From contig OZ242339.1 in assembly GCA_965208505.1 (NCBI GenBank), forward strand, positions 2,011,162 through 2,075,161: 64,000 nucleotides of DNA, in the 5' to 3' direction. Made by a program: the position numbers and the translations under genes. Within the stretch, counting starts at the first letter, position 1, and every line of letters starts with the position of its first letter. Below the pieces are notes generated by a model, which was given only the letters and a program-made list of their open reading frames with translations, was not told the DNA's origin and did no database searches. Shown piece by piece: positions 1 through 64,000 of the stretch. This DNA is from Acidimicrobiales bacterium (GTDB lineage: Bacteria; Actinomycetota; Acidimicrobiia; Acidimicrobiales; Bin134).

Positions 1-50
1 AATGGGGGAATCTTCAATCAGCGGCGACGGCATCACTCCAACCAGCGCGC

Positions 51-1502
<1,452 letters not shown>

Positions 1503-1535
1503 CGCTTTCAGTGTCGGACGTTCAAGGCCAGATTG

Positions 1536-2567
1536 TCACCGGCGGTGGCCCGCCAGTACTTGCCGGGCAGCCATGATGGCAGGCACCGGACCCGGATCGA
1601 GGCCCACCGCGGCGGCCATCTCCAACGAGGCGATCGACCCCTGATACATCAAATCGAAAATCTGGGCCACCGGCCCCTCTCCAGCAGCCTCCACGGTGTA
1701 GATCGAGCTCACCACCTCGTCCATCAGGTCGATCAGGACTTCGAAACCCCTCATCACCTCGGGATGCTCGAGGTCGTGGCGCAAGACCACCATGCTGAAC
1801 ACTTGCCGGGTCAGGTCGCCGTGTTGGCCCCACCCGGCGACCTCGTTGTGCAACAGGTCGGGTACCCCCGCGCTGAACGCCGGCGCTTTGGCACTGGTGT
1901 TGATCATGTTCTTCCAGTGCCGGGCGGCCACCGACCCGAGTCCACCCCCGCCGTAGACGAGCGGCACCGTGCCCGCGAGGCGACGGGCCATCGTGGTGGC
2001 CGGCTCCCGAACCGTATCCCTCCGGCTTCGGATCTGGTCCACCGCAAATCGCACCCACTGGGTGGCTCCCGGGAACAGCCCCATCTGCTCAAGGATGATC
2101 ATCGGGGCGACGGTGAGCACGCTCAGCCCGGCCCGGGGCGGATAGAGCATGGGATCCACCTCCACCAGCGGTGCACCCCATGAGGTGGCCATTTGGGCCA
2201 GTTGGCCGCCCCCGGTTACCGCCACAACCCGCCCGCCGGCTTCGGCCGCCTGAGCCGCGGCTTGGACGATCTCCGGCGTGTCGCCGCTGGCCGACAGAGC
2301 GAACACCAGGGTCTGCTCGTCTACATACGACGGGGGCTGATAGCTCTTTACCACCACTATGGGCAGGGGCATGAACGGCCCGGCAGTCACCGACAGCAGG
2401 TCGCCGGCGAATCCGCCCGGACCCATGCCCAGTACCAGTACGTTGGCGATCTCTGATCGGTCGGGCAGCCCTTCCAAGTCTTGGGAGCGGTCCAGCGCGT
2501 CCAACATCTGCTCGGGAAGCCGGTTGACCGCGGGCCAAATGCCCAAGGTGTCCACTCGCTCGCTCAC
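1536..2567 (-). CDS. SIS-domain bifunctional phosphoglucose/phosphomannose isomerase-like protein
   Basis: 343-aa ORF with SIS-type blocks (VLVLGMGPGG, ALSASGDTPE). Lies between ahcY and manA, as in many actinobacterial genomes. Confidence 0.7.
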   Translation of the reverse strand: MSERVDTLGIWPAVNRLPEQMLDALDRSQDLEGLPDRSEIANVLVLGMGPGGFAGDLLSVTAGPFMPLPIVVVKSYQPPSYVDEQTLVFALSASGDTPEIVQAAAQAAEAGGRVVAVTGGGQLAQMATSWGAPLVEVDPMLYPPRAGLSVLTVAPMIILEQMGLFPGATQWVRFAVDQIRSRRDTVREPATTMARRLAGTVPLVYGGGGLGSVAARHWKNMINTSAKAPAFSAGVPDLLHNEVAGWGQHGDLTRQVFSMVVLRHDLEHPEVMRGFEVLIDLMDEVVSSIYTVEAAGEGPVAQIFDLMYQGSIASLEMAAAVGLDPGPVPAIMAARQVLAGHRR

Positions 2568-2586
2568 TGCCCCTCCTCGTACCTGC

Positions 2587-2841
2587 TCACGGGGTGAACG
2601 TGAGGGAAATAGAATCGGACTCCGCCTTCGCCATCAGGCGATCGTGCTCGTCATCGTCCACCGTCTCGGCCTCGTCGATCAACATGTTGGGGATGTCGTC
2701 CTCCACCAGGTAGCGGCGGTGCTGGCGGGGGTTGTACAGCGAGTCCTCATCGGGGAAGTAGAGAAGCGGCCCCTTGTCGTCGGGACAAGCAAGGATCTCG
2801 AGCAGTCGGGGGTCCAGAGCCATGGCCACAGTCTTACTCAC
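2587..2841 (-). CDS. Trm112 family protein
   Basis: 84-aa ORF with LLEILACPDDKGPL ... DDIPNMLIDEA, typical of Trm112/DUF343. Confidence 0.8.
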   Translation of the reverse strand: MSKTVAMALDPRLLEILACPDDKGPLLYFPDEDSLYNPRQHRRYLVEDDIPNMLIDEAETVDDDEHDRLMAKAESDSISLTFTP

Positions 2842-2866
2842 GCAGCGCCCCGATCCCTAGCAGCCA

Positions 2867-4018
2867 TCAGCCGATTTGGGCTCGAAACACCAGGCCGGTT
2901 CCGGCAATCTCGTACTCCCCGCTTGATGCCGGCAGCCAAACCGCCTCGCCCCCGGTGATCTGGTGGCCCGCCGCCATTGCCTCGCCAGATGCGCACAACA
3001 CGATTTCCGGTCCGGCGGCACGACACCGCAGCTCGCCGGCCATTTCGATACGAGTAAGGCAGAAGTCAGGAACCGGGGGACGAAAGGTGAACAACGGGCT
3101 GTCGGGGGCCATCGGCAAAACCTGGCCAGCCCGGCAGTCCACAACGTCCAACAGAGCGGGTACATCCACGTGCTTGCTGGTGAGACCTCCCCTCAGCACG
3201 TTGTCGCTGTTGGCCATGATCTCGACCGCCACCCCGTGCAGGTACACATGGAGGTTTCCCGCTCCTAGAAAGAGGGCTTGGCCCGGGAGGAGTTGGACCA
3301 GGTTCAGCATCAGGGCGATGGCCACGCCGATGTCGCCGGGATGCTGCTCAGCGATCCGCACCGCCCACTCCCGCTCTTCGGGAAATGGGCCCGGCTCACC
3401 GCAGGCTGCCCCCACTTGATGGGCAATTGCCGCGCCGGATTCCCGCGGGCGCCCGAGCAGCCACCGCAGGGCGCGGTCCGCCTCGCCCGACTGCAAAAAG
3501 CCAATTGCCGGTCCCAGATCGGAGACTCCTAGAGACTCAAGCAACGACGCCGCGGTGCTCATCGGCCGGAACCCGCAAAAGGCGGTGAACGGCTCAAGTG
3601 CGCAGATCAGCTCCGGCTTGTGGTTCCGGTCGCGGTACGACCGATGTTCGGCGTCGACAGGAATGCCCTGTTCGTCCTCCGAGTCGAATCCAGCTTGGGC
3701 CTGCTGGCGGGTGGGGTGGGTCTGGAGCGACAGCGGCTGTTCCACGGCCAGGATCTTGAGCAAAAAGGGCAGCTCTCCCCCGAATGACCGGGCAGTGTCA
3801 GTGCCCAGTTCTCCTTCTGGGTCGTCGGCGATCACCTGGTCGAGCGGCCGGTCTATCCCGCCCCGCCGCAACACCGACGGCGCCCGGGGATGGGCCCCCA
3901 GCCACAGCTCAGCCTGGGGTTCGCCGGTAGGGGGCACGCCCAAGATGCGGGGCAGCACCTCTCGCGACCCCCACTCGTAGGGCTGCACTGTTCCGTGCAA
4001 CACGCCCGATGTGCTCAC
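2867..4018 (-). CDS. manA: mannose-6-phosphate isomerase, class I
   Basis: 383-aa ORF with N-terminal QPYEWGS, LSLQTHP and AEHRSYRDRNHKPE blocks. Confidence 0.85.
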   Translation of the reverse strand: MSTSGVLHGTVQPYEWGSREVLPRILGVPPTGEPQAELWLGAHPRAPSVLRRGGIDRPLDQVIADDPEGELGTDTARSFGGELPFLLKILAVEQPLSLQTHPTRQQAQAGFDSEDEQGIPVDAEHRSYRDRNHKPELICALEPFTAFCGFRPMSTAASLLESLGVSDLGPAIGFLQSGEADRALRWLLGRPRESGAAIAHQVGAACGEPGPFPEEREWAVRIAEQHPGDIGVAIALMLNLVQLLPGQALFLGAGNLHVYLHGVAVEIMANSDNVLRGGLTSKHVDVPALLDVVDCRAGQVLPMAPDSPLFTFRPPVPDFCLTRIEMAGELRCRAAGPEIVLCASGEAMAAGHQITGGEAVWLPASSGEYEIAGTGLVFRAQIG

Positions 4019-4043
4019 ATGACCAAAATAGGTGAATTCCCGC

Positions 4044-4856
4044 TCACTCCACCCAGATCAGACTGATCACCGCAACCAGATTGAAGCCGACGTGGGCCCA
4101 GATGGCCGGTCCCAGTCGCTTGTAGCGGCGGACCAACACAGCGGCGATGATCCCGAAGGCCATCAGGGCGGGAAACTGGAGCGGCTGAAGGTGTACGGCC
4201 CCGAAGACTGCCGAGGAGACCAGCACCCCCGCCGCTGCTCCCCATTTCCGCTCGATTGCCCGCAGGGTCAGCCCCCGGAAGAACAGCTCTTCGAAGATCG
4301 GTGCCCCCACCACGACCCCAAGCATGACGAAGGCGATGTCGCCCGGCGAGGCAGCTCGATCGGTGATCTGACGGGCAGCCTCGCTCACGTCGAAATCGAA
4401 GAACTGCTGGAACGGCGCATAAATGAGCCATACAACAGCCATTTGGGCGAATACGCCGAACAAGAGCCCTACGGGCACGTCCCTCGCCTTCATCGACAAG
4501 CCGAAGTCGCGCCGCACTCCATTTCCCCGAAGGGTGCCGGCCACCAATACGGTCAGCGCAAACCCGCCCCACAGCCCGATCTGGCCCACCGGCAGGGTCC
4601 ATAAAGGCAGTGCAGGGTCGCTGCGCTCCAACTCCAGGGCGTCGCCCAATCCGTAGCGCCCAACGTACGACCCTGTTCCAGTCTCCCCACCAGTGTCCAG
4701 CCCGGTCGCAGCCAATACCGCCACGAATACCACCCCCGCGGCCAGCCAGGAAACCAGCAGGCCGATGAACACATCGGGCAGACCCCACCGGATCTCCCGC
4801 CCATTGCTCTGCTTCACAGCCGCCACAAGCCCGCAGCGTAATGGTGACTTTATCAC
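4044..4856 (-). CDS. CPBP family intramembrane glutamic endopeptidase (CAAX protease-like)
   Basis: 270-aa polytopic membrane ORF with PIFEELFFRG and FGAVH motifs. Confidence 0.8.
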   Translation of the reverse strand: MIKSPLRCGLVAAVKQSNGREIRWGLPDVFIGLLVSWLAAGVVFVAVLAATGLDTGGETGTGSYVGRYGLGDALELERSDPALPLWTLPVGQIGLWGGFALTVLVAGTLRGNGVRRDFGLSMKARDVPVGLLFGVFAQMAVVWLIYAPFQQFFDFDVSEAARQITDRAASPGDIAFVMLGVVVGAPIFEELFFRGLTLRAIERKWGAAAGVLVSSAVFGAVHLQPLQFPALMAFGIIAAVLVRRYKRLGPAIWAHVGFNLVAVISLIWVE

Positions 4857-4878
4857 CGAACCCTCGTAGAATTGCCCA

Positions 4879-6900
4879 ATGGCCTCGCCCCCGCCGCCGC
4901 CTCCCCCGCCGCCTGAGCGGCGAGACCCCGAGCGCGGGCCGGATCAGCAGCCCGCCACTCAGAGCCGAATGCCCCGCTGGGTGTGGTTTGTGGTGCTGGG
5001 GCTGCTTGCCGCCCTTTTGTTCTCCAACGTGTTCAGAGGCGAAGACAAGGGCGAGGAGATCTCGTTCCGGACATTCGTGGAAACTGCCCAGCTCAACCAG
5101 ATCGAGGAAGCGGAGTACAACAACAACACCGGCGAAATCAAGGGCACGCTGGTCGACGAATCGAAGTTCTACACCACCGGCCCCAATCCCCTGGGCGAGC
5201 AAGTCGAGCAGGATCTTCGAACCAGCATTCCGACGTTCGAATTCCACACGCCCAAGACCAGCTTCTGGGTCAGCCTCCTGCCTCTGCTGATCCCGGTCGG
5301 ATTCATCTTCTTGATCTTTTGGTGGTTCCAGCGCCGGGCCCAGGGCCAGATGAGCGGCATCATGTCCATCGGCCGGTCCAAGGCCAAGACCTACACCACC
5401 GAGCGGCCCGGAACCACCTTCGAGGACGTGGCCGGCTACGAAGGAGTCAAACAGGAGATCGTCGAGGTGGTCGACTTTCTCAAGCACCCCGAAAAGTTCG
5501 CCCAGATCGGGGCCCGCATCCCCAAGGGAGTACTGCTGGTGGGTCCACCGGGCACCGGCAAGACGCTCATCGCCCGGGCGGTAGCGGGAGAGGCCGGCGT
5601 GCCGTTCTTGTCGGTCACCGGGTCGGACTTCATGGAGATGTTCGTCGGAGTGGGCGCCAGCCGAGTGCGAGACCTGTTCCAGTCGGCTCGCAAGATGGGG
5701 CGGGCCATCATTTTCATCGACGAGATCGACTCCATCGGCCGCAAGCGGGGCGCCGGGCTGGGCGGAGGACATGATGAGCGGGAGCAGACCCTCAATCAGA
5801 TGCTGGCCGAAATGGACGGCTTCGAGGCCACCGAGGGCATCGTGATGATGGCCGCCACCAACCGGCCCGACATCTTGGACCCGGCACTCTTGCGACCCGG
5901 TCGGTTCGACCGCCAGGTGGTCGTACCGCTGCCGGAGGCCGATGACCGGCTGCAAATCCTCAACGTCCATGTGCGGTCCAAGAAGATCGCCGCCGATGTG
6001 GACCTCCCCCTCATCGCCCGGGGGTCGCCGGGAATGAGCGGTGCCGACCTCGCCAACCTGGTGAACGAGGCTGCACTGTTCGCCGTGCGCAGCGAATCCG
6101 AGCAAATCCGCATGACCCATTTCGAGAACGCTCGTGACCGGATGCTGATGGGCCAGCGGCGGGAATCCATGGTCATGTCCGAGGAGGAGCGGCAGATCAC
6201 CGCCTACCACGAGGCCGGCCATGCGGTGTGCGCCGCGGTCCTGCCCCACGCCGACCCCTTGCACAAGGTGACCATCATCCCCCGGGGCATGGCCTTGGGG
6301 GTGACCATGACCCTCCCCGAAGAAGACCGCCACACTCTGCGGCGCAACTACCTGGACGACATGCTGGTCATGCGCATGGGCGGGCGCATTGCTGAGGAGT
6401 TGGTATTCGGCGTGTCGTCCAGCGGCGCGGCCGACGACCTGGCCGGCGCCACCGAGTTCGCCCGCCGCATGGTGCGGGAGTGGGGCATGAGCGACCGCAT
6501 CGGGCCGATGGCCTGGCGCAGCGCAGGACAGGTGTTCTTGGGCGATGAGATGATGACCAACCGCGAGTATAGCGACGAGACCGCCCGGGTGATCGACGAA
6601 GAAGTGGCCGAGATCTTGCGAACCCAGGAGAACCGGTGCCGCGATGTCCTCTCCGAGCACCGCAACGGCCTGGATCTGGTGGCTAGGGCTCTGCTGGAGC
6701 ACGAAACCATCTCCGGGGCAGAGGTTGGCCGGCTCGTGGAGGTTGGCGCCGACGGCCCCACCGGCGATCCCCGCGATGTGATCGGGGCTGCTTTGGGCGC
6801 CCGAAGCACGGGGGGCACGCGGGGCACCGCAACGACCACCGTTGCCTCTGCGGCCGACCTGGAGGAGCCTGACCCCCCGGAGACGTGGCCCGCACCCTGA
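4879..6900 (+). CDS. ftsH: ATP-dependent zinc metalloprotease FtsH
   Basis: 673-aa ORF with N-terminal TM segments, Walker A GPPGTGKT, Walker B IIFIDEID and zinc motif HEAGH. The start is ambiguous: ATG 4879 (gives a 9-proline run) or ATG 4969. Confidence 0.95.
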
Positions 6901-7310
6901 TCGCCCTGGGGGTAATCGCTGGAGCCCTGGCCGTGGCCTGGCTCTACCGGCGCTATCGACCCTCTACTCCGACGGCGCCGACCTACTCGGTCCCCACCCG
7001 GCTGGAGCGATGGGACTTCGCCCAGCCCAACACCGAGTGGCTGCTGGCCGTGTTCACCTCCAAGACCTGCTCCACCTGTGCCGCGGTGATAAAGGCGGCC
7101 GAGAGCCTGGCCGATGACGCTCTGGCGGTACAGGAGGTGGAGTTCCGCCGCCACGGCGAGCTGCACCGCCGCTACACGGTGGACGCCGTTCCGTTGGCCG
7201 TGCTGGCCGATCGCACCGGCACAGTGTGCGCTTCGGTGGCCGGCCCGGCCACCGAAGCGGAGCTGGCAGCTCTCGTCGCATCGGTTCGCCAACTGCCGGG
7301 TACGGTCTAA
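6885..7310 (+). CDS. membrane-anchored thioredoxin-fold-like protein (hypothetical)
   Basis: 141-aa ORF with an N-terminal hydrophobic helix and a CSTC (CxxC) motif. Overlaps the ftsH stop by 16 nt. Confidence 0.45.
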   Translation: MARTLIALGVIAGALAVAWLYRRYRPSTPTAPTYSVPTRLERWDFAQPNTEWLLAVFTSKTCSTCAAVIKAAESLADDALAVQEVEFRRHGELHRRYTVDAVPLAVLADRTGTVCASVAGPATEAELAALVASVRQLPGTV

Positions 7311-7328
7311 GCCAGTGAGATCTTTTTC

Positions 7329-7967
7329 TTGGCCTCCACTCGAATTGAAGAGCCAGTGAGCTTGTCGAGGGATTTGGCGCAGACCCGGGAATTCTTCACC
7401 TCCCGGGCGTCTGGCTGGGAGGATCGCCACCCTGACGACGACGTCTCGTTCAAGCTGGCCGTTGACCAGCTGAGGCTCTCTCCCGGCGATGCGGCCGTCG
7501 ACGCCGGCTGCGGATCAGGTCGGGCGCTGGCCCCCATGCGGGATGCTGTGGGATCCCAAGGCGCGGTTCTCGGCATCGACGCCACTCCGGCCATGCTCCA
7601 CGAAGCGTCCCGCTTGGGGCGGCAGAACATATCGGTTTGCGCGTTGGGAGATGTGGGCCGCCTGCCGGTGCGCGACAACTGCGTAGCCGGGATCTTGGCC
7701 GCGGGCCTGCTTCCCCACCTGCCCGATCCGGTGGGCACGCTGCGGGAAATGGCCCGGATCGCTCAGCCCGGAGCCCGGTTGGCCGTGTTCCACCCCATCG
7801 GCCGCCTCGCTCTGGCCGCTCGCCACCAAGAGCGAGGCGCTCACGCCCATGACATGAACATCGACCCCGACCGCATCGGGCCGCTGCTAGCCGAGGGAGG
7901 CTGGACGCTGGAGTTGTTGGATGACGGCGAGGACCACTACCTGGCCCTAGCGGTGTGCAATGGCTGA
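7329..7967 (+). CDS. class I SAM-dependent methyltransferase
   Basis: 212-aa ORF with SAM motif I VDAGCGSGR. Start codon uncertain. Confidence 0.7.
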   Translation: MASTRIEEPVSLSRDLAQTREFFTSRASGWEDRHPDDDVSFKLAVDQLRLSPGDAAVDAGCGSGRALAPMRDAVGSQGAVLGIDATPAMLHEASRLGRQNISVCALGDVGRLPVRDNCVAGILAAGLLPHLPDPVGTLREMARIAQPGARLAVFHPIGRLALAARHQERGAHAHDMNIDPDRIGPLLAEGGWTLELLDDGEDHYLALAVCNG

Positions 7968-8739
7968 CTGGCTGAAGAGCGATTCCGTCTTGTTCGAGAT
8001 AGCAGACGGAGTGGCCTGGGTGACGATCAACCGCCCCGAGGCCCGCAACGCCGTCAACCAAGCGGTATCAGAAGGCTTGGCTGCGGCCTGGGACCGGGTG
8101 GAGTCCGACGACGACATCGCAGTGGCCGTGCTGACCGGCGCGGGCGAAGTCGCCTTCTCAGCCGGGGCCGACCTCAAGGAGATGGCCGCCCGAGCCGAGC
8201 GGGAGTTGCCCTCTCACCTCGTCAAAGGCCGCTTGGCCAACGGAGAGGTCACCAAGCCGACCATCGCCGCGGTGAACGGCGTGGCCTACGCCGGCGGCTT
8301 CAACCTGGTCATGCAGTGCGATCTGTGCGTGGCCGCCGACCACGCCCGCTTCGGCATCCTCGAGGCCAAGGTGGGCCGGGGCTCGCCGTGGGCAAACCAA
8401 TTGGGCTGGCTGATCCCCCCTAGAGTGGCCATCGAACTGCTGTGTACCGCCGAACCCATCAGCGCCCAGCGGGCCTACGAACTCGGCTTGGTGAACCGGG
8501 TGGTGCCCGCGGCCGAGTTGAGGTCGGCGGCGGCCACCTTGGCCGCGGCAATCGCCGCCAACGCACCGCTCACCGTGCGCGCCGGCAAAGCCATGGTCTG
8601 GGCTACCGCCGGGCTGTCCCCGGCTGAGGCGGCGGCGGCGGCCGACGGGATATACCAGCCGGTCTATACCAGTGACGATGCCCAGGAGGGCCCCCGGGCC
8701 TTCGCCGAAAAACGCCCACCCCGCTGGCAGGGCCGTTAG
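7960..8739 (+). CDS. enoyl-CoA hydratase/isomerase family protein
   Basis: 259-aa ORF with crotonase blocks AVLTGAGEVAFSAGADLKE and NGVAYAGGFNL. Confidence 0.85.
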   Translation: MADWLKSDSVLFEIADGVAWVTINRPEARNAVNQAVSEGLAAAWDRVESDDDIAVAVLTGAGEVAFSAGADLKEMAARAERELPSHLVKGRLANGEVTKPTIAAVNGVAYAGGFNLVMQCDLCVAADHARFGILEAKVGRGSPWANQLGWLIPPRVAIELLCTAEPISAQRAYELGLVNRVVPAAELRSAAATLAAAIAANAPLTVRAGKAMVWATAGLSPAEAAAAADGIYQPVYTSDDAQEGPRAFAEKRPPRWQGR

Positions 8740-9770
8740 CCCAGCGCTTTCAGCAGCTCGCCCAGATTCTGGGGACCTGGGACTCTTGCTCCGGACTCAA
8801 TCTCACCCACCATCTCATAGACCGCGTCGTTGACCGGGGTGGGTATGCCCAAGCGCAAGCCTTCCTGGCGGACGAACCCGCTGAACGAGTCGATCTCGGT
8901 CTTGTGGCCCCGCTCGATGTCGGTGGGCATTGACCCCTTGACCTCGCCCACCTCGGCCGCGGTGGCCTCCCAATCGGCGGCCAGATCGTCTGCTCCCGGA
9001 CCTCCCGCTCCGCCGACCAGAATGCGCTCGGCGTCGATGCCGCTGACCGGTTCGATCTGGTGGCCCCGCGCCTGCCCCACCGCCACGGCTTCCGAACCGC
9101 AGGCCAGGCTCACCCTCCGAGGACCGGGTTGCTCCCGGCAATCTCGGGCTCTGCCTCCGAGCACCGCGTTAACCGGGTTGCTCATGCAGTTCATCACCAG
9201 CTTCGACCAGATCGCCCCCCAGATGTTGTCGCTTGCCACAACCTCAATACCCGGGCCCAGCGCCGACGACACCTGCTCCAGACGATCGGTGCGGGTTCCG
9301 TCGAGCTCGCCGATCTGAAGCGTGGGTTGCCAGTCAATCCTCACCTGAGCAGGCCCGACCGCTTCGGAGGGAAATAGCACCACCGCGCCGATCACCGGCT
9401 CCGGGCCCAACAACTCGGCCAGCAGTGGCTCGTTGACCCCGTTCTGGGCCGACATCACCGTGGCGCCGTCGGCCAGCAGTGGGGCCAACAGCGGGACAAG
9501 CCATCGGTTGTCGAATGCCTTGGCCGCGATGATCAGCAGGTCGACCGGCGCCAGCCGAGGCCACTCATCGATGTGCCATGCAGTCAACCGAACCGTTCGC
9601 TCCCCGGCCGGACTTGGGCCTGTCAGGTGCAGGCCGTCGGCCCGGATGGCCTCTACGTGGTCGGCCCAGGCGTCGATCACGCTCACTTGCCCGCCGCTGA
9701 GGGCCACCTCGCCCGCGATGGCGCCGCCTATTCCACCGGCGCCGGCCACAACCACATGCATCAGCGCCAT
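8736..9770 (-). CDS. 2-dehydropantoate 2-reductase (ApbA/PanE) family oxidoreductase
   Basis: 344-aa ORF with N-terminal Rossmann VVAGAGGIGGAIAG and family-typical length. Confidence 0.7.
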   Translation of the reverse strand: MALMHVVVAGAGGIGGAIAGEVALSGGQVSVIDAWADHVEAIRADGLHLTGPSPAGERTVRLTAWHIDEWPRLAPVDLLIIAAKAFDNRWLVPLLAPLLADGATVMSAQNGVNEPLLAELLGPEPVIGAVVLFPSEAVGPAQVRIDWQPTLQIGELDGTRTDRLEQVSSALGPGIEVVASDNIWGAIWSKLVMNCMSNPVNAVLGGRARDCREQPGPRRVSLACGSEAVAVGQARGHQIEPVSGIDAERILVGGAGGPGADDLAADWEATAAEVGEVKGSMPTDIERGHKTEIDSFSGFVRQEGLRLGIPTPVNDAVYEMVGEIESGARVPGPQNLGELLKALG

Positions 9771-9784
9771 GCTAGGAATTCTCT

Positions 9785-10126
9785 ATGGCCCTCACCCGAT
9801 ATCGAGATGTGGAGTGGTTCCAGCCCGGGGAGAACCCCGACCCCGACGACACCGATCTGATGAAGGCATGGCTGCACCGGGGGTCGTTCTTCGCCCACGC
9901 CATCCGGCTGGCCCCCGGCTATGTGGTGCCACCCCACAGCCACGACCGGGACGAGTTGATGGTGGTGCTGGCCGGCAGCGCCACCCTGGACAGCGGTGTG
10001 GTGGTGGAGGCGCCCGACTCCCTGCTTTTGGCCGCCAACTTGGAGTACGGCTTCACGGCGGGCCCCGAGGGCATGGAGTTCATGGTGGTCCGCACCGGCC
10101 AAGCCGGCCTGACCATCACCGGATGA
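9785..10126 (+). CDS. cupin domain protein
   Basis: 113-aa ORF with a PPHSHDRDE metal-binding-like cupin motif. Its stop overlaps the next start (ATGA). Confidence 0.65.
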   Translation: MALTRYRDVEWFQPGENPDPDDTDLMKAWLHRGSFFAHAIRLAPGYVVPPHSHDRDELMVVLAGSATLDSGVVVEAPDSLLLAANLEYGFTAGPEGMEFMVVRTGQAGLTITG

Positions 10127-12117
10127 GCCCGTCGGCCAAGGACCTCACCCCGCTGGTGCGGCCCCGGTCCATCGCGGTAGTGGGGGCCACCCCTCCGGGG
10201 GGCAACAAGCTGGGGTCGTGGGCGCTGAGCAATCTGCTCAAACACAACGTCTCGGCTGATCTCTACCTGGTCAATCCCCGCTACGACACGCTGGTGGAAC
10301 GGCCCTGTTACCCCGATCTCGGATCGCTGCCCGAACCCCCTGATCTAGTGCTGGTGCTGGTCCCGGCCGCCGCAGCCATCGACGTGCTGCGCCAAGCCGA
10401 GGCCATCGGCTCTCAGGCAGCCATCTTGTTCAGCGGGGGGTTCGGAGAGGGCGACCGGGCTGGGTCACCGCTGGATTTGGAGTTGCAGGCGTTCTTGGCC
10501 GACACCTCGATGGCGGTGTGCGGGCCCAACACCAATGGAGTCATCAATTGCGTCGACCGGATCCCCGCCGGGTTCCCGCCCTACGCCATGGCCGATGAAC
10601 TGCCCGTCGGCAACCTTGGCGTGGTGTCGCAAAGCGGTGCTCTGGTTTCATCTCTGGTCGAGCATCTTCTGGGAAACGGTCTCGGACTCACGGTGGGCTT
10701 CGCGGTGGGAAACGGCATCGATCTGAAGGTGAGCGACTACGTCCGGTTCTTGGCCGGAGACGGCCGCACCAACCAGATCGTGGTTTATGTCGAAGGCCTG
10801 GACGACGCCGACCGGTTCTTCGACGCCGCCGACGCGGCCGCTGCTGCGGGCAAGCCGGTGATCGTGCTTAAGGGTGGCCGGTCTCCTGAGGGTGCCGCCG
10901 CGGTCCGCGGCCATATCGGGGCATTGGTGGGCGACTACGACGCCTTTGCCGCCCGCTGCCGTCAGCACGGCATCTTGATGGCCCACGACCTGGCCGAATT
11001 GGCCGCGTTGCCCATGGCCCGGGGCCAGTGGGGCAAGCGGGTCGGGGTTCTGTCGTCATCGGGGGCAGTGGCGGGAATCTTGGCCGATTCCGCCCGCCAC
11101 AACGGCTTTGTGGTGCCTCCCTTGGGTGGCGCGACCCACTCAGCGCTGGGCGAGGCCATGACGTTGGGCGAGCCCCGCAATCCGCTGGACCTAACCGGAC
11201 AGTCGGTGGTCGACTTCGATCTGATGCCGACGGCACTCGAGGCCATGGGCGACGATCCCGGACTCGACTTGTTAGTACACGGAATGCTGATCGGCCCCGA
11301 TCGGTCCATCAACAGCCAAGTCGACGCCCTGGTGGCTCAGTGCGAGCGGGGAACGCCTATTGCGGCGTTCAGCGCGCCCGGTTGGCACGCAGTGGACTAC
11401 CCCAAGCTGCTGGATGCCGCCATCCCGGTGTTCGGCTCAGCCGACCTGCTGTTCCGCTGCCTGGCCGCCTGGCAGAGCCGCACGCTTCAACTGCCTTCGG
11501 CCGAAGAGCCACGGCCCTGGCCGGAGGAATCCCTCGACGATCTGCTGGCCGACATCTTGGCTCCCTCCTGCGCACCGGCCGACTACGCCGACGACCGGCC
11601 CGCCGCGGTCAAACTTCTGGGTGAAAGCTTGGACCACAAGACCGACCTCGGGTTGGTGGAGCTCAACGTGGCCCCCGACGACATCGCCGAGGCCGCCGCC
11701 CGACTGGAGGCCCGCCGCCGGGATTTGGGCTTGGCTGGAGCAACGGTGGTGGCCCAGCCCATGGCCGACCCCGGCGTGGATCTGATTGTCGGCACCAGGG
11801 TCGACCCCGAGGCCGGTCCCTGCGTGGTGGCCGGACCCGGTGGCGTGCTCACCGAGTTGGTCGACGACGTGGCCATCGCCCCGGCTCCGCTGAGCTTGGC
11901 CGACGCTCACGCCCTTTTGGACGCCACCAAGGCGGGCGCGCTGCTAAATGGCTACCGGGGAGAGCCGGGCCGCGACCGACAAGCCGCCGCCGAGGTCCTC
12001 ATCCGACTGGGGCACATCGCGGCCCGCCTCCACACGGAAACCGAGATCAACCCGCTCATCGTGCATACTTCTGGGGTCACCGCCGTCGACGTGCTCATCG
12101 GCAGCCGCCGCAGCTAA
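10123..12117 (+). CDS. ADP-forming acetate/acyl-CoA ligase family protein (CoA-binding + ATP-grasp)
   Basis: ATG at 10123 lies in frame inside the 9433 ORF; the upstream part is Arg/Pro-rich and overlaps other genes. N-terminus RSIAVVGATPPGG (CoA-binding), with a C-terminal ATP-grasp-like region. Confidence 0.8.
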   Translation: MSPSAKDLTPLVRPRSIAVVGATPPGGNKLGSWALSNLLKHNVSADLYLVNPRYDTLVERPCYPDLGSLPEPPDLVLVLVPAAAAIDVLRQAEAIGSQAAILFSGGFGEGDRAGSPLDLELQAFLADTSMAVCGPNTNGVINCVDRIPAGFPPYAMADELPVGNLGVVSQSGALVSSLVEHLLGNGLGLTVGFAVGNGIDLKVSDYVRFLAGDGRTNQIVVYVEGLDDADRFFDAADAAAAAGKPVIVLKGGRSPEGAAAVRGHIGALVGDYDAFAARCRQHGILMAHDLAELAALPMARGQWGKRVGVLSSSGAVAGILADSARHNGFVVPPLGGATHSALGEAMTLGEPRNPLDLTGQSVVDFDLMPTALEAMGDDPGLDLLVHGMLIGPDRSINSQVDALVAQCERGTPIAAFSAPGWHAVDYPKLLDAAIPVFGSADLLFRCLAAWQSRTLQLPSAEEPRPWPEESLDDLLADILAPSCAPADYADDRPAAVKLLGESLDHKTDLGLVELNVAPDDIAEAAARLEARRRDLGLAGATVVAQPMADPGVDLIVGTRVDPEAGPCVVAGPGGVLTELVDDVAIAPAPLSLADAHALLDATKAGALLNGYRGEPGRDRQAAAEVLIRLGHIAARLHTETEINPLIVHTSGVTAVDVLIGSRRS

Positions 12118-12146
12118 GCGAGTATCGCCCGTACAGGGAGTCACCC

Positions 12147-13298
12147 ATGGAGTTCACCCCCGAACAGGAGATGTTGCGGGAATCGGTGCGGGCCTTCGCG
12201 GCCAAAGAGATGCCCGACGGGTTCGCCCGGGAGTGGGACATCAAGGGCGAACCCCCGCTGGACACCTACCAGCGGTTCGCCGACGCCGGATTCATGGGGG
12301 TGGGCATCCCCGAGCAATACGGCGGCCAAGGCGGCGGCATCGTGGAGGTGTCCATCGTCTTGCACGAGCTGAGCCGGGCCATGATGTCATTCGCCATCAT
12401 GGTCTACCGGTCGGCCATCCACGCGTCGGGGGGATTGCAGATCTACGGCACCGGGGAGCAGCGCGAGCGGTTCCTACCCGGCATCGCCAGTGGGCAGTAC
12501 AAGTTCTGCTTCTCCCTCAGCGAGCCCGACGCCGGATCAGACGCCTTCAACCTGAAGTGCCGGGCGGTGCGCAACGGCGATGAGTTCGTGGTGAACGGCA
12601 CCAAGATGTGGAACTCCTTTGCCCGCCACGCCGACTACGTGCTGTTGGCCACCCGCACATCCGATGAGCCGAAAAAACAAGACGGCATCACGTTCTTCGT
12701 GGTCGACCTGTCCAGCCCTGGCATCGAGATCACCCCCATCGAGACCATCGGCGAGCGGGCCAGCGGCACCAACATGGTCACCTACACCGACGTACGAGTC
12801 CCGGCGGCCAACATCCTGGGCGTCGAGGGCCAGGGGCATCGCAACCTTCAGACCAACCTGGAGCGGGAGCGGTTCTCCTCCCTGCCCATCAACTTGGGTC
12901 CGATGGAGGCCATTTTGGAGGAGGCCGTCGATTACGCCAACACCCGGGAGCAATTCGGCCAGGCTATTGGCCGCTTTCAGGCCATACAGCACATGCTGGC
13001 CGACGTGGCGGTGGACGTGAACATCGCCCGCACGCTCACCTGGGACCTGGCCCGGCGCATCGCCGCGGGCGAGCAGTGCGCCCTTGAGGTGTCGATGGCC
13101 AAGCTGTGGATCAGCGAGGCCATGATGCGGGCCAGCTACACCGGAATGCAGGTGATGGGCGGCTACGGCTACACCCTCGACTCCAACATGCAGCTCCACT
13201 GGCGCAACGCCCGCCTCGGCACCATCGGCGCCGGCTCCAGCGAGATCCAGCGCAACATCATCGCCCGCCAAATCGGCCTCGGCCCCAAGCCCTCCTGA
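12147..13298 (+). CDS. acyl-CoA dehydrogenase
   Basis: 383-aa ORF with FCFSLSEPDAGSD and the C-terminal GGYGY...IGAGSSEIQRNIIAR block. Confidence 0.9.
   Translation: MEFTPEQEMLRESVRAFAAKEMPDGFAREWDIKGEPPLDTYQRFADAGFMGVGIPEQYGGQGGGIVEVSIVLHELSRAMMSFAIMVYRSAIHASGGLQIYGTGEQRERFLPGIASGQYKFCFSLSEPDAGSDAFNLKCRAVRNGDEFVVNGTKMWNSFARHADYVLLATRTSDEPKKQDGITFFVVDLSSPGIEITPIETIGERASGTNMVTYTDVRVPAANILGVEGQGHRNLQTNLERERFSSLPINLGPMEAILEEAVDYANTREQFGQAIGRFQAIQHMLADVAVDVNIARTLTWDLARRIAAGEQCALEVSMAKLWISEAMMRASYTGMQVMGGYGYTLDSNMQLHWRNARLGTIGAGSSEIQRNIIARQIGLGPKPS
12960..13284 (+). repeat. copy 1 of 325-bp direct repeat (3' end of acyl-CoA dehydrogenase gene)
   Basis: Aligned by eye to 14126-14450. I count 9 mismatches in 325 bp and no indels. 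Confidence 0.85.
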
Positions 13299-13343
13299 CA
13301 ACCGGAAAGCTGATTGGCCTGTCTACCGCGGTTGACGGGTCGC

Positions 13344-13349
13344 TATAGT
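13344..13349 (+). promoter_or_regulatory. possible -10 hexamer (TATAGT) for a leaderless transcript starting at ATG 13356
   Basis: TATAGT lies 6 nt upstream of the ATG and there is no Shine-Dalgarno. Leaderless mRNAs are common in Actinomycetota. Confidence 0.3.
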
Positions 13350-13355
13350 GGGCAT

Positions 13356-13688
13356 ATGTCCAGGGAGCGCACCGGTGCCGAACGATATTTAGCTGAGCGC
13401 ATGGACGACCCCGAGTACTGCTACCACTTCGAGACTGCCCGGCGCCGAACCGGTCAATTCGACATGATCATCCGCCAGATTGAGCAACGCAGGAACGAGA
13501 TCTGCTGGAGCTATGAGGAAATGGCTGTCCGTGCTGACGTGGGTCCGCAAGACATTCTGCTGATCTACTCGCTGGAGGAACCCGATCCGCCTTTCAGCAC
13601 GGTTGTTGCCCTTGCCGATGCGGTCGGTCTCGAATTGGAAGCTCGTCTTCGGTCAGATGTTTTGCTCGATACTGCTCAGGTCAGCTGA
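13356..13688 (+). CDS. XRE-type HTH antitoxin-like protein (HigA/Gp49-partner class)
   Basis: 110-aa product from ATG 13356. AERYLAERMDDPEYCYHFE followed by an HTH-like segment and ALADAVGLELEARL is typical of antitoxins paired with Gp49/HigB-like toxins. Confidence 0.55.
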   Translation: MSRERTGAERYLAERMDDPEYCYHFETARRRTGQFDMIIRQIEQRRNEICWSYEEMAVRADVGPQDILLIYSLEEPDPPFSTVVALADAVGLELEARLRSDVLLDTAQVS

Positions 13689-13893
13689 TCACTCTTCGAG
13701 ACCTAACGAAATCTGCACGATCGGTCTTAGCCCTAACAGCCTGCAACACGTCCTGGAACTTGGCAGCGACGTCGACGGGCAGGGAACTCAAGAACTCCAT
13801 AGCAGGCACTGCTTCGCCAGGATCGTCACTCCTGTCCCGCTGGAAGAAGTGAATGAGCCAAGGTTCGTGCCTCTGCCCCAGTCGAGTAGCCAT
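13681..13893 (-). pseudogene. truncated Gp49/HigB-like (RelE/ParE superfamily) toxin fragment
   Basis: 70-aa ORF. WLIHFFQRD...AVPAMEFLSSLPVDVAAKFQDVLQAV matches only the N-terminal half of DUF891/Gp49-type toxins. It is convergent with the HTH gene and overlaps it. Confidence 0.45.
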
Positions 13894-14017
13894 CAGCTTT
13901 CGTCAATCTCATATCTACTTATATAGCTAGACATATATCAGAAATAGACGAAAAATCAGAAAACCGGCGCCGCTGAGAACGAGAGATGCCGCGAATGGGG
14001 TAGGTAGTGTCACAGCC

Positions 14018-14464
14018 GTGAGCAGACACTCGGTGCTGGCAGAGTTAGCCCGACGGGAACCGGATGACCTGGCGTTGGAGGACGACTCCCACCGGGTAAC
14101 TTGGGCCGAGCTGGACCGGCGCACCCAGGCCATCGGCCGATTCCAGGCCATCCAGCACATGCTGGCCGACGTGGCGGTGGACGTGAACATTGCCCGCACG
14201 CTCACCTGGGACCTGGCCCGGCGCATCGCCGCGGGCGAGCAGTGCGCCCTTGAGGTGTCGATGGCCAAGCTGTGGATCAGCGAGGCCATGATGCGGGCCA
14301 GCTACACCGGGATGCAGGTGATGGGCGGATACGGCTACACCCTCGACTCCAACATGCAGCTCCACTGGCGCAACGCCCGCCTCGGCACCATTGGCGCCGG
14401 CTCCAGCGAGATCCAGCGCAACATCATCGCCCGCCAAATCGGCCTCGGCCGCGAGCCAACTTGA
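14018..14464 (+). pseudogene. chimeric ORF: acyl-CoA ligase 5' fragment fused to acyl-CoA dehydrogenase 3' fragment
   Basis: Residues 1-36 are paralogous to the N-terminus of the ligase at 16318 (VSKPSKLSELARRDHDDLALEDDFHQITWAELDRRTH). From QAIGR onward the protein is identical to the C-terminus of the ACAD at 12147-13298, apart from the last 4 residues. Confidence 0.75.
14126..14450 (+). repeat. copy 2 of 325-bp direct repeat
   Basis: See 12960-13284. Confidence 0.85.
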
Positions 14465-14465
14465 G

Positions 14466-15746
14466 CTATTGGCCGTGGTCTTGGCTGTTTACCGCGAAGG
14501 ACTGCCAGGGGGGCACCCGGTGGAATGACCCGTCTTGCATCACGGCGACGATTCGCGCGCTGTCCTGAAGGATTGAGATATCGACAGTCGGGTCCCCATC
14601 AATGAGCAGCAGGTCGGCTAGTCGGAGCTCCTCGATGGTGCCGACATCGAAACCGACCATCTCGCCGGCGGTCTTCGTTGCAGCCACCAGCACTTCGACC
14701 GGCGTGTAGCCGAAGAGATCGACGAAGAGCTGGAGATCGCGCGCGTTGCGTCCGACAGGGTTGTACGGGAAGCCGTAGTCGCCCCCAGGGACGACGCGGA
14801 TGCCGCGGCGCTTCATCTCGGGGTAGATCCGCTCCATGGACTCGAGACCAGAGACCGCACCCATCCGCTCTGCGGTCTCACGGTCGATGCCGAATTCCTC
14901 GGCCTCGTGGATGCGGGAATAGAGCAGCCCCGGTGCCGGCGCCACGAACAGCTCATCTCGATGCTCCTCGAGCATGTCGAGCGCCTCCTCGTCGGCGAGG
15001 GTGCAGTGGTAGATGCACCGAAAGCCGGCCCGCACGGCCCGCTTTACCGCCTCGGCAGCCTGGGCGTGGCAGGCCAACCACATGCCCGCCTCGCGAGCAG
15101 CCACGCCCACCGCCTGGGCTTCTTCCTCGGAGTACATCAACACGTTGGCGCCGCCAGGGCTGAACCCTTCGTCGCTGGACATGAGCAGTTTGATGGTGTC
15201 GACGCCGAGGTCGGCCATGTCGCGTACGTACTGCTGAAGACCCGGAATGCTGCGGTCGTGGGTCGGATCGTGCCCCTCGGGCACGCCCATGATCCCTTCT
15301 ACGCCTTTTTCCATTGCCGAGGCGCGCAGTCGCGGCCCAGGCAGGCGGCCGTCGTCGATGTGGTCACGTAGGGCTACCTCCATCCGCTCACCGAGCGACC
15401 CGGCTGAGTAAGCGCTGGTGAAGCCGGCTTCGAGGGTGATGCGTGCGTTCACCGCGGTGGTGAGGATGTGCTCCTCGATCGGGAGTGCCATTGCGTTGAC
15501 GATCTGCTCGATCGATGACGGCCAGGTGAGGTGAGCGTGCCCCTCGACCATACCGGGCATGAGGGTGCCGCCACGACCGTCGATGGCCTTGGCCTCGGGA
15601 GCGTCGATCGTCTCACTCCCGACGACAACTTGATGGATGCGATTGCCACGCACCAAGACGGAACCCGGGAAGCGCTCAGCTCCGGTGCCGTCGAAGATCT
15701 GCACGTTCTCGAAGAGGACGGCACCACCGCCGTGCCGTCCGATCAT
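14466..15746 (-). CDS. amidohydrolase family (metal-dependent hydrolase) protein
   Basis: 426-aa ORF with GMVEGHAHLTW (HxH metal motif) and imidazolonepropionase/prolidase-like length. Confidence 0.8.
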   Translation of the reverse strand: MIGRHGGGAVLFENVQIFDGTGAERFPGSVLVRGNRIHQVVVGSETIDAPEAKAIDGRGGTLMPGMVEGHAHLTWPSSIEQIVNAMALPIEEHILTTAVNARITLEAGFTSAYSAGSLGERMEVALRDHIDDGRLPGPRLRASAMEKGVEGIMGVPEGHDPTHDRSIPGLQQYVRDMADLGVDTIKLLMSSDEGFSPGGANVLMYSEEEAQAVGVAAREAGMWLACHAQAAEAVKRAVRAGFRCIYHCTLADEEALDMLEEHRDELFVAPAPGLLYSRIHEAEEFGIDRETAERMGAVSGLESMERIYPEMKRRGIRVVPGGDYGFPYNPVGRNARDLQLFVDLFGYTPVEVLVAATKTAGEMVGFDVGTIEELRLADLLLIDGDPTVDISILQDSARIVAVMQDGSFHRVPPWQSFAVNSQDHGQ

Positions 15747-16168
15747 TTCGCATCTCCCGTGTCAGCGACAAGATCCACCGAGGTGATCCCGACGATGGCA
15801 CAGATGTCGTCTTCGTCGGACGTTCCTCCGCTGATGCCTATGGACCCGAGGAGAGTCCCTTCGTCTTCGCGGATGAGCACCCCGCCAGCGACCGGGACAA
15901 TCCCGTGGGGCAGAAGCGGAGCAAGGGAGGTGAAGAACTTCGGCACGGCATCAGCTCGCCGGGCTAGCTCGCGGCCGCCGAAGCCCATGGCGAGACAGCC
16001 GTGGGCCTTGCCCATGGCGATCTCAAACCGGCCGATGCCAGACCGCTCGTCGCGCTTGACCACCAGTATGTGCCCGCCCGCGTCGAGCACTACAACCGTC
16101 ATCGGTGGGAAGCCACGCTCGGCCGCAGCGGCCAGCGCGGCGTCAACAATACGGTTGGCAACCGCCAT
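15743..16168 (-). CDS. GlcG/HbpS-like haem-binding protein (DUF336)
   Basis: Start chosen at MAVANRIVDAA, inside the longer 16294 ORF. GGHILVVKRDE...GGVLI...GSIGISGGTSDEDD is typical of the family. Confidence 0.75.
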   Translation of the reverse strand: MAVANRIVDAALAAAAERGFPPMTVVVLDAGGHILVVKRDERSGIGRFEIAMGKAHGCLAMGFGGRELARRADAVPKFFTSLAPLLPHGIVPVAGGVLIREDEGTLLGSIGISGGTSDEDDICAIVGITSVDLVADTGDAK

Positions 16169-16284
16169 AGACAGGGCGCCGCTCACACCGGCCCCGAAAT
16201 CTCGTCGTGCGCCTCGGAAATCCAGTCCGCGATGAGGAACATAGTAGCTGCCTAATGAGATACCAGACACCCCGGTGAACGAGT

Positions 16285-17808
16285 GTGGCGGCAAACGGGA
16301 TCAGTATTGTCGATGCGGTGAGCAAACCCTCGAAGCTGTCGGAGTTGGCCCGGCGAGACCATGATGATCTGGCGCTGGAGGACGACTTCCACCAGATAAC
16401 CTGGGCTGAGCTGGATCGCCGTACCCATGCCATCGGGCGAGGGCTGATGGCCGCCGGGGCCTCACCAGGGGATCACGTGGGGCTGGTGTGCTCCAATCGC
16501 ACCGAGTTCGTGGAGGTCATGTTGGCCTGCTTCCGGGCCGGGCTGAAGATGACCCCAATCAAGACCAACTGGACGGCTACCGAGATCGCCTATGTGCTGG
16601 ACGACGCCGGTTCAGCCCTAGTGGCAACCGACTTGCCCGCAGCCCGGGACGCGGCGGGAGACCGGCCAGTGGTATGGATTGGCGACGATTTCAACGCCTG
16701 GGTGGATGCCCAGTATCCGAAGCCCTTCCCAGCGGGGGGCACCGGCTATCGCATTCCCTACACCTCGGGTACTACCGGTCGGCCTAAGGGAGTCGAGCGC
16801 ACACTGGACTCGGAATCTACCTTCGAGCAGTGGTGGGAGTTCTCGGCTCTGGGCGCCCAGGGCTTGGGCCTCCCCCGCGACGGCAAGCACCTCATGGTGG
16901 CCCAGCTTTTCCACGGCGCTCCCCTGGCGTTTGCCCTGGGTGCACTGGCCAACGGCGCCCCCATGCGGATCATGGGTCGGTGGGACGCCGATCGGGCGGT
17001 GGACGTCATCAACGATGGGGTGACCGCCTTCATCATGGTGCCCACCATGTTCCGCCATCTCTTGGCCTTGTCCAACGAGCGCAAGGCCGAGCTGGATCAC
17101 TCCTGTCTGGCCACTGTCCTGCACGGCGGCGAACCCTGCCCGGTGCCCTTAAAGCACCGCATGATCGACTGGTGGGGCCCGATCTTCACCGAGTACTACG
17201 GATTCACCGAGGGTGGAATGACAATGTGCAGTTCCACCGAGTGGCTGGCCCGACCCGGCACCGTGGGCACCCCCATTGGCGAGTTGGCTATCCAGATCGT
17301 GGGTGACGATGGTGAACTGCTGGGCCCCGGCGAACCCGGCACGGTGTACTTCCGCCGACCAGAGGGGCGCTACTTCCGCTACATCAACGCCGACGACAAG
17401 ACCGAAGACGCCTACAACGACTCCGGGTTCTTCTCGGTGGGCGACATCGGCTACCTCGATGAGGACGGCTATCTGTACCTTTCAGGCCGCAGCTCCGAGG
17501 TGATCGTGGCCGCCGGGGTGAACATCTACCCCGCCGAAATCGAAGACGTGGTGTTCGCGGTGGACGGGGTGGCCGACGCCTGCGCGGTGGGCGGGCCCGA
17601 CCCCGACCGGGGCGAGCAGGTGGTGGTGTATCTGGCCGTGGCTGACGGCTTCGCCGACGACGACGTAATCGCGGCCATCAACGCTGCCTGCGCCGAACAC
17701 CTGGCCGGCTACAAGCGCCCCCGCCGCTACATCATCCGACCCGCCGTCGACCGCGACCCCACAGGAAAAGTCCTCCGCACCAAACTCCGCGGCGAACTCT
17801 GGGACTAG
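16285..17808 (+). CDS. AMP-dependent acyl-CoA synthetase/ligase
   Basis: 507-aa ORF with AMP-binding motif YTSGTTGRPKGV and C-terminal GKVLR. The true start may be GTG 16318. Confidence 0.85.
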   Translation: MAANGISIVDAVSKPSKLSELARRDHDDLALEDDFHQITWAELDRRTHAIGRGLMAAGASPGDHVGLVCSNRTEFVEVMLACFRAGLKMTPIKTNWTATEIAYVLDDAGSALVATDLPAARDAAGDRPVVWIGDDFNAWVDAQYPKPFPAGGTGYRIPYTSGTTGRPKGVERTLDSESTFEQWWEFSALGAQGLGLPRDGKHLMVAQLFHGAPLAFALGALANGAPMRIMGRWDADRAVDVINDGVTAFIMVPTMFRHLLALSNERKAELDHSCLATVLHGGEPCPVPLKHRMIDWWGPIFTEYYGFTEGGMTMCSSTEWLARPGTVGTPIGELAIQIVGDDGELLGPGEPGTVYFRRPEGRYFRYINADDKTEDAYNDSGFFSVGDIGYLDEDGYLYLSGRSSEVIVAAGVNIYPAEIEDVVFAVDGVADACAVGGPDPDRGEQVVVYLAVADGFADDDVIAAINAACAEHLAGYKRPRRYIIRPAVDRDPTGKVLRTKLRGELWD

Positions 17809-17844
17809 GGCGCTGCCTTCATCAGCGTCTTGATCATCAGGTAG

Positions 17845-18720
17845 TCACGGTCCGGTCGGCGATCCTGGCTGCCAGGGATGGAAGACATCGAAGCCGGGGG
17901 CGTACGTCGCGAGCTTTTGGTCGGGGTTTCGATTGACGAGTGTCCTTCCACGCAAAGGATGGTGAAGGCTGCGAACCTCGTGCTCGACCTCGAAGAGGGG
18001 TTCACCCGAGTCGGGGTCGACAATCAATTGGAAGCGGTACTCGCTCTTCTGGATATCCTCAATTATCAGGCTCCGGTCGGCCAACCAGCCATAGGGGTGC
18101 GAGAAGTCGGACACGTAGATGGCGATGTGGTGTCCGTCGTAGTCGGCAATAGTTTCGTCGGTCTCCACGAAGCACAGCGACTGATTGGGACCAACCCGCA
18201 CCTTGCTTGAGTCTTCGGCCATCGCGACATGCGCCCCCATGACTCGCTCGTAGAATCGCCCGATCCCGGCGGCCGAGCCCCGCGGTACCGAGAACTCGAT
18301 TCCACACATCCCTAGCTGCATCCGTTGGGTCGCTGTGGCCCCATAACAGCGGAATCGATTTCCCCAAGGCCCCACGACCTCGAGGCTCGTTCCTGTGGGG
18401 CAAACCTCGAATTCGGTGTCAACCAGTCGGGGCGTCATGGCCTCGAGCCGAGCCTGCATCGTGGCGAGGCTGGGGACCACGACCTCGATCACACCCCGAA
18501 GCACCTGGGGTTCGCCGACTGGAAGATGGAACTGCTGCTCGCCCAGGTTTATCCACATCAGGTCCGGACCCAGGTCGATATAGGGGTCCCGAGTAAAGCC
18601 GAGAGCGTGGACGTAAAAGAGGGCGGCCATTTCGATGTCCGGAACCTTGACGTTCATATGTTCGAGCAGCACGACGTTGCCGATGTCCTGGAGGCTACGA
18701 TCGTGGAGAGGCTTGCTCAT
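17845..18720 (-). CDS. hypothetical protein, possibly VOC (glyoxalase/dioxygenase) superfamily
   Basis: 291-aa ORF. LLEHMNVKVPDIEMAALFYVHALGF resembles a VOC beta-alpha-beta module. Its start overlaps the stop of the upstream pseudogene (ATGA). Confidence 0.4.
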   Translation of the reverse strand: MSKPLHDRSLQDIGNVVLLEHMNVKVPDIEMAALFYVHALGFTRDPYIDLGPDLMWINLGEQQFHLPVGEPQVLRGVIEVVVPSLATMQARLEAMTPRLVDTEFEVCPTGTSLEVVGPWGNRFRCYGATATQRMQLGMCGIEFSVPRGSAAGIGRFYERVMGAHVAMAEDSSKVRVGPNQSLCFVETDETIADYDGHHIAIYVSDFSHPYGWLADRSLIIEDIQKSEYRFQLIVDPDSGEPLFEVEHEVRSLHHPLRGRTLVNRNPDQKLATYAPGFDVFHPWQPGSPTGP

Positions 18721-19485
18721 GAGTTGCTCCTTTGCGATTTTTCCCGCCAGCGCTCTCCGAACGTCTCGAAGTAGTGCAGCGAGTTGGGGTCCTGGAGAGC
18801 GCTGGCCGACGCGACCTGAGATGCGGCTGCACCCAGCAAGATTCGCTTCACGGGGACCTCGAGCTTCTTGCCCGAGATGGTGCGCGGGATGATAGGCGAT
18901 GCACCACTAGCGAGTCGTCGACCATGTCGTGTTCCTCGATAACCGAGTAGAAGTCTGCCGTGCCGAGTCGCACTCCGCCCCGATTGACGCGGTTGCGAGA
19001 AAGGCGACGAGGGTCTCGGGAATGTTCGGCAGCAGCGCGACCACGCGATCTCCAGGTCCAACGCCGAGCCGTCGCAGGCCGGCGGCTGCTCTGCGGACCT
19101 CCTCGCGCAACTCGCCCAAGCTGAGTTCTTGGACAGGGCGCGTCTGGGACCTCCCGACTGCGGCAACATCGGTGTCACTGAGCCCGTTTCCGCGCAATAT
19201 ATGCTCCGCGTAGTTCAGAGTCGCGCCGTCGAACCACGTGGTGTTGGGCATAGGGCTGCCGCTGATAACCGACCGGGGCACCTGCGTCGCATCGATCTCG
19301 AGGTAATCCCAGACTGAGGCCCAGAAGTCACCGGGTTCTTCAACCGACCACCGCCATAGGGCCTCGTAGTCGCCCAATGCCGCCGGTTGGTAGCGCTCAG
19401 CGAACTGCCCCATGCGGGAATCCGCCCACGCATCAGGTAGCGGACGCCACACCACGTCGTCAGCGATCGCGGGCGTCTGGCTCAT
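18717..19485 (-). pseudogene. acetoacetyl-CoA synthetase remnant with internal deletions
   Basis: About 170 N-terminal residues are in frame up to ATASIGA. A short ADFYSVIEEHDMVDDSLVV piece follows in a second frame, and the C-terminal PIIPRTISGKKLEVPVKRILLG tail in a third. The AMP-binding core is absent. Confidence 0.75.
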
Positions 19486-19518
19486 GGGCCAAAAGCAGGG
19501 ATGCGCACGCCAGTCGCT

Positions 19519-20565
19519 TCAGTCCAGGCTGTTGTCGATGAGGACCTTCATCGCCCCATCGATCCGCCTATCGGTCACTTCTAGAGCCTTGCCGAACTCG
19601 TCGAGGGGATACCGATGGGTGATGATCTCCCCGGCTCGAATCCGCCCGTCGGCAATGAAGTCCAGGGTCGCCTGCATCTCACCGGCCACGGCACGGCTCC
19701 CCACCAATTCCAGCTCGTCGAGAACGAGCGGAGCCAGTGAGAGCGACACGTCTTCGATGGGAATCCCTACCGCGGCACATCGTCCACCTCGGCCGAGCAT
19801 CGACAGAGCCAGCGCAATTGTCTGGGGCGTGCCCGCTGCGTCCAAAACGACATCAGCGCCATGCGGTGCAAGCTCGCGAAACCGATCGAGACCATCTGGC
19901 GAGGACGTGTCGAAACCCTCGAACCCGAATTTCTCTACGACACTGAGTCGCGCACCGCGCCCTGCGACGATGACCTTGCTCGCGCCCAGCGCTCTGGCCG
20001 CATCTGCTGCGAGAATGCCCACTGGCCCTGCGCCGACGACCGCAACGGTCTGTCCCGTTTCGACGCCGCCCCGATGAGCGCAATGCAAGCCGATGGACGC
20101 CGGATCCGTCACCGCGCCGAGGTCGTAGCTCATAGCATCGGGCAATTTGAACACACTCCGGATCGAGTGAACGACGTAGTCGGCATAGGCGCCCTGCGCC
20201 GTGTGGCCATAGTGGCTATGGACTTGCGATTGCCCGTAGTTGAGGCAGAGGTTGTAGCGACCTTCAATGCACTTTGGACAGTGCATGCAGCCAGCATGGG
20301 ACGAACCGGCTACGCGGTCACCAACGGCCCAGCCAAACTCATCCGCACCTTGACCCAGCTCGACAACCTGACCGGACCATTCGTGCCCTGGGATGAACGG
20401 ATAGTAGGCGGGCCAATTGTCGTAATGGCCCTGCACCATATGGACGTCAGTGCCGCAGATCCCGATTCGTTCGACTCGACAAAGCACTTCGAGCGGGCCA
20501 GGTTGCGGATCGGGCACCTCTGCGACCCCGAAATCGTTGGGTGCGCTAAGGACGAGCGCCTTCAT
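19519..20565 (-). CDS. zinc-dependent alcohol dehydrogenase family (MDR) protein
   Basis: 348-aa ORF with the GHEWSG catalytic-zinc motif, a structural-zinc Cys cluster CMHCPKCIEGRYNLC and VVGAGPVG. Confidence 0.85.
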   Translation of the reverse strand: MKALVLSAPNDFGVAEVPDPQPGPLEVLCRVERIGICGTDVHMVQGHYDNWPAYYPFIPGHEWSGQVVELGQGADEFGWAVGDRVAGSSHAGCMHCPKCIEGRYNLCLNYGQSQVHSHYGHTAQGAYADYVVHSIRSVFKLPDAMSYDLGAVTDPASIGLHCAHRGGVETGQTVAVVGAGPVGILAADAARALGASKVIVAGRGARLSVVEKFGFEGFDTSSPDGLDRFRELAPHGADVVLDAAGTPQTIALALSMLGRGGRCAAVGIPIEDVSLSLAPLVLDELELVGSRAVAGEMQATLDFIADGRIRAGEIITHRYPLDEFGKALEVTDRRIDGAMKVLIDNSLD

Positions 20566-20577
20566 GCGTTCTCCTTT

Positions 20578-21483
20578 CTAAATGATCGCGACCGGATCGA
20601 GCATCGATCCGGTTCCGCCCTCGATCTTCGTTGGGAGGGCAATGAAGAGGAATTCGTAGACGCCCTCGCGTGCAATCTCCTCGAGGTAGATCGACTCAAA
20701 GAGATAGATGCCTTCCTCGATGAGCAGAAGAGTATGGACCGGCTGCGGGTTGGCAGGCGAGCCAGGATCCGGCGCCGGTTGGACTTCGTAGGTCTCGGTA
20801 TCGGTGCCGGTTGCGACGACGCCTGCTTCGAGTAGCCATCTGGCAGCGGAGATGTCTGGGCCAGCGGTCCGATGTCGAGCCAGGGCCTCTGGGTCAGGCC
20901 ATTTCGAAAGGTAGCCGGTACGGATCATCACTATGTCGCCGGGGCGCACCTCGGTCCTCTGGCGACGCTCGACAGCCTGAAGCTCGTCGGCGTAAATCGG
21001 TTCACCCGCGGGCAGAGCGTCGACACCGCGATAGCCCGGCACGTCCAAGAGAACGCCCCGAGTGACGAAGTGGGGCAACTTGCTTGCGTCGCCGATCTTG
21101 GGGCCCCTGTCCCCTAAGTGTTCGTGGGCGGAGACACCCGCGTACCAGTGGTCGTCGGGCCCTATCGTCATGTGGGCGAGGGCATCGACGTGTGCGCCAG
21201 AGTGCGAAGTGCCGCTGGTTACCTCTGCCATATAACCGAGATTGACCTCGTTTACCGGCCCCCAGGGCTCCTCCCCGTCACCGCGCAGCCCCAGCGGCGT
21301 GCGATACATCGACACTTGGAACGGTGGATGCGAAGCAAAAAGCGGCATGCCATGAAACCGCGGCAGCGCTAGTGAGAAGACCCGTCCTTGCTGTGGGATT
21401 CGCAATGCGTCGAGCAGTGCGTCATTCGTTTGAAACGCCGCAGGCCCGCGTTCTGTGTCGCGTTGAGGGAATTCGTGGTCCAT
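20578..21483 (-). CDS. cyclase family protein (kynurenine formamidase-like)
   Basis: 301-aa ORF. HSGAHVDALAHM matches the HxGTHxDxPxH-type cyclase motif. Confidence 0.8.
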   Translation of the reverse strand: MDHEFPQRDTERGPAAFQTNDALLDALRIPQQGRVFSLALPRFHGMPLFASHPPFQVSMYRTPLGLRGDGEEPWGPVNEVNLGYMAEVTSGTSHSGAHVDALAHMTIGPDDHWYAGVSAHEHLGDRGPKIGDASKLPHFVTRGVLLDVPGYRGVDALPAGEPIYADELQAVERRQRTEVRPGDIVMIRTGYLSKWPDPEALARHRTAGPDISAARWLLEAGVVATGTDTETYEVQPAPDPGSPANPQPVHTLLLIEEGIYLFESIYLEEIAREGVYEFLFIALPTKIEGGTGSMLDPVAII

Positions 21484-21512
21484 TCGTCTTGCCTTATGTG
21501 GTCGAGGGAGAC

Positions 21513-21569
21513 CCGTCGGAACGGGCGGCAGAGGCGCGGAGGGGCGCGCCCCGCCGCCTGTTCCGACGG
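21513..21569 (-). terminator. compound GC-rich hairpin downstream of the ABC binding-protein gene
   Basis: Perfect 10-bp outer stem (ccgtcggaac / gttccgacgg) encloses an inner ggcggc..ggcgcg / cgcgcc..gccgcc stem. No U-tract. Confidence 0.4.
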
Positions 21570-21594
21570 CGGGTGGTTTGCTACAGGAGGACCA

Positions 21595-23034
21595 TTACCA
21601 CTCGCAGTTGTTGTCGTCGTCGCAGACCGCTTGCGTAGCGATTGCGTCGATGACCTCGAGCGAGCGAACTGGGTCGAGAATCACGGCGGTTCCCGTTGTT
21701 CCGTCGGAGTTGAATGGTGTGTACGCAGAAGTCACGTTGTTTACTCCACCATCGGTGTAGTCACCTGACCCGGTCACACCTTCGTAGTCAACGTCCTCAC
21801 CAGCTCGGATCAAAGCCAGGCATTCAAGGTATGTGTAGCACACAGTGCCCGGCGCTGAGCCGACCTCCCGCATCGCGGGGGCCCAGTCCGAAGCATTCAA
21901 TGAGCCGGCGGCTTCAACCGCCAGGGCGGTATGCACCATCACGTCGTAAGTCGAGAAGTGGTAGAGGTCGGTCGCCGGGCCGAATTCATCTCCGTAGCCG
22001 GCGGTGCCGTCCCAAGCGTTCGAGAAGAACTCCCAAGCAGGCGTCGAATCGTCAAACGTAAACGCTGCAAAGCCGATGCCCTTCTGGGTGTCGATGACAT
22101 CGACTCCCAAGGTCGCTATGAACTCCTGCTGAACGAGACCGGTCTCGCCGATCCACTCGAGTGACAGGCCCGCTTCGGCGGCCTGCTTGATGATGGTTCC
22201 TGCCTCGACCGGACCCACTTGGAGAATGACAGCGTCCGGATTGAGGTCTGCTATGCGCTCTACCTGTGCCCGGTAAGAAGGCTCCTCAGCGGGCGCGTCT
22301 ATTCGGTCAAGCACCTCGATGCCGACCCCATCGGCAGCGGCCTGTGCCGCGTTGGCTGCAAGCTGGAATCCCTCCACCTGGGTCGCGAAGATGACGACGG
22401 AGTTAACGCCTATCGATTCCGCATACAGGATGCCTGACGTGCCCAGGCCCTCGTCCAAGCCCTGAGCTCGGAAAATCGGTTCCGCCGCATTTCCACCGAG
22501 GTTGCCCGGAATTGCCCCGCCGTGGACAGATGGCACAATCGGACTGTCGTTCTCGGCCCAATGCTCAACCATGAAGGGCCGATACGTGCGATACCCGTGG
22601 GCAATGCTGACGATGACGTCAGCGTCGTGGAGGTCCAGGCACGCCCGGGCCGCCTGCGGCTCACCGACCGTCCCGAGATCCTCTGACACGAGTTCCCATT
22701 CTCTACCTAGAGGCGGGTCCTGGTTGATTACCTCCTCAATCGGGAACCGCACGTCGGCTGTCAGGGATGGTCCTAGCGCGCCGAACTCGCCTGTGTAGTA
22801 GGCCAGCTCGCACACTGTCACAGGATCATCGGACATCTCATCGCCCGCGTCAGCGGTATCGCCTGCATCGGCGGCATCGCCTGCATCGGCGGCATCGCCG
22901 GTGTCAGCGGAGGAATCGGTCTCCGGCGTCGCGACGGGACTCGCGGCGTCATCATCGTTTCCACAAGCGCTGGCGATCAGCACTAACCCGAAGAGCAGGG
23001 CAATCACCTGCATCCACCTTCTGTTTGTCTTCAT
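21595..23034 (-). CDS. ABC transporter substrate-binding lipoprotein (branched-chain amino acid / LivJ-like type)
   Basis: Start at MKTNRRWMQVIALLFGLVLIASAC (signal peptide plus lipobox) with GGAG upstream. Followed by an acidic DA/DT-G linker and a periplasmic binding fold. Confidence 0.85.
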   Translation of the reverse strand: MKTNRRWMQVIALLFGLVLIASACGNDDDAASPVATPETDSSADTGDAADAGDAADAGDTADAGDEMSDDPVTVCELAYYTGEFGALGPSLTADVRFPIEEVINQDPPLGREWELVSEDLGTVGEPQAARACLDLHDADVIVSIAHGYRTYRPFMVEHWAENDSPIVPSVHGGAIPGNLGGNAAEPIFRAQGLDEGLGTSGILYAESIGVNSVVIFATQVEGFQLAANAAQAAADGVGIEVLDRIDAPAEEPSYRAQVERIADLNPDAVILQVGPVEAGTIIKQAAEAGLSLEWIGETGLVQQEFIATLGVDVIDTQKGIGFAAFTFDDSTPAWEFFSNAWDGTAGYGDEFGPATDLYHFSTYDVMVHTALAVEAAGSLNASDWAPAMREVGSAPGTVCYTYLECLALIRAGEDVDYEGVTGSGDYTDGGVNNVTSAYTPFNSDGTTGTAVILDPVRSLEVIDAIATQAVCDDDNNCEW

Positions 23035-23101
23035 GGTTGGTCTCCTTTTCTTGACTGCTCGGGCCCCGGAACCGGGCCGCAAGCTCTGGCTCCCCGGGGA
23101 G

Positions 23102-23842
23102 CTAGATCTGGTATCCCTCTCGTAGTAATTCGGTGGTGACAGCGTCAGCGGGCATCGGCTCCGAGCCGACGCCAAGGCTGAGGACCATCACCCGATCAGC
23201 GATGCCGAGGGCTTGGGTTGCGTTCTGCTCTGTCAGCACGATTGACACCCCCCGTGTGCGGTGGATTTCGGCGATCTTCTCGAAGAAGAGTTCGAGGTAG
23301 AGCGGCGACAGGCCGGCCGTGGGCTCGTCGAGCAGCAACACAGTTGGATCCTGCATAAGTGCGCGGCCGCAAGCGACCATCCTCGACTCGCCACCGCTAA
23401 GGTTCCCTGCCCGGAGATGAAGCTTGCCGTGCAGATCGGGAAACGTCTTGAATACTTCTTCGAGGCGTTCCTCGTGAGATCTAGTGCCAAACATCCCGCC
23501 GACAGCGAGGTTCTCAAGCACGGACAGATCTGGGAACACCGCGGCTTCCTGGGGCACGTAGCCAACCCCGAGGCGCGCAGACTCCGACGCCGCGAGGTTC
23601 GTGACATCGGTACCGTGAAAGGCCACGGAGCCTGTCATGGCTGGTACAAGCCCGGCAAGGGTTGCGAGCAGTGTGGTTTTTCCGGCACCGTTCGCACCCA
23701 GCACGGCAAAGATCTCGTGACCGACGGTGAACTCGACTTCGTGGAGTACCGCGACGCTGCCGTATCCGCTCGAGAGTCCGCTTACGGACACTGCCGGCGC
23801 CACAGATACGTCGCCGCCTTGGACCGCCGCTTGCTCACGCAC
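23102..23842 (-). CDS. ABC transporter ATP-binding protein (LivF-like)
   Basis: 246-aa ORF with Walker A GANGAGKTT, signature LSGGE and Walker B LLLDEP. Confidence 0.85.
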   Translation of the reverse strand: MREQAAVQGGDVSVAPAVSVSGLSSGYGSVAVLHEVEFTVGHEIFAVLGANGAGKTTLLATLAGLVPAMTGSVAFHGTDVTNLAASESARLGVGYVPQEAAVFPDLSVLENLAVGGMFGTRSHEERLEEVFKTFPDLHGKLHLRAGNLSGGESRMVACGRALMQDPTVLLLDEPTAGLSPLYLELFFEKIAEIHRTRGVSIVLTEQNATQALGIADRVMVLSLGVGSEPMPADAVTTELLREGYQI

Positions 23843-24611
23843 TTCCGGCCCCCAAGTAGCTCTCGACCACCGTTGGGTTGGCCCGAATCGTCGCGGGGTC
23901 GCCCTTCATGAGGACCTTCCCCTCAGCCATAAAGATCACTTCATCACACAAGTCCCAGATCACATCGAGGTCGTGCTCCACGATCACCACCGACGTTCCC
24001 GCGCTGGCGAGCTGTCGCACAGCGTCCTTCACCCGCTCAGTGTGGACTTCGGAAAGTCCAGCAGTCGGCTCATCCAGCAGAAGAACCGCGGGCTCAAGTA
24101 GAAGGCAGCGCACAATGTCGAGCAACTTCTTCTCTCCGCCTGAAAGGGCGACGGCTAGCGGATCATCGAAGCCGAAGTAGTCGAGCCAATGTCGGATCTC
24201 GTCTTCGTGTCGCTTGCGCACGGCTCGATCGGCCGCCGCAGCGAAGGGGCGCTCATAGCGCGCCTCGGTCACCGCTAGTAGCGCGGAGTCGAGGATGGTG
24301 AGGTGTTCGAAGTCGGTTATCACCTGTGTCGACTTGACAACGCCAAGCCCTGCCATCTGGCTGGTGCGAGTGGCAGACAGCAACACATCGCGCTGTCCAG
24401 GACGGTTGAGAGTGACCGTACCCCCGTCCAGCGGGATGGAGTGCATGATTAGGCGCATCAGTGTTGTTTTGCCGGCACCGTTGGGACCAAGTAGGCCTTC
24501 AACCGGGACAACCCCCAGTTCGAGTTCGTCGACATCGACGACTACCCGACCCGAGAACGACTTGGTGACGTCGCGAACACGGATCTGCGTCCGGGGGAAG
24601 TCACCAGTCAC
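23835..24611 (-). CDS. ABC transporter ATP-binding protein (LivG-like)
   Basis: 258-aa ORF with GPNGAGKTT, LSGGEKK and LLLDEPTAGL. Confidence 0.85.
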   Translation of the reverse strand: MTGDFPRTQIRVRDVTKSFSGRVVVDVDELELGVVPVEGLLGPNGAGKTTLMRLIMHSIPLDGGTVTLNRPGQRDVLLSATRTSQMAGLGVVKSTQVITDFEHLTILDSALLAVTEARYERPFAAAADRAVRKRHEDEIRHWLDYFGFDDPLAVALSGGEKKLLDIVRCLLLEPAVLLLDEPTAGLSEVHTERVKDAVRQLASAGTSVVIVEHDLDVIWDLCDEVIFMAEGKVLMKGDPATIRANPTVVESYLGAGSA

Positions 24612-25554
24612 CGTGGAGCCTCCGCATGAGCGCAGGACGTCGCATCTGCCCGAGCAGTCCCTGTGGCCGAAATATCAAGACGAGAACGATGGCGGCTCCG
24701 AACACCGCCTCGCGGGCTACGGGAAGCGCCTGGGTGTTCCACCCGTCCGGAATCGGGAGATAGAACTGGATCACGATGTCGAAGAGGGCGACAGTCAACA
24801 GGACGCCGACGACGGCCCCGAACACCCGAGCCGTGCCGCCGAGTATCAATGCGGCAAGAGCAGCCAGAGTCACGCTGACGTCAAGACTGTTGATCTCCAG
24901 CGATCGCACCATGACCCCGTGCATCGCGCCGAGTAGTCCCATGGCGCCCGACGTGACCGTCATCATGCGGAGCCTGGCCGCGGTGGCGGACTTTCCAAGG
25001 TTGCGCGCCAGCGCTTCGTTGGCACCAATTGCGATCAGCAGACGGCCGTGAGGCGTGCGGTGGACCCTCCAGGCGTACGCAAAGATCAAGACCACCACTG
25101 CTGCTGTAATCAGCAGCCACGTGAATTCGTGGATCTTCACCCGACCGAAATCGTAGGGAAAGCCAAGGCTACCGAGGCCAAGTGCCCCTCCCGTCAACCC
25201 TTGTTGCGTCGTCGCGAGGATGACCACGATCGTGGCGAAGCCGAGGGTACCGACGAGGGTTCCGTCGTCGTCGAGATCTGAGATCAACCACCCGACGACT
25301 AAGCCAGCTACCGCTGCCATAAGCGTCGCGATCGCCGCACACACGAGGAACTGGTACGGATCGCCGAACGGCCAATCGACCTTCACATAGGCAACGCCGG
25401 ACGCATACAGACCCACCCCCCAGAATCCCACAACCCCAAAGTTCGCGATCCGGGTCAGGCCGAGTTGGAGATGCACCAATAGGCCAAGCCCCATGATCTC
25501 CACGACCTTGAACGCGCCAAAGATGAGGAACGCGTCGAGCCAGTCGAGGTTCAT
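24601..25554 (-). CDS. branched-chain amino acid ABC transporter permease (LivM-like)
   Basis: Start at MNLDWLDAFLIFGAF, 2 nt after the upstream gene stop. Polytopic membrane protein. Confidence 0.8.
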   Translation of the reverse strand: MNLDWLDAFLIFGAFKVVEIMGLGLLVHLQLGLTRIANFGVVGFWGVGLYASGVAYVKVDWPFGDPYQFLVCAAIATLMAAVAGLVVGWLISDLDDDGTLVGTLGFATIVVILATTQQGLTGGALGLGSLGFPYDFGRVKIHEFTWLLITAAVVVLIFAYAWRVHRTPHGRLLIAIGANEALARNLGKSATAARLRMMTVTSGAMGLLGAMHGVMVRSLEINSLDVSVTLAALAALILGGTARVFGAVVGVLLTVALFDIVIQFYLPIPDGWNTQALPVAREAVFGAAIVLVLIFRPQGLLGQMRRPALMRRLHGDW

Positions 25555-25556
25555 TG

Positions 25557-26585
25557 TCAGACCTTCGATCCGTCGGTGAGCCGACGACCACGGAACTTGA
25601 GCACACCGAGAAAGGCGAGAACGAGGACGAGCTCCGCGTACAGGCTGTTGCCGTATTCCAGTGTGATGCCGGTCAGGGCGATTCCGGTGGCGATGCCTAC
25701 GACCACGACGCCGAGCAGGCCCCAGTTTCCACCAACCAGCACCACAAGCAGGATCAAGAGGATCTCGTTGATGCCGAGAAAGGACTCCACAGAGGCTCCT
25801 GCCCCGTAGAACACGCCAGCTAGGCCACCGCACAACCCGGCGACGAACCAGATCAAGATGGTCACCCGGAGCGGACGAATTCCACTCGCCTGCGCCAACC
25901 CCTCGTTACTGGCCAGCGCTCGGATCTGGAGCCCATGGCTCGTGCGCTTGATGAACTGGTACACGATTGTCGTCAGAGCGACAACGCTGGCGAGCGCCAG
26001 CAACCGAAACAGGGAGACCCCGACCCCGAATACTTCGATCGTGTTTGGAGGCGGGATGTCAAAGGCGCGTCGGCGATAGCCGAAGACGAACTGCAATCCG
26101 TGTTGCAGGAAGATCGACAATCCGAATGAGATGACGATCATCTCGAGGGTGCCCGCGCGCCGTCCCTTGGCAACGCGAAATATGGCGAGATATGTGACGA
26201 CACTGAGAACACCAGCGAGCAGGCCAGCGGGGATAAGAACCACGTAGAACCCGAGCCCCCACGAATTGTTCATCCAGACCGCGAAGTACGCACCGAGGGT
26301 GATGGTCTCGGCATAGGCGACGTTCAACAGTCCGGTGAGGCGGTACAACAGGGCAAAGCCGAGGGCGGCGAGCACTAGCGGGGCGTTTTCGGTCGCGCCC
26401 ACCACGAAAGTCGTGGCCCAGAAGTCGAACAACGCCGCAAGAACCACAACGACAACTCCGACGACGACGCTGATGGCCCATGCCGGCGAGAGACCGAACT
26501 TAGACCAGCCTTTGCGCTCTCCGGATGGAACCACCGTCTCCGGATTCGTCGATGCTTCCGACGTCTGGGAGGTCACGAAAGACAT
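25557..26585 (-). CDS. branched-chain amino acid ABC transporter permease (LivH-like)
   Basis: Start at MSFVTSQTSEAS. Polytopic membrane protein. The upstream part of the 26906 ORF overlaps the gntR-family gene and was discarded. Confidence 0.8.
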   Translation of the reverse strand: MSFVTSQTSEASTNPETVVPSGERKGWSKFGLSPAWAISVVVGVVVVVLAALFDFWATTFVVGATENAPLVLAALGFALLYRLTGLLNVAYAETITLGAYFAVWMNNSWGLGFYVVLIPAGLLAGVLSVVTYLAIFRVAKGRRAGTLEMIVISFGLSIFLQHGLQFVFGYRRRAFDIPPPNTIEVFGVGVSLFRLLALASVVALTTIVYQFIKRTSHGLQIRALASNEGLAQASGIRPLRVTILIWFVAGLCGGLAGVFYGAGASVESFLGINEILLILLVVLVGGNWGLLGVVVVGIATGIALTGITLEYGNSLYAELVLVLAFLGVLKFRGRRLTDGSKV

Positions 26586-26648
26586 CCGCCCGCGTGATTC
26601 AGTTGCAAAGCGGTCGTCGACATCTTGGCCCCCCAGCCCCTCGCTAGT

Positions 26649-26664
26649 CGATAATCGATTATCG
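26649..26664. promoter_or_regulatory. perfect 16-bp palindrome CGATAATCGATTATCG (putative GntR-family operator)
   Basis: 64 nt upstream of the permease start. The core TCGATAATCG recurs at 27380-27392 and 34067-34079. Confidence 0.4.
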
Positions 26665-26682
26665 CAAAGACTCAGTGGATGG

Positions 26683-27354
26683 TCAAGATGATTGCTCGCC
26701 GTGGTCGGCTTGAAAGAACATCTTTCGCACACTGAGCTGGTGCGCTCTCGCTCGGCTAGCAGCCAAGTCCGGATCGCGCTGGATGAGTGCCTCAAGGATG
26801 CCGCTGTGCTGGGCCAGAATCCCTCGTAGCGGCACGTTGGGAGACGTAAGCGTGATAAAGGTGCGGGCAAACGGCTCGAGTTGTCCGAATACCCTTTCAG
26901 CAGCACCGTTCCCCGATGCTCGGACGATGATTCGATGAAATCCGGCGTCTGCCTCAGTCATTCCGACGTAGTCACCAGCTTCGAGTCGATCAGACATGAG
27001 CTGATGCGCGCTCTGGAGCGCCTCGATGGTTTCGTCGTCCAGCCGCTCGGCCGCGAGCCGGGCCGCCAGCGCGTCGACTTCGGCCCGCACTTCGCTGACG
27101 TCGCAGAGCTCGCTATTGGTCGGCTTTCGGACTCGCGCCCCTCGCCGTGACTCGATCTCAACAAGACCGGCGGCCGCCAAGTCGCGAAGCGCTTCACGGA
27201 CCGGGGACTGACTTATCTCGAGCTCCTTCGCCAGACGGCTCTCGACGATACGCTCCCCTGGCACGAGCTCGCCCTTGACTATCCGGTCGAGCAGGAGACG
27301 CTTGGTTGTGGTCGAGAGAGGTTCGGAACCGAGGACGGAACTGTCGAGGACCAT
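26683..27354 (-). CDS. GntR family transcriptional regulator (FadR/FCD subfamily)
   Basis: 223-aa ORF with an N-terminal wHTH (ESRLAKELEISQSPVREALRDL) and an all-helical FCD-like C-terminus. Confidence 0.85.
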   Translation of the reverse strand: MVLDSSVLGSEPLSTTTKRLLLDRIVKGELVPGERIVESRLAKELEISQSPVREALRDLAAAGLVEIESRRGARVRKPTNSELCDVSEVRAEVDALAARLAAERLDDETIEALQSAHQLMSDRLEAGDYVGMTEADAGFHRIIVRASGNGAAERVFGQLEPFARTFITLTSPNVPLRGILAQHSGILEALIQRDPDLAASRARAHQLSVRKMFFQADHGEQSS

Positions 27355-27379
27355 AAGAGGCGGATTCCTGGGTGGGCTT

Positions 27380-27392
27380 TCGATTATCGATT
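27380..27392. promoter_or_regulatory. second copy of operator-like motif (TCGATTATCGATT)
   Basis: 26-38 nt upstream of the gntR-family ATG. Reverse complement contains TCGATAATCGA. Confidence 0.35.
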
Positions 27393-27400
27393 GCTTCTGG

Positions 27401-28309
27401 TCATGCTACACCGCGTAGCCGTAAGCGCTCACGAGCCTCCGTCGGAGAAGCAACACTACGATGGACAGCCTCGGCCAGCATTCGGACCCGTTCGACCTGG
27501 TCCCGGTTCGCCTCCGCGAGGCGGCCTGGGCCGTCCCACAATGAGTCCTCGAGGCCCACGCGGGCGTTGTCGCCCAGTGCGAGCGAAAGGGCGGCAACAC
27601 GGATCTGAGCCGCACCTGCGCCGAGTACCGACCACTCGAAGTCGTCGCCGAAGAGCCGTTCAGCTGTGCGGCGTTGATGTATCACATCGTCAACATCGGC
27701 TCCCATCCCCCCGAGAATGCCGAACACGGACTGCACAAAGAACGGGGGCTCCACGAGGCCACGGTCGACGAAGTGAGCCAAGTTGTAGAGATGGGCAGTG
27801 TCGTAGCACTCGAATTCGAACCGAGTGCCTTGATCTCCGCAGGACTTGAGAATGCGTTCTATGTCCTCGAAGGAGTTTCTGAAGATCAGTGACTTATTGC
27901 CTAGATGGGTGCGCTCCCAGTCATAGCGAAACTCGGCGAAGCGTTCCAGCATGGGGTATAGGCCAAAGTTCATGGTGCCCATGTTGAGCGAGGCAAGTTC
28001 GGGTGCGAGCTCCAGTGCGGGGCGAATGCGCTCATCAATGGTCATGTGAGGACTACCCCCAGTGGTGACATTGATGACCACCTTGCTCTCGCCGCGGATG
28101 TGGTCGAGCAGCTCCCGGAACAGGCCGACATCCTGGACCGGATGACCATCCTCAGGATCGCGCACGTGAAGGTGTACGACCGCAGCACCGGCCTCGGCGG
28201 CGCCGATGGCGGCGGTGGCGATCTCACTCGGCGTGACGGGAAGGTACGGCGACATCGACGGGGTATGGATGGCTCCCGTTGGCGCGCAGGTGATGATTGC
28301 GGATCGCAT
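27401..28309 (-). CDS. 3-keto-5-aminohexanoate cleavage enzyme family (BKACE/DUF849) protein
   Basis: 302-aa ORF. IITCAPTGAIHTPSMSPYLPVTPSEIA...GAAVVHLHVRDPEDG is diagnostic of the family. Confidence 0.85.
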   Translation of the reverse strand: MRSAIITCAPTGAIHTPSMSPYLPVTPSEIATAAIGAAEAGAAVVHLHVRDPEDGHPVQDVGLFRELLDHIRGESKVVINVTTGGSPHMTIDERIRPALELAPELASLNMGTMNFGLYPMLERFAEFRYDWERTHLGNKSLIFRNSFEDIERILKSCGDQGTRFEFECYDTAHLYNLAHFVDRGLVEPPFFVQSVFGILGGMGADVDDVIHQRRTAERLFGDDFEWSVLGAGAAQIRVAALSLALGDNARVGLEDSLWDGPGRLAEANRDQVERVRMLAEAVHRSVASPTEARERLRLRGVA

Positions 28310-29040
28310 CAGGTTTCCTCGAATCCGGGTCCCGGCTTTGACGTCGCCGGGATGTCCCCTGTGTCGGTTTCGAACAAAGAGAATGAGATATCGCCGGTTC
28401 GGTCAGCGATAAGGGAGAAGCCGTGGAGGAAAGGGGGCTCACGCGTGTAGACGTTCTCGAATCCAAGCCGAACGGCCCTGAGCACTGGCGAGTGGGTGAT
28501 GGCGACGATGGTTGCTCCCGCCCGCCCGGCACCGTCGCCAAGGCTCCTGACGAACGACACGATCCGCCGAGCGACAGCGTGGGCGTCCTCTCCGGGCGGA
28601 TTCGGATGCTCCAGCCAGTAGCCGACCCTCTCCTCGGCGGTGATCAGCTTTCCGAAGAACGGAGAACCGACTACATCATCGGGGCTGATGCCGGGTGCCT
28701 GCCCAGCGATTGCCTCGGCCCCCTCCGCGATGTTGACGCGGTGCCCACCGAGGTAAAGGTCGGGGTTTCGGAGGGCAAAGCTCACCGCGGGATCAGGCAG
28801 CTCGGGGGAACCAGTCACGCCTCGATAGCCGGCTGCGAACGCAGTTGCCGTGTCGAGGGTCCGTGCCGTCTCTCCGCTGAGCAGGCACTCGATCTCAACG
28901 CCCCCTTCCGCGAACCAGCGACCGGCGGCCTCGGACTGGGCAACCCCGAGATCGGTGAGACCCACATCACTGCGGTGGTGGGCGACTTGGCCGTGCCGAA
29001 GGAGAATCGCCTGCACGGCGCGGCCTTCTTGAGAGGTCAT
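28309..29040 (-). CDS. histidine phosphatase (phosphoglycerate mutase-like) family protein
   Basis: Start at MTSQEGRAVQAILLRHGQ (RHG catalytic motif). The upstream ORF extension was discarded. Confidence 0.7.
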   Translation of the reverse strand: MTSQEGRAVQAILLRHGQVAHHRSDVGLTDLGVAQSEAAGRWFAEGGVEIECLLSGETARTLDTATAFAAGYRGVTGSPELPDPAVSFALRNPDLYLGGHRVNIAEGAEAIAGQAPGISPDDVVGSPFFGKLITAEERVGYWLEHPNPPGEDAHAVARRIVSFVRSLGDGAGRAGATIVAITHSPVLRAVRLGFENVYTREPPFLHGFSLIADRTGDISFSLFETDTGDIPATSKPGPGFEET

Positions 29041-29071
29041 CGTCGTCGTCCTATCCCATTGTGGCCAGCGC

Positions 29072-30319
29072 TCACTGGGATTGAGCCTTCTTCCAACGTT
29101 CCATGAACAATTCGAAGACCGCGTCAGCGAAGGGCTCGTCGTTGATGAGGTTGTCCATCTCGACAAGTTCAGTGGACGGATCGAGAGTTGAGCGAATGGC
29201 GTCGAACAGCGGCGTGATGTCCACCCCGTGCCATTGGCTGCCCTCCTTGAAGTAGTTATCGAGGCCCTGGAGGGGCAGGGCAACTGCTTTAGGCCCAATG
29301 CTTTGGTTCACGTGATCGGCCAGATATTCGCCTAGTCGAGTCATCTCGTCGGGGGTCGCGAGCAGCGAGGTGATGTTGGGGTTGTGAAGAATGATGTTGC
29401 GCTCAGGGGTGTTGTACTTCTCAGGTATGGTTTCGGGCGCCGCAAAGTTGAAACACTCGATTGCGCCTGGAACCACCACGAGCGGAATGCTGTTGCGAGT
29501 CGCGGCCGACATCCGCTCGATGTCGAGACGGAAGATGCCGTCATTCCAAGTGTTGAGCAATTCGGCCAGCGTGAAGTCGATGAGTCCGTCGATGATGCCC
29601 TCATCAATGAGGTGCTCCATGCCAGCACCCTCTCCAACGGCATGGAAGGTAACGACCTGGAATCCCTCGGCTTCGAGTTGTTCACGTATCCGCATCACGC
29701 CAGGGGTGGTGACCCCGAACATCGAGATGGCGATCAGCGGCTCACCTTCGGTGGCCAGCGCCTTAGTGGCCTCGTATCCCTGAGCCATCCCCGCGATCGA
29801 TCCTGCGGCATTGGACAGGACCAGCTTGGAGACGTTGTTGATACCGGCAATGTCGGTCACCGCGTTGGCCATGTGCATGTCGGAATGCCCAACATAGGGA
29901 CGGACGTCGCCCGACGCCATGGTCGAGACCATGAGCTTTGGAAAGCCGAGCGGTAATGTCCGGAAGGCATCGGTGAGGAGGTAGGTGCCGCCGGACCCAC
30001 CCAAGCCCATCACACCTTGAATTCGTCCGCTCGAAACGAGTTCGCCAAGTACGGTCGCGAGGCCCTCGCCCATGCCCTCAACTGCGGCGACGCGTCCTCC
30101 GGCACCTTCGACGCCAGCACGGAAATCAGCGAGGTCGATCCCGGCCGCGCTGGCGACCTCGTCTGCGGAGACGTCGGGGGCGAAGTGCGGAGTTCCGAGG
30201 ACCCCGCAGTCGATCACCAATACGTCGACGCCAGCTTCGATAAGACGGTCGCGCACGAACTCGTACTCAGCGCCTTTCGTGTCGAGGGTACCTGCGAGGC
30301 ACACGGTGGTGTTCGGCAT
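29072..30319 (-). CDS. Tm-1-like ATP-binding domain protein (UPF0261)
   Basis: 415-aa ORF with N-terminus VCLAGTLDTKGAEYEFVRDRL and family-typical length. Confidence 0.8.
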   Translation of the reverse strand: MPNTTVCLAGTLDTKGAEYEFVRDRLIEAGVDVLVIDCGVLGTPHFAPDVSADEVASAAGIDLADFRAGVEGAGGRVAAVEGMGEGLATVLGELVSSGRIQGVMGLGGSGGTYLLTDAFRTLPLGFPKLMVSTMASGDVRPYVGHSDMHMANAVTDIAGINNVSKLVLSNAAGSIAGMAQGYEATKALATEGEPLIAISMFGVTTPGVMRIREQLEAEGFQVVTFHAVGEGAGMEHLIDEGIIDGLIDFTLAELLNTWNDGIFRLDIERMSAATRNSIPLVVVPGAIECFNFAAPETIPEKYNTPERNIILHNPNITSLLATPDEMTRLGEYLADHVNQSIGPKAVALPLQGLDNYFKEGSQWHGVDITPLFDAIRSTLDPSTELVEMDNLINDEPFADAVFELFMERWKKAQSQ

Positions 30320-30373
30320 TGGTCTGTCTCCTTTGTTGTTGTCAGTTCGTTCATATCGTGAGGTGTCGCACGA

Positions 30374-32689
30374 CTAATCCGGCGAGTCGCGGTTGGCGTC
30401 GCGGATAGTGCGCCAGACCCGTTCCGCGGTGATCGGGAGGTCGCGAACCGGTGTGCCGATCGCGTCGGCAACCGCCGCGCCCACGGCGCCTGCTGTGCAA
30501 AGCAGCGCTCCCTCGCTGATTCCCTTGCACCCGTAGGGACCGGGACCGTCGTGGTTCTCAATTGATGCAGTCTGCATGTGGAGCGCGACGTCGTTGAAAG
30601 TTGGGATCCGGTAGTCGATCGCGCCCAGGTTGAGGATCTGACCGTGATCGTCGTAGAGCATCTGCTCCATAAGACTGTGACCCAGGCCCATGATCGCGGC
30701 GCCTTCATCCTGGGAGACGACCTGGAGCGGATTTATCTCGGTCCCCACATCTCCGACCGTTACATGCTTGGTCAACAGGATCTCGCCCGTGGCGCGATCA
30801 ACTTCGACCTCGATGGCCGTCGCGTTGAATTCGTAAAACGAAGCGTCGCCGCCGAGCGGGTGACCCTTCTGACCCCACAGTCGGCATGTTCCCTGGCCGA
30901 CGAATTCTCCTCGCAGCCCACCCAGAGCCGTTTGGGCCGCCTCGACGAGAGAGATCGCCCCCGACGGCGTCCCAAGTTGGCCGGGAGAGTGGGCAAGCTC
31001 CGACGGTACGGTCCCGGTAGCTTCGGCATACAGCTCGAGTACTCGTATGCGGATGTCTTCACACGCCGCGAGGACTGCGTTGCCCATGAACACAGTCGAA
31101 CGACTCGCCGATGTTTGAAGGTCGAAGGGCACGGAGTTGGTGTCGCCGCTGATGATGGTGATCAGATCCAGATCGACGCCCAACTCGTCAGCCAGAATTT
31201 GCTTCCAGAGCGTCCTGGCCCCCTGCCCCATATCCGACGTGCCCGCATACGCGATCGCACTGCCGTCGTAAAGCAGGCGGACCAGGCTCTGCGACAGACC
31301 CGTTGTGGCTCCCGGCTTGATACCGACGGATATACCTCGTCCGCGGCCAGGCGGCGTCGGCTCGTGCCAGCCCATCAGTTCCGCCGCTCTCCCGAGACTC
31401 TCGTGCCAGCGGCCGTCCGCACGGGCCTCGTGATCGCCGCGGATAAAGGCCTCGTCGTGCTCTACGAGGTTGCGTCGGCGAATTTCAAGCGAGTCGAGCC
31501 CCAACACGCGGGCCCCGGCATCGATCTGGGACTCGGTCGCCCAGCCGACCTGGGGAGCACCGAACCCTCGGAAGGCGCAGCTGGGAACGGTGTTGGTCAG
31601 GACCGCACATGCCCTGATCGAAACGCCGGGGATCCGATAAGGCCCGGCACCCACATAGCTGCCTTTGGTCATGACCCGAGGAGCGACATCGGCGTAGGCC
31701 CCGATCACAAAGTCGGCATGCATCTCGTGAAAGGTCAGCTCGCCAAATTCTGTGAATCCGGTGCGAGCGTGGATGCGACAACCCGATCGCCGCATCATCT
31801 GGAACGACTCTTCGAGCGAGAGAACGAGGCGGCAGGTACGCCCCGTCCGAAGGGCGAGGTACGCCAACAGCGGCTCGTACCGCGGAGTCTGTTTTCCGCC
31901 GAAACCCCCGCCAGGATCTGGGGCGATAACCCGTACTCGCGACAGCGGGATCGACCACACGTCGGCGATTGTCCGCTGGAGGAGGTAGGGGTGCTGGACC
32001 GGTGAGTGGATCTCCACGCCGCCGTCGTCGGTCGGTGCCGCGACGACTCCGCCGGGCTCGATTGGAAAGTGAGTGACCATCGGAAACGTGTACGTGTTCT
32101 CGACGATGGTGGGCGATTTCGCGCTTTCCGAGTCGACGTCGCCCCATGCGTAATCGGCTTGCTCAAGGACATTGGACGAGTTCAGGTCATCGCCGGGTCG
32201 CACCGATGGGTCCTGGACCAACCGGGCGTCGTCGGCAAGGGCGGCATCGAGCCCGTACACGCCGGACAGCTCGGTGTAATGGATTACGACCGCGTCGGCT
32301 GCGGCGCGGGCCTCATCTGCGGTCTCGGCGACGACGGCAACGACAGGCTCTCCGTGGTAGTTGACCGTCTCGGTCGCGATCACCGGCCGGTCCTGGTGCG
32401 AGATCCCGAACCGCGCCACAGGCTGAGGAAGGTCATCGGCGTGGATTACCGCGATGACTCCAGGCATCGCCGCCGCTGACGCAGTTTCGATCTCATCGAT
32501 TGCGGCGCATCCGACGGGGACCGTGGCGAACGCGACGTGCGCGGCATCGACGAACATGAGGTCGCTCAGGTATCGCTGAGCGCCGGTGACCCGGTCGACC
32601 CCGCCGTACCGGAGCACCGGTTGGCCGACCACCCGGTCGGTGTCGTTATGGGAACCCAGGGAGGAGAGACCCAGATTCTCGTCAGGCAT
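30374..32689 (-). CDS. xanthine dehydrogenase/CO dehydrogenase family molybdopterin-binding large subunit
   Basis: Start at MPDENLGLSS, overlapping the small-subunit stop by 8 nt. 771 aa with aldehyde oxidase/XDH a/b-hammerhead and Mo-binding blocks. Confidence 0.85.
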   Translation of the reverse strand: MPDENLGLSSLGSHNDTDRVVGQPVLRYGGVDRVTGAQRYLSDLMFVDAAHVAFATVPVGCAAIDEIETASAAAMPGVIAVIHADDLPQPVARFGISHQDRPVIATETVNYHGEPVVAVVAETADEARAAADAVVIHYTELSGVYGLDAALADDARLVQDPSVRPGDDLNSSNVLEQADYAWGDVDSESAKSPTIVENTYTFPMVTHFPIEPGGVVAAPTDDGGVEIHSPVQHPYLLQRTIADVWSIPLSRVRVIAPDPGGGFGGKQTPRYEPLLAYLALRTGRTCRLVLSLEESFQMMRRSGCRIHARTGFTEFGELTFHEMHADFVIGAYADVAPRVMTKGSYVGAGPYRIPGVSIRACAVLTNTVPSCAFRGFGAPQVGWATESQIDAGARVLGLDSLEIRRRNLVEHDEAFIRGDHEARADGRWHESLGRAAELMGWHEPTPPGRGRGISVGIKPGATTGLSQSLVRLLYDGSAIAYAGTSDMGQGARTLWKQILADELGVDLDLITIISGDTNSVPFDLQTSASRSTVFMGNAVLAACEDIRIRVLELYAEATGTVPSELAHSPGQLGTPSGAISLVEAAQTALGGLRGEFVGQGTCRLWGQKGHPLGGDASFYEFNATAIEVEVDRATGEILLTKHVTVGDVGTEINPLQVVSQDEGAAIMGLGHSLMEQMLYDDHGQILNLGAIDYRIPTFNDVALHMQTASIENHDGPGPYGCKGISEGALLCTAGAVGAAVADAIGTPVRDLPITAERVWRTIRDANRDSPD

Positions 32690-33182
32690 CGCTTCGCCTC
32701 CTGGCAGCCGCCACCTGGATTGCCTCGACGATCCGCTGGTAGCTGGCGCATCGGCATAGGTTTCCCGACATGGTGTCTCGGATCTCGTCCCGGGAGGCAT
32801 TGGGATTCGTGCGTAGGAGCTGCTCGGCCGCCATGACCTGACCAGGGATGCAGACACCACATTGAACCGCCCCTGCGGCCAGAAACGCCGCCTGAAGGTC
32901 GGTGATGCCGTCCATTGAGAGCCCCTCAATCGTGATAAGAGATCCGCCGTCGGCCTCGGCACCGAGCACGAGGCAGGAGTTGACGAGTTCGCCGTCAAGA
33001 AACACCGAGCAGGAACCGCACTCACCTTCGGCGCAACAGCGTTTGGTGCCGAAGAGGCCCAAGTCATCTCGGAGCATGTCAAGCAGCGTCCGATGCGCTG
33101 GTACCGTGGCAAGAACGTGTTCGCCGTTCAGCTCCAGAGCTACGGCGACCTCACTTGTGGGGGGCAGAGAGGAAACCGTCAA
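32682..33182 (-). CDS. (2Fe-2S)-binding small subunit (CoxS-like)
   Basis: 166-aa ORF with CAEGECGSC and CGVCIPG cluster motifs. Confidence 0.9.
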   Translation of the reverse strand: MTVSSLPPTSEVAVALELNGEHVLATVPAHRTLLDMLRDDLGLFGTKRCCAEGECGSCSVFLDGELVNSCLVLGAEADGGSLITIEGLSMDGITDLQAAFLAAGAVQCGVCIPGQVMAAEQLLRTNPNASRDEIRDTMSGNLCRCASYQRIVEAIQVAAARRRSDA

Positions 33183-34027
33183 AACGATCCCCCCTCAGGA
33201 GCGGCCGCGGCGGCCTGGACGGCCCGGATGGCGAGGACGCGAACCATTGCCTCGCGATAGTCGCGGGCGGCCCGGACGTCGGAGATCGGCGTTGCGATGG
33301 ACACCAACGACTCGATTGCCCTCTCAACAGCAGCCGAGTCAGTGAGATCGACGGGTGGGCTCGCATCAGTCACGAGCGGCGTCGGTCCAACACACCCAAG
33401 CCCGAGAACGATGCTCCCGACCGCGTCGAGGCCAGCCGCAACACTGACCGTTGCAAGGTCGACCCCTCGACGCCGGGTGAGGCGTTGAAACGCTGATCGA
33501 TATCCACGATCAGGAATCGGCACATCAATACGGATCACGATCTCGTCTGGGCCGCACCGGGTCTCTCCTGGCCCGACGAAGAATTCAGCCAATGGCATCG
33601 TCCGTTCGCCGCCGAATCCGGTCATAGTCACCGCCGAGCCGTAGATGAGAAGTGCAGGGGCGGTGTCGGCCGCTGGTGAAGCGTTGCAAATGTTGCCAAT
33701 GAGCGTCGCCCGGTTCCGGATTGCGACTGATCCGACGACTCGTGCCGCTGCGCCCAATGCCGGCAGGTTGCCTGCGACGAATGGGTCGTTTGAGATCGCG
33801 GCCATCCGAGCAGTCGGACCAAACCGCACCACATCGTCGTCAACCTCGACCGCCGGCGGGAGGTCAGCGACCGACTTCAGGTCAACAATGACGGTCGGGG
33901 CGAACGGATCCTTGCGAAGGTGGACGAGGAGGTCCGTACCACCGAGGAGGATTCGACCGTGACCCTCAGCACCAGCCATTACGGCGAGCGCCTCGCTCAC
34001 CGTGCGAGGCCGGCAATAGGCTGCCAT
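33179..34027 (-). CDS. FAD-binding medium subunit of molybdopterin dehydrogenase (CoxM-like)
   Basis: 282-aa ORF. ILLGGTDLLVHLR and NRATLIGNICNASPAAD are typical. Confidence 0.85.
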   Translation of the reverse strand: MAAYCRPRTVSEALAVMAGAEGHGRILLGGTDLLVHLRKDPFAPTVIVDLKSVADLPPAVEVDDDVVRFGPTARMAAISNDPFVAGNLPALGAAARVVGSVAIRNRATLIGNICNASPAADTAPALLIYGSAVTMTGFGGERTMPLAEFFVGPGETRCGPDEIVIRIDVPIPDRGYRSAFQRLTRRRGVDLATVSVAAGLDAVGSIVLGLGCVGPTPLVTDASPPVDLTDSAAVERAIESLVSIATPISDVRAARDYREAMVRVLAIRAVQAAAAAPEGGSF

Positions 34028-34066
34028 CGCAGGTACCCCCCTTGGCTCCCTGGTGTGATGGTGGGC

Positions 34067-34079
34067 AATCGATAATCGG
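34067..34079. promoter_or_regulatory. third copy of operator-like motif (AATCGATAATCGG)
   Basis: 40-52 nt upstream of the FAD-subunit start codon. Confidence 0.35.
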
Positions 34080-34132
34080 TCATCCTACACAACATGGTTC
34101 AGTGGTCAAGTGGGCTCTGACGTCTTATTCCC

Positions 34133-34462
34133 TTACCGCTCCCACAGCAGGGTGTCAGCCATGAACTGGCTCCAAGCGAACCAGAACGCCTGGTGACCCG
34201 TGATCTCGTCGCCGTCGGCGTCGATGGCGCGCAACCCGCCCCCGTCTAAGCGGAGCTCCACGCCGCTCAATTCCACCGCCTCGCCAGCTCGCAGCGCGGC
34301 AGCAGCAGCCTCCACTGGGAACACCACGAGGGTGCCGTCGTCCAGCACCACACCGAACACTTGATCTTGAGCGCCGAGGCGTTCGTCCACGTCGCCCACC
34401 GGGAAGATAGGCCCATGATCGTCGCGCCCGCCCAGTGGGTTGAAGGGGTACACCCGGCCCAC
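34133..34462 (-). pseudogene. DUF3179 family protein, C-terminal fragment only
   Basis: 109-aa ORF ending in HQAFWFAWSQFMADTLLW, the typical DUF3179 C-terminus. About 200 or more N-terminal residues are missing. Confidence 0.6.
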
Positions 34463-34540
34463 CCCGCCGCCCTAGGCAACAATCGTGGTACCGAGATGCG
34501 GCCAGCAGAAGCCTGGCCAGCAAACCCTACCGCCCGTGCT

Positions 34541-35965
34541 TCATTCGTAGCGGTGGCGTCCTTCGTGGTCGACGGGGAGAACGCATCGGTTGCTGCTTCG
34601 CGAGCTTTTTCTGGAGCATTGCCATGCGTTTCCGCGGTGGCTTTTCTCTGTCGACCGTGCCCGTTTCCCAGTTCCGCTCATAGCCGCGGGGGCCACGCCA
34701 CCCGCATCAATCCGCTGGTGCGTTTGGGATGCTGCGGAAGCTATGTCGCTTGTCCGCAGCACTTTTTCGGCTATCTCGACGATCTCGGCCGCTCGCCATA
34801 CCTGCGTCTTGCCGCTGTTCCCCATTTTCTTGACGATGTTCGCTTTGGCGAGATCGCTGATCCCGCGTCGTATGGCCGTGATGGAGGTGCGGCCTTCCAG
34901 TGCTGCGAAGAGCGTGTCAGCGGTGAACACCGGCTGAAAGGGAATCTCGGAGGCGATCTTCCACACCGCCGAATCGTGGCGGGTGCCGCCGAGTCGTTGC
35001 AGCCAATCTTCCATCAGCCTCTCTGTGAGGGCGGCCGCTGCGCGGACTTGCTCGGCGGCCTCCTGGGCGCAGTCGGCGAACATCCCGATCCAGGGTTCCA
35101 GCGCCGCTCCGCGTTGAGGGTCGCGCGGGGGGCCTTCCCAATGGCTGTGTTGAAGGGCTGCGTAGTACCTTGGCCGATCCGCGAGGATGTTTCTGCTGAT
35201 CGGCAGGTGTATGGCATCCTGGCCTTGGCCGCCAAACAAGGCGATCGGGATAAGCGCTCGACCTATGCGCCCATTGCCGTCGGGAAATGGGTGAATGGTC
35301 TCAAACTGGGCGTGGGTGACAGCTGCCTTCAGGACGGGCGAGTGGCCGCTGTAGTTGATGTAGTCGAGCAGATCGCCGAGCAGCGGCCTGATTTCCTCAG
35401 CCGGCGGGGGAACGAACTGGGCCCCAATCGGCCCCATTCCCGACACGGCCGGCGCGCCTATCCATATCGGACCCGATCTGAGTCGCCCGCCGTGCTGCGG
35501 GCTGGGAGTCTTCGCCATCAGCGTGTCGTGCAAGTCGCACAAGCGGTCAACAGTCAGGGGTTCGCCGCTTTCAGCGATTCCCAAAGCCTGTTCCAGCATC
35601 TCCCAATTGCCCACTGCCGCCCTGCTTGATGGGTCGCCGCCCTCGCCGCCGCTCATCGACATTCCTTCCAAGCTGGTAAAAATGCCTTCGATGGCACTGG
35701 AGCTGAGGCTCTCGCCTTGCGCCATGATGCTGTCAGCGGCCCACTGATACGACCTGTTGGCGGTTGTCGTTGCAAGAGCGTCGAGTATGTCCGCATCGGC
35801 GGAAGCGATTCGGTCGCGGACGCGGCGACTCAGACTCGGCTCCCATCCGACCAGCGGATGAGGCACATAAGCGCCGTACTCGTGGGCGCCGCCAGGAGGC
35901 CACATCCGCGTCACATATCTACCCATGCTTCTCCTTGCCGAAAACCCACATATCCGCCCAGACAC
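34541..35965 (-). CDS. Fic family protein (AMPylase-type) with intramolecular inhibitory motif
   Basis: Fic motif HPFPDGNGRIGR. An upstream SSAIEG matches the (S/T)xxxE(G/N) inhibitory helix. C-terminal wHTH-like tail. Start uncertain. Confidence 0.85.
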   Translation of the reverse strand: MSGRICGFSARRSMGRYVTRMWPPGGAHEYGAYVPHPLVGWEPSLSRRVRDRIASADADILDALATTTANRSYQWAADSIMAQGESLSSSAIEGIFTSLEGMSMSGGEGGDPSSRAAVGNWEMLEQALGIAESGEPLTVDRLCDLHDTLMAKTPSPQHGGRLRSGPIWIGAPAVSGMGPIGAQFVPPPAEEIRPLLGDLLDYINYSGHSPVLKAAVTHAQFETIHPFPDGNGRIGRALIPIALFGGQGQDAIHLPISRNILADRPRYYAALQHSHWEGPPRDPQRGAALEPWIGMFADCAQEAAEQVRAAAALTERLMEDWLQRLGGTRHDSAVWKIASEIPFQPVFTADTLFAALEGRTSITAIRRGISDLAKANIVKKMGNSGKTQVWRAAEIVEIAEKVLRTSDIASAASQTHQRIDAGGVAPAAMSGTGKRARSTEKSHRGNAWQCSRKSSRSSNRCVLPVDHEGRHRYE

Positions 35966-36178
35966 ACATTATACGCCCACTAAGCGGCAAATAGCCCTCT
36001 ATCTGGCCCCAAAACAAGGCACTTATGTCGCAAAGTGGGCGTGACGGGGCGGAAAGCGATGGTAAGTCGGCTGGACTCTCCCCTCACTCACCTAGCGAGA
36101 TCATCAGATCCAGCAGGCGATCGTCTTCGCCAGGGGCGGTGAGCAGGCCGATGCCAACCGACCGAGATTCGGGGCCCG

Positions 36179-36388
36179 ATGATGGCGGCTGACACCTATG
36201 ACCCGCCGTCAGCTCGCCTGGCCATCATCCTGAAAGACGCCGGCATCATCGCCGACTACGCCCGGAGTCTCGACTCACCAACCCCCTTGCTCGACGCCGC
36301 CATTCCCCTCTACCAAGCCGCCGCCGAAGCAGGGCTCGGCGATCTAGACGCCGCAGCCCTGCGCCAGCTGCTTGCAGAGCTCAACTAG
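36179..36388 (+). pseudogene. 3-hydroxyisobutyrate dehydrogenase-family C-terminal fragment
   Basis: 69-aa ORF. LAIILKDAGIIADYARSLDSPTPLLDAAIPLYQAAAEAGLGDLD is the C-terminal helical domain only; the Rossmann domain is absent. Confidence 0.55.
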
Positions 36389-38484
36389 CGATCAGCCGGT
36401 TGGCCGTCGGCCAGGACCATGAGGTGGTCGACCACTACGGCACCTTTGCCGCGGTCGAGCACAACTACGGGGTTAAGGTCGAGTTCGGTGAGGCGATCCC
36501 CCAAGGCGGTAGCCAAGTTTGCAGTGGACATGATCACCTCTACCAGGGCGTCCACATCGGCGGGCGGGCGGCCTCGGGCACCGTCGAGCAGGGGAAAGCC
36601 CTTTAGAGACTTGATCATTTCGTAGGCGTCGGTTTCGTCGAGAGGCAAAGGGCGCACAGCGGTGTCGGCCAGCACTTCGGCGAACACGCCGCCGGTGCCC
36701 ACCATGACGGCAGGGCCAAGCGTGGGATCTCGGGTCACCCCCACGATCATCTCGGTGCCGCCTGACACCATCTGCTGTAGCTCCACTCCCTCGATGGCCG
36801 CGTCGGGAGCGGTAGACCGAGCCCGGTCCAGTATCGACTGGGCCGCCTGTTCAACCCCGTCGAGGGTGTCCATCCCCAGCACCACGAGCCCGGCGTCGGA
36901 CTTGTGGGGGAAGTCGGCCGAGGCGATCTTCACCGCCACCGGCAGGCCGATTTCCGCTGCGATCCGCCGGGCGTCACCAGCCGAGATGGACACTTCGCTG
37001 GCCACCAGCGGCAGCCCAAAAGCCCTCAACACCGCCCCGGTGTCGGGCACCGAGGCTCTAAGGGCCGTTTCCGCGTCCTCCGGCACTGCATCGGGCAACG
37101 GTGGCCGAACCCGGAATGTCGACCGGTGACGCTGGTAGCGGTGGTAGGCGGCCAGCGCGGCGAAGCACCCCCGAAAGGAGCGGAACAGCGGTAATCCGGC
37201 CTCAACCAGCCGCTCGAAACCCACCTCGTCTACCTTGAACGAGTTCCAGGTGGCGATGATGGGCTTGTCCACCTCATCGGCCAGGGCCACGATGTCGTCG
37301 CCCAACGGGTCGGTCATCGACGGCACCGCCCCGGTGATGCCGATAACCGTGTAGCCCACCGCTGGGTCATCGTTGATGTCCCGTATCACCTGTCGGCGGA
37401 TACCTGCCGGTTGCCTCACGATGAATGTGCCCCCGTTGTCCACGGGATTGGACACCGACAGATAGCGGGGAATGTGCCGGTGAAGCTTCTCCTGAGTCTG
37501 CTCAGCCAGTGGGGGCGCCGCGACCCTGGCCAGTTCGGCGGCCTCGGCCATCAGCGTGCTCGATCCCCCCGAGATGGAGTACAGCCCTGCACCCTCGGCT
37601 ACGTTCGGGCCCAGCTTGGCGAATAGGGCGGCCGTCTCCAGCAGTTCGTCGAGGTCGCGCACCCTCACCACCCCGTATTGCTCGAACAGGCCGTCGATCA
37701 CCGCATCCGACCCCGTGAGATGGCCGGTATGCGACGACGCCATGCGCGACCCGGCGTCGGTGGCCCCGATCTTCAACAGCACCACCGGCTTGTGTTGGGC
37801 GTTGGCCGCCTCCAGCGCGGTGCGCAGCTTGTCGGCCGACCGGAAGCCTTCGATGTAGCCGGCGATCACCGCGGTGTCGTCGTCGTAGGCGAAGTACTCG
37901 ATGAAGTCGCTCACCTCCAGGTCCACCTCGTTGCCGCACGGCACCTGGCGGCTGAACCCGATGCCGAAGTGAACCCCCTGCACGATGGGCCGTCCGTTGT
38001 GGCCCGACTGGGTGACCACGCCGATCTTGCCGCCCCGCAAGTTGGGCACCTCGGGCACGGGCTCGAACGCGTTGGTGTTGGTGTTGGGGCCGAAGATGCG
38101 GATGTTGTGGCGCCGACCCGCTTCCCCCAGCTTGGCCTCCAGCGCGGCGCCTTCGGGGCCGACCTCGCTGAATCCCGAGGAGAACACCAGGGCGTAGTGG
38201 ATCCCCGCCGCGCCGCACTCGTCCACCACCGAGGCGCACACCGCGGGCGGAGTGGAGATCACTGCCAACGCCACCGGCACGGGCACGTCGGCCACTGACT
38301 CGTGAACGGGCACCGATCCGATCGAGCCGCCCTTGGGGTTGACCAAATGCCAGTTTCCTGCCCCCCACCGGGCGTCCATCGCCCCCCGCAGCGCAGCCTC
38401 CGTCTGGCTGCGGTCGACTCCCCCGATCACCGCCACCCCGTCAGGGTGGAAGAACTCCTCTAAGTCGGCTCGACGCTGGGCCAT
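36385..38484 (-). CDS. ADP-forming acetate/acyl-CoA ligase family protein
   Basis: Start at MAQRRADLEEFFHPDGVAVIGG. 699 aa, paralogous in architecture to 10123-12117. Confidence 0.8.
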   Translation of the reverse strand: MAQRRADLEEFFHPDGVAVIGGVDRSQTEAALRGAMDARWGAGNWHLVNPKGGSIGSVPVHESVADVPVPVALAVISTPPAVCASVVDECGAAGIHYALVFSSGFSEVGPEGAALEAKLGEAGRRHNIRIFGPNTNTNAFEPVPEVPNLRGGKIGVVTQSGHNGRPIVQGVHFGIGFSRQVPCGNEVDLEVSDFIEYFAYDDDTAVIAGYIEGFRSADKLRTALEAANAQHKPVVLLKIGATDAGSRMASSHTGHLTGSDAVIDGLFEQYGVVRVRDLDELLETAALFAKLGPNVAEGAGLYSISGGSSTLMAEAAELARVAAPPLAEQTQEKLHRHIPRYLSVSNPVDNGGTFIVRQPAGIRRQVIRDINDDPAVGYTVIGITGAVPSMTDPLGDDIVALADEVDKPIIATWNSFKVDEVGFERLVEAGLPLFRSFRGCFAALAAYHRYQRHRSTFRVRPPLPDAVPEDAETALRASVPDTGAVLRAFGLPLVASEVSISAGDARRIAAEIGLPVAVKIASADFPHKSDAGLVVLGMDTLDGVEQAAQSILDRARSTAPDAAIEGVELQQMVSGGTEMIVGVTRDPTLGPAVMVGTGGVFAEVLADTAVRPLPLDETDAYEMIKSLKGFPLLDGARGRPPADVDALVEVIMSTANLATALGDRLTELDLNPVVVLDRGKGAVVVDHLMVLADGQPADR

Positions 38485-38519
38485 GGGAAACCGATGGTAG
38501 TTAGCGGGCACTTCGCACC

Positions 38520-38685
38520 TAGTGGTGTGTCGCAGGTTTAGCGCCGTGGATTGCGACGGCAGCGGCGTTCCTCGCAAGGCGCACCGACGCTGCCATACTC
38601 GCAGCGTACGGCAAGGAGGAGCAACGCAGCGAGGGGCGTCGATGCCTAGCAGGACACGCGCGAATAAACCTGCGACACACCACTA
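38520..38685. mobile_element. 166-bp element bounded by perfect 21-bp inverted repeats (MITE-like or structured RNA)
   Basis: TAGTGGTGTGTCGCAGGTTTA at 38520-38540 is the exact reverse complement of 38665-38685. The interior has at least two further hairpins. Located in a divergent intergenic region. Confidence 0.4.
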
Positions 38686-38719
38686 AAGGCAGAACCGACC
38701 CGGCACTAGGCTGGCCAAC

Positions 38720-39238
38720 ATGGAGATCGGCCACGTCTACGAGATGCCGCCTATGCGGCCCGACGACGCTTACACCACCTACTTCCCCGCCGGAGTGATC
38801 AAGATCGGAGTGGAGTACCGCGACCTCACCCCTGAGGCGCTGGTGGAGTACTACGGGGGCGACGAGGCCTACGTAGAGGAGCTGCGCCGTACCGCACCGC
38901 TGGGCATCGAGGACCGTGGCGTGTCGCTGCACGTTTTCGACGCCGACGGCCAGTGGGAGTACCTGCGCTTCGACCTGTTCGAGGATGCCCCCCACTACCA
39001 CTACAACCACCTTGGCGGCGGGCGGAACCACATCATTCCCTTCGACGAGACCGCCCACGGCCCTATCGCCGATTGGGCGGTGGGCAAGATCCGCTCCGCC
39101 GAGATCGCACCCATGCTGGCCGAGGCCGGCGGGGCTGAACTGGCAGAGGCTCTTGACCCCGATGTCCTGGCCGATGTGGCCGACCAGGTGGCCGCCTATG
39201 CCGCCGAACTCCAGAAACGGCTGGCGGCTGCTGTCTAA
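38720..39238 (+). CDS. hypothetical protein
   Basis: 172-aa ORF with native-like codon usage. No family recognised. Confidence 0.5.
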   Translation: MEIGHVYEMPPMRPDDAYTTYFPAGVIKIGVEYRDLTPEALVEYYGGDEAYVEELRRTAPLGIEDRGVSLHVFDADGQWEYLRFDLFEDAPHYHYNHLGGGRNHIIPFDETAHGPIADWAVGKIRSAEIAPMLAEAGGAELAEALDPDVLADVADQVAAYAAELQKRLAAAV

Positions 39239-39247
39239 GGGCTGGAT

Positions 39248-40063
39248 CTAGCCGGCCAATTCGCCGAAATCCACCTGGCCGGTGATCATCGAGCCCTGGA
39301 AGGCGTTGTCGATGTTGACGTTCACTCCCGACACGAACGACGCCGCATCCGATCCCAGATAGGCCAGCAGATTGGCCACCTCGGCGGCGGTCACGTAGCG
39401 ACCCCCGGCATTGGCGGCCGTCCAATCGATCATGCCCTCGCCCATGGTCTTCTTGAAGTCGGGCAAAAGCGGGGTGTCGATGGGAGCGGGGCAGGCGCTG
39501 GCGATGCGCACGCCGTTGGCCAGCATCCCCTTGGCGGCCTGCATGGTGAAGATCTGCACGCACTCCTTGGAGAACATGTAGCCATCGGCCACCACCTCGG
39601 GGTGCTCCTCCACCCAGGCCACCGCTTTGTCCCAGTTGTCGATGGACAACAGCTCGGTGATCTCGGCCTGGTGGGCCGGCCAGTTCATCCCCGCGATCGA
39701 CGCGGTGTTGACCACCGCGCCTCCGGCAGGGATCTTGGGCAAAAGGGCATCGGTCAGCCGCATCAGCCCCAGGGTGTTCACCTTCATCACGTCTTCAGGC
39801 GAGAAGGTGGCCGCGATGCCGGCGTTGTTGAACAGCACGTTAACGGGGGCGTCGATGGCCGCGGCCGCCTCGTCCACCGCCACCGGGTCGCCCATGTTGG
39901 TGGGAATGAACCGGGTGATCGGCCCCGCGGGCTCTTTGATGTCCAGCGCGGTGATCGACGCGGCTCCCAAATCGGCCAACAGCTCCACCAGCGCGGCTCC
40001 CACGCCGGAATAGGCGCCGGTGACCACGACGTTGCGGCCTTCGTAGCTCATGGGGTTGGACAT
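39248..40063 (-). CDS. SDR family oxidoreductase
   Basis: Start at MSNPMSYEGRNVVVTGAYSGVG with GGAGG upstream. Contains NNAG. Confidence 0.85.
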   Translation of the reverse strand: MSNPMSYEGRNVVVTGAYSGVGAALVELLADLGAASITALDIKEPAGPITRFIPTNMGDPVAVDEAAAAIDAPVNVLFNNAGIAATFSPEDVMKVNTLGLMRLTDALLPKIPAGGAVVNTASIAGMNWPAHQAEITELLSIDNWDKAVAWVEEHPEVVADGYMFSKECVQIFTMQAAKGMLANGVRIASACPAPIDTPLLPDFKKTMGEGMIDWTAANAGGRYVTAAEVANLLAYLGSDAASFVSGVNVNIDNAFQGSMITGQVDFGELAG

Positions 40064-40159
40064 CGGGGGCCTCCTGGGGGTTGATCGGCTGGCGAATTCT
40101 ACTGCGACAAGTATCGTTGGGGTCACACTGGCGAGCGACGAAGATAGACGGAGGACGCT

Positions 40160-41446
40160 GTGGATTTGAACGACATGATCCTGGTGAGCGTGGACGACCA
40201 CCTGTGCGAGCCGCCCGAGATGTTCGACCAACATCTGCCGGCCAAATGGCGAGATGAGGCCCCAAAAGTCATCCACACCAACTCGGGCGACGACGTGTGG
40301 TCGTTCAACGGCTCGATCATCCCCAATGTGGGGCTGAACGCGGTAGCCGGCCGGCCCAAAGAGGAGTACGGCATCGAGCCCACCGCCTTCGACGAGATGC
40401 GCCCTGGTTGCTACAACGTCCACGACCGGGTCAAGGACATGGACGCCGCCGGGGTGCTGGGCTCCATGTGCTTCCCGTCGTTCCCCGGCTTTGCCGGGCG
40501 GCTGTTCGCCAACCACCCCGACAAGGAGTTCGCCGCCGATCTCATCCGGGCCTACAACGACTGGCACATCCACGAATGGGCCGGGGCCTATCCGGGCCGG
40601 TTCATTCCCATGGCCCTGCCCATGATCTGGAGCGCTGAGGAGTGCGCCGCCGAGGTGCGCCGGGTGGCCGAGCTGGGCTGCCACTCCATGACCTTCACCG
40701 AGAACCCGGCCAAGCTGGGCGAGCCCAGCTTCCACAGCGACTACTGGGACCCGCTGTGGGAGGCGTTCAGCGACACCGGCACCGTGTGCTCCATCCACCT
40801 GGGCTCCTCGGGAGAGATGGTTATCACCGCGCCCGATGCCCCCATGGACGTGATGATCCAGCTTCAGCCCATGAACATCAGCCAAGCCGCCGCCGACCTC
40901 TTGTGGTCGTCAATCCCCCGTCGCTTCCCCGACATAAAGATCGCCCTGTCGGAGGGCGGCACCGGATGGATCCCCTATTTCATGGACCGGGCCGACCGCA
41001 CCTACGACATGCACCATCTGTGGACCGGGCAGGACTTCGACAACCTGCTGCCCAGCGAGGTGTTCCGTCGCAACTTCTTAACCTGCTTCATCAATGATCC
41101 GGTGGGCGTGGTGCTGCGCCACGAGATCGGCATCGACAACATCTGCTGGGAGATGGACTATCCCCACAGCGACTCCACCTGGCCCAACGCCCCCGAACTG
41201 CTGGCCGAGACGCTGACCGGGGTGCCTGACGACGAGGTCGACAAGATGACCCATCTCAACGCCATGTCCTGGTACCAGTACGACCCCTTCGCCCACCGAA
41301 ACCGGGCCGATTGCACCGTGGGGGCGCTGCGAGCCTCGGCTGTTGACCACGACATATCGGTGCAGTCGATGGACAAGGGCCGCCACGAGGGCAAAGACCG
41401 CGACTTGGCCGGGTTCACCAGTCGAAACAAGGGCGTCAACCGCTGA
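40160..41446 (+). CDS. amidohydrolase family protein (amidohydrolase_2 type)
   Basis: 428-aa ORF with GTG start and GGAGGA upstream. VSVDDHLCEPP and DYPHSDSTWP blocks. Confidence 0.8.
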   Translation: MDLNDMILVSVDDHLCEPPEMFDQHLPAKWRDEAPKVIHTNSGDDVWSFNGSIIPNVGLNAVAGRPKEEYGIEPTAFDEMRPGCYNVHDRVKDMDAAGVLGSMCFPSFPGFAGRLFANHPDKEFAADLIRAYNDWHIHEWAGAYPGRFIPMALPMIWSAEECAAEVRRVAELGCHSMTFTENPAKLGEPSFHSDYWDPLWEAFSDTGTVCSIHLGSSGEMVITAPDAPMDVMIQLQPMNISQAAADLLWSSIPRRFPDIKIALSEGGTGWIPYFMDRADRTYDMHHLWTGQDFDNLLPSEVFRRNFLTCFINDPVGVVLRHEIGIDNICWEMDYPHSDSTWPNAPELLAETLTGVPDDEVDKMTHLNAMSWYQYDPFAHRNRADCTVGALRASAVDHDISVQSMDKGRHEGKDRDLAGFTSRNKGVNR

Positions 41447-41549
41447 GGCAGCGCTCAAACTGACTGCTCCGGCCTTCGGAGCTGTGCGCATCGGCATCGA
41501 TAACGGGGGGACATTCACCGACGCGGTCGTGGTTCCTCGGACAGCCGTT

Positions 41550-41972
41550 CTATGGGGCTGGGGCCACAATGAGGCCAATTTGCGAGGCAGCGGTGATGAG
41601 TCGTTGGTCGCCACTAGCGAAAACTGTGTCCATATCGGCAACTGCCTGCGCTGCGGCAAGGTGGACGGCGTCGTAGCCGCGGAGTTGCTGCTCTTCGGCC
41701 AAGGCGCCCGCAGTTCGGGCCAGTCGGTCGGTGATCTCGACGTGATCGACTTGGGTACTGAGGTCGTCAAGCAGCGCAACCGCAGAAACAAGCCCTCCTC
41801 GGGTCAACCGTCCGAGTCGCTGAGCCCGTGCCAACGCTGCTCGGGCCTCGACGTATAGGAGACGCACGCTGACAGTCCGCGTGGCTTCATTCCAAAGTCG
41901 CTCGCAGGAATCAGAATTCGGCTCTTCGATGATCAGGGGGATGAACGCAGACGTATCGAAGTAGACGATCAC
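41550..41972 (-). CDS. vapC: PIN-domain toxin, VapC family
   Basis: 140-aa ORF with MIVYFDTSAFIPLI and conserved acidic residues. 4-nt overlap with the upstream antitoxin gene. Confidence 0.85.
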   Translation of the reverse strand: MIVYFDTSAFIPLIIEEPNSDSCERLWNEATRTVSVRLLYVEARAALARAQRLGRLTRGGLVSAVALLDDLSTQVDHVEITDRLARTAGALAEEQQLRGYDAVHLAAAQAVADMDTVFASGDQRLITAASQIGLIVAPAP

Positions 41973-42226
41973 TGGCGCTGTTCGGCTACGAGGTCGCTCA
42001 CTGTTCCCTTGCTCTTGACCCTGGAGTGGCCCAATCGTGTCTTCGCCACCTGAGCCGGAATAACCAGCCCATCGTCAATCAGCCGGTCGATGGGTCGGGG
42101 CTCATGAAGAGGGACCAAGAGTGCCACTGCCCTCCCGTGATCGGTCACGGTGACCTCGGTCCCTGCTCGAACCGCGGTGAGGTAACGACTCAGATTATCC
42201 CGTAACTCTCGAATACCTGCTTCCAT
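41969..42226 (-). CDS. Phd/YefM-type antitoxin
   Basis: 85-aa ORF. IRELRDNLSRYLTAVRAGTEVTVTDHGRAVALLVP is typical. Confidence 0.8.
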   Translation of the reverse strand: MEAGIRELRDNLSRYLTAVRAGTEVTVTDHGRAVALLVPLHEPRPIDRLIDDGLVIPAQVAKTRLGHSRVKSKGTVSDLVAEQRQ

Positions 42227-42284
42227 GAGATAATTATGGCGCTTTTCACATAAAATATCTAGCCATATTTATTCTGTGGTCGGG

Positions 42285-42647
42285 CTACCAGCGCTGGCCG
42301 CCGGCCACGTTCACCACCAGATCGAGCCGGCCCAGCTCTTTGGCACACCGCTCGACCGCCTCATTTACCTGAGCGGCGTCGGCCACATCAGCCTCCAGCC
42401 GCAGCGCCGCCCGCCCCTCGGCCCGCACCGCATCCACTGTGGCGTCCAACGCCTCTGGAGATGCACAGGCCGAACCGGGGTGGCCAACCTCCACCCGGTC
42501 GGCGCAGGCCACGTCGGCGCAGGCCCGGGCCAGCCGCACCGCAACCGCCCGTCCGATCTCCGGAGGACACGCCGCCCCCATTACCAGCGCCACCTTCCCC
42601 CCGAAGTCATGCATCCCCCCAGCATCCCCCACCGACCCTGCGGCCAT
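42285..42647 (-). pseudogene. SDR oxidoreductase N-terminal fragment
   Basis: 120-aa ORF with GKVALVMGA...NVAGG, ending right after the NNAG-equivalent motif. The catalytic YxxxK part is missing. Confidence 0.6.
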
Positions 42648-42680
42648 CCAGACCAGATGCGGCCCAGCCGCGACATTTAG

Positions 42681-42923
42681 CTAAAGATCAAGCAACTCCA
42701 ACAACTCCTCCACTTTCATCTCGTGATGTGATGCGACGCTCTTGAGAATGCTCGACAATGTTCCGACCTTGACGGGATTGTGCAGGGGAAGCACCTCGTG
42801 GTGCTCTCCGTTTACCTTGGTCGTCACGCGAACGTGCGAGCCGCGCTGTCGAGTGGTCTGATATCCAAGCCTTTGAAGTGCTCTTTGCAGGTCGGCTCCG
42901 CGCACATCGCGCGGCAGCTTCAA
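42681..42923 (-). CDS. hicA: HicA family mRNA-interferase toxin
   Basis: TTG start overlaps the hicB stop. KLPRDVRGADLQRALQRLGYQTTRQRGSHVRV...PLHNPVKVGTLSSILK. Confidence 0.75.
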   Translation of the reverse strand: MKLPRDVRGADLQRALQRLGYQTTRQRGSHVRVTTKVNGEHHEVLPLHNPVKVGTLSSILKSVASHHEMKVEELLELLDL

Positions 42924-43144
42924 AGGACCAAGACCTCGCCGTGAGCAAAGTGCAGGCGGATCAATTTGGGGCGAGCCATTTCCCCGTCGAAATAGCACTC
43001 GAAGGCTTCTCGGATGTTCTTGCGGATTTCTTCGATGGTCTTTCCTTGCGTGTGGATGCCGTAACCAATGGCACTGGCGGAATAACCGCCATCCACCTCA
43101 TCCTCATTGACCTCGAAGACGATCTCCGTCCCAAGTAACGTCAC
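42920..43144 (-). CDS. hicB: HicB-like antitoxin (UPF0150/DUF1902 type)
   Basis: GTG start chosen at 43144. EIVFEVNEDEVDGGYSASAIGYGIHTQGKTIEEIRKNIREAFECYF. Confidence 0.65.
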   Translation of the reverse strand: MTLLGTEIVFEVNEDEVDGGYSASAIGYGIHTQGKTIEEIRKNIREAFECYFDGEMARPKLIRLHFAHGEVLVL

Positions 43145-43212
43145 GCTTCGCAACCTACCCTCGAAGGCTTCTTCTTTCAACCATGTTCTCAACCCGCCAT
43201 TAGGGTGGCGGC

Positions 43213-43722
43213 GTGCAGGTGGGGGCGGCGCACTATCAGATGGCCGGGGGGATTCACCGGATCCCGGTGCCGGACGCGAGCGGGAACCTCCATGCCGCAG
43301 CGTTCGCAGTAACTGGCCCCGACCCGGCGGCGGCACTGGAGGATGTGGGGGCCGAGGTGATGGTGTGTCTGCTCACCGACGCCGAGATTGACATGCGCTT
43401 TCCCGATTACCCCGCATGGCTGGCCAATCCTTCGCCTCACCAGGCCATTCACGTGCCGATGGTCGATCAAGGGGTCACCGGCGACGACAACACCCGCGAA
43501 TTGGTGGACACTATCAACCACCACCTCAACCAGGGCACCGGGGTGATCGTCCACTGCGGCGCCGGGTACGGACGGGCCGGAATCGTGTGCATCTCGGTGC
43601 TCACCTCCCGGGGGATGGATCTCGACCACGCGGTGGCCGCGGTGCGGGCGGCCCGTCCGGCGGCCGGCCCCCAGTCCTCAGCCCAACAGGCTCAGATCAG
43701 CCGCTTGGCCGTAAAGGGCTGA
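43213..43722 (+). CDS. dual-specificity/tyrosine protein phosphatase-like protein
   Basis: 169-aa ORF with the Cys-phosphatase P-loop VHCGAGYGRAG (HCxxGxxR). Confidence 0.7.
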   Translation: MQVGAAHYQMAGGIHRIPVPDASGNLHAAAFAVTGPDPAAALEDVGAEVMVCLLTDAEIDMRFPDYPAWLANPSPHQAIHVPMVDQGVTGDDNTRELVDTINHHLNQGTGVIVHCGAGYGRAGIVCISVLTSRGMDLDHAVAAVRAARPAAGPQSSAQQAQISRLAVKG

Positions 43723-43785
43723 CCTTTTCCAACGGTCACATCAACCGACAGCCATGCGGGCTGAATGGCGTTAGCGCATCTGCGC

Positions 43786-44244
43786 TCAGTAGATGCCCAG
43801 CTCCAAACCGGCGGCCAGGGTCATGCCCAGCTCCCGACAGGCGTTAAGGTGGGCGTCGGCCAGCTCGCCCACGGCCAGCACCGGCGGAGCCACCGCCTTC
43901 CATCCCAGGCCGGTGACCAGGGGCTCCACCGCGCGCGCCGCCCCGGTGCCGTCGTTGCCGGCCCGTACGAAAAGCCCATATGGCCGGCCCCGGGTGTGGT
44001 CGAGGCAGTCGTAGTACACGGTGTCGAAGAAGTGCTTTAGGGCACCGCTCATGTATCCGAAATTTTCCGGTGTGCCCAGCAGATAGCCGTCGGCGGCCAT
44101 CACATCGTCGGCGGTGGCCTCCAGTGCGGCTGCCTGCACCACCTCCACCCCGCCGATGTCGGGATGGCTGGCCCCGGCGACCACTGCTTCGGTCATGGCC
44201 TGGGTGCCCCCGGTCTTGGTGTGGGAAACGACCAGCACTCGCAC
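43786..44244 (-). CDS. flavodoxin-like fold NAD(P)H-dependent oxidoreductase
   Basis: GTG start at VRVLVVSHTKTGGT. GTPENFGYMSGALKHFFD is typical of this fold. Confidence 0.65.
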   Translation of the reverse strand: MRVLVVSHTKTGGTQAMTEAVVAGASHPDIGGVEVVQAAALEATADDVMAADGYLLGTPENFGYMSGALKHFFDTVYYDCLDHTRGRPYGLFVRAGNDGTGAARAVEPLVTGLGWKAVAPPVLAVGELADAHLNACRELGMTLAAGLELGIY

Positions 44245-44423
44245 TGCCCCGACCGTACTCCTGCTTGGATGGTGATTGAGGCCTAACTCGCGGCCGTGCC
44301 CACGTCCATCGAGTCGAACCGGCGGGTGCCCACCAGCCAAGCGGCCAGCCACCCTACTCCCGCCCGGTGTTGGGTAACTTCTTGCCGAAAGGAAGCTGAA
44401 CGGTGATACCGTACACTTGATGG

Positions 44424-44714
44424 GTGAAGGTTCGTTCAGTCCGCCACCGCGGACTACGTCAACTGCTCAGCAACGACAACCCTCGGTTTCTTCCACGCGA
44501 CCTGACCGATCGAGTGCGAAAAATCCTCACGGCTCTGATTCTGGCCAACAGCATGGACGATTTCGCAGCCAATTCTCCTCGTGGGTGGCGAATACACCGG
44601 CTCTCGGGGAACCGACAAGACCAATGGAGCGTCTCAATATCAAGCAATTGGAGAATCACCTTTGAAGAAGAGGGTGGCTATATCGACAGATTGGATTTGG
44701 AGGACTACCACTGA
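44424..44714 (+). CDS. higB: HigB-type toxin (plasmid maintenance system killer family)
   Basis: 96-aa ORF. RHRGLRQLL...GWRIHRLSGNRQDQWSVSISSNWRITFEEEGG..DLEDYH. Confidence 0.85.
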   Translation: MKVRSVRHRGLRQLLSNDNPRFLPRDLTDRVRKILTALILANSMDDFAANSPRGWRIHRLSGNRQDQWSVSISSNWRITFEEEGGYIDRLDLEDYH

Positions 44715-45019
44715 TGCCAATGAACGAAATCGAAATCAACATGACCCCATCGCATCCGGGTGACTTTGTTCGCACTGAGATCATTGAGGAACTCAGCTTG
44801 AGCGTTACCCAGGCTGCCGAGATCCTAGGGGTCCGCCGAGCAACGCTGTCCGATTTGTTGAACGGCAAAGCTGCACTCTCTCCTGATATGGCGCTACGAA
44901 TCGAAAAGGCCTTCGATCTGGGCATGGAGATGCTCCTACGGATGCAGGCATGGTACGACGCCGCGGTGATGCGAGCCCGAGCCGATGAGGTTGACGTCAA
45001 GCGCTACGAGCCTGTCTAG
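44714..45019 (+). CDS. higA: HigA-type HTH antitoxin
   Basis: 101-aa ORF. HPGDFVRTEIIEELSLSVTQAAEILGVRRATLSDLLNGKAALSPDMALRIEKAF. Confidence 0.85.
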   Translation: MPMNEIEINMTPSHPGDFVRTEIIEELSLSVTQAAEILGVRRATLSDLLNGKAALSPDMALRIEKAFDLGMEMLLRMQAWYDAAVMRARADEVDVKRYEPV

Positions 45020-45021
45020 TC

Positions 45022-46053
45022 ATGCGAGCCTGGCGTGTTCATCAATACGGGAGGCCGTCGGAGGCGCTGCGGCTGGACGACATCGACGAGCCGGTGCCTG
45101 AGCCAGGCAAGATCCGGGTGGCACCCACTCGTACGGTGCTGAACTTCAACGAGATCGACGGCTGCCACGGACGCTACCGCACCGTCAACCCCGAGCTCCC
45201 CTACACCTTGGGCATGGAGGTGCTGGGAACGGTTGACGCGGCTGGAGAGGGGGCCGAGGAGTGGCTCGGACGCCGGGTACACGCCACCGCCGAGTCGGCC
45301 TTCGGGGGCTACGCCGACAAGGTGATCGCCCAGCCCGACATGGTGTTCGACGCCCCCGAGTCATTGGACGACACCGAGGCGGCCGCCTTCTTCTTCCCCT
45401 ACCACCTGGCCTGGCTGGGCTTGCACGAGCGGGGTCAGGTCCAGCCCGGAGAATGGGTGCTTATCCACGCCGCGGCCGGTGGGGTGGGCTCGGCCGCGGT
45501 GCAACTGGCGGTGGACGCCGGGGCCCGGGTGATCGGCACCGCGGGCAGCGAGGCCAAGTGCGAGCTGGTGCGCTCCCTGGGAGCCAAGGCCGCGGTGAAC
45601 TACCGCGACGGCGACTTCGCCACCGAGGTGCGGGACATCACCGGCGGGGCCGGAGTCGACCTGGTATTCGACGGAGTGGGGGGCGATGTCACCGAGGCCT
45701 CGCTGCGGTGCATGACCCGGGGCGGACGCCTGATGATCATCGGCTTCGCCAGCAAGATCGAGGCGGAGGATGCCGTCGGCCTCCCCCCGAGGCTGTTGTG
45801 CTTCGGGCAGGTCTCGATCGGAGGGGTGCTGTTGGCCTATAGCAGCAACCCAGCGGTCTATGGCGGCATGGCCGGGTTCAACATCAACCCACGATCGTTG
45901 GGCGACCGGATCCACGACGAGCTCTGCGGGCGGTTGGCCGAGGGTCGGATCGCCCCACTGGTGGGCGGCACCGTGGCCTTTGAGGAACTTCCCTCCGCCC
46001 TCGAGCAGATGGAAGACCGCCTCACCACCGGGCGCATCGTGGTGGTCTACTGA
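45022..46053 (+). CDS. NADPH:quinone oxidoreductase family (MDR) protein
   Basis: 343-aa ORF with AAGGVGSAAVQLA nucleotide-binding motif. Confidence 0.85.
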   Translation: MRAWRVHQYGRPSEALRLDDIDEPVPEPGKIRVAPTRTVLNFNEIDGCHGRYRTVNPELPYTLGMEVLGTVDAAGEGAEEWLGRRVHATAESAFGGYADKVIAQPDMVFDAPESLDDTEAAAFFFPYHLAWLGLHERGQVQPGEWVLIHAAAGGVGSAAVQLAVDAGARVIGTAGSEAKCELVRSLGAKAAVNYRDGDFATEVRDITGGAGVDLVFDGVGGDVTEASLRCMTRGGRLMIIGFASKIEAEDAVGLPPRLLCFGQVSIGGVLLAYSSNPAVYGGMAGFNINPRSLGDRIHDELCGRLAEGRIAPLVGGTVAFEELPSALEQMEDRLTTGRIVVVY

Positions 46054-46115
46054 TCCAAGCCCGGTTCTGGCCCCGCCGGTGGTCGCTTGCCCAACAAACA
46101 AGCCAAAATAGGATC

Positions 46116-47294
46116 ATGACCGACCTCGGGTATCTCGCTTTCGACGCCGACAACCACTATTACGAGGCCACCGACGCCTTCACCCGCCACATCGACCCCA
46201 AGATGGCCAAGCGCTGCATGCAGTGGGCCGACATCGGGGGCAAGCAGCGGCTGATCGTGGCCGGGCGCATCAACCGGTTCATCCCCAACCCCACCTTCGA
46301 CCCGGTGGCCAAGCCCGGCATCCTCGACGAGTACTTCCGGGCCAAGACCTCGGCCAGCGACATGCGCGAGGCCTTCGGCGAGCTAGACCCCATCAGCCCC
46401 GCCTACCGCAACCGCGACGAGCGCCTGGCCCTCATGGACTCCCAGGGGCTGGGCGGGTGCTTCATGTTCCCCACTTTGGGCGTGGGCATGGAGGCCTGTC
46501 TGGAACACGACATAGGGGCCATCACCGCCGCTTTCGGGGCCTTCAACCGCTGGCTCGACGACGACTGGGGCTTCTCCTACCAAGAGCGCCTGTTCACCGC
46601 CCTGTATCTGAGCCTGGTGGACGTCGACTGGGCGCTGGGCGAGCTGGAGTGGGCCGTCGACCGGGGGCTGCGGGTGGTGAACTTCCGGGCCTCCTCGGTG
46701 CCCGACGGCCACGGCAACTACCGCTCTTTGGGCCATCCCGACCACGACCCGGTGTGGCAGTTCCTCAACGACCACGGCGTGTGCGTGTCGTTCCACTCCG
46801 GCGACTCGGGCTACTCGTTCATGAACCACCGCTGGGGGCTCGGCACCGAGACCGAGGCCTTCCGCTACAACCCCCTCCAGAGCCTGTTGTCGCACTCTCC
46901 CATCAGCGACACCATGGCCTCGCTTTTGGCCGACGGGGTGCTGGTGCGGTTCCCCAACCTGCGGGTGGCCACCATCGAGACCGGCTCGTACTGGGTGCGG
47001 CCCCTCATCCAGAAGCTGGCCAAGACCTACGGCCAGCACCGCTACGCCTTCGACGAAGATCCGGTGGAGACTTTCCGCAACCAGGTGTGGGTGTCTCCCT
47101 ACTACGAGGACGACCTGCACGAGCTGGCCGGACTGATCGGCACCGACCACATGCTGTTCGGCTCCGACTACCCCCACGCCGAGGGCCTGGCCGACCCGGT
47201 GTCGTTCGTCAACGACCTCGACGGGTTCAGCGACACCGACGTCCGCCGCATCATGTGCGACAACGGCGCCGGCCTGTCGCAGTTGGCCATCTAG
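46116..47294 (+). CDS. amidohydrolase family protein
   Basis: 392-aa ORF with AFDADNHYYE and GSDYPHAEG blocks. Confidence 0.8.
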   Translation: MTDLGYLAFDADNHYYEATDAFTRHIDPKMAKRCMQWADIGGKQRLIVAGRINRFIPNPTFDPVAKPGILDEYFRAKTSASDMREAFGELDPISPAYRNRDERLALMDSQGLGGCFMFPTLGVGMEACLEHDIGAITAAFGAFNRWLDDDWGFSYQERLFTALYLSLVDVDWALGELEWAVDRGLRVVNFRASSVPDGHGNYRSLGHPDHDPVWQFLNDHGVCVSFHSGDSGYSFMNHRWGLGTETEAFRYNPLQSLLSHSPISDTMASLLADGVLVRFPNLRVATIETGSYWVRPLIQKLAKTYGQHRYAFDEDPVETFRNQVWVSPYYEDDLHELAGLIGTDHMLFGSDYPHAEGLADPVSFVNDLDGFSDTDVRRIMCDNGAGLSQLAI

Positions 47295-47343
47295 CCGGAC
47301 CCGAGCCGGCCGCATCCTCTTCCCCAACTGAAAGGGGCCTCAC

Positions 47344-48648
47344 ATGGCCTGGGATTTCGAGACCGAGCCCGAGTTCCAGGAGCAACTCGACTGGACTCGG
47401 GCGTTTCTAGATGAGCACATTCTGCCGCTGGAGACCATCGAGCTAGAGGTGACCGACGAGCAGTGGGCCGCGCTGACTGCCCCGCTCAAGCAGCAGGTTA
47501 AGGCCCGAGGGCTGTGGGCCTGCCATCTCGACCCCGAACTCGGAGGCCAGGGCTTCGGCCAGGTGAAGCTGGGGTTGATGCACGAGATCTTGGGCCGGTC
47601 ATCGATCGCGCCGGCCATCTTCGGCAACAACGCCCCCGATTCAGGCAACGCCGAGCTGTTGGCCATCGGCGGCAACGAAGAGCAGAAGAAGAAGTGGATG
47701 GAGCCGCTGTTGGCCGGGGATCTGCGGTCGGGGTTCTCCATGACCGAGCCCGACACCGCCGGCTCCGACCCCACCCTGCTGGAGACCTCCGCGGTGCGCG
47801 ACGGCGACACCTGGGTCATCAACGGCCACAAGTGGTTCACCTCTGGTGGATCAGGGGCCGATTTCCTGATCGCCATGGTGGTGACCAACCCCGACGTCCA
47901 CCCCTACCAGGGATCGTCGATGATCGTGGTGCCCACCGACACACCGGGCCTGGAGATCGTGCGGGACGTGCCCAACATGCACCACCCCTACCCCGGCCAG
48001 TTCGCCCGCCACCCCATGGGCCACTCCGAGGTGATCTACCGCGACGTTCGGGTGCCAGCCGAGAACCTGATCGGCAACCCCGGCGACGGCTTCGTTCTGG
48101 CCCAGAAGCGCCTAGGCCCCGGGCGCATCCACCACGCCATGCGCTGGATCGGCCAGTCGCAGCGGGCTCTCGACATGATGTGCGAGCGGGCCCTGTCCCG
48201 GTTCGCCCACGGGAGCCTGCTGGCCGACAAGCAGATGGTGCAGGACTTCATCGCCGATACCCGCATCGACATCGCCTCGGCCCGGCTGCTGTGCCTGCAC
48301 GCCGCCTGGCACATGGACAAGCACGGGTCCTCAGCGTCCAGAACCGAGATCGCCATGATCAAGGTGTACGGCACCAAGATGCTGTACAACGCCATCGACC
48401 GTTCCATCCAAGTCCACGGCGCCCTGGGCTACTCCGCCGACATGCCCCTAGAGGAGATGTACCGCAACGCCCGGGCCTCCCGGCTGGTGGACGGGGCCGA
48501 CGAGGTACACAAAGTGTCCATCGCCCGCCGCACCCTCAAGGAGCACGCCGCGGTAGACGGCCACCCCACCGAGCACATCCCCACCCGCCGAGCCGCCGCC
48601 CTAGAGCGCTTCGCCGACCTCCTCGACATCGAGGTCATGAACAGCTAG
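47344..48648 (+). CDS. acyl-CoA dehydrogenase
   Basis: 434-aa ORF with FSMTEPDTAGSD and the C-terminal VHGALGYS...DGADEVHK block. Confidence 0.9.
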   Translation: MAWDFETEPEFQEQLDWTRAFLDEHILPLETIELEVTDEQWAALTAPLKQQVKARGLWACHLDPELGGQGFGQVKLGLMHEILGRSSIAPAIFGNNAPDSGNAELLAIGGNEEQKKKWMEPLLAGDLRSGFSMTEPDTAGSDPTLLETSAVRDGDTWVINGHKWFTSGGSGADFLIAMVVTNPDVHPYQGSSMIVVPTDTPGLEIVRDVPNMHHPYPGQFARHPMGHSEVIYRDVRVPAENLIGNPGDGFVLAQKRLGPGRIHHAMRWIGQSQRALDMMCERALSRFAHGSLLADKQMVQDFIADTRIDIASARLLCLHAAWHMDKHGSSASRTEIAMIKVYGTKMLYNAIDRSIQVHGALGYSADMPLEEMYRNARASRLVDGADEVHKVSIARRTLKEHAAVDGHPTEHIPTRRAAALERFADLLDIEVMNS

Positions 48649-48718
48649 AGGTTGGCCATTTCAGAGCCATTTTCCGAAGTGCACGACTCTGCATTTCAAG
48701 GGTGGTATATTTTCCGGT

Positions 48719-49333
48719 ATGAAATCGCTTAGAAATTCCGAGGAGGTGGTCGAGGGCCTCGGTGAAAAGGTAATTGAAGCTCTTGGGGCTGCCATCCCCC
48801 GAACACGGCTTGACCTTGCCAGATATCAGGCGATGCTCCCGGACATCGTTGCAACCTCCAGTTCTCGGGGACTGGCAAATTGGTTCCACGATCGCATTTG
48901 GTTCCACGTTGTCTCTGACCTTGAATCCCTCGACAACGCTGTCATTGTCGATAGGGGCCCGACTCGGGAGATCGTTATTGACGGCTCATACCGGATCCGC
49001 GTCAAGCGTCATGACAAGAAAGGCCAGATCAGCACCTACCCAACCCAATCTGCACTTGAGTTCCTTTCTCAGCCGCCAGAGCAACTCGTACTCGATGGAC
49101 TCGCTGAGGTCCACTTGATCGCTGGATACCAGTGGAACCCGACGACTCATGAGATAGGACCAGCTGTCCTGTCACTTCGCGACGGTCGAAACAATGTGAT
49201 CTGGATGATGGAGCTCCCCAACCTGGCTACTGGTGCCCCAGTCGTTGACATCACAGGCCCAAGAACCCCGGAGATCCCGACTATAGAGTTCCCGAGCAGC
49301 AGCGTTGGAGAAACGGAGGTCCGCCCGCAGTGA
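48719..49333 (+). CDS. hypothetical protein (orphan), coupled to XRE-ImmA/IrrE gene
   Basis: 204-aa ORF in a lower-G+C segment. Its stop overlaps the GTG start of the next gene (GTGA). No family recognised. Confidence 0.5.
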   Translation: MKSLRNSEEVVEGLGEKVIEALGAAIPRTRLDLARYQAMLPDIVATSSSRGLANWFHDRIWFHVVSDLESLDNAVIVDRGPTREIVIDGSYRIRVKRHDKKGQISTYPTQSALEFLSQPPEQLVLDGLAEVHLIAGYQWNPTTHEIGPAVLSLRDGRNNVIWMMELPNLATGAPVVDITGPRTPEIPTIEFPSSSVGETEVRPQ

Positions 49334-50370
49334 GCTTGGGGGAAGCAATCGCCACTGCACGACGAGCTCGAGGCTTGACTCAAGAAGAACTGGCAGAATG
49401 CCTGAACGTAACCCAGGCCGCTCTTTCCCGGTACGAAAACGACCTTCGAGACCCTACGGAGGAAGCTCTGAGCGAGATCGCCTCAGCTCTGGGAGTTGTA
49501 CCTGAGTTACTGAATCGAGCTGACCGCATGGAGGGGGCTCTGGCCGTTGGCGCTCACATGCGGCGACGAGCAACTGCCAAGCCGACGGTGTGGCGTCGGC
49601 TTGAAGCTCAGCTAAATCTCTACCGGCTCCATGCTCAGCGTCTCTTTGACGAGATCGGCCTGCGCACCGACTTATCTATCCCTGCGCTTGACCCACTCGA
49701 GTACGACCCCTCCTCAGCAGCCCGTATCCTCCGGATGCAATGGCGAATGCCGAGCGGACCGATTCACAATCTATGCAACTGGATGGAGGCCGCTGGCTGC
49801 CTGATCGTTGTTACAGATTTCGGCACATCTCGAGTAGACGGGCTATCTCAGTGGAGTGGTGCTCATCCGGTGATCATGCTCAACGCATCAGCACCGACAG
49901 ATCGCCGTCGGCTCACCTTGGCACATGAGCTGGGACACCTTTGCCTTCACAGCCAAGACATCTCTGACGATGTAGAGGCCGATGCCACTGAATTTGCTGC
50001 TGAGTTCCTTATGCCAGCAGAAACCATAAGGCCACAGCTTCGTAACCTCGGCCTCGGACGTCTTCATGACCTCAAAAGACTCTGGGGGGTTTCGATGCAA
50101 GCGCTGATTGAACGTAGTCATCAACTGGGACTCTTGAGCCCTCGGGAACGCACCAACTTCTATAAGCGGTTCAGCTCACAAGGTTGGCGAACCCGGGAGC
50201 CATTGAGTGACGAGTTGGCACAAGAAAAGCCCCGTCTCGCCGCGGAAATTGGCCAAGCCCTGATCGCTCGCGGTCTCACCGACAGCGAAGCCGCCATCAT
50301 CTGCGGCTTCTCCCCTGACAATCCGGACAACCCCTTCCTTTCTGACGCTTCCCGACTTCGCCTTGTTTGA
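49330..50370 (+). CDS. XRE-family HTH fused to ImmA/IrrE (M78, DUF955) metallopeptidase domain
   Basis: 346-aa ORF with N-terminal HTH (RGLTQEELAECLNVTQAALSRYE) and zinc motif HELGH. Confidence 0.8.
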   Translation: MSLGEAIATARRARGLTQEELAECLNVTQAALSRYENDLRDPTEEALSEIASALGVVPELLNRADRMEGALAVGAHMRRRATAKPTVWRRLEAQLNLYRLHAQRLFDEIGLRTDLSIPALDPLEYDPSSAARILRMQWRMPSGPIHNLCNWMEAAGCLIVVTDFGTSRVDGLSQWSGAHPVIMLNASAPTDRRRLTLAHELGHLCLHSQDISDDVEADATEFAAEFLMPAETIRPQLRNLGLGRLHDLKRLWGVSMQALIERSHQLGLLSPRERTNFYKRFSSQGWRTREPLSDELAQEKPRLAAEIGQALIARGLTDSEAAIICGFSPDNPDNPFLSDASRLRLV

Positions 50371-50410
50371 AGCCCTATTGGAGCTCATGCAAGGCCGGTA
50401 GCCTTTCAGC

Positions 50411-51007
50411 ATGTCCAAGCCGCTGGCGCTGCGCTTTCTCAAGTCGGCCAGCGATGCCGGCCAGCTACCCGAGTCCCGCTGCGAGGTGGCGCTGGTGGGG
50501 CGGTCGAATGTGGGCAAGTCGTCGCTTTTGAACTCGGTGGCCAACCGCAAAGGCCTGGCCCGCACGTCCAAGGCGCCGGGGGCCACCCGGCTGATCAACA
50601 TCTTCGAGCTGGAGGGCGAGTCCGGCCGCTGGCTAGTTGACCTCCCCGGCTACGGCTTTGCCAAGGCCCCCAAGGTGCAGCGGGTCGGATGGCAGAAGAT
50701 GATGGACGGCTACCTGCTCGACCGGCCCACTCTGGTGGAGGTGCTGCTGCTGGTGGACGGCCTCATCGGCCCCACCCCGCTCGATCTCCAAACCGTGGAA
50801 TGGCTCGAGCACCACGGCGTGCCCCTGCAACCGGTGGCCACCAAGGCCGACAAGGTGAAGCCGTCCCGCCGGGGCGCCCGAAAGGCCGAGCTGGCCAAGG
50901 GCCTCGGCGTCGCCCCCGGCGATGTCATCTGGACCAGCGCGGCCAAAGGCCAGGGCATCCCCGAACTCCGAGCCGAGATCGGCACCGCCCTCCGGCTCAA
51001 TCCCTGA
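50411..51007 (+). CDS. engB: ribosome biogenesis GTP-binding protein YihA/EngB
   Basis: 198-aa ORF with G1 GRSNVGKSS, G3 DLPGYG and G4 TKADK. Confidence 0.9.
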   Translation: MSKPLALRFLKSASDAGQLPESRCEVALVGRSNVGKSSLLNSVANRKGLARTSKAPGATRLINIFELEGESGRWLVDLPGYGFAKAPKVQRVGWQKMMDGYLLDRPTLVEVLLLVDGLIGPTPLDLQTVEWLEHHGVPLQPVATKADKVKPSRRGARKAELAKGLGVAPGDVIWTSAAKGQGIPELRAEIGTALRLNP

Positions 51008-51623
51008 GCAAAAACCCCACCGCGGCCTCCAGCTCGGCCAGCGCCTCGTCGGGATCGACCACCTTTATGGTGGTCATCCCCATGGCCCGGGCCGGCTTGA
51101 GGTTCACCCCCAAGTCGTCCAAGAACACACACTCCGAAGGCGCCACGTCCAACGCCTCGCAGGCCATGGTGTAAAACGCCGGATCGGGCTTGCGCACCCC
51201 CACCACTGAAGACTCGATAACCACGTCGAACCAGCCCATCACCTCCGCCATCTCCGCCGACCGCTCCGACGATGCCACCGGCGCATAGTTATTGGTCAAC
51301 AGCCCCGTCTTCAGCCGCTCCGAGCACCGCCGCACCGCTTCGGCCATCGCAGGCCGCAGTTCGCCGCCCAGCCCATTGAGCACCGCCATCCCATCAACCC
51401 GATACCCCAGCGCCGCCGCCTCTGCTTCAAACGCCTCGGCGAACTCCTGAAGCCTGATCTCACCCCGCTCCATCTGCGCCCAAGCATTGGTATCCGCATC
51501 AGTCGCATTGATCCGCCGTATCAACCCCTCCGGCAGCCCATTGTCCCGCTCATAAGCCGCAAACCCCTCCCAAGGCCCCGAAACAATCACCCCACCCATA
51601 TCAAACAACACCGCCTCGACCAC
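50997..51623 (-). CDS. HAD family hydrolase
   Basis: 208-aa ORF with motif I LFDMGGV and a late FLDDLGVN motif. Confidence 0.8.
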   Translation of the reverse strand: MVEAVLFDMGGVIVSGPWEGFAAYERDNGLPEGLIRRINATDADTNAWAQMERGEIRLQEFAEAFEAEAAALGYRVDGMAVLNGLGGELRPAMAEAVRRCSERLKTGLLTNNYAPVASSERSAEMAEVMGWFDVVIESSVVGVRKPDPAFYTMACEALDVAPSECVFLDDLGVNLKPARAMGMTTIKVVDPDEALAELEAAVGFLLRD

Positions 51624-51691
51624 CGCCTGAGGCTAACCGACCCGACTAACAGTCCCCCGAGCCCATCGCCGGTGGGACTATCTGCGTGCGC

Positions 51692-52969
51692 TCAGGCCGC
51701 GATTCGTCGTTTGCCGGGTTGCTGTGGTGGCGGAGGTGGGAGGCCGAGGCGGGGCGGGGGTTGGAGCGTGAACCGGCCAGTTTCGGGGCAGGGCTCGACG
51801 GAATAGCCGCTTTTGTGGACTTTCTTGTGGCAGCGGGGGCACAGCAACACCAGGTTGTCTATGTCGGTGGTCCCGTTGTGCTCCCACGGTTGGATGTGGT
51901 GGGCTTCGCAGGCCTGTGGCCTGATGCCGCAGCCTACGCAACCTCGGTCTCTGCGGTAGAGGGCCAGCTTCTGGGCCTTGGTGACCGCTCTTTGGGCTCT
52001 TCCCACATAGAGGGGCTGTCCGTCGGCTGAGAAGATCATCGGAACGATCGCCGCATCGCAGGCCAAGCGGCGGAGCTCATCGAGGTCGATGGGCGTTCCG
52101 TCGATCAGCCCGGCGCTTGTGAGCCGGCCCTCGATGGCGTCGTACTCGGCTGACATCACGAGTACCGTCTTCTGCGGCCGAACGCCGCCGCCTTCACCGG
52201 CAGACTCATTTGCCGAAGCGTCGGCTGGCTGCTGGGTAATCAGCGTGACGAGTGCGTCTGCGTTGCGCTGCTCGAAGGTGCGCACCGGTTCGTAGGCGAT
52301 GTCGTCACCGAGCATCTTGGTGCTCATGGCCCAAAGGGCGGTCTTGACCCGATCTCCGGCTACCTGATCTAGCTCGGCGTGCAAAACGACCATACCGCCG
52401 CTGCCGTCGAACACCTTGACAGAGCGGCGGGCTCTTTGCCGCTCAATGCGGCTCATCCCGTCATCGGCCCGGCGCCGGTCCTCGCTGGCGACGACGGTCT
52501 TCTTGAACTCGTCGTGGCCTTGCCAACCGCCCAGCGCCAGCAGCTCTTGTTGGTCCTGCCCGCTTATCGGCACCCGCTTGTGCGATTCTGCGACCATCCC
52601 ACCCTGATCGGCGGAGATGTGTCCATTCTGCACGGCGCTGAGGACGTCGGGCATGGCCGTGAGCCCTTCGGCTATCTTGGCCAGCTGACGGGCCTTGTGA
52701 GCGCTGATTCCGAATTGATGGCACACCGTCGCCGCGGCACTCCGGCCCTCGATCTCTCCGTAGCGGACAACCAGTCCAACGAGGTATCCCTCCGCACGGC
52801 GGCGGATCGAGTCAGCCTCCGCCATCAAACCGAGCAACTCCGAAGCACTCGCCCCAGAAAAATCAGGAAACCCAAAACCCGCAGCAACACCGGCTTTGTC
52901 ATGCCCTTCACTGGGATTTATCCCAAACTCCATACATGCAATTATATCAATCCGAGTGACAACAACCAT
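51692..52969 (-). CDS. DUF222 domain / HNH endonuclease (REP13E12-like) protein
   Basis: 425-aa ORF with HNH motif CEAHHIQPWEHNGTTDIDNLVLLCPRCHKKVH. Start may be the MEFGINPSE codon at 52933. Confidence 0.85.
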   Translation of the reverse strand: MVVVTRIDIIACMEFGINPSEGHDKAGVAAGFGFPDFSGASASELLGLMAEADSIRRRAEGYLVGLVVRYGEIEGRSAAATVCHQFGISAHKARQLAKIAEGLTAMPDVLSAVQNGHISADQGGMVAESHKRVPISGQDQQELLALGGWQGHDEFKKTVVASEDRRRADDGMSRIERQRARRSVKVFDGSGGMVVLHAELDQVAGDRVKTALWAMSTKMLGDDIAYEPVRTFEQRNADALVTLITQQPADASANESAGEGGGVRPQKTVLVMSAEYDAIEGRLTSAGLIDGTPIDLDELRRLACDAAIVPMIFSADGQPLYVGRAQRAVTKAQKLALYRRDRGCVGCGIRPQACEAHHIQPWEHNGTTDIDNLVLLCPRCHKKVHKSGYSVEPCPETGRFTLQPPPRLGLPPPPPQQPGKRRIAA

Positions 52970-52985
52970 CCTGAATTAACAGGAA

Positions 52986-53438
52986 TTAGGCGACCATCCG
53001 CAAGAGCCGGTTGCCGGTATTGGTGTCGACGTAGGCGAAGCTCTGCGGGGGTCGAAAGCCTCTCGGCTTCGCCCGCAAGTCTTGGAGAGGCACCTTACTG
53101 ATGAGCGATTGCGGCTGTGCCAGCGTTAGAGCTGTACCTACTTCCAGTCCCTCGAAATAGCGCTGGAACTCTTGGTGGGCCAACGCGCATCGTGATCCGT
53201 GCTCGCGCCACAACACGGCGAGGTCGGCAGACTGGACATCCGTGACAATGCAGGTGCCGAGCAACGCCCGTACCGGTGTAGTCGCATACAACAGCGCCCG
53301 CGTCGGGACTTCGATCTTCGGCGCCGTGCGCCGGAACTCCACCGTCTTGTCCCCCGCAAGGATCGCTTCGGCGAATCTCGGCTTGAGCGACAGGACAACC
53401 ATCCGGTCTTGGTCGATCCCACCCACATCCTCAACCAT
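52986..53438 (-). CDS. ASCH domain protein
   Basis: 150-aa ORF. VVLSLKPRFAEAILAGDKTVEFRR is typical of PUA-like ASCH proteins. AAGG lies upstream of ATG 53438. Confidence 0.7.
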   Translation of the reverse strand: MVEDVGGIDQDRMVVLSLKPRFAEAILAGDKTVEFRRTAPKIEVPTRALLYATTPVRALLGTCIVTDVQSADLAVLWREHGSRCALAHQEFQRYFEGLEVGTALTLAQPQSLISKVPLQDLRAKPRGFRPPQSFAYVDTNTGNRLLRMVA

Positions 53439-55426
53439 CTCGCCTTAACCCTTCCTCGTAGAGTGCCCGGACACTCTGCTCGTCAACTCGTCGAGTTGTT
53501 ATGAAGTATCCCCTGGTATTCATGTCGGGGCACAACTCTCTGGCCCTCGATATCGGAACTGGCTCGCGGAACATCTCCGTTTGGCTGAAAAGCAGCGCTG
53601 TCGCTACAAGATCACTGCTCTCGCCAAACGGCTTGGCGCTTCTGAGCACCTGCGGCTTGTCGAGCACCCCGCGGGTTTTGGTGCTTGCGAAAAAGGCGGT
53701 GTGGGTCTCCCGTGTCGACCTCGTCCAACCACGACATAGCTCGCACGCCCCCCAATGCCCCGCCACCTGAAACCCACCAGATGATCCTTGCGGGCGCTTC
53801 AACAAAACTGCGGGGTGCCATGTAGTAGGTATTTTCTCGGGCAGCGGCTGCTCGGGAGTGCAACTCGAACAGCCGCGTCTGAGGCTCCTCATACCCGAGG
53901 AGGACGCGGGCGTACTCCGGCTTGATCGGCACCACATAGGACCTGATAGCCCTGCTGAAGACCTTCGACGGCCACGCAAAGCGCTCGTATTCTCGCACCA
54001 GATGGGAGTTCAGCCTGTCCCAACCGAACTCGATCAACTCCGGCGGCAAGGCATCGTCAGGGCCGAAGAGATCGGTCCGCACTACCGCCTTCCAAGCTGA
54101 CCCCTCGGCTCTGAACCCCTCGTCGTGCAGTGCCCGCTCGACTAACCGACGAGTTAGGTCGTCCACTGCGACGGTTGCCGGCCCATCGTTGGCGACGATT
54201 GTCCGAATTTGGTGGACCATCTGCCTGGCTGCCGTATAGGACTGCTGCCCTGGAGCACTACGGAGCGCTGTCACCGTGACGCCAGCTTGATCCCGGTACA
54301 TCGCGGCAATCGCCAGAGGTTCTTCTGAGTCTGTCTTGAGATACTCGATGCGCCCCCCGTGGGCAGTTGAGACGCTGAAACGCTGCCTCAAGCCGCTGGG
54401 GCTCTCACCCACATGATGATGGCAGCAGACTGACAGATCGGTGTTCGCAGGTATTTTTGAGACGGCAGACACGACCATGCCCGACGCAGCGATGGCTCGT
54501 GTCTGATGGCTGTGATCGCTTCCCAGCGCTTGGAGGCGTAACAAGAAATCGTCCGGCCCAACCAGATTCACCCCTGTCATCTGCCCGATCTGCTCCGCAT
54601 GCTTGAGGACACCTTCGTCTCGCGTGATGAGGTACGCGGCTCCCCCGGTCACTGCCTGGGCGACTACCCGAAGATCGCCACCTCTCAGAACAGCTACAGA
54701 CGGATCAGCCTCAAGCAACCCCAAAGCTGCCTGCCATGCCTCATAAGACGGTTCCAGAGTTCGAAACTCGCCCAGTGCGGATTCAAACCTCTCACCCTTG
54801 GGTATCTGACCCGACAGTTCAGAGTGACTCTGCACCGTTACTGCCAACTCTGCGACCTCGGCAACCCAGTCTGCGACGAGCGCCCGCGAGGCGAGGAATT
54901 CTCGCTGCTCCAAGATGTCCAACAGAACATTGGTGTCGATGGCCGCCAATAAGCGAGCATCTTCCTGTTCGGGTTCCCCAAAAAGTGCCTGAGCTGCGAT
55001 TGGCCGCCACCATGTGACGAGGGGGTGTCCAGCACGACTGCGGCCTGGCTTCTCCCCCAAGCGCCGAAATCCGAACTCGGGCCACAAGCTGTTCGCTTCG
55101 TAGTCCTTGCGGCACGACAGATGGATCCCCGCCCTGTGGGGGTTGCGCTCAACAATGCCCTCCACTAGCTCCCGCGCGATCCCCCTCCCTCGTTGTTCTG
55201 AACCCACACAGAGATGGGTGAGTGAGATGTCCCCTGTCCTGATCCTCTTCCTAAAGAGCGCGTAGCCTCTGACCTCACCGTCTTCCGCGAACACGAGCAC
55301 CCTGCCGTCGGCTGCGGCCTCGTTGATCGCCGAATACGGCAAGATTCCCAACGTCGCACTGCTGGCGTTTCCAAGTTCGATGACCTGCTCGTAGTACGGC
55401 GACCCTGGTTTGACTGTTTCGATCAC
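53431..55426 (-). CDS. multidomain GNAT acetyltransferase - PIN nuclease - (GNAT-like) - ASCH-like protein, apparent 1-nt frameshift near 53667-53670
   Basis: GTG 55426 has GGAGGG 8 nt upstream; an alternative upstream start is possible. GNAT core SEQRGRGIARELV; PIN AIDTNVLLDIL..YLITRDEG; C-terminal VVPIKPEYARVLLG. The reading frame 53612-55426 continues in the 53431-53979 frame. Confidence 0.6.
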
Positions 55427-55762
55427 GTTCAATGCCCTCCAATCAGCGTGGCGAGGTCGGGCGAACTCTACCGGGAGGTAACGACACAATTGCCCGCAGG
55501 CGGTTCCGGCTGGGGCTAGCCCAAGGAGCTTGCAGGTCACTGTGTTGGGACACCACCTTGGCGCGCCGGCTGGATCGTTCGGCAACGGCTGGTCCCTGTC
55601 CTTCTTCGACACGGGTACCCCTATCGAGGTGATCGACCGGAGGGGATTGCTCGCCACCCCACAAACCAAGCTCGCAAGAGCGAGAGGACAGATACACCTC
55701 TATCGCCCCTCAATTCGGTAGAGTAGTGCCCACATGGTCCCCGGCAGGGGGGCCAACAACCT

Positions 55763-57184
55763 ATGGAGTTCCCGATGCGGATCTTGTCTTCTGTCACCCC
55801 CACCCCCGAGCAGTTGAAAGTCCTCGCAGATGTCAAACCAGGGTTCCGCATCATCAGAGGTGCTGCTGGCAGCGGCAAGACATCCACAGCGCTCCTAAGG
55901 TTGCGTGAGCAAGCCACAGTCCGCCTCAAGCGTCGTCAACGTCATAGTCACACCACACCAGTGCGGGTGCTGGTCTTGACCTTCAATAGGACCCTTGAAG
56001 GCTACATTTCAGAGCTTGCCAGGCAATCAACACCCAGCGATGATGCTCTGGAGTTGGAAATCAGCACCTTTGGTCGCTGGGCGAGATCGCTGGTCGACGA
56101 CGTTGAAATCTTGGGTCGCAATCAAGCCTCGGCAATTCTCCGTCCCCTCATTCAACATTTCACAACCTCGCATCAGCACGAGTTCTTCGTCGACGAGGTT
56201 GAATACGTCTTGGGCCGGTTCACGCCAGAAGGCCTCTCCAGCTACCTAGAGGTGGTCCGCAGGGGCCGAGGCACTGCTCCGCGGGTAGACAAACCCGTTC
56301 GAGAGACCCTGCTCCAAGAAGTTCTTCCTGCGTACAAAGAGGCTAAGGCCAAGCGTGGCGTTGTCGATTGGAGCGATCTCGCCATCTTGGCTTCTGATGC
56401 TCAGCCGGATCTGCTCTACGACGTAGTGATCGTCGATGAGGCACAAGACTTCTCTGCCAACCAAGTCAGAGCAGTGAAGCGCCACCTTCAGGACTCCCAC
56501 AACACCACCTTTATCATCGATGCCATTCAGCGCATCTACCCTCAGTACTTCACATGGAACGAGGTTGGTATCGAGGCTCGCCCTGAGGTCATCCGCACCC
56601 TCCGAGAGAACTACCGCAACACTGCCACGATCGCCTCCTTCGCTTTGCCGCTCGTAGACGGCCTTCCAGTCGAAGACGACGGCACGTTGCCGGACTTCAC
56701 CGCCTGCCAGCGCTCAGGTGCCAAACCGCTTGTCGTCTCGGGCAAGTACAGCGCACAGCTCCGCTTTATGTTCGATCGGCTCACGAAAGACGCTGACTTG
56801 GAATCCGAGTCAGTAGCCCTGCTCCAGCCTCGAGGCGGGGGCTGGTTCGACGAAGCTCGGCGGATCTTGCAAGTTCGAGGGATACCGTTCTGTGAGCTGA
56901 CCCGCGAGAACGAATGGCCATCAGGTTCTGAGGTAGTCGCCCTCTGCACCATCCACTCCGCCAAGGGCCTCGAGTTCGATCATGTGCTGATTCCCGGTCT
57001 TAGCCAGCAAGTCACTCCACATGGGCCAGATGCCGGTGACGCCAACCTGGATCGGCTGCGCCGCATGTTGGCCATGGCCATAGGCCGAGCCCGCAAGTCG
57101 GTAATGGTCGGCTACAAGCCCGGCGAAGAATCCCGCCTTGTAGGTCTTCTCGACCCCTCCACCTACCACTTTGTTGAGGCGTGA
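55763..57184 (+). CDS. SF1 (UvrD/Rep-like) helicase, compact form
   Basis: 473-aa ORF with Walker A GAAGSGKT, Walker B VIVDEAQD, NYRNT, TIHSAKGLEFD and AIGRARKS. ATG 55775 has a better RBS (GGAG). Confidence 0.8.
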   Translation: MEFPMRILSSVTPTPEQLKVLADVKPGFRIIRGAAGSGKTSTALLRLREQATVRLKRRQRHSHTTPVRVLVLTFNRTLEGYISELARQSTPSDDALELEISTFGRWARSLVDDVEILGRNQASAILRPLIQHFTTSHQHEFFVDEVEYVLGRFTPEGLSSYLEVVRRGRGTAPRVDKPVRETLLQEVLPAYKEAKAKRGVVDWSDLAILASDAQPDLLYDVVIVDEAQDFSANQVRAVKRHLQDSHNTTFIIDAIQRIYPQYFTWNEVGIEARPEVIRTLRENYRNTATIASFALPLVDGLPVEDDGTLPDFTACQRSGAKPLVVSGKYSAQLRFMFDRLTKDADLESESVALLQPRGGGWFDEARRILQVRGIPFCELTRENEWPSGSEVVALCTIHSAKGLEFDHVLIPGLSQQVTPHGPDAGDANLDRLRRMLAMAIGRARKSVMVGYKPGEESRLVGLLDPSTYHFVEA

Positions 57185-57879
57185 CAGCCATGAACTGGGA
57201 ACCCGAAGCAATCCCAAAGACCGCAGATCAACTACGCCATTCACCAAGCTGCCCCGAGGTGGTCGAAGCTGCCGTTGAGCGGGGCATTACCTGCATAGTG
57301 CATTTCACCCGCATCAATCCTGGTCTGGTGGGCATATTGGACAGTTCGGCAATCAAGTGCAGGAGTGACCTGCCTGATGACAAGCGATTGAAGTACGCGT
57401 ACGAGCCGAATGCGAATTATCGAGGTCGGGACTCCCGCTGGCACGGATACGCCAACCTGTCCGTGACAGGAATAAACAAGCGGATGTTCCGCTCATCCAA
57501 AGAGTGGCACACAGAGGTAGATTGGGTGATCCTTGGCTTTGGCCCGGAAGTCCTGGGCGACCCCGGCGTTGTTTTCTGCACCACCAACAACGCCTACCCA
57601 GTCGTACACCGCTGCGAGGACTTGCCGGGCTTCGAGCAAATGTTCGCAACAGAAATCCCCTGGGGCTATCAGGGAAGCGTCTGCACCCGGATCGGGCGAC
57701 AGTCGAACCAGACGACCGATCCCCAAGCGGAAGTCCTCTACCCGTCGGCACTCTCCCTCGATCATCTCCACACGATTACCGTTGGGGATGAGGACACATA
57801 CGACACCGTGGTTGGCGCCTTGGCCAACTTCCCAAACTACACCCCCTATATCGCCCTCAAGCCGGAGGCGTTCCGATGA
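57181..57879 (+). CDS. DarT-like (DUF4433-like) ADP-ribosyltransferase, putative toxin
   Basis: 232-aa ORF. Four blocks are collinear with my recollection of DarT: CIVHFTRI, HGYANLSV, VFCTTNNAY and QAEVLYPSALSLDHLHTITV. 4-nt overlaps with both neighbouring genes. Confidence 0.55.
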   Translation: MTAMNWEPEAIPKTADQLRHSPSCPEVVEAAVERGITCIVHFTRINPGLVGILDSSAIKCRSDLPDDKRLKYAYEPNANYRGRDSRWHGYANLSVTGINKRMFRSSKEWHTEVDWVILGFGPEVLGDPGVVFCTTNNAYPVVHRCEDLPGFEQMFATEIPWGYQGSVCTRIGRQSNQTTDPQAEVLYPSALSLDHLHTITVGDEDTYDTVVGALANFPNYTPYIALKPEAFR

Positions 57880-59519
57880 CCATGACCAATCGAACTCCGC
57901 CAGAGCAGGCAGACCTCTTCTGCGAGACTGACAACAACCGGGTCGCTCGAACTCGGAACTCCATGTTGTGGGCCGCATATGGAGATGCGCTCGGATTCAT
58001 CAGCGAGTTGGTGGACGAAAAAGGCCTCAAGCGCAGAACTCAGGGGGCTCCGCTAGACCGGCTCATGGACTGGAGACGAAGGGTTGGGGGCCGGGGAGGC
58101 GTGGACGTAGTGCTACCCGCCGGATGCTGGTCCGACGACACTCAGCTTCGAATGGCGGTAGGCCGCTCGATCGGCAATCACGGCTTCGACGTGGAGACTT
58201 TCGCTCGCATCGAGCTTCCGGTTTGGCCGTCCTACGCGCTCGGCGGTGGGCGGGCGTCCAAGGCTGCGGCCAAGAACCTCGCCGCGTCCGGTGCCCTTTG
58301 GTACGCCAACACTTTCCCCGGGTGGAGTAACGCTGGAGGCAACGGTGCCGCCATGCGGATCCAACCTCATGTATGGGCATCTGCCGACCTCAACGGCGGC
58401 TACCTGCTCGACGTGATCACCGACAGCGTCTGCACCCACGGACATCCCCGGGCCATCGTGGGGGCCTGCTTCCACGCGGCCACCCTGGCCCACTGCCTGC
58501 GAACCGGCACCGCCCCGACCTTGGAGGAGTGCGCGGAACTCGCTGCCAATCTGGGCGATGCCCTCTCGCTGATCAAGGGCCATCAGAGTCTCGGCTCCAT
58601 GTGGGTCGGTCTCTGGGAGCGGGAGAGCGGCAAGCTATTCCAAGAGGCATGGCAGGACACCATTGTCGAACTCTGCGATGCCATCAAACGAACCGCCATT
58701 GCTGCCGATGCCACCTCGCCACAAACCGACGCCTACCGAGCAGTCTCCGACCGTCTTGGCCTCGCCGACAAGCGGCAGCAGGGCAGCGGCATCCTCACCA
58801 CCGTGGCCGCCGCGGCACTCGCCGTGCTCGCGGACAACCCATACGAGGGTTGCGCAGCTGCTGCGAACGCGCTCGGCACCGACACCGACACGATTGCCAC
58901 AATGGCAGGCGCTCTGCTAGGTGCCTGTGATGCAACCGCCCAACCCTCCGAAGAACCTCTCGACAGCAATTACCTGCTGAACGAGGCCGACCGCCTCACC
59001 GCTATCTCCCAAGGTCAGCAAGTGACCAGCCACCCCTACCCGGACACCCTCACCTGGATCGCACCCCAAACCCAAGCCGACGCGCTGGTATCCGAAAATG
59101 GACATCTCGTCGTCGAAGGCCTCGGCCCGGTAAAAGAGCAGGATTCCCCACCGTCCTGGGGGCCTCGTAAAGACTTCGCCTGGCAGTGGGTCCAAACCGA
59201 ATTCGGCCAGACACTCCTCATCAAACGCCGCCCCGAACTCCGCGCTCAAAGCATGTGCAATGCCCCGGAACCTCCTCCTGCACCTTCATCTTCCATCCGT
59301 TCCCACAAGCCGGCCAGGGCCAACAAGCAGACATCCTGCCCGCCAAGTGAGTTGCCGCTGGATCGCGGCCTCGACTTTGACGCCGCGGTAAGACACGCCA
59401 AAGAGCACATCTCCAACGACAACCAACTTGGTTACACCGTCCGACGCGCCGCCCGAGACGGAACCATCAATGACCTAGTCGCTCTCGTCGCCACTCTCCG
59501 CGACGACCTGCGCCGCTGA
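57876..59519 (+). CDS. ADP-ribosylglycohydrolase (ARH/DraG family) with C-terminal extension, putative antitoxin
   Basis: 547-aa ORF with AAYGDALGFISE, WSDDTQLRM and GTDTDTIATMAGALLGA metal-binding blocks, plus about 170 further residues of unknown fold. Confidence 0.85.
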   Translation: MTMTNRTPPEQADLFCETDNNRVARTRNSMLWAAYGDALGFISELVDEKGLKRRTQGAPLDRLMDWRRRVGGRGGVDVVLPAGCWSDDTQLRMAVGRSIGNHGFDVETFARIELPVWPSYALGGGRASKAAAKNLAASGALWYANTFPGWSNAGGNGAAMRIQPHVWASADLNGGYLLDVITDSVCTHGHPRAIVGACFHAATLAHCLRTGTAPTLEECAELAANLGDALSLIKGHQSLGSMWVGLWERESGKLFQEAWQDTIVELCDAIKRTAIAADATSPQTDAYRAVSDRLGLADKRQQGSGILTTVAAAALAVLADNPYEGCAAAANALGTDTDTIATMAGALLGACDATAQPSEEPLDSNYLLNEADRLTAISQGQQVTSHPYPDTLTWIAPQTQADALVSENGHLVVEGLGPVKEQDSPPSWGPRKDFAWQWVQTEFGQTLLIKRRPELRAQSMCNAPEPPPAPSSSIRSHKPARANKQTSCPPSELPLDRGLDFDAAVRHAKEHISNDNQLGYTVRRAARDGTINDLVALVATLRDDLRR

Positions 59520-59570
59520 CCCACTCCCGATTCCTGCTGGCCTGACACTTGCCCTCGGTATGCTGGGGCC

Positions 59571-59867
59571 GTGGACGTGACCGTCACCATTCCTGATGAT
59601 CTCTACGAGCAGGTGGAATCACTCGCCTGCCGCCAAGAACAGCCCCGCTCAGACCTCTACGCCCAAGCTCTGAAGATGCTCGTCCGTGCCCAAGGCGACC
59701 CTGATCAGCTATCAGATGGTCCCAGCAGACCCGAGTGGCTGGACTGGAGCGCCGAAGAGATCACCAGCAACCTCAATGAGTACGCCAGCAAACACGATAC
59801 CCGCCTCGACTCAGCACTAGCAGAGGCTCAAACCAGAATGCTCTCGGAGAACTGCGAGTGGGAGTGA
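59571..59867 (+). CDS. small ribbon-helix-helix (CopG/MetJ-like) protein
   Basis: 98-aa ORF with GTG start. VTVTIPDDLYEQVESLA....RSDLYAQALKML has the RHH pattern. Overlaps the next gene by 10 nt. Confidence 0.45.
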   Translation: MDVTVTIPDDLYEQVESLACRQEQPRSDLYAQALKMLVRAQGDPDQLSDGPSRPEWLDWSAEEITSNLNEYASKHDTRLDSALAEAQTRMLSENCEWE

Positions 59868-61237
59868 GGCGAGGCGATTTGCAATTGCGGGCACCCGAGT
59901 TCGTTGTAGACGCCGATAACCCTTTTGCAAATGACCGGCTGAATCGCCAACACGATATAAAGTCATTCTGCGATGTGATTCAGAACGCTGGAGAACACGG
60001 AGCAATCATCCTGCTTGACGGCCAGTGGGGTTCGGGAAAAACGGCATTCGTCAAGATGGCCACTGCCCATTTGCAAACTCAAGACGCAAGAGTTGCCGAG
60101 TTCAACGCGTGGAAGCAAAGCCATACCGAGATACCACTCGCGGATCTGATTGCAGCTATGTCTACACAGATCGACAAATCCAAAATAAAGGCTGTAAAGA
60201 AAGCGGCGGGAAATGCACTTGTTCACGTCAGCAAGATGGCCAGTCGTGGAATCGTAGATGTAGATGCCATGAAGAATTCCAAGCCTGAGATCATTGATCA
60301 GTGGGAAGGGACCGAAAAAACAATAGGTGAATTCAAGACTCAACTTCAACTTGCAGCGTCATCAGATAACGGTCCTATTGTAGTCATCATTGACGAGTTG
60401 GACAGGTGTCGTCCAGACTATGCACTGAAGGTATTGGAAACTGTCCGGCACCTATTCGATGTTCCTGGTCTGGTTGTCGTGCTTGCCGCCAACTTGGAAG
60501 AACTCTGCCACACCGTTCAATCCATTTACGGGCCGAACTTCACAGCAGACCGTTACTTGCGCCGTTTCGCCGACCAATATGTGCTGCTAACCAAGCCCGA
60601 TGAGCAGCATCTCTCTGAGTTCCTTGAACACACCTTGGAGATAGCCGGACTGCATACTCGCATTTCAGCGGCGAACTCGCCTATGGGCACCGATGCAGAT
60701 GCAGGCAAAGTCCTGCAACTGGCGATTGAAGCTACGGGATGCAGCATTCGCGATCTAGAACAGGCAATTTTTCGAACTGTAACGCCTATCGCTTCTGTAG
60801 AGCCAGGTTTTCGTCCTCGTTCTTCTGCTCCGCAACCGACACTCATAGTAGCTGCACTAACAACTCTGCAAGTCATAGCCCCAGATGCCTATCGAGGCAT
60901 TGTAGATGGAGACGATAATGACGGATTCGCTGCAATTGCTGCAATATGCAGGGTTTTCGGCAAACCATATGAGGATAACATAAACGACTGGCCGTTCACG
61001 CCAAGAGGTCAACTCGAATCAATCTTGATAGCAGGTATGAGCACAGCCTCTAGCGGCAAGGTAGCGGAGATAAGTGAGAACATTTCACGAGACTATCAAA
61101 AAGCCACGCAATGCAGCGACGAGTTGGCCGCCACGATGGGTAGTCGCATTATCGGTATAGACTTGAGAACCTTCAACTGGGTTCGTCGTTTAGTGTGTTT
61201 CCGAGACTATAAGCCATCCACAGGCGAGCAAATATAG
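59858..61237 (+). CDS. KAP family P-loop NTPase (no transmembrane insert evident)
   Basis: 459-aa ORF with Walker A DGQWGSGKT and Walker B/KAP block VVIIDELDRCRPDYALKVLE. Markedly A/T-rich codon usage. Confidence 0.8.
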   Translation: MGVRRGDLQLRAPEFVVDADNPFANDRLNRQHDIKSFCDVIQNAGEHGAIILLDGQWGSGKTAFVKMATAHLQTQDARVAEFNAWKQSHTEIPLADLIAAMSTQIDKSKIKAVKKAAGNALVHVSKMASRGIVDVDAMKNSKPEIIDQWEGTEKTIGEFKTQLQLAASSDNGPIVVIIDELDRCRPDYALKVLETVRHLFDVPGLVVVLAANLEELCHTVQSIYGPNFTADRYLRRFADQYVLLTKPDEQHLSEFLEHTLEIAGLHTRISAANSPMGTDADAGKVLQLAIEATGCSIRDLEQAIFRTVTPIASVEPGFRPRSSAPQPTLIVAALTTLQVIAPDAYRGIVDGDDNDGFAAIAAICRVFGKPYEDNINDWPFTPRGQLESILIAGMSTASSGKVAEISENISRDYQKATQCSDELAATMGSRIIGIDLRTFNWVRRLVCFRDYKPSTGEQI

Positions 61238-61311
61238 GCCAATACAGCCAGCCAGTTTACTTCTGTGCGCACTTGGCCGACAGTGGGAAGCCCTATGGCT
61301 CGTCCCACCCA

Positions 61312-64000
61312 TCAGTGTTTTGGCGGTTTTCTCTGGGCGGGGGTTGTGGTGGGGAGATCGGTGGCGGGGATAAGGGGGGAGGCGAGGATGTCGTCTAGGA
61401 GTTTGGCGGCGGTGGGGGTGACTTGGACGGTGTGGTCGAGGACGGCGAGGAGGCGGAGGAGTTCGTCGGTTTGGGTCCACTGGGTGGGGCGGATGTCGTC
61501 GAGGGGGCTGGACTTGCGGCCCTTGCGGTTCTTCATGCGGTAGCCGAGCCAGGAGCGGAGGACTTTGAGGCCGGAGACTTCGAAGTTCCAGACTTCCAGG
61601 CTGACGGGGCCAAAGACTCCCGTGCCGACGATCAGATGCTGAGTGTCGATGGCGTAGGCGAACTGCTCGGGCATAGCCTCCACGGGGTCGATCTCTTGGG
61701 CGGGGCCAGCAGGGAGATGGGCTTGGCCGGGTGGCGCGAAGCGTTCGCCCCAGGTGTGGTGCCAAAGCAGGTCGCGACCCAAATCCGCTGCTTGCCGGAA
61801 CAGGTCGGCATCGGTGGTGACGGGGAGGTGGATGGGGCCAGCACCTTCAGCAAGCTCGTTGGCGAAGTGTTGGCTGAAGGCAGCAGTGCCGCCAAGGGCG
61901 TAGGCGTAGGCCAGCAAGTCCTCGGGAGTGACCACAATGCCAAGTTGCTGGCTCAGGGCTTCGAGCAGGCCTTCGGTGATGTTGGCTGCTCGGCCGCTGC
62001 TGTCGCGGTAGAGAGGTATGACATCTTTTGCGCCGCGACCGCTGAAGTGGTGAAAGTCAGGTACAAATGGGGTGATTGTGAGCACCGGGCCATATCCAAA
62101 TTTAGTAGACGTCAAAGTTGTGAGAAAGACCTGGTGGGAACCGCGGACACGCCACATGTCTGGCCCGGCTCGATCAATTAGCCGTTGGTCAGCGATCAAC
62201 CACTGCCGGTCGAAGCTCCGGTAGCCGTACTGTTCAAGGCGTTCAAATGGGTCCCCGCGATCCAAATGCAGCGCAGATTGCAACTTCTTCGTCCCGCCAT
62301 GCAGAGGTTTGGGCTCGCTATGGACCTTTTGGCCTGATGGGCTCTCATCAAACAACTCTTGACGCTTGCGTGGCACTGCTGTCAAGAACGCCCGCCATCG
62401 GCTCTCAAGCACCTGCTTCGTTTCCGCGATAGGCCATGTTCGGCCGAGTTTGCAACCGGATCTGATCCACGGGAACAAGTCGGTCACCTGCGGCCAGTCG
62501 TAGTACGCGGCGTCGCTGCGGGGTGTTAGGTCGTCTAGGCCGATGCCAGTGATCTGTTCATTCACATCATCAAGGGACAGACCGTTTAGTCCTGCCAGCT
62601 TTTGCTCCCTGGTGCCTCCGACACGGTGGTAGCGCACGGTGCAATGGCCGGAACGTTCGGTCTGGGTGCGGACACCGACGGCCACGGCGACGGGGGTTTG
62701 GATGTCGAAAACGTTCTCTTCCTTTTGGGCACCGCGGCCTTCGCCACCGAGGTCGATGATCCACAGTTCGTCGAATGCTTGGCGCAACAGGTGGCGGACA
62801 CCGCCCATGGAAATGCCGTCCAAGTAGGACGAGGCGGTGATGAAGGCGACCACGCCGGGACCAGGAGGAAGTTCAATGGCCTGCCAGATGGACCACACCC
62901 AGAAGTAGACGTAGTCGTTGTAGACATTCTTCAGGTGAATGCCCAGACCGGCCGACCTCATGGGCTCGGTTACGGCATCCATCAGAGGGACGGGCTGCGA
63001 TGTTCCCTTGCTTCCCGACCGAGTAGCTGCCCGCCTCTTGGCGGTGTCGGCGTCGAATAACGGCCGGATCCCAGGCACCCCGTAGCGGACCACTCCGCCT
63101 TTACGGCGGCCAGTGGTGCCGGATTCTCGCTCTTCGCGGTCATAGGGCGGGTTGCCAAGTACGACGGTGAACCGTTCATGCTCCTTAAGCTCGGAGGCCC
63201 GTTCGCCTTCCTCAGCCACGGGGTTGCTCATGGTTTGGAGCTGACCTTGGCGGGGGGTGTGGTCGAGGGCGTCGGTGAGCAGCACTTGGGGGTCGCCGTC
63301 GTCCACGCCTTCGCTGTGCAATTCCAGGGCGACCTTGAGGTGGGCGATGGCGTAGGGGCCGAGCATCAGCTCGAAGGCGTGCATCTGGGGCAGGACGTGG
63401 TCGCGCAGGTGCTTTGCCCACTCTTCCCGAGCACCACCCGCTCCCAGGAACGACCGCTTGGCTTGGCGGAGCCAGGCCACCAGGAATGTGCCAGTACCGG
63501 TGGCGGGATCGACCATCGATACGAACGGGCGATCAGGGCCTATGCCATCGGGTAAGTCAAAGCCATTGCGGTCGGCTACCTCCCGCCAGGTGGCGGGATC
63601 GGCAATGCCCATCGGCAAACCGAAGCGGGAGCGCAGCACTTCATCAGTGGCTCGCACGATGAAGTCCACGACCGGCTGGGGCGTGTAAAAGGCGCCAGCG
63701 TCGGCTCGCATCTTGGGGTCGTACTTCTTGAGGAACTCCTCGTAGAAGTGGATGACAGGGTCGCCGCCCTTGGCGGTGGCACCGAACTGGTCGAGGATCG
63801 ACTCTACGTTGGTGTCGCGCAGGTCAGCCACAAGCTGGGTGATCCCGCTGCCGGCCAAGTCGAGGGCGGCGGCCTCGTCGTGGACCTGCTCGAAGAAAGC
63901 GGCCAAGAACGGGTTGGCCAGCGGGAGGGCTGAGAAGATGGGCGACGAGCCGAATCCCTCGGGGTCGGTGATCCGGCTGGTGAGGGCGCCGTAAACCAGG
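61312..64000 (-). CDS. gamma-class N6-adenine DNA methyltransferase with type ISP-like C-terminal domain (5' end outside window)
   Basis: The frame stays open through 64000 upstream of the listed TTG at 63906. Motif I VDPATGTGTFLV, motif IV GNPPYDRE, C-terminal YGYRSFDRQWLI block. Confidence 0.8.
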   Translation of the reverse strand, partial: LVYGALTSRITDPEGFGSSPIFSALPLANPFLAAFFEQVHDEAAALDLAGSGITQLVADLRDTNVESILDQFGATAKGGDPVIHFYEEFLKKYDPKMRADAGAFYTPQPVVDFIVRATDEVLRSRFGLPMGIADPATWREVADRNGFDLPDGIGPDRPFVSMVDPATGTGTFLVAWLRQAKRSFLGAGGAREEWAKHLRDHVLPQMHAFELMLGPYAIAHLKVALELHSEGVDDGDPQVLLTDALDHTPRQGQLQTMSNPVAEEGERASELKEHERFTVVLGNPPYDREERESGTTGRRKGGVVRYGVPGIRPLFDADTAKRRAATRSGSKGTSQPVPLMDAVTEPMRSAGLGIHLKNVYNDYVYFWVWSIWQAIELPPGPGVVAFITASSYLDGISMGGVRHLLRQAFDELWIIDLGGEGRGAQKEENVFDIQTPVAVAVGVRTQTERSGHCTVRYHRVGGTREQKLAGLNGLSLDDVNEQITGIGLDDLTPRSDAAYYDWPQVTDLFPWIRSGCKLGRTWPIAETKQVLESRWRAFLTAVPRKRQELFDESPSGQKVHSEPKPLHGGTKKLQSALHLDRGDPFERLEQYGYRSFDRQWLIADQRLIDRAGPDMWRVRGSHQVFLTTLTSTKFGYGPVLTITPFVPDFHHFSGRGAKDVIPLYRDSSGRAANITEGLLEALSQQLGIVVTPEDLLAYAYALGGTAAFSQHFANELAEGAGPIHLPVTTDADLFRQAADLGRDLLWHHTWGERFAPPGQAHLPAGPAQEIDPVEAMPEQFAYAIDTQHLIVGTGVFGPVSLEVWNFEVSGLKVLRSWLGYRMKNRKGRKSSPLDDIRPTQWTQTDELLRLLAVLDHTVQVTPTAAKLLDDILASPLIPATDLPTTTPAQRKPPKH

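Follow-up and report, generated by a model that had tools for sequence, protein, structure and literature searches.

Described systems related to the gene pair

Proteins in which a PIN domain is followed by a degenerate GNAT domain and a PUA-like domain, accompanied by a separately encoded ASCH/PUA protein, have been described computationally as PIN_15/PIN_17 (Matelska et al., 2017; PMC5499597) and as "PIN-GNAT-EVE" (Bell, Wolf and Koonin, 2020; PMC7641849), and both studies cite Iyer 2013 for the PIN-GNAT-PUA system. Here we describe a minus-strand gene pair in a 64,000-nt stretch of DNA from an Acidimicrobiales bacterium (GenBank assembly GCA_965208505.1, contig OZ242339.1; hereafter the window, to which all coordinates refer). 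A sequence-only reading of the window had recognized this pair as a candidate conflict module and knew of no described system with its architecture. The core with a separate ASCH gene is, however, already found in the two studies above, in PADLOC-DB as PDC-M11A/B, and in the GevT/GevA record PV340567.1. The PADLOC candidate system PDC-M11 is the class of the window pair, and we regard the identity of the pair and its assignment to this class as very probable.

The large protein of the window matched PDC-M11A at model positions 5–148 of 486 only, i.e., in the PIN region (E = 1.8e-6). PDC-M11A was also matched by 50 of the 51 clade members in a sample that deliberately took in short forms, and a full-length relative from a Calothrix plasmid matched it over the second GNAT domain and the PUA-like domain with E-values of 1e-9 and 2e-10 (positions 61–358 of 376, 1.3e-9). 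[quoted passage not shown] It differs in that its clade adds an N-terminal canonical GNAT domain with an intact acetyl-CoA motif, of which the accessible literature on this class makes no mention. In contrast to "PIN-GNAT-EVE," the C-terminal domain of the large protein scores as a ZmASCH-like ASCH domain, and no Pfam EVE match was found among the 12 + 51 large proteins scanned. The AAA_17 ATPase gene of the described class is absent at the window pair.

In GevT/GevA of Escherichia phage PhiR47_2 (GenBank PV340567.1), where the labels GevT toxin and GevA antitoxin come from annotation only, the genes also overlap, with the large gene first and the small ASCH gene second. GevT scored 2e-133 against PDC-M11A. 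GevA and the small protein of the window belong to one PADLOC family, PDC-M11B (7e-52 and 3e-29, respectively), and tblastn gave 29% identity (E = 5e-12). Unlike the window pair, GevT/GevA is prophage-borne, between cI and kil, and GevT (357 aa) consists of GNAT-like and PUA domains only, without PIN and without the canonical GNAT. If GevT is toxic, toxicity in the family need not stem from acetylation or PIN cleavage. The hhalign comparisons of the GevT-family alignment (A7) with three window-family alignments (A3, A6, and A2), and of GevT alone with A3, were not significant (E = 0.04–0.44), one alignment being colinear over 285 columns; what links the two families is their match to the PADLOC models and the partner that they have in common. 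We located no paper on the function of GevT/GevA or PDC-M11 and found no experiments in the literature on any member of the four-domain clade.

Among toxin-antitoxin systems, TacT/AtaT/ItaT and VapC resemble the window pair in having a GNAT domain with an acetyl-CoA motif and a PIN domain with four acidic residues, respectively, and in being encoded in small overlapping operons within mobile or defence regions. In the window, however, GNAT and PIN are parts of one polypeptide with two further domains. Moreover, no RHH/DUF1778 antitoxin gene of the TacT/AtaT/ItaT type flanks the pair and, in contrast to VapBC, the PIN domain is one of four domains and its sole partner is the downstream ASCH protein rather than an upstream VapB-type antitoxin.

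Extent of the large gene and its frameshift

Both genes of the pair are real and not chance open reading frames. The large gene (53431–55426, minus strand) starts with GTG at 55426, where more than 100 homologues (~664 aa) have the N-terminus MIE(T/A)V, and stops at 53431. A GGAGGG sequence is found ~9 nt upstream of this GTG, in the intergenic region (55427–55762) between the large gene and a divergent helicase-DarT-ARH operon. The homologue N-termini and the GGAGGG sequence rule out TTG 55669, the start of the mechanically called open reading frame, and correct the earlier extent, which had reached 55669.

As given, the large gene is split between frames -1 and -2 at 53675/53694 (tblastn). 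The sequence-only reading had noted that a frameshift repair was needed and had put the product at ~660 aa, and the analyses pinned this frameshift to one surplus C in the CCC run at 53673–53675 (minus strand). DNA alignment revealed CC at this site in four relatives (L001, L039, L035, and L003), and protein alignment showed that homologues read HQ(D/N)RGVLD across it. Removal of one base leaves 664 codons, and the 664-aa product is 90% identical over its whole length to the intact homologue P0001; identities to the full-length homologues of ~664 aa range from 90 to 31%. The Actinoallomurus protein WP_433393554.1 is another intact orthologue. The repaired protein was modeled by AlphaFold with a pLDDT of 86 and a pTM of 0.75. 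Unrepaired, the gene would yield 604 aa and lack the final 80 residues of the C-terminal domain. Programmed frameshifting is ruled out, as the homologues are all single open reading frames and four relatives are without the extra C. The large gene of the window, the putative effector gene, is probably a dead pseudogene, and no second copy was found within the 64-kb window.

Domains of the large protein

The repaired protein has the order GNAT1-PIN-GNAT2 (degenerate)-ASCH-like, and profile searches together with AlphaFold and Foldseek agreed with the four-domain architecture that had been read from the sequence. GNAT1 (54977–55426, minus strand; residues ~1–150) is a canonical acetyltransferase domain that matched the Pfam models Acetyltransf_10/1/7 (E = 2e-8 to 4e-7). 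Its acetyl-CoA motif A (R79-x-x-G82-x-A84) is intact, and these three residues are kept in 111–112 of 113 sequences. The PIN domain (54527–54955, minus strand; residues ~158–300) fell below the Pfam threshold in the window copy (PIN_3/PIN, 5e-3), whereas PIN_3 scored as well as 2e-11 in relatives. Besides the PDC-M11A match, the assignment of this segment is based on its acidic residues, which are kept in most of 119 sequences (D164 in 118, E193 in 113, D251 in 95, and D270 in 117). A sequence search of the PIN segment against the PDB returned noise only, and a Foldseek search with the large protein gave no independent structural support for the PIN fold. Pfam profiles and conserved motifs thus bear out the GNAT core and the PIN domain of the earlier reading.

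The earlier reading had also invoked the toxins TacT/AtaT/ItaT, to which the structural and sequence matches of GNAT1 revealed no specific link. A TacT/AtaT-type identity of GNAT1 was therefore rejected: its best matches are Ard1, RimI, PA4794, and the tabtoxin-resistance protein. Ard1/RimI-type N-acetyltransferases (~150 residues) were the top full-length Foldseek matches, in an output that does not give the aligned region of the large protein, and NCBIfam rimI matched residues 35–125 weakly. Given that GNAT1 is nearest to protein N-acetyltransferases and not to TacT/AtaT or ac4C writers, a protein substrate is equally possible.

GNAT2 (54017–54505, minus strand; residues ~308–470) matched neither the Pfam GNAT profiles nor PDB sequences in profile searches. 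In the AlphaFold model (pLDDT 84) it has the secondary-structure order b-a-a-b-b-b-a-b-a-b-b, and the top 50 PDB matches in Foldseek were all GNAT acetyltransferases (E = 6e-5 to 1e-3), with AtaT among the weak matches. The segment that had been called degenerate GNAT-like is thus a GNAT by fold, but it is without the acetyl-CoA motif (R/Q-x-x-G-x-G/A). GNAT2 is probably non-catalytic, and it agrees with the degenerate GNAT described previously (PMC5499597).

The C-terminal ASCH-like domain of the PUA superfamily (53434–53959, minus strand; residues ~490–664), which is interrupted by the frameshift, matched ZmASCH both by profile (E = 1.7e-3) and in Foldseek (TM 0.8, E = 4e-7). The kinship with the downstream protein proposed earlier was confirmed by these matches and by BLASTP (E = 0.002). 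The domain does not have the K/E dyad of ASCH enzymes; D/E531, placed by gapless extension of the ZmASCH profile alignment, and Y534 are found there. Eight of its residues (R530, Y534, Y535, R547, W550, W551, S565, and D568) are invariant or nearly so.

The small ASCH protein

The small gene (52986–53438, minus strand) is intact and encodes 150 aa. Its product, as the earlier reading had proposed, is an ASCH protein (Pfam ASCH, 1.1e-6), and the match to ZmASCH in the PDB (1.6e-23) makes this protein, on sequence, its closest characterized relative. ZmASCH of Zymomonas mobilis (PDB 5GUQ/5GUS) itself scores as PDC-M11B (3e-29), and both proteins have the GKER octapeptide and equivalents of Y47, K53, and S128. 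The octapeptide GxKxxExR (G29, K31, E34, and R36) is invariant in all 42 full-length partners, that of the window included, of which 42, 38, and 40, respectively, conserve the counterparts of Y47, K53, and S128. The motif G-x-K-x-x-(E/T)-x-R of the ASCH ac4C amidohydrolases/erasers YqfB, TthASCH, and ZmASCH is thus found in the small protein and not in the C-terminal domain of the large one. The 375-aa gene upstream of the ZmASCH gene had no Pfam or PADLOC match and no hhalign link to the large protein or GevT, and was rejected as a large partner for ZmASCH.

ZmASCH is a nucleic acid-binding protein that cleaves ssRNA (PMC5615036). According to a 2026 preprint (10.64898/2026.02.27.708502), it takes ac4C34 off tRNA in vitro, the K/E dyad is required for ac4C removal from tRNA in related ASCH proteins, and 19 of 19 ASCH proteins assayed de-acetylated tRNA in vitro. 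In the same preprint, overexpression of ZmASCH in Escherichia coli caused no significant drop in ac4C, and free ac4C was not hydrolyzed. The earlier idea of RNA acetylation and de-acylation thus gains indirect support, as the partner is near ZmASCH and keeps the K/E dyad.

The small ASCH protein might instead be a non-enzymatic regulator or adaptor that either autoregulates transcription or binds the large protein and inhibits it stoichiometrically. GNAT1 would in that case acetylate a protein, be it the module itself or a factor of phage or host, and only PIN would be directed at RNA. Bell et al. (PMC7641849) suggested that the partner may regulate expression, and HTH-ASCH fusions are found in α-proteobacteria, but the partner in the window has no HTH. 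The fold common to the C-terminal domain and the partner could support heterodimerization, and both the affinity of GNAT1 with protein N-acetyltransferases and the absence of a significant ac4C decrease by ZmASCH in vivo are in line with such a role. The invariance of the K/E dyad in all 42 partners and the retention of the cleft residues would, however, be unexpected for a purely structural inhibitor, and the 19 in vitro de-acetylations also argue for an enzyme. We consider a non-enzymatic partner unlikely.

Overlap, recurrence, and decay of the pair

As noted earlier, the two minus-strand genes overlap by 8 nt (53431–53438), the stop of the large gene lying within the start of the small one (ATGGTTGA). 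This start/stop overlap is an arrangement typical of translational coupling, and the genes are, judging from their layout, probably coupled. Recurrence of the pair, which the sequence-only reading had proposed to check, was evident: in all 44 related loci, the ASCH gene directly follows the large gene or what is left of it. This set of loci is biased, as it was found via motifs in the C-terminus of the large gene and comes mostly from sponge-associated Acidimicrobiia. Among the 37 loci with an intact 3′ end of the large gene and a placeable partner start, 36 overlap, by 8 nt in 21, 4 nt in 9, and 11 nt in 6, and one has a gap.

Damage to the large gene (frameshift, deletion, truncation, or interruption) was seen in 14 loci, approximately one third, of which 11 retain an intact partner; the closest relatives of the window pair (L035 and L039) are likewise degraded. 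Conversely, wherever the large gene is intact (~29 loci), so is the partner. Loss of the large gene with retention of its partner is the pattern expected if the upstream gene does harm in the absence of the downstream one.

Relatives of the large protein form 1,795 clusters at 50% identity with E ≤ 1e-3, and 967 with E ≤ 1e-30. Most of the best 150 clusters have an N-terminal extension of ~155 aa, which matches Pfam GNAT models in 35 of the 51 sampled members. The family is found in at least Actinomycetota, Cyanobacteriota, and Bacteroidota, with further matches in metagenome-assembled genomes labeled Terriglobia, Caldilineaceae, and Desulfovibrio. A single relative of the four-domain protein turned up when IMG/VR was scanned, so the clade is not notably phage-borne.

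Genomic context

The divergent operon beside the large gene encodes a UvrD-like helicase, DarT, and an ADP-ribosylglycohydrolase (ARH), in agreement with the earlier reading. With the DarT/DarG system the pair shares, by analogy only, a logic of writer toxin and eraser antidote, a DarT-like gene and an ARH hydrolase gene being adjacent; the chemistry (acetyl vs. ADP-ribose) differs and the folds are unrelated. The defence genes of the window are DarT/ARH, the UvrD-like helicase, the KAP NTPase PDC-S20, DUF222-HNH, an RmrA-like protein, and a type ISP R-M enzyme. In the 92 flanking ORFs of ~40 loci, 14 N6 methylases (10 with HsdM_N) were identified, together with HsdR, ResIII, GmrSD, AbiEii-like, and SNF2 proteins, and the copy on the Calothrix plasmid lies between an Eco29kI R-M system and McrBC. 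The conserved, overlapping pair and its defence-island neighbors are in keeping with the earlier conflict-module reading.

The frequency of type I R-M genes beside the pair, which is also reported for PIN-GNAT-EVE proteins (PMC7641849), raises the question of whether it is a base-modification accessory of R-M systems, not a toxin-antitoxin system, that tunes self/non-self discrimination beside type I R-M. Such an idea is credited to Iyer et al. (2013) by secondary sources. GNAT1 would then acetylate a base in DNA or in a guide RNA, modified bases would be read by the two PUA-like domains, and nucleic acid of the invader would be processed by PIN. The reading of modified bases is well established for PUA-superfamily domains, the C-terminal domain combines an invariant aromatic set (Y534, Y535, W550, and W551) with the lack of a catalytic dyad, and ASCH-HsdS fusions are found in some archaea. 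However, the PIN-domain toxins in the cited literature are RNases, ZmASCH works on ssRNA and tRNA and not on DNA, and the pair is also found without an adjacent R-M system (in this window and in L002). Asymmetric decay and a strict start/stop overlap are, moreover, more typical of toxin-antidote pairs. An R-M accessory role appears improbable.

A GNAT with an ASCH eraser also resembles the TmcA/YqfB logic, and the pair could be a housekeeping writer/eraser of RNA modification without a conflict role, e.g., for tRNA ac4C homeostasis. Against this stand the patchy distribution of the pair, its location in a variable hotspot flanked by conserved core genes, its defence-gene neighbors and plasmid occurrence, its frequent disruption (this genome included), and the presence of two copies in some genomes. 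We regard a housekeeping role as highly implausible.

Proposed mechanism and significance

On balance, we slightly favor the reading that the window pair is a decayed copy of a two-gene conflict module of the PDC-M11 class, with a large effector and a small ASCH antidote. How such a module would work is more tentative, and the following mechanism falls somewhat short of an even chance. The large protein would be the effector (toxin). Its degenerate GNAT2, together with the catalytically dead ASCH-like domain, would anchor it to RNA, with tRNA or some other abundant structured RNA as the likeliest candidate. GNAT1 would acetylate this RNA or an amine attached to it, and PIN would cleave RNA. 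The small ASCH protein would be the antidote, produced in step with the effector via the start/stop overlap, and would neutralize it either by hydrolyzing the mark that GNAT1 sets or by covering the same surface on the RNA or protein. In this genome, the 1-nt insertion would have removed the last 80 residues of the effector's targeting domain and left the antidote gene alone intact. Whereas the analyses show the domain architecture, the family of the partner, the conserved pair with its overlap, the defence-island setting, the conserved catalytic motifs, and the asymmetric decay, we infer the toxicity, RNA as the target, the substrate that is acetylated, and the mode of neutralization.

A narrower version, in which GNAT1 marks tRNA or rRNA, the dead ASCH-like domain reads the mark and licenses PIN cleavage, and the small ASCH protein erases it, would make the pair a writer-reader-eraser toxin-antitoxin system on RNA; we consider it doubtful. 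If it were true, the small protein would be the first RNA-deacetylase antitoxin, and the ac4C-eraser activity of ASCH proteins, including that of ZmASCH, would have a natural role.

The locus in the window is one further cargo item of a variable defence hotspot. The family to which it belongs is large (~1,800 clusters at 50% identity) and is found repeatedly in defence islands, and the clade with the added canonical GNAT offers a concrete chemical hypothesis, namely that the large protein sets an acetyl mark and its ASCH partner removes it; the tRNA de-acetylation by ASCH proteins reported in the 2026 preprint has now made this hypothesis directly testable.

Gene organization and domain composition

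Both genes are on the minus strand. The small gene (52986-53438, minus strand, 150 codons) encodes the ASCH protein, and its ATG at 53438 lies in an 8-nt overlap with the TGA (53431-53433) of the large gene, which the ORF lister divided into pieces of 685 aa (53612-55669, minus strand) and 182 aa (53431-53979, minus strand, next frame). Database searches with the repaired translation found more than 120 homologue clusters, mostly of ~664 aa with 99–100% query coverage and with identities from 90% (homologue P0001) down to 31%. Alignment with the homologues set the large-gene start at GTG 55426 (MIETV...), with GGAGGG upstream; in it, the frameshift falls after ...LFRKHQ and before RGVLDKPQV.... 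Set against the DNA of four relatives, the window has one C too many in the CCC run at 53673-53675, an extra base that may be a mutation or an assembly error. Without this C the large gene encodes 664 aa; unrepaired, it encodes 604 aa, the last 80 residues being missing. Because the closest relatives bear independent lesions in this gene (frameshifts and an internal deletion in locus L035 and truncation in locus L039), its decay is judged to be real in the window lineage. The window locus is probably inactivated.

Pfam, profile and AlphaFold evidence showed that the anatomy proposed in the sequence-only reading (GNAT, PIN, GNAT-like and ASCH-like domains, followed by an ASCH protein) was correct throughout. 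GNAT1 (aa 1-150) scored above Pfam thresholds, and its motif A, R79-x-x-G82-x-A84, was kept in 111–112 of 113 sequences. The PIN domain (aa ~158-300) was sub-threshold in the window copy and matched PIN_3 at up to 2e-11 in relatives; its residues D164, E193 and D270 were kept in at least 95% of the sequences and D251 in 80%. Sequence searches gave no match for the middle domain, GNAT2 (aa ~308-470), and the top 50 PDB matches of its AlphaFold model (pLDDT 84) were GNAT acetyltransferases only. [quoted passage not shown] (2017; PMC5499597).

The C-terminal domain (aa ~490-664) is ASCH-like. It matched the Zymomonas mobilis ASCH protein ZmASCH by profile (1.7e-3) and in the full-length model (pLDDT 86, pTM 0.75; TM 0.8, E = 4e-7), and it matched the downstream ASCH protein by BLASTP (E = 0.002). 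One of the domains of the full-length model was very closely matched by A0A831A9H8, a 135-aa viral protein in BFVD (TM 0.92, rmsd 1.5, E = 3e-11). The small protein is a clear ASCH protein (Pfam, 1e-6; ZmASCH, 1.6e-23), in which the octapeptide G29-x-K31-x-x-E34-x-R36, kept in 42 of 42 partner sequences, is accompanied by equivalents of ZmASCH Y47, K53 and S128. The ASCH-like domain of the large protein has no octapeptide K/E dyad and carries an invariant aromatic/basic set (R530, Y534, Y535, R547, W550 and W551), which would suit a reader over an enzyme.

Distribution and relationship to known systems

An exhaustive search with a PIN-GNAT2-ASCH profile returned 1,795 clusters at 50% identity, 967 of them at E ≤ 1e-30. 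The best 150 of the 1,795 were mostly of 660-710 aa, and the match began near residue 155-165. Pfam scans identified the N-terminal extension as GNAT, with GNAT models matched by 35 of 51 sampled members, a sample that deliberately took in short forms. A truncated gene call accounts for at least one seemingly short form. Judged from these profiles, the branch with the N-terminal GNAT is not rare. Besides sponge-associated Acidimicrobiia, its hosts include a cultured Actinoallomurus (WP_433393554.1), Prevotella and MAGs labelled Terriglobia, Caldilineaceae and Desulfovibrio, and cyanobacterial plasmids carry members too; a search of IMG/VR gave one relative only. Within the set of alignment A6 (P0138 of 832 aa, P0177 of 910 aa and others), the large protein of one sampled member includes a fused ASCH domain of the PDC-M11B type, and a BrxA-like domain is present in one.

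The sequence-only reading knew of no system with this architecture; the class had, however, already been described (Matelska et al., 2017; Bell, Wolf and Koonin, 2020) and is represented in PADLOC by the candidate-system models PDC-M11A and PDC-M11B. The PIN_15 and PIN_17 families of Matelska et al. (2017) have a PIN-GNAT-PUA architecture in which motif A is missing from the GNAT-like domain. The (PIN)-GNAT-EVE proteins of Bell et al. (2020; PMC7641849), which that paper credits to Iyer et al. (2013), are encoded in operons that nearly always encode an ASCH protein; their PIN forms adjoin type I R-M and other defence systems, and according to the authors none of these modules had been characterised. 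In a lambdoid phage record (PV340567.1), two overlapping genes between cI and kil are annotated as "GevT toxin" (357 aa) and "GevA antitoxin" (125 aa, ASCH); both products are textbook members (GevT of PDC-M11A at 2e-133, GevA of PDC-M11B at 7e-52).

The small window protein matched PDC-M11B (3e-29), and the large one matched the N-terminal 148 positions of PDC-M11A over its PIN region. When profiles of the GevT and window families were compared directly, no significant similarity emerged. A Calothrix plasmid, however, encodes a full-length relative of the window protein with matches to PDC-M11A across GNAT2-PUA (1.3e-9, 2.2e-10), and PDC-M11A was also hit by 50 of the 51 sampled clade members. 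The pair is therefore best classed as a divergent branch of the described class, not as a new kind of system. It differs from the described (PIN)-GNAT-PUA/EVE class by a canonical GNAT added at the N-terminus, and the PUA-like domain at its C-terminus is scored as ASCH, not EVE.

In locus L048 (4825-6447), ZmASCH, the only close homologue of the partner with biochemical data, scores as PDC-M11B too (3e-29). Its upstream 375-aa neighbour had no Pfam or PADLOC match, and no comparison linked it to GevT or the large window protein. It should be noted that the small window protein (1e-7) and GevA (locus L045, 3995-4372; 3e-15) both match the non-L22 half of NCBIfam PRK12279, titled "50S ribosomal protein L22/unknown domain fusion protein"; some organisms therefore carry this ASCH subfamily as a fusion with a ribosomal protein.

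Gene pairing, decay and genomic context

In 44 related loci, the large gene, or what is left of it, is followed immediately by an ASCH gene. Where the 3' end of the large gene is intact, partner start and large-gene stop overlap by 8 nt in 21 loci, by 4 nt in nine and by 11 nt in six, with a gap in one, an arrangement typical of translational coupling. In the related set, every intact large gene was accompanied by an intact partner. Frameshifts, internal deletion, 5' truncation or interruption affect the large gene in 14 loci, 11 of which keep an intact partner, in a sample biased toward one bacterial class and found via motifs in the large gene's C-terminus; the window adds one further case. 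The direction of this asymmetry is what a harmful effector and a protective partner would produce.

In L021 (8987-10144), an insertion of ~1.1 kb splits the large gene at codon ~477. Several genomes, at loci L036 (twice, at 2103-2905 and 8001-8866), L037, L038 and L043, keep only the last ~90-150 large-gene codons, fused to an intact ASCH gene; these remnants may be either expressed short ASCH-like + ASCH pairs or deletion scars.

The window pair lies beside conserved genes for an EngB GTPase and a HAD hydrolase (50411-51623), in what is a variable hotspot, since in loci L001, L035, L039 and L040 these core genes have other defence genes beside them. An RmrA-like HTH + Peptidase_M78 protein (49330-50370, plus strand; PADLOC RmrA, 1e-55) and a DUF222-HNH endonuclease (51692-52969, minus strand) are encoded on opposite sides of the EngB/HAD genes. 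Divergent from the pair is an operon (55763-59519, plus strand) with overlapping starts and stops for a UvrD-like helicase (473 aa), DarT (PF14487, 3.6e-14) and an ADP-ribosylglycohydrolase (547 aa; PF03747, 2e-31); no macrodomain was detected in it, DarT being paired with the ARH-type hydrolase. Then follow an RHH protein (98 aa) overlapping a KAP-family P-loop NTPase (59571-61237, plus strand; PADLOC single-gene candidate PDC-S20, 1e-70) and an 864-aa type ISP-like R-M ORF (61312-63906, minus strand) with ~81% DNA identity to the type ISP/IIG restriction-methyltransferase gene of L001, whose product matches PADLOC REase_MTase_IIG at 6e-222. A housekeeping role for the pair is unlikely.

Among 92 flanking ORFs scanned from ~40 loci were 14 N6 DNA methylases, ten with HsdM_N, as well as HsdR, ResIII, type ISP, GmrSD, AbiEii-like and SNF2 proteins, and the Calothrix copy is flanked by an Eco29kI R-M pair on one side and McrBC on the other. 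The pair may alternatively serve as a base-modification accessory of R-M systems. The interpretation in the sequence-only reading is supported in part: a conflict module fits the pairing, the decay and the defence context, and the RNA acetylation, cleavage and de-acylation logic attached to it is inferred.

Proposed mechanism and implications

ZmASCH is a nucleic-acid-binding protein with weak ssRNA-cleaving activity (PMC5615036). In vitro it also strips tRNA of ac4C34, an activity shared by all 19 ASCH proteins tested, and the octapeptide lysine and glutamate were essential in the related ASCH proteins mutated; in vivo, ZmASCH left ac4C without significant change (2026 preprint, 10.64898/2026.02.27.708502). 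From the partner's octapeptide and ZmASCH chemistry, together with the dyad-less ASCH-like domain of the large protein, we infer that the best model pairs an effector directed at RNA with an ASCH protein as its antidote. GNAT1 would write an acetyl mark, PIN would cut RNA, GNAT2 and the ASCH-like domain would direct the large protein to its target, and the partner would erase the mark or compete for the same site. GNAT1 looks more like protein N-acetyltransferases than like any RNA-acting GNAT, and GevT bears its toxin label with neither a PIN nor a canonical GNAT. The partner may alternatively be a non-enzymatic regulator or inhibitor.

As judged by sequence comparison, the locus belongs to a candidate class, for defence or as toxin-antitoxin, that is known from computational work, and within it to a widespread variant that has gained a canonical GNAT. 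The window copy itself is ordinary and probably dead; for the family as a whole, a writer/eraser hypothesis can now be put in concrete terms that allow a test.

Follow-up and report, generated by a model that had tools for sequence, protein, structure and literature searches.

A probable DarHTG-type helicase, DarT and ADP-ribosylglycohydrolase cassette from a defence island in an Acidimicrobiales-like actinobacterium

The window, i.e. the whole 64,000 nucleotide stretch of DNA analysed here, carries three consecutive open reading frames encoding a helicase, a DarT-family ADP-ribosyltransferase and an ADP-ribosylglycohydrolase (ARH) (Table 1). The reading frames and operon structure proposed in an initial annotation were borne out by the ORF calls and by inspection of the junctions, and every helicase, DarT and ARH motif quoted there was located in the translations. 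Both of the 4 nt overlaps it described are present, GTGA at 57181-57184 and ATGA at 57876-57879, but the former is doubtful as a translational overlap, as the DarT start is likelier to be ATG 57190, 5 nt past the helicase stop, than the overlapping GTG, given that MxWAPEA is the N-terminus in the majority of DarT homologues and that the database copy of the protein (P0001) has 229 aa. The true start of the helicase is possibly Met5 (55775), which is the N-terminus of most helicase homologues, that of E. coli included. The operon promoter presumably lies within the divergent intergenic region upstream, where scans for sigma-70 and terminator consensus sequences performed no better than chance. 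The lower G+C content previously remarked upon is real though modest (0.604 for the trio vs 0.641 for the housekeeping part at 1-48000), and the defence-type neighbourhood was confirmed by the presence of a PDC-M11-like pair, a KAP NTPase matching PDC-S20 and a Type ISP restriction enzyme; the surrounding genes are a defence island of an Acidimicrobiales-like actinobacterium.

Table 1. Positions of the cassette genes, their internal features and flanking elements in window coordinates
Feature	Position	Strand	Details
Divergent intergenic region	55670-55762	.	93 nt, between GNAT-PIN gene (- strand) and helicase
Helicase ORF	55763-57184	+	473 aa
DarT ORF	57181-57879	+	232 aa
Glu184 codon GAA	57730-57732	+	Predicted catalytic ART glutamate, within Q182-A183-E184
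ARH ORF	57876-59519	+	547 aa
ARH catalytic core, residues 21-378	57936-59009	+	Motifs W85-S-D-D-T89, D336-T-D-T339
Small beta-domain, residues about 385-452	59028-59231	+	Follows ARH core
Lineage-specific ARH tail	59232-59516	+	Pro-rich linker about 453-500, three-helix bundle 501-546
RHH protein	59571-59867		Downstream of ARH
KAP P-loop NTPase	59858-61237		Downstream of RHH

The first protein contains GAAGSGKT (residues 33-40, Walker A), VIVDEAQD (222-229, motif II), NYRNT (283-287), TIHSAKGLEFD (396-406) and AIGRARKS (439-446), and its N- and C-terminal domains match Pfam UvrD-helicase and UvrD_C respectively (about 1e-11 and ~44 bits each), in agreement with the earlier SF1/UvrD-like call. 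It aligns with PcrA 25-296 and 554-616, and because only 92 aa lie between these 1A and 2A segments where PcrA has 257, the 2B domain is absent. By alignment, then, this is a compact SF1/UvrD-family helicase without 2B and with its ATP-binding residues intact. Its best PADLOC matches are to the helicases of the NERD+UvrD candidate C3a187 (8.6e-24) and to GajB, from which it differs in being far shorter, in lacking 2B and in being coupled to DarT and ARH genes. There was no GajA or NERD partner in the window neighbourhood, and Gabija was rejected since the GajB-like helicase match is not accompanied by a GajA-like neighbour.

The second protein carries the blocks CIVHFTRI (38-45), HGYANLSV (88-95), VFCTTNNAY (131-139) and QAEVLYPS... 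(182-201), from which a DarT/DUF4433 identity had been proposed. A significant Pfam DarT match (3.6e-14, 53.4 bits vs a cut-off of 22.5) and a confident AF2 model with the DarT fold (pLDDT 91.1, pTM 0.88) were obtained, the PADLOC DarT model matching weakly (5.7e-5). All eight significant PDB structure matches of the model in Foldseek were DarTs, with TM values of 0.69/0.76 to DarT1 and about 0.6/0.68 to DarT2, and a family-profile search of the PDB returned DarT1 as its only match (8baq, 1.1e-13). Judged by its modelled fold, the protein is a true DarT-fold ADP-ribosyltransferase and the predicted toxin of the cassette.

The closest solved structure, and the sole sequence-level PDB relative, belongs to the DarTG1 system (DarT1-NADAR) of E. 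coli C7 (PMC11543638), with which the window toxin has in common a catalytic set comprising H-F-T, Arg, Ser (where H-Y-E has Tyr), Met, a base-coordinating Asn, Gln and Glu (here His41-Phe42-Thr43, Arg61, Arg83, Ser94, Met102, Asn136, Gln182 and Glu184). In an alignment at 22% identity, the essential DarT1 residues E152, N104, M71 and R52 correspond to E184, N136, M102 and R83. The assignment of Glu184 as the catalytic residue was further supported by the invariance of Q182-A183-E184 in homologue alignments (n=19 and n=57) and by its correspondence to E152, which is the essential ART glutamate of DarT1 (PMC11543638) and the residue changed to Ala in the crystal structures. Asn136 and Gln182, both invariant, are the equivalents of DarT1 N104 (target-base coordination) and Q150 (DNA phosphate). 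However, the DarT1 residues that read guanine O6/N7, K74 and Y75, are replaced by Ser105 and Ser106, and D54, another essential DarT1 residue, aligns with Ser85, adjoining invariant Asp84, at this same 22% identity; these substitutions count against the mechanism proposed below.

The DarTG2 system (DarT2 with macrodomain DarG; Thermus, M. tuberculosis and EPEC) also combines a DarT-fold toxin bearing a catalytic Glu with a modification-reversing enzyme, and so follows the same toxin-antitoxin logic. The window trio differs in having no macrodomain, and its DarT in having Asn in place of His119 as the residue that coordinates the base and Ser in place of Tyr71; DarTG2 gave no sequence-level PDB match, even by family profile, and a weaker structural match in Foldseek (TM 0.55-0.63). 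Both sequence and model place the window DarT nearer to DarT1 than to DarT2, which is specific for thymidine. The previous statement that DarT toxins are countered by the macrodomain protein DarG is incomplete, the DarT1 antitoxin being a NADAR enzyme (PMC11543638). Pfam detected neither a macro nor a NADAR domain in the three proteins or their neighbours and PADLOC detected no DarG, so that a canonical two-gene DarTG1 or DarTG2 system was rejected; relative to DarTG1, the cassette has an ARH fold in place of NADAR and an obligatory helicase.

The sole Pfam match of the third protein is ADP_ribosyl_GH (2.3e-31, 110 bits), and its motifs are AAYGDALGFISE (33-44), WSDDTQLRM (85-93) and GTDTDTIATMAGALLGA (334-350). 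This match, together with invariant W85-S-D-D-T89 and D336-T-D-T339 metal-binding motifs among 45 homologues, upheld its annotation as an ADP-ribosylglycohydrolase. The core was well modelled by AF2 and resembles archaeal MJ1187 (Foldseek TMt 0.78) and human ARH3 (about 0.7), and the protein is predicted from sequence and model to be a DarG3-like antitoxin. The core is followed by a beta-domain with five AF2 strands (404-451) and invariant columns running from Y388 to R452 that are rich in Trp, Phe and Gly, which belongs to no known family and had no Pfam match when scanned alone but is common to the window ARH and the presumed E. coli DarG3 in both pairwise and hhalign comparisons. The tail, whose linker is disordered, falling below pLDDT 50 at 459-492 ahead of the modelled helices at 501-546, has neither a Pfam match nor an alignment to the E. 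coli protein. Tre1-Tri1 (6drh), Listeria 8za7 and DraT-DraG likewise pair an ART with a reversing ARH-fold hydrolase, and the window ARH model matches these structures, but their transferases come from other ART clades and target protein arginine, no helicase belongs to these systems, and the beta-domain and tail are absent from their hydrolases.

The earlier view that no helicase-DarT-ARH system had been described is out of date, as DarHTG (Liu-DS3; NAR, April 2026), which consists of a UvrD-like helicase without 2B (DarH), DarT and an ARH-fold DarG3, has been tested in E. coli (PMC13069673). There it conferred protection from phages T4, T7, T5 and SSL_2009a, for which both the active site of DarT and the ATP-binding residues of DarH were required; construction of a DarG3 mutant failed (PMC13069673). 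All three window proteins are homologous over their full length to those of an identically ordered E. coli/Salmonella cassette (WP_000699006/WP_000151475/WP_001087212; in CP101356.1 / NZ_CP021722.1), the helicase at 43% identity over its full length (E=4e-133), DarT at 34% (E=2e-35) and ARH at 41% (E=3e-105; hhalign 2.8e-78 over residues 21-452). We infer that this cassette is DarHTG from its species, architecture and prevalence: it was present in 21 of 5,426 complete E. coli genomes (0.39%), which, with its architecture, fits the '<0.5%' published for DarHTG (PMC13069673).

The system type is therefore already described, and the window locus is probably a distant DarHTG-type member. Common to both are the order of a UvrD-like helicase without 2B, DarT and an ARH-fold hydrolase, the co-oriented and tightly linked arrangement, a DarT with a catalytic glutamate, an antitoxin of the ARH rather than macro or NADAR class, and a defence or mobile-element setting. 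The differences are the host (E. coli vs Actinomycetota, Acidimicrobiia-like, here) and the distance between the sequences. In addition, residues 453-547 of the window ARH are lineage-specific, the E. coli DarT is without the approximately 25-residue N-terminal extension bearing W-x-P-E-A, the DarT1 R52 equivalent is Arg83 in the window and Lys in the E. coli cassette, and the window genes overlap or abut where the E. coli genes are separated by gaps of 0 and 9 nt.

The three genes recur in collinear order at no fewer than 71 of 80 related loci, which are spread over Acidimicrobiia, Actinomycetes, Proteobacteria, Acidobacteriota, Spirochaetia, Chloroflexota and Planctomycetota. Streptomyces and Salmonella plasmids carry this mobile cassette, as does an integrase/IS-flanked E. 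coli island. Decayed relatives in which DarT or the helicase has suffered damage (L022, L073, L069) still keep the ARH gene, the pattern expected of an antitoxin; in L022 the helicase has been lost while DarT and ARH remain. In another relative (L053) a Schlafen-AlbA_2/HATPase_c_4 module, fused to DarT, takes the place of the helicase. Of the three proteins, the helicase shows the highest conservation at 71 of 71 loci, which is atypical of a fast-evolving phage sensor and counts against the interpretation that follows.

These comparisons, like the defence-gene cluster, support the toxin, antitoxin and defence reading put forward initially, and the cassette is probably a DarHTG-type, helicase-dependent DarT toxin and ARH antitoxin system acting against phage. 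From its sequence and fold, DarT would consume NAD+ and transfer ADP-ribose to a base of single-stranded DNA. As long as a cell is uninfected, the DarG3-like protein would keep DarT harmless, its di-metal core hydrolysing the ADP-ribose adduct, and it may also bind DarT via the conserved beta-domain or the C-terminal bundle. The 2B-less helicase may generate or follow the ssDNA substrate of DarT, or alternatively couple recognition of phage replication intermediates to DarT release, and the outcome would be blocked phage DNA replication with growth arrest or abortive infection. A more tentative proposal, which we regard as doubtful, is that the adduct made by this DarT clade is not at thymidine-N3, as for DarT2, and perhaps not at guanine-N2, as for DarT1, that the ARH partner removes ADP-ribose from a DNA base, and that the helicase is an exchangeable nucleic-acid-sensing module; if true, the ARH partner would be the first ARH-fold enzyme to take ADP-ribose off a DNA base. 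The DarHTG-type system, whose validation dates from 2026 and is confined to E. coli, now extends to Actinomycetota (Acidimicrobiia, Actinomycetes) and several other phyla, with strong conservation of the three-gene unit shown by comparison. Beyond the published work (PMC13069673), the comparative data point to a DarT1-like active site without the guanine readers, a conserved beta-domain in the antitoxin, a helicase that is the most conserved component and a helicase slot that can be given over to another module, and they sharpen the questions of which base is modified, whether DNA can be a substrate for an ARH fold and what part the helicase plays.

To our knowledge, the substrates of ARH-fold enzymes are protein (Arg/Ser) and O-linked ADP-ribose, not DNA bases, which counts against the preferred mechanism. 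An unlikely alternative is that the substrate of the DarT-like enzyme is protein or RNA instead of DNA and that ARH reverses this modification, as in DraT-DraG or Tre1-Tri1, with the helicase as target, regulator or nucleic-acid scaffold; the characterised relatives of the ARH model (ARH1, ARH3, DraG, Tri1 6drh and Listeria 8za7), which act on protein Arg/Ser-linked, free or O-linked ADP-ribose, and the loss of the DarT1 guanine readers are both in its favour. Against this stand the specifically DarT fold, the invariance of the base-coordinating and phosphate-binding residues, and the DNA helicase as obligatory partner. It is also quite unlikely that the functional unit in this lineage is larger, comprising the trio plus the RHH and KAP NTPase genes. 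A 69-77% identical KAP NTPase does directly follow ARH in L001, L006 and L008, the three closest relatives with KAP, the RHH gene adjoins the cassette in L006, and the E. coli cassette adjoins a KAP-related YobI-like NTPase, but the KAP gene occurs in only 3 of 80 related loci, its product is a 1e-70 match to PDC-S20, a candidate system that stands alone, its G+C content of 0.499 contrasts sharply with that of the trio, the NTPase at the E. coli locus is encoded on the opposite strand and the E. coli trio works as three genes (PMC13069673).

A role mainly as a chromosomal regulator of growth or replication, or as an addiction module, rather than in phage defence, is improbable in this host. 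Such a role has been proposed for the M. tuberculosis DarTG, which is reported to control replication and gene expression (PMC12170906), and would suit both the wide occurrence of the cassette in Acidimicrobiia MAGs of slow-growing symbiont type and the persistence of DarT and ARH beyond the helicase in L022, which fits addiction; the defence-gene cluster, the mobility of the cassette and the activity of its E. coli homologue against four phages (PMC13069673) favour the anti-phage reading instead. Finally, despite decayed copies at L029, L048, L069 and L073, it is highly improbable that the window cassette is itself a decaying, non-functional remnant, as its three frames are full-length with every catalytic motif intact and are 75-91% identical to L001 along their entire length.

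The operon of a helicase, a DarT-family transferase and an ARH-fold hydrolase recognised in the initial annotation was confirmed, in that the three plus-strand open reading frames were recovered as first delineated, with the GTGA and ATGA junctions present on the sequence, all previously quoted motifs at their expected residues, and a GAA codon for Glu184 at 57730-57732. For the transferase gene, the ATG at 57190, which sits 5 nt past the helicase stop, appears likelier as a start than the overlapping GTG, because the database copy of the protein has 229 aa and homologues begin with MxWAPEA. Met5 (55775) is the start residue in most helicase homologues, and the three genes are tightly packed under either choice of starts. 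The lower G+C content remarked on for this region is real but only modest, at 0.604 for the trio against 0.641 for housekeeping positions 1-48000. Scans for promoter and terminator consensus sequences gave matches at chance level only.

Coordinates of the trio, of predicted ARH protein domains (as protein residues), and of neighbouring genes
Feature	Position	Strand	Remark
204-aa ORF + HTH_3 + IrrE/Peptidase_M78 protein	48719-50370	+	G+C 0.573
DUF222 + HNH endonuclease protein	51692-52969	-	family typical of Actinomycetota
ASCH-domain protein	52986-53438	-	PADLOC PDC-M11B, 3e-29
GNAT acetyltransferase + PIN protein, 685 aa	53612-55669	-	weak PDC-M11A match
Helicase	55763-57184	+	473 aa
DarT-family transferase	57181-57879	+	232 aa
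ARH-fold hydrolase	57876-59519	+	547 aa
ARH core	residues 21-378		predicted model
Beta-domain, five-stranded	residues 404-451		predicted model
Pro-rich linker, disordered	residues 459-492		predicted model
Three-helix bundle	residues 501-546		predicted model
RHH/CopG protein	59571-59867	+	downstream of trio
KAP-family P-loop NTPase	59858-61237	+	single-gene candidate PDC-S20, 1e-70
Type ISP / Type IIG restriction-modification enzyme	61312-64000	-	Type_ISP_C 2.9e-70; PADLOC REase_MTase_IIG 2.4e-217

Assignment of the 232-aa protein to the DarT family was borne out by Pfam (DarT, 3.6e-14, 53.4 bits, cut-off 22.5), and a profile of 19 homologues searched against the PDB matched solely the DarT1 of E. 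coli C7 (1.1e-13), the thymidine-specific Thermus DarT not being matched. NCBIfam held no model naming this protein, and gave sub-threshold matches only for the other two. The proposed structural check, an AlphaFold2 model built from 57 homologues, was of high quality (pLDDT 91.1, pTM 0.88), and all eight of its significant PDB matches were DarTs, with DarT1 the best (E=1.8e-12, TM 0.69/0.76), followed by Thermus DarT2 (~0.6/0.68) and M. tuberculosis DarT (0.55). Residues essential in DarT1 (Schuller et al., PMC11543638) were mapped via a HMMER alignment, the PDB chain index being the native number plus one. Invariant positions were H17/F18/T19 (window H41/F42/T43), R35 (R61), S63 (S94, the Ser replacing Tyr of H-Y-E), the base-coordinating N104 (N136; His119 in DarT2), Q150 (Q182) and E152 (E184), the last in agreement with the earlier proposal of Glu184 as the catalytic residue. 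M71 (M102) was conserved, as was R52 (R83) in at least 90% of homologues, with Lys in that of E. coli. The guanine O6/N7 readers K74 and Y75 (S105, S106) were not conserved, nor was D54 (S85), although the adjoining D84 was invariant. The mapping therefore points to a DarT1-like catalytic core; the sequence does not reveal the target base. Residues 1-33 (57181-57280) include an N-terminal extension of ~25 residues that DarT1 and the E. coli homologue lack, with two short helices and a conserved W6-x-P8-E9-A10-x-P12 motif in which W6 is invariant. This extension is restricted to an Acidimicrobiia-centred clade and, scanned alone against Pfam, matched no family.

The helicase matched Pfam UvrD-helicase and UvrD_C (~1e-11 each), its top PADLOC matches being a NERD+UvrD candidate and GajB. 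It aligned with residues 25-296 and 554-616 of PcrA (1pjr), and between these segments it has 92 residues versus 257 in PcrA, which leaves no space for a 2B domain and upholds its description as a compact UvrD-like enzyme. The 547-aa protein was likewise confirmed as an ADP-ribosylglycohydrolase (Pfam ADP_ribosyl_GH 2.3e-31, residues 30-352), with the metal-binding motifs W85-S-D-D-T89 and D336-T-D-T339 intact, as had been claimed, and invariant in 45 homologues. Its model (pLDDT 72.6) most closely matched archaeal MJ1187 (TMt 0.78) and human ARH3 (~0.7), with further matches to ARH1, DraG, Tri1 and the Listeria ART-ARH immunity protein. The beta-domain is densely conserved among homologues; neither it nor the C-terminal bundle, each scanned alone, matched a Pfam family. 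A Foldseek search of the model against viral proteins returned generic ARH-fold proteins of phages and giant viruses, none with the beta-domain, and therefore no specific counter-defence candidate.

A full-text search found one paper combining helicase, DarT and ARH (PMC13069673; Nucleic Acids Res. 2026, gkag308), so the initial statement that no such system was known to be described is out of date. The paper describes the E. coli system Liu-DS3, or DarHTG, in which DarH is a UvrD-family helicase without a 2B domain, DarT is the transferase and the antitoxin module, DarG3, is similar to ADP-ribosylglycohydrolases of archaea and eukaryotes. DarHTG protects against T4, T7, T5 and SSL_2009a, requires the DarT and helicase active sites to do so, and occurs in several phyla and in <0.5% of E. 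coli genomes; no DarG3 mutant could be obtained (PMC13069673). The tblastn searches of plasmids identified helicase / DUF4433 / ARH cassettes on Salmonella pIndS104-CTX and Streptomyces tsukubensis pST1, the former 99.9-100% identical in DNA to a cassette carried on the chromosome by 21 of the 5,426 complete E. coli genomes (0.39%), where it occupies an integrase- and IS-rich island. In E. coli AR_0128 (NZ_CP021722.1; locus L083, 9001-16983) this island lies beside pth-ychF, and the cassette adjoins, on the opposite strand, a 1300-aa YobI-like P-loop NTPase (2.4e-96; weak KAP match); the PGAP label of its helicase, '3'-5' exonuclease', is probably a misnomer. The window proteins align as full-length homologues with those of the E. 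coli cassette, at 43% identity for the helicase (E=4e-133), 34% for DarT (E=2e-35) and 41% for the ARH protein (residues 22-452, E=3e-105; hhalign 2.8e-78). The beta-domain is common to both ARH proteins; the tail (453-547) is not. From these alignments the window trio appears to belong to the DarHTG family as a distant representative, the E. coli cassette presumably being Liu-DS3 itself. A canonical DarTG identity was rejected because neither a macrodomain nor NADAR is present. The literature searched yielded no earlier proposal that DarT is paired with an ARH protein, the Aravind-lab NAD/ADPr survey giving Macro/NADAR pairings only, and 'DarT3/DarG3' in a Vibrio DarTG preprint, considered as an earlier name, proved to be citation-superscript artefacts. 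The earlier interpretation was thus correct in substance but has lost its novelty through publication of DarHTG, and the value of the window trio lies in comparative details and the biochemistry of the system, not in the fact that such a system type exists.

Database relatives of the DarT protein number 221 and are almost constant in length, and a species-level scan with a single genome for each species gave 112, of which 80 loci were examined. The proposed recurrence of the arrangement was substantiated under strict criteria in 71 of the 80, with a full-length helicase directly upstream and a full-length ARH gene directly downstream; three further loci (L024, L043, L065) missed these criteria solely through a BLAST-split match. 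Hosts were mostly Acidimicrobiia MAGs, together with other actinobacteria (Dactylosporangium, Micromonospora, Nocardia, Streptomyces, Saccharopolyspora), Burkholderia, Pelagibacterium and other Proteobacteria, Acidobacteriota, Spirochaetia, Dehalococcoidia, Anaerolineales and Phycisphaerae. The closest relative (L001) shares 91%, 75% and 83% identity in helicase, DarT and ARH respectively, which makes an Acidimicrobiales genome the very probable source of the window. Mean identities to the window, in that order, were 64%, 52% and 55%, with the helicase the best conserved of the three proteins, and above DarT, in 71/71 loci, a degree of conservation unusual for a fast-evolving phage sensor. Loci outside the trio count comprised decayed or rearranged copies. 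The helicase is gone except for its last ~29 codons in L022, where DarT and ARH are intact, and is split by a ~3 kb insertion in L029; DarT is split by ~1.3 kb in L069 and truncated in L073, with ARH intact, and in L048, with ARH lost. Retention of ARH in decayed loci with a damaged DarT or helicase is as expected of an antitoxin. A Vicinamibacteria MAG (OZ241322.1; L053, 4552-8222) has no UvrD-like helicase, and one 710-codon open frame there combines Schlafen AlbA_2 (1.7e-11), HATPase_c_4 and DarT (1.7e-20), with the ARH gene next in line. Another module appears to have been swapped in at the helicase position and fused in frame to DarT, which suggests that the upstream slot holds an exchangeable nucleic-acid-binding module. 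No match to the DarT protein came from a tblastn search of 50,697 phage genomes.

The mechanism with the best support is that DarT ADP-ribosylates a base in ssDNA and that the ARH protein reverses this modification, perhaps also sequestering DarT through its extra domains. The ATP-dependent helicase would be needed in the anti-phage response, where it may make or track ssDNA or, alternatively, link toxin release to the sensing of phage replication intermediates. Protection and its dependence on the active sites of DarT and the helicase have been demonstrated in the E. coli homologue only; we infer the DNA target, the base, reversal by ARH, and the roles of the helicase and extra ARH domains. 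Modification of protein or RNA instead of DNA is considered unlikely for this DarT-family enzyme.

The trio sits in a defence cluster, in which the upstream ASCH and GNAT-PIN genes, divergent from the helicase gene, are likely a candidate defence pair of PDC-M11 type. Downstream, the RHH and KAP NTPase genes overlap by 10 nt, and the G+C content of the latter is very low (0.499). A five-gene functional unit comprising the trio, RHH and KAP NTPase is quite unlikely, and the KAP NTPase was rejected as a general fourth component since it occurs in only 3 of 80 relatives. In these (L001, L006, L008) the KAP gene is 69-77% identical and directly 3' of the ARH gene, with the RHH gene of L006 located upstream of the helicase. 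In this setting, it is very unlikely that the trio serves to regulate growth instead of acting in defence, and a dead remnant, given a trio with intact motifs, is highly improbable. The Type ISP / IIG frame is open to the window end, its N-terminal part lying beyond. Metabolic genes fill the window before ~48.7 kb, and no tRNA was found as an island border marker. At the island's low-G+C edge lies an ImmA/IrrE-type regulator pair, in which the unassigned 204-aa ORF and the HTH_3 + IrrE/Peptidase_M78 gene overlap by 4 nt, followed by housekeeping genes for an EngB-like GTPase and a HAD hydrolase; the DUF222 + HNH gene falls between these and the defence cluster.
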